DNA from: Octopus sinensis
Taxonomy: Eukaryota
Length of the DNA stretch: 52,091 bases
Assembly (NCBI RefSeq): GCF_006345805.1
Contig: NW_021834430.1
Coordinates: forward strand, 1-52,091
Reading direction: 5' to 3'
Shown: positions 1 to 52,091 of the stretch, piece after piece
Numbering within the stretch: the stretch's first letter is position 1
Layout of the letters: every line of letters begins with the position of its first letter
Notes under the pieces: generated by a model
Database searches by the model: none
What the model saw: only the letters and a program-made list of their open reading frames with translations
Told to the model about the DNA's origin: nothing
Made by a program: the position numbers and the translations under genes

Positions 1-16
1 CAGATGTATTAGTTTG

Positions 17-95
17 GCGCTCGGGAAGGTGAGAAAGTCTTTTACGTTTCGAGCCTACGCTCTTTAGCAGAAAGGAACACGATGAAATAAACAGA
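17..95 (-). mobile_element. Penelope-type terminal repeat fragment with decayed hammerhead ribozyme motif
   Basis: Minus strand reads CTTT-CTGCTAAA-GAGC-GTAG-GCTC-GAAA-CG-TA-AAAG. Stem II and a 4-bp stem I are intact, but the core is CUGCUAA instead of CUGANGA. Downstream sequence (TTCCCGAGCG..TAATAC) resembles the copy at 14661-14790. Confidence 0.5.
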
Positions 96-99
96 GAGA

Positions 100-151
<52 letters not shown>

Positions 152-339
152 ATATATATATTTTGATCTTAGTGATTTCAAAGTTTCGGTCGGTATGTTA
201 ACGCATTCAAATTATTCATTGATTTTATGTCAATAAAACATTCGTTTAACTACACACACACACTACAGATTTTTTAAAATTCTTTACTTGTTTCAGTCAT
301 TGTGCTGCGGTCCTGGATTCTGTGGTCCCCTGTCCCTAG

Positions 340-485
340 ACCAAAACGGTGGTCCGTCACAAGGATATTCATTCTTGCCACCTGAGTGGACTACTAAAGA
401 ACACAATGCATCACCCGGTCCAGGAATCGAAACCACAATCTTATGATCAGGAAAGCAACACCCTAACCGCTAAGCCAAAAGCTCC
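340..485 (-). mobile_element. tRNA-derived SINE family D, internally deleted
   Basis: Reverse head GGCTTAGCGGTTAGGGTG..GGTTTCGATTCCTGGACCGGG with A/B boxes; matches 19320-19470. Confidence 0.7.
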
Positions 486-624
486 GCCCCGGTGGTTTCA
501 TAACGGTGAGTGTGTGAACGTGTGTACATTCTGCGTCAGTTAAGAAACAGTGACGAGTGAAAGTTTTGTAAATAAAATTATAAGCTATCGACATATATGG
601 TTTCAAATTTTTGTCACACGGACA

Positions 625-1290
625 GCTTAGGGGAGGTTGGGACGAGTCGATTACATCGACCCCAGTATTCAACTGGTACTTATTTTATCGACCCCGAAAG
701 AATGAAAGGCAAAGTCAACCTCGACGGAATTTGAACTCAGAACGTAGCAACGACGGGTGGAATTCCGCTAACTATTTCATCCAGCTCGCCGCCTTTTTGT
801 GTTCGCCATATATTCTTTTCTATTCTAGGCACAAGGCCCGAAATTTTGGGGGAGGGGCCTGTCGATGAGATCAACCCCAGTACATAATTGGTATTTAATT
901 TATCGACCCCGAAAGAATGAAAGGCAATGTCGACCTCGGTGGAATTTGAACGCAGAACTTAAAAAGCTGACGAAATGCCGCTATGCTAACGATTCTGCTA
1001 GCTTACCGCCTTTTTGTTTTCGTAATATATTGAGCATGGAAAATAGTTTAGTATGAGGGCAGATGTAAAGCGTCGAGATGGCAAAATCGTTAGCAAAATG
1101 CGTAGCGGCATTTCGTCCGTCTTATACGTTCTGTGTTCAAATTTCGCTAAGGTTGACTTTGCCTTTCATCCTTTCAGGGTCGATAAATTAAGTACCAGTT
1201 GTGCACTGGGGTTGATGTATCTACTTACTCCCTCGTCCGAACTTGCTGGCTCTGTGCCAAAACTTGAAACCAATATTAAGGCAAATAAAC
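625..1290. mobile_element. Three SINE family A copies (two minus, one plus)
   Basis: Conserved GAGTTCAAATTCCGCCGAGGTCGACTTTGCCTTTCATCCTTTCGGGGTCGATAAA core seen at more than 20 places in the window. Confidence 0.85.
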
Positions 1291-1339
1291 CCCCGACGGA
1301 AAAATATATGGCCATTAGTTACACGTGAGAACCCACACA

Positions 1340-1730
1340 TCTCATCTTTTACTTGTTTCATTCATTTGACTGCGGACATGCTGGGGCACCGCTTTGAAGA
1401 GCGTTGCGTCGAACAACTCGGTCTCAGGACTTAAATTTGTTAAAGCTTGACATTCATTCTATCGGTTTCTTTTGCCGAACCGCTAAGTTACGGGGACGTA
1501 AACACACCAACACCGGTTGTCAAGCGGTAGGCAGGGGGATAAACACAGACACAGGGACACGCACACGAATAGATATATACATACATATATATATACGACA
1601 GGCTTCTTTCAGTTTCCGTCAACCAAATCCACTCACAAGGCTTTGGTTGGTCTGAGACCAGAGCAGATGACACTTGCCCAGAGTGCCTCGTAGTGACACT
1701 GAACCTGGAACCATGTGGTTCGAAAGTGTG
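1340..1730 (-). mobile_element. SINE family B (bipartite, internal microsatellite)
   Basis: Reverse complement of 4325-4740 over about 390 nt. Confidence 0.85.
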
Positions 1731-2056
1731 TTTATCAAAGAAAACAGTAAGCGCATTTCTATATTGATTCGTTATTTTCTTCTTCCTCCTTGTTCTCTAT
1801 TTCCCTGTCTTTCTCCTCCTCTTTTTGTCTTTGTGCATACGGACCATGAAAAATCAGAGAGAAACCATGTTCCACTTGATGGACAGTCGTCGTCGTTGCC
1901 AACGTCAAGAGACAATCATCTCCAACAACGATTAATTGAGCCACTAAACATGTGATTACTTCTGACATTGACTGACAAAAAATTACGCAAAATTTAAAAC
2001 AAACAACAAAAGCAGCGACGACAAGAACCACAAAAAAAAACCACACGAAAAAACAG

Positions 2057-2075
2057 CACCACCACCACCACCACC

Positions 2076-2132
<57 letters not shown>

Positions 2133-2136
2133 AATA

Positions 2137-2175
<39 letters not shown>
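2057..2175. repeat. Compound (CAC)n(CAA)n(TAA)n microsatellite
   Basis: Read directly from sequence. Confidence 0.95.
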
Positions 2176-2362
2176 GGATAATAATTTGTAAATCAGTCAT
2201 TACGGACAGTATGTCGTTAAACAATGTTAATAATATATAATGGCGATGTGGTTGAAGGTATTTTTGACTGAATCTTTCCCGTTGAGGTCACACAGTGGTT
2301 TTGTGAGAAGTTCACACCACAGTCACTGAATAATACAACACAACATTAAAGGATAGTGTTAT

Positions 2363-2393
<31 letters not shown>

Positions 2394-2401
2394 ACACATA
2401 C

Positions 2402-2433
<32 letters not shown>

Positions 2434-2601
2434 TATATGCGTGTATATGTATGAATGAATGTGAAGATATGTCTGTCTAAAATATGATATAGTCCTTTAA
2501 AAATAAAACATCGTTACTTCAGTTCTCATATTTAGTTCATAAAACAAGGTCAAGCCATACACACACACACACCCACACACATACAAACATAGACATATAT
2601 A

Positions 2602-2669
<68 letters not shown>

Positions 2670-2831
2670 ATATATATATATATATATATATAGATTTCCG
2701 TTTAACCAGCTGTTAGAACTCAATATACTTATGTTTTAGAGCGTTAGTCAAGTATAGAGAGTAATGTTAATTAATAATTAATGAATCACAAGAGAACAGG
2801 TGTCACGTAATCACGTTCAATAGCCTAGATC

Positions 2832-2931
2832 TGTTTCTGCAATAAAATACTGTTCACTCAGAGCTGAGTGCTTGTGTAATATCCTATAGCTTCCTCGGAG
2901 CCTGAGTGCACAGAATCTTATTGCAGAAACA
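2832..2931. repeat. 100-nt imperfect palindrome (hairpin or small MITE)
   Basis: Arms 2833-2861 and 2902-2930 are complementary at 26/29 positions, with a 40-nt spacer. Confidence 0.8.
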
Positions 2932-3520
2932 ACTGTAAATTAATAAATGCGATGATATAACTCTTCTTCCCATTTCATATATATATATATATGTGTGTGT
3001 GTATGTGTGTGTATGTATGTATGTATATATATATATATTTGAAGATAAGCATATTATAATATGTGATATAAGTCCTTTAAAGGTAATAAATTGTCACGTC
3101 AATTTCATTCTTACGTAGGTAAGTAAAGAAAGACAGAGTGTACAGCTTTGGTAATCGTCTGAAGATCACTTGCTTTTTTTAATTTTAAACTCGTATAAAA
3201 CTTGAATTAACGATGTATTACATTTAAAGGACTATATCACTTGGAATTCCATCAATTTTAAGAATGTACTATAGCATCTTCATATGATGAATTCAGCGGG
3301 AAGAGAAATGTATATGTGGTGGCTTTCAATGCTTTCTTATTGGTATTAATGACATACATAATGCGGATTAGCTATTTGTATTTACATATTTTCAGATTGC
3401 TTAAACAGGAGAGGAATAAAGGGCATAGAAAGATGGCGGCATTAATAAAGTGACATGAAATGTGCTAACCACAGCCGTCTCTATTCCTTCCCAATAAAAT
3501 GGCGTAGATGCAAAGCCTAC

Positions 3521-3693
3521 CTTATCTTCCGAAATTTCTTCCGTGATACGGGTCGTCTGTCGCTACCTCTACACTCCCTGCCATCAGGGCCACATACAAA
3601 TGTGGCTTCGATTCCTTTTTCAGATACTCTCCATTCAAATTCCACCCGTTCTCCATCCGCTAGGCTTCGGAATCCGGATTTGTGAATGACAGA
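3521..3693 (-). CDS. lin28: LIN-28 internal coding exon (C-terminal half of cold-shock domain plus basic linker)
   Basis: Translates to SVIHKSGFRSLADGERVEFEWRVSEKGIEATFVCGPDGRECRGSDRRPVSRKKFRKI plus AG of Arg, co-linear with LIN28 SKLHMEGFRSLKEGEAVEFTFKKSAKGLESIRVTGPGGVFCIGSERRP. Polypyrimidine tract and TTTTCCAG acceptor (phase 0), AG|GTAGGC donor (phase 2); 173 = 57x3+2 nt, no stops. Confidence 0.93.
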
Positions 3694-3867
3694 CTGGAAA
3701 ACAAAACAAATGATAAAAATAAAGTATTCAATATTATTCAGAAAAAATATTTCTAGAAAAACTTTTCGAGATTTTTAACGGAATAATAAAAAAATAATAA
3801 TAATAATAATCGATTACACCGACTACCCCGCTCCTTAATTACCAGTCTTGTGCTGAAATTTGAGACA

Positions 3868-3900
<33 letters not shown>

Positions 3901-3904
3901 ATTG

Positions 3905-4290
3905 AGCTTGCAGAATCGTTAGCATGCCGGAAAAAATGCATTAGTGACATTTCTTCCGACTTTATGAGGTTGACTTAGCCTTTCATCCTTTTGGGGTTAA
4001 TAAAAAACGTACCAGTCGAGCGATGGGATAGGTGTAATCGACTGACCCCACTTCCAAAAAAATCTGAGGCCTTGTGCCTATAATAAAAAGAATTGGCAGC
4101 AAGCTGGCAGAATCGTTAGCACACCGTGCAAAATGCTTCAACGCTCTGAGTTCAAATTTCGTAGAGGTCGACTTTGTCTTTCATCCTTTCGGAGCCGATA
4201 AAATAAGTACCAGTTGAACACTGGAGTCGATGTAATTCACTTATATCCGAAACTTGCTGGCCTTGAGCCAAATGCGAAACCATAATTGTT
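3905..4290 (+). mobile_element. Two adjacent SINE family A copies
   Basis: Heads GAGCTTGCAGAATCGTTAGCA and AAGCTGGCAGAATCGTTAGCA plus the family A core. Confidence 0.85.
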
Positions 4291-4324
4291 GTTGTTGTTG
4301 TTGTGATCAATAAATATCCTTATC

Positions 4325-4740
4325 AGGAGTGGCTGTGTGGTAAGTAGCTTGTTTACCAACCACACGGTTCCGGGTTCAGTCCCACTGCGTGGCACCTTGG
4401 GCAAGTGTCTTCTACTGTAGCCTTGGGCCGACCAAAGCCTTGTGAGTGGATTTGGTAGACGGAAACTGAAAGAAGTCCGTCGTATATATGTATATATATA
4501 TATATATATATGCGTGTGTGTGTTTGTGTGTCTGTGTTTGTCCCCCTAGCATTGCTTGACAACCGATGCTGGTGTGTTTATGTCCCCGTTACTTAACGGT
4601 TCGGCAAAAGAGACCGATAGAATAAGTACTGGGCTTACAAAAGAATAAGTCCCGGGGTCGAGTTACTCGATTAAAGGCGGTGCTCCAGCATGGCCGCAGT
4701 CATATGACTGAAGCAAATAAAAGAGTAAAAGAGTAAAAGA
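4325..4740 (+). mobile_element. SINE family B, full length
   Basis: tRNA-like head (GGCTGTGTGGTAAG..GGGTTCAGTCCC), CORE-like CCTTGGGCAAGTGTCTT, central (TA)n(TG)n, second half ending in (GTAAAAGA)n. Confidence 0.9.
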
Positions 4741-5486
4741 GTTATCAAATTTTGAAGACTTTTAACGTAGATACAATGGCATAACCTTCGAAACCGAGAG
4801 ACGATCGATATTTTGTATTTTCTACGGGCTAAGTCTGGAGGAAGGGACAGGGCCCACGTCCATAATGGGTACTTTATTTTATAGACTTCGGGTGGATGAA
4901 AAACATAAAGACAAACACAGCAAGAATTTAAACCCAGGACGTAAAGACACACGTAAGTTGACACCACAAGACATTTCATCCATCGCCCCCCCCCCATACA
5001 CACACACATTCTAATACCCACCACTACCGTCGATAAGAACAACAACAACAACAGCAAAAGAGGGATGTTCATAAAAAAGGGTGAGGGGTGCATAGTGGAG
5101 ACCAATTTTAGAGCGGAAATGTTAGACATGGATGAAATGTTTGAAAAAAATACCTGACCTCATTTCGTATCAATTTTAACCTTTCTGTCTAACCCAAAGG
5201 AAAATAAAGATAAATAGCTCGTGTTACACATCGCTATGCGGGCAGGAGTTGGCAGGATCGGTAAAAAATCATTGAGTATTAACGCACGTCATTTTACGTT
5301 CTGTGTTCAAATCCCATTCCAGGATCAAACTTGTTTTAGATCTTCCTTGTGCTGTGTGAGGATCGGTTTGTCAAAGAACAAACCCAACGTTTCCTCTGCG
5401 CATCATAAAAAGGCGACTAAATGAGGTTGAGGAGAAAGGACTTGCATTTCGATCTCACAAAACCTTCACCAGCAACGACAAAGTAG

Positions 5487-5860
5487 AGGCGCAATGGCCC
5501 AGTGGTTAGGGAAGCGGACTCATGCGGTTTCGATTCCCAGACCGGGCGTTGTGTGTGTTTATTGAGCGAAAACACCCAAAGCTCCTCGAGACTCCGGCAG
5601 GGCGTGGTGGCGACCCCTGTTGTACTCTTTCGCTCTAACTTTCTCTCACTCTTTCTTCCTGTTTCTTGTCTCCGACTTCTTCCTACGCAACCTCTGAGCC
5701 TGGATACGCATTCATCCATCCGTCGATGCTCTCGGTGTCGGGGGTTGACCTGCTTTCTCTTCTGCAGGTCTTACGAATAGCAAAGGACCACATTTCGGAC
5801 TTCTCCCACTGCGAGCACTGGGACGAAGACCAGTTCGCTCAACAAACAAACAAACAAACC
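5487..5860 (+). mobile_element. tRNA-derived SINE family C with (AAAC)n-ending tail
   Basis: GAGGCGCAATGGCCCAGTGGTTAGG..GGTTTCGATTCCCAGACCGGG head; body shared with 6660-6824 and 7950-8143. Confidence 0.8.
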
Positions 5861-6019
5861 AGCAACGACAACCCAAGACAGATCCACGGGCTAGAGGGTT
5901 GTCGCCCGAGTGATGCTAAGGCGTCATCCGCCAGGAACAAGGAATCACCAACGAATGGTGGATGCGGCAGCACACTGTTACAGCTCATGCCACATATTTA
6001 AAAAAAGCCCTTTCAGTCA

Positions 6020-6345
6020 TGAATGACCATGGGATTGCACCTAGAAAGTTCCCATCCGAGGCACTAGTCTGGGCAAGGTTGTTTATGGAAGACCAGCAGT
6101 CGTCCGTGCATATCAGCCTCTGCTCTCCATGCCACGGATGTTAACCAAAAGAAAGGCAAAGGGGCCGATACAGCTTGGCATCAGTGACGTCACAACTCAT
6201 TTCTACAGCTGAGTGAACTGGAGCAACATGAAATAAAGTGTCTTGCTCAAGAACACAGCATACAGCTCGGTCCGGGAATCGAATTCACTACCTCATGATT
6301 ATGAACACGACCCTCTAGCCACTGAGCCATTTGCCTTCATATGCC
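6020..6345 (-). mobile_element. SINE family D (CORE-like) with RTE-like tail
   Basis: Reverse head, TTCTTGAGCAAGACACTTTATTTC..CACTCAGCTGTAGAAATGAG CORE-like domain, distinct 3' tail. Confidence 0.75.
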
Positions 6346-6569
6346 ACATATTACTACTACGACTACTTGGGAATAAACTTAGTTACTGTGAAGTACATCC
6401 TGTGGTTGCATTTCTACAACGAAATGTGTCGCCTTCTTTCTGTTACTGACCACAGTTAGCCACCACACCCGTGCTAACAGTCGGTGTGCGAGTGAAGGGC
6501 CTTTATTAGTTAGCAGTAAATGCTGTTTGGCAACTGCGCGAAGCGCAATATCTATGACAAGAAAATTAT

Positions 6570-6824
6570 TTATTTATTTATGCGCCCTTTTCAAGCCTAA
6601 TCAGGCTCATGGGCCCGGTTTCCCGGTTTCTGTGGCATATGTGCTCCCCCCGGAGGAGAGAGTGAGAGAAAGTTGGGTCAAAAGAGTACAACAGGGGTCG
6701 CCACCACCTTCTGCCGGAGCCTCGTGGAGCTTTAGGTGTTTTCGCTCAATAAACACACACAACGCCCGGTCTGGGAATCGAAACCGCGAGTCCGCTGTCC
6801 CAACCACTGGGCTATTGCGCCTCC
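6570..6824 (-). mobile_element. SINE family C joined to GAAACCGGGCCCATGAGCC tail
   Basis: Family C head and body; tail matches 19220-19285. Confidence 0.75.
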
Positions 6825-7174
6825 TGTGACAAGAAAATATTGAAACATTTCTTTTAGGAATTCATGATCTGCTTTTTCTCGTTCTTGCCTCGAACTCATG
6901 TAATTTCTGAAAACCTGTGTCTTTTAGAATTTAAACACATTGAAATTAAGTACCAGACATATACTGGTTCCGCGCGCGCGCGCGCGTGTGTGTGTGTACA
7001 GTGAGAGACATACACACAGGTAGACAAACAGACAGAGATTACGTGTATATGTGTATGTGATATCGAAAGTGAAAAAGCAAATACGAAATACTTCCCAACG
7101 GCTTACTAAAACAGCCACTCTTCCATTCCTCCTCCTCCTACTACTAATAATAATAATAATTTTTTATTTAGGCA

Positions 7175-7550
7175 CAAGGCCTGGAATTTGTGGGGAAGGG
7201 GATAGTCCATCAGATCGATCCCAGTACTTGATTGGTAGTTAACTTATCGACCCCGAAAGGATGAAAGGCAAAGTCGACCTCGGCGGAATTTGAACTCAAA
7301 ACGTAAAGACGGACGAAATACCACTAAGCATTTTTGACCGGCGTGCTAACGATTCTCCCAGCTCACCATTTTATTAACAATAATACTAAATGCACAGGCC
7401 TGAAAATTTGGGGGAGGGGGCTAGTCGATTATATCGACGTCGAAAGAATGAAAGGCAAAGTTGACCTCGGCGGAATTTGAACTCAGAATATAAAGACTTA
7501 TGAAATGCCGCAAAGCATTTTAACGATTCTGCCTGTTCGCCGCCTTAATG
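7175..7550 (-). mobile_element. Two SINE family A copies
   Basis: Reverse family A core present twice. Confidence 0.85.
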
Positions 7551-7724
7551 ACAATAATAATAATTTTATCATATATATTGGGGAGCAGGCATGGCTCTGT
7601 AGGTTAAGATGGTTTGTTTGCAAACATTTTGTTTAAGTTCGATTCATGTGTGCGAGAAAATTTATCCATCAGATTTATATCTGACTGTACCTGTTTGTGC
7701 CCATTTATGTAAATAAGTGTAATA

Positions 7725-8277
7725 CCGTAATTCCTCACGATATCGCGGTTCATCTACTGCTGTTCACCTATCGCGGTTTATTATTTAAGCTTACGTCAAT
7801 TCCTCTGTGGTGTTGTTTTGCATTTATAATAAAATAAATATATCACCGTGACCGACCAGGCTATCATATGTTGTTACACATCGCTGGTCACAATGCGCTT
7901 CGCATTGTTTTAGCCTTCAAATGACGCCACCCCGCTGGCTAAGCGAGCAGGCCAACAGAAGAAAGAGTGAGAGAATGTTGTGGCGAAAGCGTACAGCAGG
8001 GATCACCACCACCCCCTGCCGGAGCCTCGTGGAGTTTTAGGTGTTTTCGCACAATAAACATTCACAACGCCCGGTCTGGGAATCGAAACCACGATCCTAC
8101 GATCGCGAGTCCGCTGCCCTAACCACTAGGCCATTGCGCCTCCAAAATAAATATATACAAATTATAAAAATAATTTTAAAAAAACAATATACAGTACAGT
8201 ACTGTTTCTACTTCGAGGATTTTCAGTTATCGCGGAGGTTTGGGAATGTAATACCCGCGATAGTCGAGGGATTGCTG
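7725..8277. mobile_element. Tigger/pogo-like MITE
   Basis: Imperfect TIRs (CCGTAATTCCTCACGATATCGCGG and CCCGCGATAGTCGAGGGATTGCTG) with TA flanks at 7723-7724 and 8278-8279. Confidence 0.7.
7844..8143 (-). mobile_element. SINE family C, full length, nested in the MITE
   Basis: 13-bp TSD AAAATAAATATAT at 7831-7843 and 8144-8156; tRNA-like head TGGAGGCGCAATGGCCTAGTGGTTAGGGCAGCGGACTCGCG. Confidence 0.9.
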
Positions 8278-9126
8278 TACTTGAAAGTATTTATGCCACT
8301 AAAAGAATATAACGCAATGAGTGATGTGAATAGAGTCAATATAAGTGAGTAAAACCATAGCATGGTCGCTGTCATGTGACTGAAACTGGTCGACAAAAAG
8401 TACACACACGCGCGCGCGCGCATATACACGTCAACATGGCCGGGTGTTCTCAGTCGCCAGACTCAAGGCGTAATTCCTTTATCCAGGACAAAGAGTATTC
8501 TGATCCACGAATGCCCGTCGTGACAACATTTTTTTTTAGATAACGGCATTGCCCCAGCATGGCTGTAGCTCTCAAACCGAAACTAGTAGATATATACAAC
8601 ACACACACACACACACACATGTATATAATTACTACGTGATGGACAATGCGACGACGGCGAACATTACCGCCATCGTTACATCCTCAATTACCGTTAATAC
8701 CCTCGCCTTCACAAACAAAAATATCCCATAATCCAATATTTTATCTACGATTACAAGCAACGGTGATTATATTTTAAACATTAATGATCAACAACAAACA
8801 TGGCCGCCATATCATCTTTGTATGATTAGCGCATATCATTAAATTGCTTCTTGTTACAGCTGTCGTCGTCGGCGTTATTGTGTATGTGTGTACGTGTGTG
8901 TGTGTGGATGTAAGACGGAAATACAAACACACACAAATAAATATAAATATATGTGTGTATGAGAGAGAGAGTGTGTGTGTGTGCGAGTGAGTGAGTGAAT
9001 TTGTGCGTAAGCCTGTCATACATGTATGTCTTTATATATATATATCATGTATGTATATACATATATAAATATGTAATGTATTATATACATGTGCATACAT
9101 ATATATATATACAAGTATGTATATAT

Positions 9127-9215
9127 AGGACCTCCGTAATGCCATGATGGACCGTGAAGTCTGGCGTAGCATGGTAAACTCCATTGTCTCGACCACGGTC
9201 GAACAATGATGATGA
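9127..9215 (+). mobile_element. RTE-clade LINE 3' end fragment
   Basis: Translates DLRNAMMDREVWRSMVNSIVSTTVEQ* followed by (GAT)n; typical RTE C-terminal DR..WR..V motif. Confidence 0.65.
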
Positions 9216-10464
9216 TGACAATGTATGTGTGTGTGTGTGTGTGCATGTGTATTTTTGTCGTACACCATCGCTTGAAGCCAGGTGTTGGTTTGTTTACGTC
9301 CACATAACTTAACAGCTGGTAAAAGAGTCCGATTGGGTAAGTATGAGAATTCTTATTTAAAAAAAAAAAAAAGCCCTGGAGTTGATTTGGTTTATGTGGT
9401 CGACTAAAATCGTTCAAGACGGAGCTCCAGTATGGCCGCACTCCAATGAGTGAAACAAGCAAAAAGATCAAACGATAAAAAAAAACAAAAACAAACAAAC
9501 AAACAAGAAAGATGTATCTTTAACAGAATCAACGTGGTCGTGTTTAAGTTGCGATTTAACATTTTTTTTTAAGTGGAAAAGAGTCGAAGAATTGCAGTAC
9601 ATGTGGCCTATTTCGAAAGTAAGTAGCAGCAGCAGCAGTAACTGCATCAATGCAAGTAACAACAGCAACAAAAGAGGCAAAAAAAATTAAATGATAATAT
9701 TTAAAAAGAAAAAAATGGCTGTTGCTTTTGTCATCGTTTATCGCTGTGCCATTTTCTGCCCTGCTAAATTTGGCTGCTTACTGTTGCGACTGATGCTGCA
9801 GTTATTGTTGTTGCTGTTGTTGTTGTTGCTGCTGCAGCAGTAGTAGTAGTAGTAGTAGCAGTAGTTGTAGTATTTATTTTTGTTGTTGTTGTTGTTGCTG
9901 CCGCTGCTGCTGCTGCACCAAATGCGCCGTACGCAAGAAATAGCTCGACATTCAACGTTACAATTTGCTGTCCCACATCGCTCGTCCTTCTCCCTCCTCT
10001 CCTCGCCCCTCCTCTCTTCTTACTTTTAAAGTTGGTTCTATTCTTAAAGACAAAACAAAACAAAAAAAACCCAAAAAACAAACCTAAAAATAAAAAATAA
10101 GATAAATATTGGTTTTAAATATAAGAACAGGACCTTGAATCTAGAGAAATGTTATCAGAATCGTTTACACAGACCCCAATATGGTATTGTTATTTTATTT
10201 TATCGACCCCTGGGAAAGTAAAATGGAAACTTGACCTCAACTGAATCTGAACTTTGAACCCAGAGCAGGAAAAGAATATCGCAATTTAGAGAAGGGTTAT
10301 GGTTACAATCGATTATGTAGAACCTAATATGGTATCGTTGCTTTGTTTTATCGACCCCAGGAAGAATGAAAGGCAAACTTGACCTCGATTGCAGTTGAAC
10401 TTTGAACATAGGACATAAAGAGCTGATAGAACTACTGTCGAATATTTTGGCCGCGTCTTTAACG

Positions 10465-10695
10465 CAGTGGTTCTGGGCCCATATGACCCGAGGGGATCCA
10501 TGGAAGACTTTGTTGTTAAAATTTATGTGCATTATATTCGTTGACAAAAATATTTTAATATTTTCTATACAATTCCTAAGAAATTTAATTAAAAAAATAT
10601 AAGATTTTTAAAAACACCGAATGACTATCAGAGTCTACCCGAATAAACAAGGAATCGAATGGAGCCATACGTAAAAATAGGACTGAGAACCACTT
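10465..10695. mobile_element. hAT-type MITE
   Basis: CAGTGGTTCT / GAGAACCACT termini; 8-bp flanks CTTTAACG and CTCTAACG (7/8 match). Confidence 0.75.
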
Positions 10696-10834
10696 CTCTA
10701 ACGGTTCGACCAATTCCCCACCCTTATTGCGTCTAAAATAACCACAAAGCTAGAAATTAGTTGCAGAGTGATTAGTAGGTTAAATCGCCCCAGTAGGTGA
10801 CTGGTACTCTATTGTATCAACAGTAAAAAGCAGA

Positions 10835-11225
10835 AGGCGGTGGAATGGCAAAAATGTTAGCACGTCGAGCAAAATGCGTAGCCGTATTTCGTCTGTCGTT
10901 ACGTTGTGAGTTCAAATTCCGCCGAGGTCGACTTTGCCTTTCATCCTTTCGGGGTCGATAAATTACGTACCAGTTACGCACTGGTGTCGATGTAATCGAC
11001 TTAATACCTGTGTCTGTTCTTGTTTGTCCCCTCTATGTTTAGTCCCTTGTTGGTAATAAAGAAATAGGTATTTTGTCTGCCGCTACGTTCTTTGTTCAAA
11101 TTCCGCCGAGGTCGACTTTGCCTTTCATCCTTTCGGGATTGATAAATTTAAGTATCAGTTGCGTACTGGGGTCGATCTAATCGACTGGCACCCTCCCCAC
11201 AAATTTCGGGCCTTGTACCCAGAGT
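10835..11225 (+). mobile_element. SINE family A dimer
   Basis: Full head, then tail re-entering the body at AAAGAAATAGGTATTTTGTCTG. Confidence 0.85.
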
Positions 11226-11929
11226 ATAAAAAAAAGCAGTAAAAATCAGAGTTGATCTTTGTGGGATTTGAATTTATGACTTAAAGAGTCGGAACAAATA
11301 ACGCCAAGTATATTATGTTCGAGGCTTCACCCTTTGACAGCCCAAAGCATTTTCATAAGTTTGTCATAAACTTCCAGGCTCGTTTGTAGGCTTTTAGCTC
11401 AGCTCCTTTTTCTTTTTCATATGTTCATGTAATATAAATTTCTAAGCTTGGTGATTGAAAAAGTTGAGAATGATATCACATATGATGCAAGGACGCTGAG
11501 GAAACATGTTCCGTGTTTTACAAGTGATACACGAGAGAGGCAAAAGGGTAAAACAACTGGGAATGTACATCATATCTGATGCATGGACGCTAGGGAAATA
11601 TGTCCTGTGCAATTCTCTCGTTGGTTCCAATGTCTCTCGGTGGTGATATTTGGTTTCGACTCTCCGAGCTGGGAGTTCAAATCCCTCCAAGATCAACTTT
11701 ACATTTTATGTTTGCGGAGGTCGGGGAATACAAAAAAGAAAAAAAAGAAAGGGACCGATCCAAGACTTGCCCTGCAGTATTTGTTCCGGATCTTTGCGTC
11801 GTGAGTTCAAATCCTGTCACAGCCAGCAAAGCGTGATATTTCCACTGCTACACCGTGGAAAGTGGGTAACCAGCCCAACGAGTTCCTGGACACGAGATGG
11901 ATATTATTTTTAGTAGGCACAGTTCAGAT

Positions 11930-12478
11930 ATGTGGTTCGCAACCAAGAACCAAAACCTGGATTTTTTTTAGGGGGCTGCACCTCAAAAATGCAAAACAAA
12001 TGTCAGCAAGAGCACTCAGAGAGCGAAAACCTCAGCCAAGGCAACACCAACGTCCTCTCAACAATTAGCCAGGGGTGATTTTTAAAATGAGAATATCTGA
12101 AATAAACTCGACTGCTCTCACAAACGAGAATATTAGAAATGAACCTGACCGCTCTCAAAAATTAAGTAAAAAAACAGGAAAAATAATCCAGAATTCTTGT
12201 CTGATACCAGATTGAACCCAAAATCTACTCAGTTTGTGCCATTTATGAGGCCAAACATCCCTGAAAGTTTCATCTGAATCCATCCAGCGGTTCTTGAGTT
12301 ATCTTGTGCATGGACAAGTAACCAACCAAACACGACTGAAAACTATAACCCTGCCATCGCTAAAGCAGAGGTAATAAAAGAAAGTTTATTATATTTATAG
12401 AAAGAAGGCCGTCGAAGGCCACAGGAAAGATGCTTGAGAGCTGCATGCGGCCCTATGAGCTACGGTTGAGAACCGCTG
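11930..12478. mobile_element. Probable hAT-type MITE interrupted by a Helentron-like element
   Basis: TGTGGTTCGCAACC left end, GGTTGAGAACCGCTG right end; flanks GTTCAGAT and GCTTAGAT (6/8 match). Confidence 0.5.
11997..12378 (+). mobile_element. Non-autonomous Helentron-like element (HINE type)
   Basis: Starts CAAGAGCACTCAGAGAGCG..CCTCAGCCAAGGC, contains AAAGTTTCATCTGAATCCATCCAGCGGTTCTTGAGTTA, ends GCAGAGGTAATAA. Second copy at 26575-26862. Confidence 0.6.
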
Positions 12479-12854
12479 GCTTAGATGCTCTCTCTCTCTC
12501 TCTCTCTCTCTCTAACGCTTTTCAAATAAGTACAACCAGATTATCCGGCAACGCTGCCTACGATGGAAGAATATAGCCCCTACACAAAGGTGCAAAGAAG
12601 GGATGGAAGGGAGGAGACTCATGTCTCATCCGATTCACGCAATATCACAGGGGCTAAATGCAAGCCCTTCCTCTACTTTACCTAGCAGGAACCAAACATC
12701 AAACCCAGCCAGCCCTTACTCCACCCAGCGGGCTTACAAGTAGGAGGTATTTATAATATATATTACATTCCTGGCAGGTGAGTTTAGTAGATTAGAACGT
12801 CAGCTTCCGGCAGCCTGCAGGGTAAGCATCGCTTCATTCATTCATATGTATAGG

Positions 12855-13565
<711 letters not shown>

Positions 13566-13754
13566 TGAATACACGTACATACTTGGTGAATACTCATGTT
13601 TGCGTGGAGCCACTTTTAAAGTATCTTAATATACACACACATATACACTCAGATATATATGCTTGTATATATATCCATATACATATGTGTGTCTGTGTGT
13701 ATACGTATGTATGTATGTCCGAATGTTTTAATGCCCTCTACTGCGTTTTTATTC

Positions 13755-13785
<31 letters not shown>

Positions 13786-14119
13786 AGCTTACATATTTAT
13801 TCACACATACATGAACACACACATATGTATGTGTGTGCATGTATGTGTGTGCATGTATGTGTGTGCATGTATGTGTGCGTTTACAGGAAATAGAATGATA
13901 CTCGGTCGAAAACAAAAAAGATATGCTAAGATATAATGGAAGAAAAAGACTATTGGGGGAAAGGGTGGGAGAAGCTTTAGACAAACGCGAAGAGAAAGAG
14001 AGAGAGAGAGAGAAAGAGAGAGAGAGGGGGAAAGGAGGAGAGAGATAGTAAATATTTGATAGTAAATAATTAATACCTTGTAAGTTGTCTTTCTACTAAG
14101 GGAAAATATTTTTAGTAAT

Positions 14120-14191
<72 letters not shown>

Positions 14192-14416
14192 TAGTAGTGA
14201 TGGTGGTGATGGTGGTATGTATGAATGTGTTTTGATGAGGACATAAAAAATACAGGAACATCCAGAGAGGTTGCGACATCGACAGATAAGTGCGAGGTGC
14301 GTGTTTATATATACAGATGCATGCATACAATTAACACACACACATATACACATGCATGTATATACATATACGTATGGTCACAGCCTTTCGGTTGAAGCAT
14401 ATAAAAGAAATAAAAG

Positions 14417-14447
<31 letters not shown>

Positions 14448-14561
14448 CGTGCCAACGCACGAAAATCTAGGACCTTGGGTCATTCTTTTGCTTCTGCTAA
14501 ATATTAATAAAGATTATACATATATATATGTATATATAAATACATATATATATACGCACAC

Positions 14562-14598
<37 letters not shown>

Positions 14599-14629
14599 TA
14601 TATACATATATATACATATATACACACAC

Positions 14630-14660
<31 letters not shown>

Positions 14661-14661
<1 letters not shown>

Positions 14662-14790
14662 TTTTCCGACGAAGAGCTCCGCTCGAAACGTTAAACCCTC
14701 CTTCTTTCCTGAGCGTCCAATAATACTATATTTGTTCCACGTCCTCGCGTTGTAGTTTTTTTTTTTGTGCTTTCTTGTTTGGATTAACTT
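14661..14790 (+). mobile_element. Penelope-type terminal repeat with minimal hammerhead motif
   Basis: TTT-CCGACGA-A-GAGC-TCC-GCTC-GAAA-CG-TT-AAA; embedded between (TA)n arrays. Confidence 0.6.
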
Positions 14791-14796
14791 TATATA

Positions 14797-14879
<83 letters not shown>

Positions 14880-15526
14880 TGGCTGCCCTCTCGTTATCGA
14901 GTATGGCCATTGCGCGAAGCTTAATCAATGTTGTTATCGTGCAATGCCTGTGCAAGAAGATTTTTTTTAAAGTGAGGAAAGGCTCTGCACTGAGTCAATC
15001 TCACTCACGAAGGTTTTATGTCGGAGTTATCCCAGTTACCTGAGTTACCTTCTCCTAGAAGGATGCCCTAACAAAGGCTAGGAGTCCTTCACTCCCAATG
15101 GTTTAACCGCGCGATCGGGTATTACATTACGTTCGTATGGGTAGGAGATAGTTCTGCAGGAGGAAATACCTGTGATAGGAATCCTGTCTAACTTACTTAG
15201 CGACAAGAATTTGCGTAGGATGATTGAAATATGTGATGCCAACTGAATTGCTGCAGCTGGGCAAAGCGTTACGGACGGGCTAAGTAACGGAGTGACAAAG
15301 GAAAATTAAATCATCTGAAGCCAGGACGGAAGATGCCGTTAGCTCACACACTGCCACCCTTTCTTTGTTTACGGTGCAGGTTGGACCAACTGGTCTTACG
15401 CGTGTTGTCATTAAGACCGACAACATAAGGCCGACTAGATTATCCTCGTTCGATTAACAGGCGAACAATACACAGACACACGTATATACATACCTATACA
15501 CACGCGCCTAAAGCTACAACAACAAC

Positions 15527-15768
15527 AAAAAGGTGGTTGTAGTACCAATAATTGTCGGATCCCTGGGAACAGTGAGCAAAAATCTTGAGAAGTACATGGA
15601 ACAAATAGGGGCTGCAATAAGGGTGGAGCACTTGCAGAAAATAGCACTGCTTGGAACCGCTCGAATACTCCGGCTGGTACTCGAAAACTAAGGGGTGTTA
15701 CCTTAGTTCACTAGTAGTGAACAGCTGACACCGTGGTACATCTCCAGCGTTAGAAGCTGGGCAAAGGC

Positions 15769-15818
<50 letters not shown>

Positions 15819-15822
15819 TAAC
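15527..15822 (+). mobile_element. 5'-truncated R4/Dong-clade LINE (RLE endonuclease C-terminus, 3' UTR, (AAT)n tail)
   Basis: 15527-15691 translates KKVVVVPIIVGSLGTVSKNLEKYMEQIGAAIRVEHLQKIALLGTARILRLVLEN*, the typical VP..IG.LG and LQK..LLGTARIL end of R4-like ORFs. (AAT)n from about 15769. Confidence 0.8.
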
Positions 15823-16099
15823 GTTAATGACAATGGTGATATCATTATAATGATAATAGCGGTGGGACTAATTGCAATGGTAACGATAATATTAATTATG
15901 GTTTCTTTAATAACACAAACGGTTTGCGTTTAGAAAACATTAAAGATGGTACCGGACGAAACAGTGTGTGTGTGTGTGTGTGTGTGTGTGTCTGTGGTTG
16001 CAATCTGCTGTTTGGATTATTGGAAATCTTAAAATGCACAGGGGGTGTTATTAATAGGTCAGTTAAAATAAGGATCAAATGCTCGCATTTTTATACTTA

Positions 16100-16838
16100 A
16101 AACCGATTCTATAAAGTCTTTTCCGAGTGATAGACACGTCTCTATAACTCTGCGATATAAACCTTAATTATTAGTAATAAGATTCATGGATTGTATTTAG
16201 GTAGCCTAGCATCTCTTAATACTTTTAATACGTATAACTGATCGCATTTAAATTACTTTTGCCCTCCCTTACTTCTACCAACAGACAACTGTATTTTCAT
16301 ATAACTGTAATTCCTATAATCTCAATAATCTTATGAATTTTACTTTGTCACTCCGCTACTTAGCCCGTCCGTAACGCTTCTACGTGATTAGTTGAAGGAG
16401 ATGAAGGGAAGCGGATGGTGAGAGATGGAGATGGAAATGGGAGGGGAGATAGAACTGGAGAAGGAGAGGTGGTGGTGTGTGTGAAATGCGTAATTTTTTA
16501 AACTAAGTTTTTTTTCCTCCTTTTTTAGCCCGTCTGTAGCGTTTTCACGTGATTAGTTGAACGGAAATGCGAACAGCGAAAGGAAAAGGCGGAGAATGAG
16601 AGAGAAAGAGGGAGAGTGCTGTGTATTAAGACTATTAAATTGTGAATAAAGTATATAAAGTGCATTAAGTAATCCTCGTTTTCGAATTTCCATCTCGTTT
16701 CAATGAGTAGCAGGTGAGCGACTATCTTTTGATGCAGACTCAACACAGTCTACGCTTTCAGGTTTTTGGGATAAAGTTTTGAGAAATAACCCAATAAGTT
16801 TACCATTAATCCCGTGAAATATTCACAGGTTCCGCTAG
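16100..16838 (+). mobile_element. Non-autonomous Helitron (5' end uncertain)
   Basis: Subterminal hairpin CCCGTGAAATATTCACAGG followed by CTAG-T at 16835-16839; internal duplication of AGCCCGTC..CGTGATTAGTTGAA. Confidence 0.6.
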
Positions 16839-17780
16839 TTTCTATAATTCAGTTTAATAACTTTAATCACATTGTTTCCAGCTTTATGGCATTTGTTTCA
16901 TCATCTCTAGTTACGGCTTTTAAAATTCCTTATAATCCCATACCTTTGAACATTTATTAACATTCATGGCCGCTACGATTCATTATAATTCATATCAATT
17001 CTTCTAACATTTTCTTATTACTCACCTTAATTTTTAATTATAATAATAGTGATTTAATTATCTACTGAACCTATATGATTTTAACTAATTTATTTTATGT
17101 TCAATATTAATAGAAACGTTAGGATTCATACTTTTTCGTATTTTTTGTTTGTTTTTTATCGGGCATAGATACTCTTTTACTCTTTTACTTGTTTCAGTCA
17201 TTTTTGACTGCGGTCAAGCTGGAGCACCGCCTTTAAAAAAAATCTAGTCGACGAGGATTGGTTCTAGTTTTCGTTCTCTATTATAATTGGCCTTTCAACT
17301 CGTAATTTCATTACAGTTAAATAACTAATCTCAAGAAATTTCTATAAATCCCGATATTTAACATACATTTATATTTTTATGCTGACGCGGATTATTGCCT
17401 AAACTCCTTCCATTAGTCTAATATGCACATTTATTTGCTTCGGCCGTCTTTCTACCAATGTGTTAACCACTTTAATTATTTGATTTATTCTATTCTGTCT
17501 CTAAATGTTTATAGGTTATAGTTTCTGGCACTGTGATTATGGCTATCTCCATATATCTATAATTTTTTCTCCTTTTCTTTGCTCACCTTCCTTGCTCTCC
17601 CTCTCTTCTGGATTTTCGCAGAGACGTTCGCTAATGCGCTATTTTTCTTTTCTTTTTTAATTATCTTTAACTGGATCTCTATGAATTAAATCAAATATTC
17701 TATTAGTTCTGCGATAATTAATCGGTGTACTTTAATCAAGATAAATTTAGTTAATAAGTAACGTTAAAATTTATTAAACA

Positions 17781-18178
17781 CTAGCAGTATCGCCCGGCGT
17801 TGCTCGGGTTTGTAAGGGAAATAACTATATAAGCATTTTTAGAGAGTTATAGGCAAAAAATAGCAAAAAAATGCATTAAAAATGGAAAAAAAATGGTGGT
17901 AAATTTTTTTTTAAATCGTTAACTCATCGTAGACATTTTTAGAGAGTTACTTCCCTTATATAATAGCGAAAAAATGCATTAAAATGGAAAAAAATGATGG
18001 TAATTTTTTTTTTAGATCGTAGACTCATCGTAGACGCGCGCTAATACCCAGAAGGGCTCGATATGAATCACGACTATAAGATATCCGCTTTTGGTCAAAC
18101 TGCACCGCAAAATGTGGGAGTAGTTAGGAATCTAAATCGTAGGAGACAGACACACAACCTCTCTTTTATATATAAACA
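17781..18178 (-). mobile_element. Non-autonomous Helitron
   Basis: Minus-strand 3' end CCCGAGCAACGCCGGG hairpin plus ATACTGCTAG-T; 5' end TTTATATATAAAAG; internal tandem duplication of about 100 bp. Confidence 0.8.
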
Positions 18179-19103
18179 TGTCACACCTTGACGTACAAAA
18201 CCTTAAAACACCGTAAATGACTTTTTAAGAACAATGTCAGCAGCTGTCTTAGAACACGTTTCGATCGGGTCAAACGTATGCTTGGTGCTTGCCATCTGCC
18301 AGGATACAAGCATGTTTTGCTCGTTCCAGCCCTTACAAGTGAGGCTGCTACGTTTAATGATATCCTTATGATAGAAATGTCTTTATTCTTTAATTTACAA
18401 CCTCATTCAATTATCCACCCTCATGAGTGACGAGTGACACACTGTAGTCCTACCCACTTTACATTTCACAAATGTTATTAGAGACTTCTCCTGTTGATGA
18501 TTTGTTTTTTTTTATTTTTTATTTTGGTAAAGCCGATGAGTTGAAAGTTGCGTAGCATATTAGGTAATCTGATGGGTATGGTGCATACTGCATACTTGAC
18601 TCTACCGTATTTACATTGCAGTAAACACTTCTAAGGAAGCCAGTAGCACATATTCCAGTTGTCTGTTTTCTGGCTTCACGCCGCGCTTAAGTTTCCATTC
18701 ATCGCTGAATACTTTTGGAGTTGTGGATTACCAAACAACAGTAAACTCCTCCTCACCGATGCATTCGGTACTTTTATATCCTTCTACACGTTGGATATAC
18801 AGATTTCACGAAGAGGGGACAGTCATGACTGTCTTCACACGACGTACTTCAAATTACTCCACTAAACTCGATACCCCAATAAATACAACTTTCAACGATC
18901 TCTACGGCTTCTTACGATTCCCACGAAATCTCAACCACTCCTATGACTTCTCTTTCGTCTCAGCCAAAACGCTACTTTTCATAAGAGCTCGACTTGTCCA
19001 TTCTGCCCATCCCACAGGCGGGGGTCAATGACTCTCGCCGCAACAAGTACTATGACAATGGATTACTTAACTTATCTGTCCCATTTGCGCCCTTCTCTCT
19101 AAC

Positions 19104-19680
19104 CCAGTGGTTCTCAACGGGAGTAGGGTCCATATGACGCTTGGGGGTTGGTCCATATAAGATTTTGTAGCTAAAGCCTGTGTGTGTGCTAAGTCGGTTA
19201 TATTTCTACAATAAATAATAAATAAATAAATAAATGCGCCCTTTTTAAAGCCAGGCTCATGGGCCCGGTTTCTAAGGCGTATGAGTTCCCGAGCTGGACG
19301 GGACGCCAGTCCATCGCAGCGTTACTCATTTTTGCCAGCTGAGTGAACTGGAACAACGTGAAATGAAGTGTTTTGCTCAAGAACACAACGCGTCACCCAG
19401 TCCAGGAATCGAAACCACAATCTTACGATCATGATGCTGACACCCTAACCACTAAGCCACGTGCCTCCACTCATATTCCTACGATGCATAAAGATATTTT
19501 AACAATTTTTCTTTATACAATTCCTAATAATACTTACTCTTTTACTCTTTTACTTGTTTCAGTCATTTGACTGTGGCCATGCTGGAGCACCGCCTTTTGT
19601 CGAGCAAATCGACCCCAGAACTTATTCTTTGTAAGCCTAGTACTTATTCTATCGGAATCTTTTGCCGAACCGCTAGATTA
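19104..19680. mobile_element. hAT-type MITE remnant interrupted by SINE D (19215-19470, minus) and SINE B fragment (19535-19680, minus)
   Basis: CAGTGGTTCTCAAC start; body segments match the 10465 MITE on both sides of the SINE D. Confidence 0.65.
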
Positions 19681-20281
19681 CCAATAATTGTGCCGTGCTT
19701 CACTTCGATATGCTTCGATCTTTTATGGATCCCTGTCCCCTGTAATCAAACATAAAGCTGTCGATTGGCCAGGACGTTAGAGCGTCCCATAGAGAGTAGT
19801 GGGATATTCTTTTTGACTCTCTACACTCTGCGTTCAAATCCCACCGATGTCAACTTTGCTTTTCGTATTTTCGGGGGTCGGTAGAAAGGCAACTGATACT
19901 GTTGAACTCCACAGCTTGATTGGTACTTTATCGAACTTGAAAGGATGAGGGGGGAAAATTAAACACAGTGTGATTCGAACTCAGAATAGTAAGACTTGGA
20001 AGAAACGGCCGTAAAGCAATTTTCCCATACTTTCCAACACTAACAATGCTAACAATAACAACAACAACAACAACGATGTTGATGATAATACACCTTTCTA
20101 CAATAGACACAAGACCCGAAATTTTTTTTTTGGTGGTGGGGGGGGGGAGCAGACTAGTCGATTACATCGACCCCCGTCTTTCACTGCTACTTAATTTATC
20201 GATCAACTCCGAAAGGATGAAGGACAAAGTCAATCTCGGCGGAATTTGAACTTAGAATGTAAAGACGGACGAAATGCTGTT

Positions 20282-20749
20282 ATGGGTTCTACATCTTTTT
20301 AATATTCTGCTCAATACCACAGATTTGCTTGTCAGCTGTTTGACCATAACGAGTTGAGCATGTCCCTTAGTGGCTGACGATATGTGCATCTCTGATCACG
20401 AGCAGAAGTAGTCGGGGAGCATCATAGTCATGTGTTGAGAGGGGATCTTTGAGGATTGAATAATTCACCTTTGGAAACATAGGTGTTTCGTTCAACATCT
20501 TTAAACAACCCTCATTCAGGGACCTTTTGAGCAGGATGGGTTATTCTACCTGAAGAAAATTCTAACAGGCCCCCACCTGCAAGGTCATGCGCTGTTTATC
20601 TTGATTTGAGATCACCATGTCGCGCACATATGGTTGTGATGCATGTGCCTGGTGTGCCCTTATCAGTCGGATAGTCATGATGGGTATATTGGGCTTCGTG
20701 TATTTTACCCCAGTGTCACTTTGATGGCATGCACTGCTCTCTCACTCAA
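20282..20749 (-). repeat. Interspersed non-coding repeat of about 550 bp, truncated copy
   Basis: Reverse complement of 37596-38050. Confidence 0.85.
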
Positions 20750-20990
20750 TAATAATGATGATGATGATGACGATGACGATGATGACGATGACGATGATGA
20801 CGATAATGCACAGCCATGCAAATTTTATAAAGAAACGAAAGAAAATCGTCCCAAATCGCCCCACTCTCACACAGAAGCAGACAAAAAATGTGCGTGCTTG
20901 CATGAAAGAATATAATTTTAATTCGATATCTACGTACGATCATACACACATCCACACGCATCTCTTTCTTTTATTTGTTTCCTTCTTTTT

Positions 20991-21026
<36 letters not shown>

Positions 21027-21102
21027 GCTTGCTTGCTTTCTCTCTCTTCACACAAACCTACACACACAGTCACATGTATATATGTGAGTGAGTGTGTGTG
21101 TG

Positions 21103-21178
<76 letters not shown>

Positions 21179-21316
21179 TGTGTTGTGTGTGTGTGTGTGT
21201 GTGTGGTTATTGACTTGCACTAACTGCTGGCAAGCTACTTGGCAAGCAGCTTGCTTACCTACCTGAAGAAGGAAAAAGTGTGTATGTGCATGCGTGTGTG
21301 TGTGTGTGTGTGTGTG

Positions 21317-21362
<46 letters not shown>

Positions 21363-21774
21363 GTGAGTGAGTGAGGGGAATGAAAGAGAAATGTGTACGT
21401 TAAAAGTACAGTTGCAAAAGAAAACCGGCCGACCAACCAGCCAGCCAACCAACAACAAAAACAACAGAATGACTGAAGGGAAAGTACCCCAGGGGAATAA
21501 GTGTTCTACATATTACCTACAGAGAAGGCGTGTGCATATGAGCTGCTGCTGGTGGTGGTGATGGTGGTAGGAGGACTCACTGTGTATGTAATTAATTTGA
21601 GCTGAAGGAACTTAGAATTCAAACTTCGATACCGACTGAGATTATCTAATCAATTAGAAGATAAAATCTCCCCACAGAGTATTTAGCATTAAGAATAAAG
21701 AAGTAAAAACAGAATATTTGGAGAAAAAAAATGTCTTTAGAAACAGAACCAAAATTTAAAGGGATTTAAACCAT

Positions 21775-21928
21775 AGGCGCAGGAGTGGCTGTGTGGTAAG
21801 TAGCTTGCTAACCAACCACATGGTTCCGGGTTCAATCCCACTGCGTGGCACCTTGGGCAAGTTTCTTCTGCTATAGCCCCGGGCCGACCAATGCCTTGTG
21901 AGACGGAAACTGAAAGAAGCCTGTCGTA

Positions 21929-21995
<67 letters not shown>

Positions 21996-22218
21996 TGTGT
22001 GTGTGGTGTGTGTGTGTGTGTGTTTGTGTGTCTGTGTTTGTCCCCCTAGCATTGCTTGACAACCGATGCTGGTGTGTTTACGTCCCCGTCAATTAGCGGT
22101 TCGGCAAAAGAGACCGATAGAATAAGTACTGAGCTTACAAAGAATAAGTCCTGGGGTCGATTTGCTCGACTAAAGGCGGTGCTCCAGCATGGCCGCAGTC
22201 AAATGACTGAAACAAGTA
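21775..22218 (+). mobile_element. SINE family B
   Basis: Co-linear with 4325-4740; longer central (TA)n(TG)n. Confidence 0.9.
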
Positions 22219-22220
22219 AT

Positions 22221-22279
<59 letters not shown>

Positions 22280-22525
22280 TATATACATATATAATTCAGC
22301 GAAATTTAGATTCAGATGAATATGGTACTTAAGTCAAAGGCACCAGAATTTTGTATGGTATTATCCATATAATTCAAAACGGGGTGATTATAATCAAAAT
22401 AAGCAACAAGTATATCCAAAGTAGAGTAGTACAATTGTTTCATGCTACTTCATTTTATTAAACATTGTAAGTATTATATCAGTTTTAAAATGTCGAGCAA
22501 TCTTCATCTACTTATAGAATTATAT

Positions 22526-22570
<45 letters not shown>

Positions 22571-23013
22571 ATATATATGCATATATACATATGTATATGT
22601 ACATACTTACATTTATACGTATATAAATATGCATATCTGGGTACAGGGCGGCACAGGCCTCATGAAGCGTGTACAACAACAAAAATACGAAGCATGGGTA
22701 CGTGGAACATGAACTATTCTTTCGAACAACGAAAGACACAAATGGAAAACAACTCAAACAACACAAAGAACGACCCTTCATCATTTGCTGGCTGTTTTTC
22801 TAGTCTCGTGTTTCGAGCATTTAACAACAATGTACGCTTTCGATAAAACAGTTCCTCCTGCAAAGCAAATTAAATAAAATTTGGGATTCTGCGGAGGGTC
22901 AAAATAGGTAACACAAACAGATAACACAAATAGGTAACACGTACATGCATATAAACATATACATATACATACATACATACATACATACATAAATATATGT
23001 GTGTGTGTGTGTG

Positions 23014-23046
<33 letters not shown>

Positions 23047-23774
23047 TGTGTGTGTATGCATGTATGTATAAACGTCCAATGCTAGTGTGAAATTTGACAC
23101 TCTCTTGTCAGTTGACCACATCCCCAAGAAGGTTCCCCCGTTACCAAATTAAGGATCTCCAACACAGATTAAATTGTTGTCAAAGGATTAAGACATTCGG
23201 TACGATGAAATGATTTTTAGGGGCTTCTAATACATCACAAAATAAACCAAGACTATATTTTTGAAGGAATTGTACAGGAATTTTGAAGGAATTTGCATGC
23301 CACGGAAAAAGAACGTAAAACACATCGGGCTCAATATTGTAGTGGAAGCATGCAATAGAAACAGGAATATTAAATGATAATAATAATAATAATAATAATA
23401 ATATAATAATAATAATAATATTAATAATAATAATAATAATCCTTTCTACTATATTCTGTTTATTCTTTTATTCTTTTATTTGTTTCAGTCATTTGACTGT
23501 GGCCATGCTGGAGCACCGCCTTTAGTCGAACAAATCAACCCCAGGACTTATTCTTTGTAAACTTAGTGCTTATTCTATCGAGCTCTTTTGCCGAACCGCT
23601 AAGTGACGGGGATTTAAACACACCAGCATCGGTTTCTACTGGAGGCACAAGGCCTTAAATTAGGGGGAAGAGATTAGGTCGATTACATCGACCTCAGTGC
23701 GTAACTGGTTCTTATTTCATCAACTTGTCCCCTCCCCACAATCCGAGGCCTTGTGCCTTCAACAGAAAGGATCC

Positions 23775-23851
<77 letters not shown>

Positions 23852-23863
23852 ATTATTATTATT

Positions 23864-24512
23864 AGCGGCGAGCTGGCAGAAACGTTTGCACGCCGGGCGA
23901 AATGCGTAGCCGTATATCGTCTGTCGTTACGTTCTGAGTTCAAATTCTGCCGAGGTCGACTTTGCCTCTCATCCTTTCGGGGTCGATTAAATAAGTACCA
24001 GTTACGCACTGGGGTCGATAAAATCGACTAAATCAGTTTGTCTGTCCTTATTTGTCCTCTCTGTGTTTAGCCCCTTGTGGGTAGTAAAGAAATAGGTATT
24101 TCGTCTGCCGTTACGTTCTGAGTTCAAATTCTGTCGAGGTCAACTTTGCCTTCCATCCTTTCGGGGTCGATTAAATAAGTACAAGTTGCGCACTGGGGTC
24201 GATGTAATAGACTTAATCCCTTTATCTATCCTTGTTTGTCCCCTCTATGTTGATCCACCCCTACTGTGTGCAATAAATAAATAAATATATGGATATCACG
24301 AAGGCGACGAGCTGGCCGAATCGTTAGCACATCGGACGAAATGCTTAGCGGTATTTCGTCTGTCTTTACGTTCTGAGCTCAAATTCCGCCGAGGTCGACT
24401 TTGCCTTTCATCCTTTCGGGGTCGGTGAATTAAGTACCAGTTGCGTACTGGAATCGATGTAATCGACTGGTCCCGCTTCCCCCAAAAGTTTCGGGACTTG
24501 TGCCTAGAGTAG
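23864..24512 (+). mobile_element. SINE family A dimer followed by a monomer
   Basis: Head at 23864, fixed-junction second unit at about 24090, new head at about 24302. Confidence 0.85.
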
Positions 24513-25290
24513 AAAAAAATGTATGGACATCAGCGGTGGTGCCCCAGCATGGCCGCGGCCTTCGGGCTAAAACATTTTTAAGGATTTAAGGATCAGAGTG
24601 AAAACGGATGGAGGTACGGCATGGAAATGTTTCTATTGGTCAACAGAATTAGAAAACAACAAACAAAAAACATAATGATGACGACGATGTTGGTGATGGT
24701 AGTGTTGATGGTGGTGGCGATGGTGATGATGCGAAAAATAATAACGATAATATTATTAACAACAACAACAACAATAATAATAATAATAATAATTACAACG
24801 ATCATGTTGATGATGATGATGTTAATGTAATATAAATAAAGCGAAATCAATGAAGATCTACTTATATTCTCTAATCATTTAGTAAAAGTAGGCCACTAGG
24901 TGAGATGTGTGCAACAATGGAAATGCAAAATGGCAAACGAGAATTGTGTCTATATATATACATATATATATATATGTGTGTGTGTGCTCGCGCGTCTGCG
25001 TGTATTCGCATGAGTACATCTATGTATGTGTATGCATGCATGCGTACTTATATGTGTGTATTACTCACACAGATATTCATATACGTGAGTATGTGTGTGT
25101 GTGTGTACATGCGTATCTACGTGTATTGTTCATCACTGATAGGCAGACGATGATGCAAATCCGCACAAGATGGCGCTTAAATATATTTTCTATTCAAAAT
25201 GATGCCAGATTTTTGAAATGCAGGATATACACAGGCATACATGTATAAATACAAGCACATATACACACACACACGCGCGTGCGCGCGCAA

Positions 25291-25364
<74 letters not shown>

Positions 25365-25455
25365 GCGTATGTATATGAGAAAATACAAATATTGATTTCT
25401 CTCATTGGCAGAGGGCCACAATACATAAACATTTTATATATATATATATATATAT

Positions 25456-25502
<47 letters not shown>

Positions 25503-25849
25503 GTGTGTGTGTGTGAGTGTGTATGTATGTATGTATGCATGCATGTATGTGTATATGTATATATATATATATACATATTTATTTATTTACGTGTATGTGT
25601 GTATGTATGTATATATGTGGGAATATACGTATGCATATATGTATGTATGTAATTGATTCTGTTTAGTTCAATAGATGTGAATTCATTTTTTCCTTTTTAA
25701 TTATTCAAGTGGGATTTGAAGGAAGAGTAACAAAACTAAACACTACAAGTCACTTAATCTGGTATTCTTTATTACATCCAGCATCTACTACCTTTAATCT
25801 TTCATCAACACACACGCACACGCACACACACACACACACAGACACGTAT

Positions 25850-25975
25850 AGGCTTAGGCACAGCTGTGTGGTAACACTGCGTAGTACCTTGGGCAAATAT
25901 CTTCTAGTATAGCCTCGGGCCAACCAAAGCTTTTCCAGTGGATTTTGTAGGTGGAAACTGAAAGACGCCCATTGT

Positions 25976-26014
<39 letters not shown>

Positions 26015-26170
26015 ACGTGCGCGAAGGTGTCTTGGTGTGTTTATGTCCTCGTAACTCATCGGTTCGGCGAAAGAGACAGAATAAGTTCCAAGCCTAAAAA
26101 ATTTGTAACGAGTCGATTCATACGATTGATGTTCTTCACAGCGGTGTTCCAGCATGGTCGCTATCTAGCG
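25850..26170 (+). mobile_element. SINE family B, diverged
   Basis: Same bipartite layout with a (TG)n centre. Confidence 0.75.
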
Positions 26171-26181
26171 ATCCAAACAAT

Positions 26182-26272
<91 letters not shown>

Positions 26273-26574
26273 TATATGCACACACATACAAATGTCTAGC
26301 TGTGAGAGAAACATAAGCGTGTAAAGTCATTCCTTCAATGCATTCCTTCAATACATTTGCTGTGCAAGACAAACGATGTGTCTCACGAGCTTTTTACAGC
26401 TCCTCACAGTTTTGCCCGTTTTCGTTCCCCCCAATCAGTAGCACCAAATACCGAAATTTTGGGGGAGGGAGGCCACTTGCACAAGGTTTTGCACAGCGGG
26501 CCAAAAGCTGAAATTGCATAAAAGCGAACTTCTTAATGCACAACAGAGCATGGATAAGAAGGACTGAAATAAAT

Positions 26575-26862
26575 CTAAACGAGAGCACTAAGAGAGCGCA
26601 AACCTCTGCCAAGGCAACACCAACATTCTCTCAACAATTAGCCAGAGATGATTTTTAAAATGAGAATATCTGAAATAAACTCGACTGCTCTCACAAAGGA
26701 GAATACTAAAAATGAACCCGACTACTCTCAAAACTTAAGCAAAAAATAAAACGGAAAAATAATCCAGAATCCTTGTCCGGTACCGGATCGATCCCTAAAT
26801 TTAATCAGTTTGTGCCAATCATGAAGCCAAACATCCCTGAAAGTTTCACCCGAAGCCATCAA
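26575..26862 (+). mobile_element. Helentron-like element, second copy
   Basis: Co-linear with 11997-12300, with a deletion near the 3' end. Confidence 0.65.
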
Positions 26863-27229
26863 GTGAATGAAAACAATACCTCCGCAGGGTTAATAATATT
26901 TGACAGTCTAACTGCAAGTAAAATATAACGTGAATTCATTTCTACGGGTATTTTATATGCAGAAAGAAAGAGAATCTCCTAACGGACCGTTTCATAGTCC
27001 TTACACTGCTTCTAAGGGAAGACGTACTCACTTTCCTACTCCGACTAATAGCATAGAATATTCTGTACAACTATAAGGTAGCCGCAAATTACCGTTCGAC
27101 AAGTAGCCCCCCTGCCCCATCATCGAGTTTTTCCAGCACAACCAAAACTATAAAATAAATGTGTTTTGTTCTTTTAATATTGTTTTCTTAGTCAAGATTT
27201 GTAATAATAATTGCTATCGTTATTATCAT

Positions 27230-27760
27230 TGGCGAACTGGCAGAAACGTCAGCACACCGGGCAAAATGCTTAGCGGTATTTCGTCTGCCATTACGTTCTA
27301 AGTTCAAATTCCGGCAAGGTCGACTTTGCCTTTCATCCTTTCGGGGGTCGATTAAATAAGTACCAGTTACGCACTGATGTCGATCTAATCGACTTAAGCC
27401 GTTTGTCTGTCCTTGTTTGTCCTCTCTGTGTTTAGCCCCTTGTGGGTAGTAAAGAAATAGAAATAGGTATTTCGTCTGCCACTACATTATGCGCTCAAAT
27501 TCCAACAAGGTCGACTTTGCCTTTTATCCTTTCGGGGTCGATTCAAAAAGTACCTGTTACGCACTGGGGTCGATGTAATCGACTTAATTCGTCTGTCTCT
27601 CCTTGTTTGTCCCCTCTCGTGGGCAGTAAAAAAATAGAAATAGGTATTTCGTCTGCCGCTACGTTCTGAGTTTAAATTCCGCCGAGGTCGACTTTGCCAT
27701 TCATCCTTTCGGATGTACCAGTTACGCACTGGGGTCGATGTAATCGACTTAATCCGATGA
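27230..27760 (+). mobile_element. SINE family A trimer
   Basis: One head followed by two head-less units joined at AAATAGAAATAGGTATTTCGTCTG. Confidence 0.85.
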
Positions 27761-27761
27761 C

Positions 27762-27797
27762 TTATTATTATCATTATTATTATTATTATTATTACTA

Positions 27798-27828
<31 letters not shown>

Positions 27829-27854
27829 TATTATTATTACTATTATTATTATTA

Positions 27855-27893
<39 letters not shown>

Positions 27894-27989
27894 CATTATT
27901 ATTATATTATATTATTATATTATTACTATTATTATTATATTATTATCATTATCATTATCATTATTATCATTATCATTATTATTATTATA

Positions 27990-28022
<33 letters not shown>
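27762..28022. repeat. (ATT)n/(ATC)n array of about 260 bp
   Basis: Read directly from sequence. Confidence 0.95.
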
Positions 28023-28025
<3 letters not shown>

Positions 28026-28465
28026 AAACATGTGTTCTCTTATTAGACTTGCTTGCTTTACTAATGGGAATCAATTAAATACACGCAGCAGACACAAAAT
28101 AAGAAAAAAATAGCTTGGCACTAATATGTTTAATAATTTAGACAGCATATTGATTATCGATTATTGATACGTTTCATATGATTGAACGGTGAACAAATAT
28201 AAATAAACTACTTATTGAACCGAATAGTTTTTGCACTGGTTGGTATTTTTAATTATTTCTATGCCCCTCCCCCACACGCTCACCCTCTCTCTCTCTCTCT
28301 CCTTCTCTCTCTTCCTACATCTCTCTCTCTCTTCCTCTCTCTCTCTCTCGCTCTCACTCTAATTGGCTCTCTGTTTATTTTTATCTCATTGCCTTCTTAA
28401 CTCGATTCGTCCTATCTCCAGTTTACTTTCTCCCTATATTTCTTATCCCCCCCTCACTTTCTCTT

Positions 28466-28526
<61 letters not shown>

Positions 28527-28607
28527 GCATATCACTATCTTTTCATTTCAATTTCTTTTTCAATACTATTAACCTGTCTCTCTCTCTCCCTCTCTTTCTC
28601 ATATATG

Positions 28608-28655
<48 letters not shown>

Positions 28656-28728
28656 TATCTGTCCCTCCGTCCCTTCCTCCCTCCATCCAGCCACTTAGCC
28701 ATCTGTCTGTCTATTTGTCTATCCATCC

Positions 28729-28869
<141 letters not shown>

Positions 28870-29628
28870 TCTGTCTATCTATCTATCTTTATATCTATCT
28901 ATCATTTTGTCTCATCTCTCTCCTATCCTATCCTCTCTCTCGCCATCTTTCACTCTCTCTCTCTCTCTCTCTCCCAATCTCTGTATTTCTCTTTCCTTTT
29001 ACCATACATCTCTACCCACCCCCCGTACACACACGTACCATTTTTCTATCAGCTGCATTATCAACAAATTATTTATCAATTATTTATCAATCACTGTGTG
29101 TAGTAACAAGTTCGATCACCACCACCACCACCACCACCACCACAACACCACTACTACCAATACAACCACCACCACCACCACAGCCACCACAACCACCACA
29201 ACCACCTACACCCACCACTACTGCCACCACCACCACCAGAACCACAACCACCGCCACCACCACCTCTACAGTAACTTCTGCTTTTGTTGTGTTTGCTGTT
29301 TCTATTCTTGTTGCTGTTATTGTTGTTATTGCAGATTATGGTTGTTGTTGTTGCTGTTGTCATCCATGCTCCATATATTGTATCATGGAAAAGCACAGAC
29401 AAGCTGCCGGGCAAACTTCTGTCAACTCAAGCGTCTACAAAACGGTTTCGATTCCATACAATTCCATTCCAAATCGGTTTCACGTCGCTTTTATTGTGAC
29501 GTCACAGGGGAAGGCAAGAACTGGGGGGAGCAGCGGCAAGGCACGCTTGCTTTGCGATATTTTGTGAGCGAGGGCGGATGGCCTGGTGGTTAGGGTGTTA
29601 CGCTAACGATCGGTTTTGATTCCTGGAC

Positions 29629-29666
<38 letters not shown>

Positions 29667-29701
29667 CAGACAGACAGACAGAGACAGACAGACAGAGACA
29701 G

Positions 29702-29736
<35 letters not shown>

Positions 29737-29779
29737 GGGTGAGAGAGAGGGAAGGAAGATAGAGACACGGAGAGAGAGT

Positions 29780-29826
<47 letters not shown>

Positions 29827-31069
29827 GTGACGGTGTCTCAAAGAGAGAGAAGAAGCAGGCAGCGAAAGGGAACAAAGACGCAGAGAGAGAGAGAGAAAAG
29901 CATCGACCCAAGTACATGACTGGTACTTAATTTATCAACCACTATTGGATGAAAAGCAAGGATGACCTTTATGCGATTTGAACATAGGATGTTCAAATAT
30001 GAATTAGAACTCAGATCATAGATCTAGTAGAGAGCCAGAACGAATACCGTAACGCCGATTGCCAGTTTGACCAGACGTGATGATCATGGATGGAACATCT
30101 TCAATCACTAGCCTGCTCGGTCTCCAGGACTGGAAGTTAAAGAGTCATATCAGAAATAGAAAAGCCCCCCTCCCCCGGTTTGGATTCTGGTCTCTTAGAT
30201 TCTCCAGATAATCTCGTATCTGTTCTGACAGATACTAAGTGAAACTGTACCATTTTTGAAGAAAGAATGATTATCCCAGAAGAAAAGAAAATCTTGGAAA
30301 TATCCTACATGGATTTTGAATTCACGATCAATGAACTGAAAGTTGGATATTCAAACAACTCGGCTATTTCGCTTTGAGAAACGGCAATAACAGCGATGAC
30401 CTAGTGCGGAATCCGCTATCGGATCACGTTTAAAAAAAAATTAAAAACTTATCATGAAAATGTCCTGCATGGATTTTGAACTCATGACCGATAAGCAGCT
30501 TGTTGGATGCTATAACCACACGGCCATCTCTCCTTCTGAGATGATAATAATTGATGTTGATGATGAACCAATAAGGTGAACCTCTCTCTGATCGCCAGAC
30601 ATGCAAGAAATAGCAGCCAGATATCTTTCAAATTATACTTCATCGCTTTGGGAAAGCAAATGAAAGCAAACGAGGCTTTAGCATAATGTAGCCATAGCTA
30701 CACTTCTAAAATGACGGGATGGTCATGGTGGGAATACCTTTGATCATAGGTCTGTTTAATTAAGGTTGACCTCGGGTTAAACAATAACAAACAATCATGA
30801 CGAAAATCCCAAAAAGTTTTTAGGTTGTTTCAAGTATTTTAATCCTATTTAAAAATACATTTTCATAGGATAACATGCGGTGTGGCGGGCGGCGGCGGCG
30901 GCGGTGGTGGGTGGTGTTAGTGGCGGTGATTGTGATGTAGAAGAGGTGATGGTGGTGGTGGTGGTGGTTGTGGTGGGGCTGGGTGGCGCTGGGTGGTGTT
31001 GCGGAAAGTTGTTGATTTTGTTGTTGTTGTGTACAGTAGTCGTGGTGGCTGTAACGACAGTGGTCGTGG

Positions 31070-31089
31070 CAGTAGTAGTAGTAGTGGTG

Positions 31090-31134
<45 letters not shown>

Positions 31135-31141
31135 ATGGTTA

Positions 31142-31224
<83 letters not shown>

Positions 31225-31227
31225 ATG

Positions 31228-31311
<84 letters not shown>

Positions 31312-31314
31312 ATG

Positions 31315-31345
<31 letters not shown>
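31070..31345. repeat. Higher-order (GTG)/(GTA) minisatellite
   Basis: Three approximately 85-nt blocks of alternating GTG and GTA runs, each with one ATG interruption. Confidence 0.85.
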
Positions 31346-31346
<1 letters not shown>

Positions 31347-31423
31347 TGTTGTTGTTGTTACAGTTGTTTGGGAGTAGATAACAAAAGTGGTCGAAAGAAA
31401 TCAAATCAAGGAAATGATGATGA

Positions 31424-31457
<34 letters not shown>

Positions 31458-31905
31458 GATGATGATAGTTGTAATGATGATTATTGTAGTGGTGGTAATG
31501 GCGGTGATGATGATGATGATGATGATGACAACGACGAGGACAATGATGATGATGACATCATTCACGTAGAAACAGCGATAATGATGATGATGATGATGAT
31601 GGATGATGATGGTGGTGGTGGTGTTGGTGGTGGTTATTGTTTTCATTTACTTTTTCTGGTTTCGTTTACTTAGACCTTGAATTAGATACATTCCGAAAGA
31701 GAAAGAGGAGAGAGAGAGAGAGGGAGAGGGAGAGAGAGAGACTGAGAGAGGGAGAGATACTGAGAGAGAGAGTGAGCATGTGTGTGCTTGAGGTGGGGGG
31801 GTACGTGTGGCGACAGCAAAGGACAGAAGGAAGAGAGGAAAAAGTGCAAAGGAGAGAGGAAGACAAATAGAAAGAGGAAAAGAAGAGAAGAGAGAAAGAA
31901 GGAAC

Positions 31906-31943
<38 letters not shown>

Positions 31944-32126
31944 AATTGAGAGAGATTAAATCAATGTGTATTTTCCAAAGTTTCAACATACCTTTCAAAA
32001 GTCACCTGCCTGACATATTTAAAGAGAAAATATTTGCAGTTATTGTTGTTGTTGTTGTTGTTGTCATCAATTTTGTTCTTACTCTTGTTGTTCTTGTTGC
32101 ATGTGTGAGTACACACACACACGCAT

Positions 32127-32174
<48 letters not shown>

Positions 32175-32197
32175 CACATTTAGATAGATAGAGAGAG

Positions 32198-32284
<87 letters not shown>

Positions 32285-32429
32285 CACATGTGTCACCAAA
32301 ATGCACAGTGTTATCGATAATGGAATGAAATGTATGGAATTTTGGTCAATAACTAATTGGACGTTGAACATGTCACGGTCTTGTGTATGTGTGTGAGTAT
32401 TCTTCGTAGTCCTTGTGTGCAACTTATTA

Positions 32430-32477
<48 letters not shown>

Positions 32478-32697
32478 CCTTTTTGTTTTACAGGTTCCAA
32501 TCATTGGACTGCAGCGCAGCCATGTTTAGTCAACACCTTCAAAGTTTAACGCGATCATATTGCTCTCTAGTAAAGTTTCTATCTGGTACTTATTTTATCG
32601 ATTTCTATTTGTCATTCACTTTAATTTACGATATACACGCACACCCACCCACACACACACACAGAGATACACATAAGCACACACATTTATATATATA

Positions 32698-34182
32698 TCG
32701 ACCCCAGTGTGTAACTGGTACTTATTTAATCGACCCCGAAAGTATAAAAGGCAAAGTCAACCTTGGCGGAATTTGAACTCAGAACGTTCGGCAGACGAAA
32801 TACCTATTTCTTTACTACCTACAGGGGCTACACACAGAGTGGACAAACAAGGACAGACAAAGGGATTAAGTCGATTATATCGACCCCAGTGCGTAACTGG
32901 TACTGAAAGGATGAAAGGCAAAGTCGACCTTAGTGGAATTTGAACTCAGAACATAACGGCAGACGAAATACCTATTTCTTTACTACCCACAGGGGCTAAA
33001 CACAGAGAGGACAAACAAGGACAGACAAAGGGATTAAGTCGATTATATCGACCCCAGTGCGTAACTGGTACTGAAAGGATGAAAGGCAAAGTCGACCTTA
33101 GTGGAATTTGAACTCAGAACATAACGGCAGACGAAATACCTATTTCTTTACTACCCACAGGGGCTAAACACAGAGAGGACAAACAAGGACAGACAAAGGG
33201 ATTAGTCGATTATATCGACCCCAGTGCGTAACTGGTACTGAAAGGATGAAAGGCAAAGTCGACTTAGTGGAATTTGAACTCAGAACATAACGGCAGACGA
33301 AATACCTATTCTTTACTACCCACAGGGGCTAAACACAGAGAGGACAAACAGGACAGACAAACAGATTAGTCGATTACATCGACCCCAGTGCGTAACTGGT
33401 ACTTAATTTATCGACCCCGAAAGGATAAAAGGCAAAGTCGACCTCGGTGGAATTTGAACTCAGAACGTAACGGCAGACGAAATACCGCTGAGCATTTCAC
33501 CCGGCGTGCTAACGATTCTTATTTCTTTACTACCCACTAGAGGTTAAACACAGAGGAGACAAACAAGGACAGACAAAGAGATTAGGTCGACTACATCGAC
33601 CCCAATGCGTAACTGGTACTTAATAAAGGCGGCGAGCTGGCAGAAACGTTAGCACGCCGGGCGAAATGCTTAGCGATATTTCGTCTGCCGCTACGTTCTG
33701 AGTTCAAATTCCGCCGAGGTTGACTTTGCCTTTCATCCTTTCGGGGTCGATAAGTTAAGTACCAGTTACTCACTGGGGTTCGATCTAATCGACTTAATAC
33801 CTATGTCTGTCCTTGTTTGTCCCCTCTGTGTTTAGCCCCTTGTGGGTAATAAAAAATAGGTACTTAATTTATCGATCCCGAAAGAATGAAAGGCAAAGTC
33901 GACCTCGGCGGAATTTAAACTCAGAACGTATAGACAGACGAAATATCTATTTCTTTACTACCCACAAGAAGCTAAACACAGAGAGAACAAGCAAGGACAG
34001 ACAAACAGATTAAGTCGATTACATCGACCCCAGTGCGTAACAGGTACTTAATTTATTGACACCGAAAGTATGAAAGGCAAAGTTGACCACGGCGGAACTT
34101 GAACTCCGAACGTAAAGACAGACGAAATACGGCTACGCATTTCGTCCGGCGTGCTAACGATTCTACTAGCTCGCCGCCTTAT
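32698..34182. mobile_element. SINE family A concatemer cluster (minus array, plus copy, minus dimer)
   Basis: Unit starts at 32698, 32880, 33048, 33215 and 33379 (spacings 182, 168, 167, 164 nt); plus copy at about 33627-33860; minus dimer at about 33860-34182. Confidence 0.9.
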
Positions 34183-36367
34183 TTTCATAATTAAATATTG
34201 TTATGGATTGTATAAAACAAATGGACATAAACTTTAACAACAGAATTTTATATGGGCCCCTAAGGATGACACAGACAATGGTTGAGAACCGCAAATCTAA
34301 ATGATATCTTGTAACATGGGCGAGAAGAGCAGTCCTCCGTAGGTGTACTTGTGTGTGTGTGTGTCTGTGTATAGGTGTGTGTGTGTGTGTGTATGTGAAG
34401 CAGATCTTGCAAGGAAGTTGATAACCATGTTGTGGTTAGCCTCTGTTTCGTCACACTTTCTTGAGGTAAAAACAAAATATTGATTAAGTATTTCATTGAC
34501 TTATCGATTTTAAGTCGATACACAATTTAAAAACAAAAAGAAAATGTAAAAAAAAAATACACAGAACACAAAGAAAAACAAACAAATATTAATAAACCAA
34601 CGAGAAAAATGAACGAAAGAAAAAAATAAGAACGACGAAATGAAACAGAAAATAGAAGGAAATAGATAAGTGGATAAATAAATAAATAAATAAGTGAAGG
34701 AAAGAAGGAAGGAAGGAGTAAGAAAGAATAAAATTAAAAATACCAATTAAAAAATAGCCAAGAAGCTTCCCCGCCTTACTCCAAACAAGAAGTAACTAGA
34801 ACGAAAGCCAAAGATAACCATAGCGATCAGCCAGCCACAATTCGTTTCTCTGTTTTTCTCTTTCTTTTGTTTTTGTGTTTGTTTGTTTGTTTCTTTTTAA
34901 AGCTATGTCATTGAATGATTGAACGAACAACTTTCATCTAATTATGTCTTTTTAGTAATTAGGTTAAGATAATTTGCAATAATTGTTTTCTGCGCTTTTT
35001 AAAAGATCAGTAAGTGGATCAAATAATAAACTAAAATGTACGAAAGAAAAAAAAGAAAAGAGAACAAAAAAAAAGAAATATCTATTTTAGAAAGTCACTA
35101 TAATGGAGTAAAAACAAGCAGCGAAACAATAACAAAACAAAAATTGCAACGGTCTACACATTTTAACTTATGTTGCAATATTTCGGCGTTAAAATGCCTT
35201 TGACAAAAATAACTAAATGAAAAGAGCTTATCGCCGATCTCCTGCGCAGATATGCAAGGGATAACGATCGATTTTGCGACCTGCGGAACTATTTTAGGAA
35301 GCCGCAATAATGTAGTGATGACATACAGCAAAACAATGACAAAATATGCAACGGTTTACACTTTTTAACTAATACTCCAATATTTCGGCATTGACACACC
35401 TTTATAAATAAATAAATAAATAAATAAGAGCAAGAATGAGATTAGCACTGTTCTGCTGTATAGATATGTAAAGGATAAAGATGGTTTAGCGACCTGCGCA
35501 GATTTGCAATGTTATATGAAGCAATCAGTGCCACACAATTACGTCTGTTGTTAATGAATGGAATTAATTTATCAATGAGGACAACCTCCTGAATTTTCAA
35601 ATTTCCACTTTTCCATTCTGTGGCTTTAATAGTGACTGAAATATATTCGTCATGTCATCATTTCACGTAGGATCTTTTTCACCATAAGTATTTGTATTGT
35701 GTTCATGCGTTCTTTAATGCGCATGAGCAGTTCGTAAACCGTGTTCTCAACGTAAGATCCATCACGTTTATTACATGCCATATACTGCATAAGCCCGTAA
35801 ACACTATTTATACGGCAATTGGCAAGTGTACATACATTGTTACCAATTGTGTGCAAGTCTTTTCGATAGAAAATTTAGTAAGGAATGCCAAGAGTGTGTT
35901 GTCTGTATACACAACCTTTTCTGCAGACCGTCTATTGTCTTTTTTCTTGCAGATGGCGTCTCTGAGGAATTAACTCATAAAATATTGGCTCCTTTTCAGC
36001 TAGACATAGATCTTTTACAAACTAAAGATTACGCTAAATATGATGCAGTGGTGTTAATGCCTTTCCTTATAACATTGGTGCCACTGTGAAGTGTTAATGC
36101 TGTTCAATCAGGCACTAAATCCGCAAACCCGTTTCGGGTTGCCATGAATTTTAACTCTTCCTTCTAAAACCATCAGGACCGAAATAACCAGGCGCTGTTT
36201 TGTAGTCATTCTCAGAATGTTAGGAATAGCAGCTAAATCTCCTTGAAACCACGCTTTACCGTTTTATAAAAGTAGGGTCAAACTTGACAATGTAGTCCGA
36301 GATGCACTATGTAAAAAAAATCCACTGGATGGCCATGTTTGTAATAGACTTTGTCATAGATCTAACT

Positions 36368-36493
36368 CAACGTTTCTTAACCGCGGCTCCCAAAGACGCA
36401 TGCGGTCCTCGATGGTCTCATCTTCTATGTGGCCCCCTGCAAAAATCCTGATTTGAGATCTGGCCCGGATATTAAAAAGGCCGAGAACCACTG
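36368..36493. mobile_element. hAT-type MITE
   Basis: Perfect 8-bp TSD ATCTAACT; right terminus GAGAACCACTG. Confidence 0.8.
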
Positions 36494-36654
36494 ATCTAAC
36501 TGATCGTCGGGGTGGGGAGACGGGAAGAATCCCTGTAATAACAACAACAATATATTTAGAGTCTCACTCGTAGTAGTCACACCCGACCTGCTAGAAATAG
36601 CACCCAAACCTTTTTCAGATCACACTCCCTATAGAACCGCATTGGTTTATGTAG

Positions 36655-36900
36655 TCGGTGCGTGGCTTAATGGTTTGGCGGTATCACTTACGATCGTAAG
36701 ATTAGGTTTCGACTGCCGACCAGGTGAGGCGATGCGTCTCGTCCTTGAGCAAGACACTTCATTTCCCACTGCTCCATTTCACTCAGCTGTAAATGAGTAA
36801 TTCTGAGACTGAGTAGCGTCCCATTCAAGAAGAATGCTGTGATCCCGAGTACTTATACGCCATGGAAACGGAACAACCGGCCTTGTTTCCATGGCAATCA
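36655..36900 (+). mobile_element. SINE family D, diverged
   Basis: tRNA-like head and CCTTGAGCAAGACACTTCATTTC..CACTCAGCTGTAAATGAG CORE-like block. Confidence 0.65.
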
Positions 36901-37354
36901 TAAAACCGTCCTATCCGTAGCACTTAAGACAGTAATGCCCAGGGATTATTGTTGCTGTTGTTGTTGTTGATGATGATGAGATGATGATGATGATGTCGAC
37001 GACGACGACGATGAAGATGATGATCCGCCACTAAAACAACAACAACAACTTGTATTGACGTTATGCCAAGTCTAAAGCAATCAACATCTTTATTAATTAA
37101 TCACGTGACCAACCAATGATTTATTCAACTAGATTAATGATTTCTTATATTCGTGGCACGAGGCCATATAATTGTCTGTGGTAGTGGTCATGGCGAAGGG
37201 AAACGTATACTTGATTGTAGTGGCCCCAATAGGTGTCTGGTGATTATCATTATTATTGTTATTATTATCATTATTATTATTATTATTATTATTATTTCAT
37301 TTTCATCTACCCTCGGAGGGGTAGGAACTTTGAACTAAAAACATCGATGCTGAT

Positions 37355-37560
37355 TATCGTAAGACAGTTTAGCGACAGTTAGTTTAATAAAGAACAAGAG
37401 AAGCATCCGCTGCTTTTTGGGAGGTCGCCTTCATTGGTTCTAAGAAGGTCTTCGGTGGCGTCGAGGTAAATGTAGTGCGGAAGTCTCTGGAGATGCGAGG
37501 AATGGAGGCCAATTACATCAAACTTCTCTGAGAGACGAAATCAGGATGTACTACCATTGT
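37355..37560 (+). pseudogene. RTE-clade reverse transcriptase fragment
   Basis: From 37427 reads AFIGSKKVFGGVEVNVVRKSLEMRGMEANYIKLL*ETKSGCTTIV, a decayed AF.D..KAFDSV....GV...YI.LL..Y.GCTT RT segment. Confidence 0.65.
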
Positions 37561-37595
37561 AGTTCTGCTGTTACTATCCATTATCATTATTGTTA

Positions 37596-38142
37596 TTGAG
37601 CAGTGCATGCCATCAAAGTGACACTGGGGTAAAATATACGAAGCCCAGTATACCCATCATGACTACCCGTCTGATAAAGGTACACCAGGCACATGCATCA
37701 CAACTATATGTGCGCGACATGGTGATCTCATATCAAGATAAACAGCACATGACCTTGCAGGTAGGGCCCAGTTAGAATTTTCTTCTGGTCGAGTAACCCA
37801 TCCGCTCAAAAGGTCCCTGAATAAGGATTGTTTAAGGATGTTGAACGAAACACCCATGTTTCCAAAGGTTAATTATCCAAACCTCCAAGAATTTCTTTCA
37901 ACACATGGCTATGATGCTCCCCCACTACTTCTGCTCGTGACCAGAGATGCACATATCGTCAGCCACTAAGGGACATGCTCAACTGGTTAAGGTCAAACAA
38001 CTGACAAGCAAATCTGTGGTATTGAGCAGAATATTTGCTGTAGCCCATCTTTTATACCAAGACAAAACAATGTACATGATAACACTTCCAATCAGTTAAG
38101 ATCAGAAGCCATGAGAGCCACGGCCTGGTACTGCATCAGGGC
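37596..38142 (+). repeat. Interspersed non-coding repeat of about 550 bp, apparently full length
   Basis: Matches 20282-20749 in reverse; flanked by (ATT)-type repeats on both sides. Confidence 0.85.
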
Positions 38143-38191
<49 letters not shown>

Positions 38192-38714
38192 GCGACCGGC
38201 CCTGTCTTTTCGTATACATACGAGCACCATGTTCAATGTACCCTTCCTTTGTCTTTTTCTTCTTTTTTTTTTAAACGGTAATTGTTTGCTTTGATTGGAA
38301 TGAAATGTGACCTGCTATTTCTAGCTTAACGAAAATCCATATAGAGAACTCATTCGCCGCCGGGGTTGGGGGTGGGGCTACCACCACCACCACCACTGCC
38401 GCCGCTGCCATCACCATCCCCGCTACCAACTACACTTAATGTAGTTTAAAGTAGCTGGAGCTTTATGCTTGACGCGGAATTGGCAGTTTAGTTTCAGTTT
38501 GACCTTCACCTAAAGTTACTCGAAGACAGAGTAACGCAAACCAGAGAGGTTTTAAGGCTGGGATTAATGTCAAGGTTGACTGCGTGCGGCAGCCATTACA
38601 AATTCGCCTATCCATTAATCTTTTCATGCGTAAATCCGTATCTTCTTACTTGATGCATGCGTTTATAAAATAATCTCTGATTATATATATATATATATAT
38701 ATATATACTTCACA

Positions 38715-38770
<56 letters not shown>

Positions 38771-39052
38771 GTCTGTCTGTTAGTATGCCTGTCTGTCTTT
38801 CTCAGTTTTCTCCCCCCCCCTCTATCATTCCCCCACTCTCTAACCGAAACCCGAGCTGAAGGTTCAGTTTCTTTTACGTTTTTTTCTTTCAGAGATCAAC
38901 AAAACGATGCGGCCAGATATGAAAGCACGAAACAGGAATATTCGTTCTGCTTTCATTTCTTTCTTTTTTGTTTTTTGTCTTCGACTTGTTAACCTTTCAC
39001 GAAAATATCACATTGAAAATCTAATTCTACTTCATGTATATATCTATCTATC

Positions 39053-39171
<119 letters not shown>

Positions 39172-39334
39172 TTATCTATCTATCTGTCTGTCTGATTTGT
39201 TTTTTTTTTTTGTTTTTGTTAAAGCTTGATACTTATGTTATCGGTCCCTTTTGCCGAACCGTTAGGTTACGGCGACGTAAACACGCCAACACCTGTAGTC
39301 AAGTGCTAGTGGCGGACAATACACACACACACAT

Positions 39335-39370
<36 letters not shown>

Positions 39371-39732
39371 GAGCCTCGTTCGATTTGTTTTGCTCCGCCT
39401 CTGTTCTGTTTTTGTTTTTTCCAACGGATTTCCTATTTCTTCCTGAAGAGAAAGACACAATATGGTCTTATTATTCAATCGGAATTTGGTAAATTGTGCC
39501 TTTCGAAACACGTGTAGAATGCAATAAAACGATTTTTGTTCAATCTTCGTTCAACTCCATTTCTTCAATTCACTAATAATATTAAAATTCAATTATCCGC
39601 ACCAACGCACGGTTGCAACACCATATGGTTGTCCTCCAACCGTGCTGTCTTCTGCTGTGATTTTGCTACCAAGGTAATCGGTTAAACTTTGATTACTCTG
39701 CAACAATATTATTCATCTTTCTATTTCACAAT

Positions 39733-39774
<42 letters not shown>

Positions 39775-39777
<3 letters not shown>

Positions 39778-39930
39778 GACGGACTTCTTTCAGTTTCCAG
39801 CTATCAAATCCACTCACAACGCTTTGGTCGGCCCGAGGCTATAGTAGAAGATACTTGTCCAAGGTGCCACGCAGTAGGATTGAACTCGGAAACATGTGGT
39901 TGGTAAGCAATCTTTTTACCACACAACCAC
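39775..39930 (-). mobile_element. SINE family B 5' half
   Basis: Reverse head and CORE-like block abutting (TA)n. Confidence 0.8.
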
Positions 39931-40210
39931 GCTGCACCTACACACACACACACACATACACACAACACACACACACACACACACACCACACACACACATG
40001 TATATATATATATAAGCTTAGATAAATTTAGATATGTTTCGACCAAAGATTGGTCCAGGCCAGAGATTGGTCAAGTTTTGTTTATGGTCCATTGAAGTAG
40101 TGAGTTCTTGTTGGGTGAAATCACAAAAAAAAAACAAAAGACGAAGACAGTTGGTGTAGACAACAAACAGATGTATTAATATTTGTGAATTCTCCCTATA
40201 TATATATACA

Positions 40211-40287
<77 letters not shown>

Positions 40288-40951
40288 TATCCGTCCAGGC
40301 AACCAGCCACCCAGCCATCTACCACCCTATTTATCATTTAAAGTAGCTTCCAGTGATTAAATACATTCACTGCAGATACAGGCAAACATATTTGAACCCT
40401 AAACCCTAACTGTAGCTTTCGGCAGAAAAACAGGAGAATTGCTAAGCTGGTCGTTCGTCTTCCCTGGACCATCCTCCAGTTGGCGGTTCCTCACATCCTA
40501 CCTCCAAAGGGATTATCGGATCAATCAGAATAACCTTTATTTAAGCTGTTACTTTATCATAGTGAGGTCTGCAGGGAAGGAAAGAGAAAGAGCATTGAAC
40601 AGTGGTTCTCATCCGGGGTCAGTATGATACCCTGGGGATCCATATAAGACTTTTGGGGTCCAATAAGCTGTGTTCTCATCCAGGGTCCATATAGGACTTT
40701 TGGAGGTCCAAGCAAGCAAAATTGTAAATTGCAGAACTACGGTAGTATTTATTCTTTTACTCTTTTACACGTTTCAGTCATTTGACTGCGGCCACGCTGG
40801 AGCACTGCCTTTGCAAGCCTAGCACTTATTCTATCGGTCTCTTTTACCAAACCACGAGGTTCGGGGATTTAAACACATCCACATTGGTTGCCAAGCGATG
40901 GTGGTGGGACTAACATAGACTAAGACACATACATATGCATGCTATATATAT

Positions 40952-40993
<42 letters not shown>

Positions 40994-41032
40994 GCTGATA
41001 TATATATATATTATATATATATATATATATAG

Positions 41033-41267
41033 CAAAACATCCGGACACTTAGGTGATACAAAAAGGGGACAACGAAACATCCAGATAGACGATTACAAAA
41101 AAAAACAAGACGTGTCATTCGAAGCTTTCTATCCTCGCAAGGATGATCTCCTTCGTGACTGAGGATAGAAAGCATCGAATGATCCGTCCTTGTGATTTTT
41201 TGTTTTTTGTATCGTCTATCTGGATGTTTTGTCGTCCCTTTGTATCACCTAATTGTCCGGATGTTTG
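41033..41267. repeat. 235-bp fold-back palindrome embedded in (TA)n
   Basis: Arms 41033-41136 and 41161-41267 are reverse complements with scattered mismatches. Confidence 0.85.
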
Positions 41268-41976
41268 GCGTTCTTGTCCCATTTTGTTTTATATATACAT
41301 ACATACATACTATATATATATATATTATATTATAATAATATATATATATCTATATATATATATACTATATATATATATATATATGTAAGAAAGTATATAT
41401 GCAAGAAAGTATACCAGTTCAATAAGGAATAGACATTAATGTTTCATTTCATTTCTTCTTACTATATTATTTTATATCTTACATTAATATTAGACGATTA
41501 TAAATGAAACGTGAAAAACAGAGTTGGAATTCCTTTGAGTAATATATTCTTCTATACACAATCATACAAAACCGTTGTGTGTGTGTATATATGTATATAT
41601 ATATATATATATACGACGGGCTTCTTTCAGTTTCTGTCAGCCCGAGGCTATAGAAGACACTCGCTCAATGTGCCACGTAGTGGGACTGAACCTAGACCCA
41701 TGTGGTTGGGAAGCATGGTTCTCACCACACAGCCACTCCTGTGCCTGAGGGATCTTTTATTTATTTATTCTTTTACTCGTTTCGGTCATTTGACGGCGGC
41801 CATGCTGGAGTAACATTAAAAATTCTTTTCTTTAGATGTACTTATTGCGAGAAACAGGTTTCTTTCCCGAACGCTTTACGCAGTTCACCATGTTTGTGGT
41901 CAATGAAATACGTTCTCCCACCCATTGAGACAGAACTTGAAACCACGAGGCTGACATGGAAATGGTGTGGAAGTTC

Positions 41977-42019
<43 letters not shown>

Positions 42020-42624
42020 GTGTGTGTGTGTGTGTGTGGTGTGTGTTTGTCTCTGTGTGTGTGTGTGTGAGTGTTGTTTCTATATCTTCACAATGATTGG
42101 AGGAGATTTGGTTGCTATTTCTAGCCCGCCGTTCGACCGGTTAGTCACGCTCATTGGCTTCAAGTACATTCCAAGTCACTTTTGTAACGGAAGACAATAT
42201 TCTTCATTTTATCCACCACACAGAAATCTTTATGTTCCATTTTATTTCATTGCTTATTTGCAAGATTGTCATTTTGGTTCCACTGAAGTCGATGACACAG
42301 AATGGTTGACCGCTCTGACAATGGTTTCAAAAATGCTTCGAAGAATTCTGCGAAGAATTATCCAATTTTCCGCGAGACTAGAAACACAAAAGACGATTGA
42401 ACCAACTGTTTAAATACGGTTCAATAGTCTTAGCATACCGATGATGGCGATGATGATGATGACGATAATGAAGATGATGATGATGATGATGACGATGATG
42501 AAGGTGATGATGTAAAGGAGGAGGTTGATAAAATGATAACGTAGTGATGATGATGATGGCGGTGGTATCAGGTAACCAATGGTTGTGGACGGGCTTCGCA
42601 CAGCCATTCTACTTGGTTTTTATA

Positions 42625-43010
42625 CTCTTACTCTTTTACTTGTTTCAGTCATTTGACTGCGGCCATGCTGGAGCACAGCCTTTAGTCGAGCAACTCGACC
42701 CCGGGACTTATTCTTTGTAAGCCCAGTACTTATTCTATCGGTCTATTTTGCCGAACCGCTAGATAACGGGGACATAAACACACCAGCATCGGTTTTCAAG
42801 CAATGCTAGAGGGACAAACACAGACGCACAAACACACACACGCATATATATATACATATATACGACGGGCTTCTTTCACTTTCCGTCTACCAAATCCACT
42901 CACAAGGCTTTGGTCGGCCCGAGGCTATAGTAGAACACACTTGCCCAAGATGCCACGCAGTGGGACTGAACCCGGAACCATGGTTGGTAAACAAGCTACT
43001 TACCACTTAT
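42625..43010 (-). mobile_element. SINE family B, full length
   Basis: Reverse complement of 4325-4740. Confidence 0.9.
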
Positions 43011-43073
43011 TTAATTATTCTTAAACCTACACAAGCACATTTACACACACACACGCGCGCGCGCGCGCGCGCA

Positions 43074-43113
<40 letters not shown>

Positions 43114-44019
43114 GCACACAAACACACTACTGGCCTTATACTAATCCCCATAACAAGTCCTTTCTCCCCGATCGATCCCCTAGAACTGTTTCCCTGCTCA
43201 TGCACTTCTGAGAGATTTCTCCGTCACATGGTTAACCGCCAGCCATATTTTTTCGATCTCTTTCATTTATTCTTTCTTTCAGCTTGCCTTTTCTTTATCT
43301 TTCTTTCTTTCTTTCTTTCATTCATTCATTCGTGTACTTTTTCTCTTCCTTCATTCTTTTTCCTTCGTCTTCCTGTCTACTCATATATTATTACTAGTCT
43401 TTCATATATATATATACACCAGTGAAAAGAAGATATCAGGATTTAAACATACATTCCGTACAAGTCAATATATGTCGTCTGTCTTTGTTGGAAGTTAAGT
43501 GTGAAACCGGAAATGGGAGGAGATATCCGTTTATGGATGTCTTTTCACTGCTCTGCCGTTGTGAGTTAAGTTCGAGGCAAATAACAACAACAACAGCAAC
43601 AATTATAATTCTTTGTATATACTATGTATACTTTTATCGTAGTCCACTAGCTTTTCATTTCTTTATCCCCACACTTTATGTAAATCCCAGTACAGATTTG
43701 TTGTCTGTCCTTGTGATGCTCCCCGGCAAACCACCACCAACTACCACATCATCTATTGCCCCCCCCGTGGCAAGCTTTCCCCCTTTCATCCTTTCGGGGT
43801 CGATAAAATAAGTAGCAGTCGAGCACTAGGGTTTGATGTAATCGACTTTAACCCCCTGCCCCACCCAAAATTGGAGGCCATGGCGCCTATTAGGGGAAAG
43901 AATTATATGCCCTCGTGACTAATAAAAGAAATCATCATCAGCAGCAGCAGAAGCAGCGGCGGCGGCGGTGGTGGTGGTGGTGAAGTTTTCTAGGGATTGT
44001 TGAACTTGGTGATAGTTGT

Positions 44020-44230
44020 TGTTCAGTCGCCAAGTCAACCCCGATCGAACAGACGACCCCACGATCAAAGATATTCCAGCCGTGACCATCCCGTCTTCTT
44101 TTCCATCTGTATTGGAATCCAGGCCCACGCTTATTACTGAATGTTTCCTCATTTATTTTAAGACGGTGAGGTGTAAACAATGAGGGAGATTTTTTAACTA
44201 TTTCTAGCAGGCCAAGCGACCAAAAGAGAG
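44020..44230 (+). repeat. Old interspersed repeat ending GCTATTTCTAGCAGG
   Basis: Related segments at 44930-45115, 42105-42130 and 38310-38325, and in reverse at about 36585-36605 and 30600-30780. Confidence 0.55.
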
Positions 44231-44805
44231 GATCCTTTGTTGACTTGCGGTGCTGGGTTGGTTACTGCCACTGGTTGTGTTGACAGTGGTGATGGTGGGG
44301 GTGGCGATTATTGGCTTGTAGTCTGATGGTTATGGTGGTAATAAAAATAATGGCTACTGCGGTGTTGGTGGTAGTTTTAGTACCGATGGTATCAGTAGTA
44401 GTAGTGGTGGTAAAATTATCGAAGGTAGAAATATGGTGGTGATGGTGGTAGTAGTAGTAGTAGTGACTATTGCTAAGTTAGTAAAAACAGTGGTGGTGGT
44501 AAGTTTTGGAAGTAGTAAGAGTTAGTGATATCGATGTAGGTGGCGATAACGGTGATGGCGGTGGTGGTGGTGGCGGGAGAATGGTTGTTTGCTTGTGGTG
44601 TGGAAATAGAAACAAACCACCAACACTAGCACTGATACCACCACTACCACCACCACAACAACAACAACCTACACCACCATCACCACCACTACCAACAGCT
44701 ACACCACCACCACCGCCACCACTTACAAAACCTCCACCGCCGCTATTTTTTGGTAGCGAAGGTAGTGTTTAAAGAGGTAAAACTAGCAGCAGCAGCAGCA
44801 GCAGT

Positions 44806-44890
<85 letters not shown>

Positions 44891-45119
44891 TTGGTGTGGT
44901 ATGGTGGTGGTGGTTTTAGCCCTAGGTGATTCCTGATCTATCAAGAATCATGTCAGAAACCGTGACCATCCCTCGTTATTCCCAGCCACAGTCAGTGCAT
45001 AAGTGCATCCGGAACCCTACATCATCCATCAATAAACGTGTCCTTCTTTATCAAGAGAGCAGGTGCGTGTGCGTGTGTAATTTGATAAAGATTTAGCAGC
45101 TATTTCTAGCAGGTCGAAC

Positions 45120-45330
45120 AGCTTCTTCCTCCGCTCCGCCCCGCTCCGCTCCGCCCCGCTCCGCCAGTGGTGAGAGAAACGCCAGTGCAAAAGAAGGCGG
45201 TCGGACGGTAGCGGCGGCGACGATGACGCGAGAAGAAGAGGGACTGCGAATAGTTGTTACGCGAGAGAGTGAGGGTGTGAGGGACGGAGAAAAAGGAGGT
45301 GCTAGGGTTTCGTGGTGGGACACGAAGACT
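45120..45330. promoter_or_regulatory. CpG/GC-rich island with tandem GC boxes (candidate promoter or enhancer)
   Basis: (CCGCT/CCGCC)n run with two CCGCCCC boxes; locally dense CpG in an AT-rich background. Confidence 0.3.
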
Positions 45331-45477
45331 AGGGTGGTGGTGGTGGTGGTGGTGGTGGTGTGGTGGTGGTGGACTTGAAAAGGGCAAGGAGGACTTGCTT
45401 ACAAAAGGAGAGGTGCTAAAATTTGTGGGGTATCTTTTTGACAAGTTTACTTAACTTCATACAAGAGTTGTTTGGTC

Positions 45478-45510
<33 letters not shown>

Positions 45511-46014
45511 GGTGGCTGACAGGGTGGCTGACAGGGTGGCTGACAGGGCGGCTGGCTGTTTAGTCTCATTTATTCATTTATTTATTTCAGTTCCATTGGT
45601 AGTGGCATTGAACGGGGTGGGGGGTGATGGGGGGGGGGGGGGAAGAGAGGGAGGAGGACAAGGAGTAAGCAGATGAAACCTTAAAAATAGATTTGTTTGT
45701 TGTTTGCAGTTCGTCCTTTGTTTTATTTTTATTTCTGTTTGTTTTAGATCTTATTTATATTTTTATTTATTCATTTATTTATTACTTTTTTTTGGAGTTG
45801 AACCCCATAGATTTTCAACATGAACTGTTAGGTTAAAAGTGCCCCAGTACTACTAATACCCCAAGTCAAAAATACACGCCAATCTGACGTTCTATCTATC
45901 TACCTTTAATATTGGACCCCTTCTTCGAGGCCTTGGAGTCGAATGAAGTCACCCCTTAATTCGGTACTGCTATTTAGTTAATCAGATACGAATGTGAGTT
46001 ATCTTCATATATAT

Positions 46015-46350
46015 AGGCGCAGGCGTGGCTGTGTGGTAAGAAGTTTGCTTCCTAGTCACACGGCTTCGAGTTCAGTCCCACTGCGTGCACCTACGCCAAC
46101 TGTCCTCTGCTATAGCCCTTGGGCCGACCAAAGCTTGTGTGTGTGTGTGTGCGTGTGTGTGGTACCACTGCTTGGCAACCAGGCTTGGTGCGTTTACATC
46201 CCCGTAACTTAACGGTTCGACAAAAGATACCGATAGAATAAGTACTTGGTTTCAAAAAATGATGAGTACTGGGGTGATTCATTCGACAAAGAATTCTTCA
46301 ACCCGATGCCCCAGCATGGCCGCAGTCTAATGATTGAAACAAAGAAAAGA
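46015..46350 (+). mobile_element. SINE family B, internally deleted
   Basis: Head, (TG)n centre and second half all recognisable. Confidence 0.8.
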
Positions 46351-47150
46351 ATAAAAGAAAAGACAGAAAAAAACAAGATATTAATCAATTATAAGCAGTA
46401 TTACCGAGAGGTAAAGAAGTGAACGCCTTGCCAAAGTGTGGATGACAAACACAAACATGCACGCACACACGGGCTTCAACACAGTTTCTATCTGTTAAAT
46501 TGACTCACAAGGCATTGACCAAACTTGGGTTAATGTAGAAAACAGTTGCTCAAAGTGCCATGCAGTGTCGCCGAGCCTCAAACCACGTGATTGCGAACTC
46601 TTTACTTTCAGATTTTTTGTTTTTGTTTTTACCATCTCGGAGACAGGGACAATGAAATAAATAAAAAGTTTTGGAAACTCTGTGACTATCAAACTGAACT
46701 GTTGCCAACACACATCCACGTTAATATGAATCCCCTATATGTTTAGAATGTGAGGTGTCCTTAGAAGACGCAGACCACCTCGTGCTGTACTTACTCTTCG
46801 ATCATTTTCAACGTAGGGCAAAGGAGAGGATTGACTTCACGAAGTCAACACTCATTGGATATCAAATATAAATTTAGGGATATTAATGACACTTGACGAA
46901 ACAACAACAATAAAGGACTACTTCTTATTTATTTGACTAACTATACTATTTTTATTTCACTTCCGCCAACATTCCACCTTATTTTACTGCTACTATTCTG
47001 ACGACGGGCCCGTAGCCAAATCGTTAGATTCTTCCACAATTTTTTATTCACCTCACCACTACCGAACTTATTTGAAACCTTCATACAGACATAGCACATC
47101 CACACACACATATGAGAAATCGACTACACACGTTGTTGGATGTATATATA

Positions 47151-47193
<43 letters not shown>

Positions 47194-47389
47194 ATATTAC
47201 ATATATACACATATATGTGTGCATGTGTGTGACGAAATTCACATTTCATATTTTCAGATTTCTGTTTTTTAATATTCAAAACTGATTTATGATCAAACAC
47301 AATCAAATACGAATCTTTTTTACATTCATTATTTATACTGCCTGTACAACACACAACATGGCGGGTTTACGTAACCTATTTCTTAAATC

Positions 47390-48054
47390 TAGTAGTTCTC
47401 AACTTGGGTCATATGATTTCTGGAGCCCGTATAAATTTTGAGGAGTCCACATAAGCGAAATAGTAAATTGGGGATCCATAGTAGTATCTTAAGGATCCAG
47501 GGGGAAATGTTTTGCTTTAGATGTATGTGGCGTAAAGAATGTTTGCCAACATAACATGGCAGTCCTGGTTTAGGACTATTATTGCTGTAATTTAGCCCCA
47601 GGAGACATCGTCTCCAGCTGGCTATACGACACGATCTGTGTCCTTATATTTTCGAACAAGGGAATCTAGCACCCCAACTCAGCTCAAAACAATATCTGTG
47701 TATCGCGATTTCCGGGTTATTCGCCTTCATCAGCACAGATGTACTGTTGCTAGATATCTCTTGTTGTAAGATTTACAAATAGCAATTTTCTAATTCAGAT
47801 ATATTTATTGCAAGAAGCAGCTGGGTTTCTTTTTCAAATGCTTAACATCGTTGAACGTGTATCCGGCCAAGGAAACATGCTCTCAAATGAGTACAACCCT
47901 ACACTAGCAGATATATATGAAAATCAAAAGAGGAATTTTGTAAGAAATAACTATAAAATTACTTGTTAAAAATGGAATGGGGATGAGGTCCATCAGAATA
48001 AAACAGCAATGAAAGTGGTCCCTCCATAAGTAAAAGAATGGTTGAAAATCACTG
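47390..48054. mobile_element. hAT-type MITE with an internal insertion
   Basis: TAGTAGTTCTCAAC / GTTGAAAATCACTG termini; 8-bp flanks CTTAAATC and CTTTAATC (7/8 match). Confidence 0.65.
47694..47740 (-). ncRNA. Minimal type I hammerhead ribozyme motif (Penelope type), stem II damaged
   Basis: ATCTGTG-CTGATGA-A-GGCG-AATAA-CCCG-GAAA-TCGCG-ATA-CACAGAT: perfect core, 7-bp stem I, palindromic ATCGCGAT stem III. Confidence 0.7.
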
Positions 48055-48199
48055 CTTTAATCCGTTTACTTTTGTTGATTGGCAAATGAGCTTGAAATAT
48101 TTAAGGGCTTCTAAACCTTCTCCTTTTTCAATTGTAAGAAGCTCTCTGTCTTCATTGTTTTCTTAATTTGTTTCTGTATCCCAATGCTTTACTCTAGAA

Positions 48200-48496
48200 C
48201 AGAGGTTCTCACACTTTCTCACATAATACCCTCAGCTCCCCAACCCCTATTTCTATGTATAAACACTTTATATTTTACTAATTTATATATACTATGTATG
48301 AATCATTTGATATTTGATATAATTTTAGATAATTTGTATACAATACTATAATAATATTAAAATAAATTCATAGCGTTCCCCAATCCACTACTTTCCTCCC
48401 TATGCTACTTTTTCTCTACCCCCACCTCTGCACCACCCCCTTAGACATCAGCGCCCACCGGTAGATGGTAGCGCCCACTTTGAGGACCTACGTATG
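48200..48496. mobile_element. hAT-type MITE
   Basis: CAGAGGTTCTCA start; perfect 8-bp TSD CTCTAGAA at 48192-48199 and 48497-48504. Confidence 0.75.
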
Positions 48497-48624
48497 CTCT
48501 AGAACGATCCTCCTTTTAATTAATGAATTTATATGTTTTTATATTTTTTTATTTACTTATTTATTTAAAGTTTATGCGTTCCGTAACCAGCGTTCGAAAC
48601 AGTGGGTCCTTTTTTTTTTATCTT

Positions 48625-48862
48625 TTCCATGTTTCTGTCATTGAACTGTGGTCATGTTGGGGCACTGACTTGAAGGGGTATTTTTTTTTTTGTTTTTTAG
48701 TTGAACAAATTGATCTCAGTACGTACCTTTAAAGTCTGACGCCTATTCCATTTGTCTCTTTTACCGAAACGCTAATGCACAAGATTGTAAACCAAACCAC
48801 ACCGATTATCAAGCAGTGGTAGTGGACACACACACACACACACCACACACCACCACACACAT

Positions 48863-48904
<42 letters not shown>

Positions 48905-49140
48905 TATATACTTGTAAATGTGCATATTTATATATATATACATATGCACATTTACAAGTACACACCACACTATATATATATAGGACGGACTTTTCCCAGT
49001 TTCCATCTACCAAATCCACTCACAAGCCTCTGGTTTGCCCGGGGTTATTATAGTAAATGGCACTTACGCAAGGTGCCGTACAGTGGAATTGAACACGGAA
49101 CTATGTGGTTGGAAAACAAACTTACTATCACACAGCTACC
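48625..49140 (-). mobile_element. SINE family B, diverged
   Basis: Both halves present in reverse around an expanded microsatellite. Confidence 0.75.
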
Positions 49141-49769
49141 CACTACACCTAATAATAATTTGGGGGGGGATAATATTTTTTTTTCTTGAAACATTACTTA
49201 TTTCGGTCAGTTTTATGTGGCCCAGAAAAAGACCTCAATTCCCCCCACCACCCCACCCGTATTGGGGATGCGCAATAATCAACTGCTCTAGATTTTGAAA
49301 AACAAACACACTAATTGAAACATTCTTGAGTGCTACATTCAGTAAATCTGTGTAGCTTTTGCGCGTGATCGGTACGCCATTTCACGTGTAATAGACCTGA
49401 CCTTTGTACTCATTGTCACGTGTCCAGCTTTCATAAATAACTTCATTCAATAGAGTTAAACATCATCTCAAATGTCCGACATGTTTTGGCTTATAATCTT
49501 TTTGTTTTCGGAATGTTTTTGTCTTTGTTTTTGACCGATTTAAAATGTTTTTTAATCTACAGCAGTCCCAGTTTTTTTTCTAACTGATGTATGTGCGTAC
49601 AGCACAGATTGAACCCGCACAAAGAAGTTTGTAACAGTACCGTTATCCTTGGTAAAGTAAGGTCGATGAAATAAAGTATCAGTTAGGTACCGGAATTAAT
49701 TGTATTGACTAACTAGACCCCATCAAAATCGCCTAATTTTGAAACAATTATTATTAATATTATTGAGTA

Positions 49770-50170
49770 AGTTTGAGAATCGTTAGGACGGCGGGCGAAA
49801 TGCTTAGTGGTATTTCGTCTGTCTTCACGTTCTGAGTTCAAATTCCACAGAAGTCGACTCTGCTTTTCATCCTTTTGGGGTCAATAAATTAAGTACCAGT
49901 CGAGCACTGAGGTCAATATAATCGACTTACTTACCCCACTTCCAAATTTCAGACCTTGTGGCTTAAGTAGAAAGGATTATTGTTGTTGTTGTTGTTGTTG
50001 TTGTTATTATTATCAAGGCGGCGAGCTGGCAGAATCGTTAGCACGTCGAGAAAATGCATAGCGGTATTTCGCCCGTTGCTAGTTCAGAGTTCAAATTCTG
50101 TCGAGGTTGACTTTGCGTTTCATACTTTCGGGGTCGATAAATTAAGTACCAGTGAAACACTGGGGTAGAT
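49770..50170 (+). mobile_element. Two SINE family A copies
   Basis: Heads at about 49770 and 50016 with the family A core. Confidence 0.85.
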
Positions 50171-50757
50171 TTGATCAAGTTACAGCTGTTATTAGAATAG
50201 TTGTTCATAGGTCATTGAGAAAAGATTTTCGTATACACCAACTACGCCATCTTCAGAGACGAAGAATTAAGGAATATTTTTTAGATATTCCTTAACCCTT
50301 ATTCTTCCAACTCCTTAGAAATTATATCTGGATTGTAAATTCTAAAGTGATACCATATGTTTTGCTTGTTCATTCTTTCTAATAACATATTCTAGACTCA
50401 GTCAGCACCAATCAGATAAAACCGTCAAAAACACTGAGCACTGAGTTATCATTTGATCCATGCCCTAATGGTTAGGGGTTGCACTCGCGATCGTGGGGTC
50501 GTGGTTTCAATTCCTGAACCGGCTGATGCATTGTGTTGTTGAGCATCAAACGTCATCTAACGTTACTCTGCGAACATCACTATCACACCTGACCTGTTGT
50601 GCACCTTGTAATCTACCAGTTCAGGCAACGTCCATTTCATTAAAGGTGTTTTGATGACAAGAAAACGAACTGTTTATGCAAAATAGTCTTTCTCAGACTA
50701 TAAGAAAACTACCAGCAATCTACATTTGTCCATATATATATTATATATATATATTAT

Positions 50758-50829
<72 letters not shown>

Positions 50830-50937
50830 TATGCATATATGTATATATATGCATATATATAAATATAATGCATATATATACATATATCTATCTATCTATC
50901 TATCTATCTGTCTATCTATATATATATATATATATAG

Positions 50938-51012
50938 CAGGTGGTGCTATTAAGTTAGACATGGCCTGGGCCAATAATGGCCGAAACCTATCAAAGTATC
51001 AAAGTATCAAAG
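50938..51012 (+). mobile_element. CR1-type LINE extreme 3' end
   Basis: CAGGTGGTGCTATTAAGTTAGACATGGCCTGGGCCAA matches 51810-51847; short (AAGTATC)n tail. Confidence 0.7.
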
Positions 51013-51150
51013 TATATGCATATATATACATACTTATATATATATATCTATATATATATATACATATATATGCATATATATATATATATGCATATATATA
51101 TATATATATCTATATATATATTATATGTATATACATACATATATCATCTA

Positions 51151-51267
<117 letters not shown>

Positions 51268-51275
51268 TATACATA

Positions 51276-51395
51276 TCACCGTGATCACCGTGACCGACAA
51301 GGCCTTCAGTGTTCCTACACAACGCTGGTCACAATGCGTTTCGCATTGTTTTAGCCTTCAAATGACGCCACCCCGCTGGCTAAGCGAGTAGGCCA
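51276..51395 (-). mobile_element. SINE family C 3' tail fragment
   Basis: Matches 7844-7955. Confidence 0.8.
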
Positions 51396-51396
51396 C

Positions 51397-51866
51397 TACT
51401 GGGGCAGACTGGAAAAGCTGAAACTGTATTCACTCCAACGACGCCGTGAACGCTACATTATCTGTATGATGTGGAAAATATTCCATCAGCACTGTCCAAA
51501 TGATGTTGGCATCACCTTCAAAATACATCCAAGACTTGGACCCCGTGCCATCCGTCCACAATAAAAATCTAAATCGCATCTCATAACAACAATACGGCAC
51601 AATTATTTCACCTCAATTGGATCCGCTCTCTTCAACATTATGCCAGGACACGTCAAAACAGAAACTGACCACACAAAATTTAAGAAGTCTTTGGACAAAT
51701 TCCTTCAAACAGTCCCGGACAAACCACCCACACCCGGATATGTCTCCGCAAACAATAACTCTTTGTTCGAATGGGCCTTGATGCCCAAATCCTAAATTGA
51801 AAGACTTCGCCAGGTGGTACTATTAAGTTAGACATGGCCTGGGCCAACACTGACCAAAACCTTTCT
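51397..51866 (+). mobile_element. CR1/L2-group LINE, 5'-truncated ORF2 C-terminus and 3' UTR
   Basis: 51397-51795 reads YWGRLEKLKLYSLQRRRERYIICMMWKI...LFNIMPGHVK...KFKKSLDKFLQTVPDKP...*, with one internal stop at 51562-51564; the L.L.SL..RR and FK..LDKFL motifs are typical. Confidence 0.8.
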
Positions 51867-51924
51867 AAGTTAAGTTATTCTATATATATATATATATAAT
51901 ATATATAATATATATATATATATT

Positions 51925-52075
51925 ATATGCGACTGTCCTCTTCAGTTTCCGTCTACCAATCCACTCAAGGATGTAGTCGGTGCGAAGCTATAGCAGAAAA
52001 ACACTTGCCCGAGGTGCCACGCAGTAAACCCGCTAAGCAAGCTACTTAACACACAGCCAATCCGCACCTATATAT
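51925..52075 (-). mobile_element. SINE family B 5' half, diverged
   Basis: Reverse head and CORE-like block. Confidence 0.7.
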
Positions 52076-52091
52076 ATATTTAGTATAATTT

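What the first reader, a model, noticed from the sequence alone, without database searches (positions are those of the whole stretch)
3521..3693. Hidden LIN-28 exon with vertebrate-like intron positions
Seen: an open 173-nt minus-strand exon with strong splice signals, absent from the ORF track. Established: LIN28 combines a cold-shock domain with two CCHC knuckles and blocks let-7 maturation. From memory, vertebrate LIN28 exon 3 also begins after HQ in phase 0 and ends within the Arg before CYNC in phase 2. Inference: an ancestral bilaterian exon structure kept in a cephalopod.
Basis: partly seen in the sequence, partly recalled or inferred. Interest (0 to 1): 0.7.

Follow-up and report, generated by a model that had tools for sequence, protein, structure and literature searches.

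The report
Internal LIN28 exon, ordinary conserved introns
This is a real internal coding exon of the animal's LIN28 gene, an RNA-binding regulator of let-7 microRNA, and its two intron positions match those in vertebrates, molluscs, annelid-like and arthropod genes, which is expected for a conserved gene.

Summary
Window 3521..3693 (minus strand) is a 173-nt open segment. It is bounded by a pyrimidine tract and cag| on one side and AG|gtaggc on the other. It enters in phase 0 and leaves after base 2 of an Arg codon.

The peptide is SVIHKSGFRSL...RRPVSRKKFRKI(R). It forms the C-terminal half of a cold-shock domain plus the basic linker typical of LIN28. Human LIN28A matches at E 1e-10, against 1.6e-5 for Y-box proteins. 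A LIN28 profile finds this segment at E 7e-27 and nothing else in the 52 kb.

The same two boundaries occur in three vertebrate-type genomic contigs (exons of 185, 185 and 188 nt, covering LIN28A residues 77-138). They also occur in about 20 invertebrate genomic contigs. In relatives the flanking exons end ...VFVHQ| and begin |CYNCG.

Three limits apply:
- Only this one exon lies in the window. The upstream exon is more than 48 kb away and the zinc-knuckle exon more than 3.5 kb away.
- "Cephalopod" could not be verified. The closest named relative is a bivalve, at 76% identity.
- Conserved intron positions across bilaterians are a well-known general pattern.

This is useful for annotation but not surprising.

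The parts
3521..3693 (-). Internal coding exon of a LIN28 orthologue. It is 173 nt, phase 0 in and phase 2 out, and encodes SVIHKSGFRSLADGERVEFEWRVSEKGIEATFVCGPDGRECRGSDRRPVSRKKFRKI plus the first two bases of Arg. That is the C-terminal half of the cold-shock domain followed by the basic CSD-to-knuckle linker.
   Evidence: Pfam CSD positions 31-64 of 66. PDB LIN28A at E 1.2e-10. LIN28 HMM at E 7e-27, positions 59-120 of 203. pN 0.16-0.17 against pS 0.83-1.0 versus the closest relatives.
3694..3720 (-). 3' splice site of the upstream intron: a pyrimidine tract (20 of 25 Y) followed by cAG.
   Evidence: An ag| sits at the homologous position in all 17 genomic LIN28-type metagenome loci, in L001, L007, L011 and L092, and in the three vertebrate-type loci.
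3513..3520 (-). 5' splice site of the downstream intron: AG|gtaggctt. An in-frame TAG follows directly if the donor is not used.
   Evidence: The homologous (A/C)G|gt donor, after base 2 of the last Arg codon, is present in all compared genomic loci.
3694..52091 (-). At least 48.4 kb of the upstream intron. It is repeat-rich and contains no LIN28 exon and no LIN28B-type promoter element.
   Evidence: tblastn, regex and HMM searches found no CKWFNV...VFVHQ exon. The promoter motif from PMC10735318 is absent. Rfam gave 0 hits.
1..3520 (-). First 3.5 kb of the downstream intron. The CCHC zinc-knuckle exon is not reached.
   Evidence: No CYNCG or C-X2-C-X4-H-X4-C match on the minus strand in 1..3520. 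In relatives that exon lies 0.6-4.2 kb downstream.

Best explanation
The segment is the penultimate-type internal coding exon of this animal's LIN28 gene. It corresponds to vertebrate LIN28A residues 77-138. It encodes the last beta-strands of the cold-shock domain, including the conserved GFRSL aromatic residue (F84 in human numbering), and the Arg/Lys-rich linker leading to the first CCHC knuckle. After splicing it should join an upstream exon ending ...DVFVHQ (phase 0) and a downstream exon beginning (N)TGY TAY AAY TGY GG, that is CYNCG (phase 2). The product would be a cold-shock-domain plus two-zinc-knuckle protein. In studied animals this protein binds the terminal loop of pre-let-7 and blocks its maturation. 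Three points are shown here: the exon, its boundaries and phases; its LIN28 identity; and the homology of both intron positions with vertebrate-type, mollusc-like, annelid-like and arthropod-type genes. Three points are inferred: that the missing exons exist outside the window; that the junctions are used; and that the protein acts on let-7.
For: LIN28 is favoured over Y-box proteins by about 5 orders of magnitude in E-value. The LIN28 profile hit is E 7e-27. In the alignment with relatives from molluscs to vertebrates, the 20 invariant columns include GFRSL, E15, F19, GS, RRP and the terminal R, and the window carries each of them. The linker RRPxSRKKFRKIR is the one that precedes CYNCGEFANH in full-length invertebrate LIN28. 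Synonymous sites are saturated (pS 0.83-1.0) while pN is 0.16-0.17 against the closest relatives, which indicates long-term purifying selection. Identical boundaries are seen in L001 and L007, in L012-L024 and L026-L029, in L011 and in vertebrate-type L008, L094 and L093. Spliced sequences L025 and L030 read VFVHQ-SVI...KIR-CYNCG straight through. In relatives with enough flank, the neighbouring exons are a CSD N-terminal exon ending CAT CAG|gt and a knuckle exon starting ag|N TGY TAY AAY.
Against: Only one exon of the gene lies in the window. No cold-shock N-terminal half and no CCHC knuckle was found in 52 kb, so the complete LIN28 architecture is not demonstrated for this genome. No transcript evidence was available. 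No protein more than 81% identical exists in the 5.8-billion-protein collection, so no annotated orthologue from the same lineage confirms the gene model.
Confidence: 0.9

Rival explanations
1. The segment is an exon of a different cold-shock-domain gene (Y-box protein, CSDE1/UNR, CARHSP1-type) rather than LIN28.
For: The Pfam match is only to the generic CSD family, at 25 bits, below the 27-bit cut-off because only half a domain is present. Y-box proteins are also hit.
Against: LIN28A scores 44.5 bits against 28.5 for the best Y-box protein. The match to LIN28 runs through the linker (query residues 2-52), which Y-box proteins lack. All close database relatives are LIN28-type, and the full-length ones continue into CYNCGEFANH.
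Confidence: 0.02
2. The segment is a relic exon of a decayed or partially deleted LIN28 gene, or a duplicated solitary exon, and is no longer expressed as LIN28.
For: No other LIN28 exon lies within 48 kb upstream or 3.5 kb downstream. The surroundings are almost entirely repeats. No matching annotated protein exists.
Against: The frame is intact, both splice sites are canonical, and every invariant residue is kept. pN is far below pS. A closely related mollusc-like locus (L092) also has more than 10 kb of intron upstream of this exon, so long introns here are not unusual.
Confidence: 0.06
3. The segment is an exon of a LIN28-derived, knuckle-less paralogue like P0011, P0013, P0014, P0016 and P0019. 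These proteins share the SVIHK(A)GFRSL start but have no CCHC knuckles.
For: These proteins are 71-74% identical to the exon and share SVIHK, which is unlike the arthropod SVIQM.
Against: In those proteins the linker diverges (...RRPxSxEKFQNKP...) and reads on without the KIR| break. The window keeps the canonical RKKFRKIR ending and a phase-2 donor, exactly as in knuckle-bearing genes.
Confidence: 0.02

Closest known systems
Vertebrate LIN28A / LIN28B (human LIN28A, PDB 8OPS, 3TRZ, 5UDZ)
   Same: The exon is homologous to LIN28A residues 77-138. Both intron positions and phases are the same: phase 0 after ...VFVHQ and phase 2 inside the Arg before CYNCG. GFRSL, VEF, KG.E, GP.G, C.GS.RRP and the basic linker are conserved.
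   Different: Identity is only about 47-48%. The vertebrate linker is 4-5 codons longer, giving exons of 185 or 188 nt against 173 nt. The start is SVIHK in place of SKLHM.
Mollusc LIN28 ('LN28A-like protein, partial [Mya arenaria]', P0220; P0001, L012 and L013-type contigs)
   Same: These are the closest relatives found, at 76-81% identity. They share the 173-nt exon, the same boundaries and the same RRPMSRKKFRKIR linker.
   Different: Nineteen to 24% of residues differ and synonymous sites are saturated, so this is a distant lineage and not the same genus. In L012 the knuckle exon follows after about 1 kb, whereas in the window it lies more than 3.5 kb away.
Arthropod LIN28 (e.g. 'protein lin-28 homolog [Caerostris darwini]', P0176; P0024, P0026, P0031)
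   Same: Both boundaries are the same and the total coding length is 173 nt.
   Different: The motif is SVIQM and identity is 60-67%. One genome (L011, GCA_905338395.1) has an additional phase-0 intron that splits the 173 nt into 66 + 107.
Y-box binding proteins (YBX1, YBX2)
   Same: They share the cold-shock fold and the C-terminal beta-strands.
   Different: The scores are much weaker. They have no LIN28 linker and no CCHC knuckles. The window exon is not a member of this family.

Membership tests
LIN28 | The best sequence matches are LIN28 rather than other cold-shock proteins. | tested here: met
   PDB: LIN28A at 1.2e-10 against YBX2 at 1.6e-5. LIN28 HMM at E 7e-27. The named hits are lin-28 homologues.
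LIN28 | Cold-shock domain, C-terminal half. | tested here: met
   Pfam PF00313 positions 31-64 of 66. It aligns to LIN28A residues 78-128.
LIN28 | Cold-shock domain, N-terminal half (CKWFNV, KGFGFI, VFVHQ). | tested here: inconclusive
   It is not present anywhere in the window. The window ends 48.4 kb upstream of the exon, so the gene may simply extend beyond it.
LIN28 | Two CCHC zinc knuckles after the linker. | tested here: inconclusive
   None was found in the 3.5 kb available downstream. In relatives the knuckle exon lies 0.6-4.2 kb downstream.
LIN28 | Basic linker RRPxx(K/R)Kxx(K/R)x(R) that ends at the Arg preceding CYNCG. | tested here: met
   The window has RRPVSRKKFRKI(R). Identical or near-identical linkers precede CYNCGEFANH in full-length proteins.
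LIN28 | Gene structure: a phase-0 intron after VFVHQ and a phase-2 intron in the Arg codon before CYNCG. | tested here: met
LIN28 | The exon is spliced into an mRNA. | not testable with these tools
   No transcriptome of the source organism was available. The 42-aa ORF product is not on record in the contig collection.
LIN28 | The protein binds pre-let-7 and blocks its maturation. | not testable with these tools
   This is a biochemical property. It is inferred only from orthology.
Y-box proteins | A CSD followed by alternating acidic and basic islands, with no CCHC knuckles, and best matches to YBX. | tested here: not met
   YBX hits are 16 bits weaker than LIN28A hits and stop before the linker.

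The most novel reading that the evidence does not exclude
The exon might not be used in a canonical LIN28 protein. It could be a solitary survivor, or it could be spliced into a knuckle-less cold-shock protein like the P0013-type proteins seen in the database. That would mean this lineage has remodelled or lost the let-7 gatekeeper. A milder version is much more likely (about 0.5): a normal LIN28 gene that is missing from current gene models of this lineage and whose cold-shock domain is split by an intron longer than 48 kb.
Probability: 0.06. Interest if true: 0.45.

Novelty: new member of a known kind. Interest (0 to 1): 0.15.

Why it matters
The main value is for annotation. This exon is in no protein of the 5.8-billion-sequence collection at more than 81% identity, so the LIN28 gene of this organism or lineage appears not to be modelled. 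Anyone studying let-7 and heterochronic regulation in this animal would need it. As evolutionary evidence it adds one more gene to the well-established picture that lophotrochozoan and vertebrate genes share most intron positions. It opens no new question.

Tried and rejected
- **Other LIN28 exons in the window.** Nothing turned up besides the exon.
- **Rfam scan of the window.** It gave 0 hits, so no intronic miRNA or snoRNA was detected. ARAGORN found 0 tRNAs.
- **Bilaterian-conserved Lin28b promoter element.** The element from Frith 2023 (PMC10735318, supplementary Fig. S29; GTAATTAG...CATGTAATTG) is absent even with 3 mismatches.
- **Naming the organism.** Five routes all failed.
  - A protein search with a SINE-derived ORF found no candidate.
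  - Exact look-up of the 42-aa ORF found nothing on record.
  - The metagenome scan found no contig above 81% identity.
  - A literature search for SINE sequence strings gave 0 papers.
  - The SINE is absent from all fetched loci.
  The window's low GC content, its many microsatellites and its abundant SINE-like repeats are compatible with a cephalopod genome, but that rests on memory and is not a test.
- **Vertebrate gene loci with introns.** P0144 turned out to be an intronless retrocopy-like ORF. P0098 and P0220 were not on record. Vertebrate evidence therefore comes from three unspliced genomic contigs.
- **Intron conservation.** DNA similarity to relatives covers the exon. In a few loci the alignment also runs about 110 nt into the AT-rich upstream intron at 64% identity, which I do not regard as meaningful.
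- **Literature.** I found no paper on LIN28 intron-position conservation or on cephalopod or mollusc LIN28 specifically.

Full report
**1. What is in the sequence**

On the minus strand the window reads ...atttttatcatttgttttgttttccag|TCT GTC ATT CAC AAA TCC GGA TTC CGA AGC CTA ... TTT CGG AAG ATA AG|gtaggctttg.
- The acceptor AG is at 3695-3694. The exon runs from 3693 to 3521. The donor GT is at 3520-3519.
- The exon is 173 nt, i.e. 57 codons plus two bases. It enters in phase 0 and ends after the second base of an Arg codon.
- Twenty of the 25 bases ahead of the acceptor are pyrimidines.
- The donor matches 7 of 9 consensus positions.
- If the donor is not used, the frame stops at once (AGG TAG).
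- The open frame containing the exon spans only 3774..3520.
- An internal exon has no start codon, so a mechanical ORF list shows only a 42-aa GTG-started fragment (3517..3645), and only at a low length cut-off. That explains why it was 'absent from the ORF track'.

**2. Identity of the peptide**

The peptide is SVIHKSGFRSLADGERVEFEWRVSEKGIEATFVCGPDGRECRGSDRRPVSRKKFRKI(R).
- It matches Pfam CSD positions 31-64 of 66, so it is the C-terminal half of a cold-shock domain.
- Against all PDB chains the best hits are LIN28A (E 1.2e-10, residues 78-128). LIN28B cold-shock-domain constructs come next, and Y-box proteins follow at 1.6e-5 or weaker.
- A full scan of 1.84 billion representative proteins gave 272 hits.
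- The full-length hits read ...CKWFNV.KGWGFI....DVFVHQ-SVIQM.GFRSL...RRP.SKK.FRKIR-CYNCGEFANH...C..C....H....C. That is the cold-shock plus CCHC-knuckle architecture of LIN28.
- A profile built from 17 such proteins hits the window segment at E 7e-27, and nothing else in six frames scores better than E 0.5.

**3. Evidence for purifying selection**

Against the closest relatives (L012, L013, L007), the proportion of synonymous differences is 0.83-1.0, which is saturated. The non-synonymous proportion is 0.16-0.17. In the alignment with relatives from mollusc-like to vertebrate sequences, all 20 invariant columns are retained in the window. This fits a functional coding exon and not a chance ORF or an old pseudo-exon.

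**4. Exon boundaries in other animals**

Many database hits are naive gene calls on unspliced eukaryotic contigs. In these, LIN28 similarity begins right after a Q encoded by the cAG acceptor and ends at the Arg, followed by unrelated residues. I checked the DNA directly.

*Invertebrate genomic loci*
- L001 and L007 have the same cag|TC. start and the same A(T/A)(A/C) AG|gta end.
- Seventeen genomic LIN28-type contigs from the metagenome scan (L012-L024, L026-L029) all have ag| before the first codon and (A/C)G|gt after base 2 of the last Arg codon.
- Sixteen of those 17 have exactly 173 nt. The exception is L029, at 197 nt.
- L011 (NCBI assembly GCA_905338395.1) keeps both boundaries but has one extra phase-0 intron, giving 66 + 107 = 173 nt.
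- Two contigs, L025 and L030, are spliced copies that read DVFVHQ-SVI...KIR-CYNCG/CFNCG straight through.

*Flanking exons in relatives*
- The upstream exon ends CAT CAG|gt in L016 and L026.
- The downstream exon starts ag|N TGY TAY AAY TGY GG in L092, L012, L016, L022 and L026.
- The knuckle exon lies 0.6-4.2 kb downstream of the homologous exon.

*Vertebrate-type loci*

| Locus | Acceptor side | Donor side | Exon length | Type |
|---|---|---|---|---|
| L008 | cag\|AGC AAG TTG CAC ATG | GGA GAC AG\|gtgagc | 185 nt | LIN28A-type |
| L094 | cag\|AGT AAG TTG CAC ATG | GGG GAC AG\|gtacac | 185 nt | LIN28A-type |
| L093 | cag\|AGC AAA CTG GTG ATG | GGA GAC CG\|gtgagt | 188 nt | carries the ...QKRKPKGDR linker |

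- From memory, the ...QKRKPKGDR linker marks L093 as LIN28B-type.
- All three lengths are 2 mod 3.
- The L008 peptide aligns end to end with human LIN28A residues 77-138 at E 4e-31. The vertebrate exon therefore starts after Q76 and ends in the Arg before C139 of CYNCG.

*Named anchors*

Two named proteins anchor these groups: 'LN28A-like protein, partial [Mya arenaria]' at 76% identity, and 'protein lin-28 homolog [Caerostris darwini]'.

**5. What is not in the window**

Only this exon is present.
- The cold-shock N-terminal exon is not within the 48.4 kb upstream (3694..52091, minus strand).
- The knuckle exon is not within the 3.5 kb downstream.
- The bilaterian-conserved Lin28b promoter element (PMC10735318, supplementary Fig. 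S29) is also absent.
- In the mollusc-like locus L092, the intron upstream of this exon also exceeds 10 kb. A long intron at this position is therefore not peculiar.
- The full LIN28 architecture is inferred for this genome and has not been shown.

**6. Organism**

I could not verify 'cephalopod'.
- The best identity anywhere is 81%, to an unnamed marine metagenome contig. The closest named relative is a bivalve.
- No protein in the 5.8-billion collection carries this exon at higher identity.
- The abundant SINE-like repeat has no relative in the protein collection or in the fetched loci.
- The exon groups with the SVIHK and RRPMSRKKFRKIR (mollusc-type) sequences and not with the arthropod SVIQM or vertebrate SKLHM types.
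- A non-bivalve mollusc is therefore plausible. The repeat-rich, low-GC window is compatible with a cephalopod, but that judgement rests on memory only.

**7. Mechanism**

From established knowledge of LIN28 (structures 3TRZ, 5UDZ and 8OPS appear), the cold-shock domain binds the pre-let-7 terminal loop and the knuckles bind GGAG. Together they block Drosha/Dicer processing and recruit a terminal uridylyltransferase. This exon supplies the last cold-shock strands, including the GFRSL phenylalanine (F84 in human numbering by the alignment), and the flexible basic linker. Whether this applies in this species is an inference from orthology.

**8. Verdict**

The finding is ordinary: an unannotated internal exon of a deeply conserved gene, with intron positions conserved as in most bilaterian orthologues. 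It is a new member of a known kind, with low interest (0.15). Its practical value is a corrected gene model for LIN28 in this genome.

Noticed in passing
window, e.g. 33340..33520 (-), 560..900, 23912..24251, 32738..33486: A SINE-like unit of about 100-180 bp (core ...ccgttacgttctgagttcaaattc.accgaggtcgactttgcc.tt.atcctttcggggtcgataaa.taagtaccag...) occurs at least 33 times in 52 kb on both strands. This includes two tandem arrays with periods of 184 and 168 bp. ARAGORN calls no tRNA, and the element is absent from all fetched relative loci.
   Followed up: partly
window 27762..28023, 28701..28903, 31071..31346, 39037..39193, 50732..51276: The window holds very long microsatellites: (TTA)~89, (ATCT)~51, (AGT)~92 with a 42-bp higher-order period, (TATC)~39 and (AT)~270. 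They generate the long low-complexity ORFs and the GC-skew spike at 30-32 kb.
   Followed up: no
L009 505..1251 and L010 680..1426 (protein P0144): This is an intronless 248-aa mammal-type LIN28A open reading frame on two ENA metagenome contigs. It looks like a processed retrocopy with an intact frame and an N-terminal extension.
   Followed up: no
proteins P0011, P0013, P0014, P0016, P0019, P0068: These form a group of LIN28-like cold-shock proteins (RGFCRWFNV...VFVHH-SVIHKAGFRSLGKGE...). They lack the CCHC knuckles and instead carry Gln-rich and PEVTVPVV-repeat tails. Their source organism is unknown. They may be a lineage-specific expansion or mis-spliced gene models.
   Followed up: no
L011 8624..8689 and 9105..9211 (GCA_905338395.1): In this invertebrate genome the homologous 173 nt is split by an extra phase-0 intron after ...EFEYK into 66 + 107 nt. 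The two ancestral boundaries are kept. This is an example of lineage-specific intron gain.
   Followed up: yes
window 3455..3685 (+): A 76-aa ATG-started ORF lies antisense to the LIN28 exon. It has no similarity to anything and is probably a by-product of the stop-free exon on the opposite strand.
   Followed up: no
P0220 (Mya arenaria 'LN28A-like protein, partial') and P0176 (Caerostris darwini 'lin-28 homolog'): Public gene models of LIN28 in these invertebrates look faulty. The Mya model jumps from ...RKIR into the second knuckle (CHNCKSTDHLIADCP). The Caerostris model is an unspliced call of this one exon with intron-encoded residues at both ends.
   Followed up: partly
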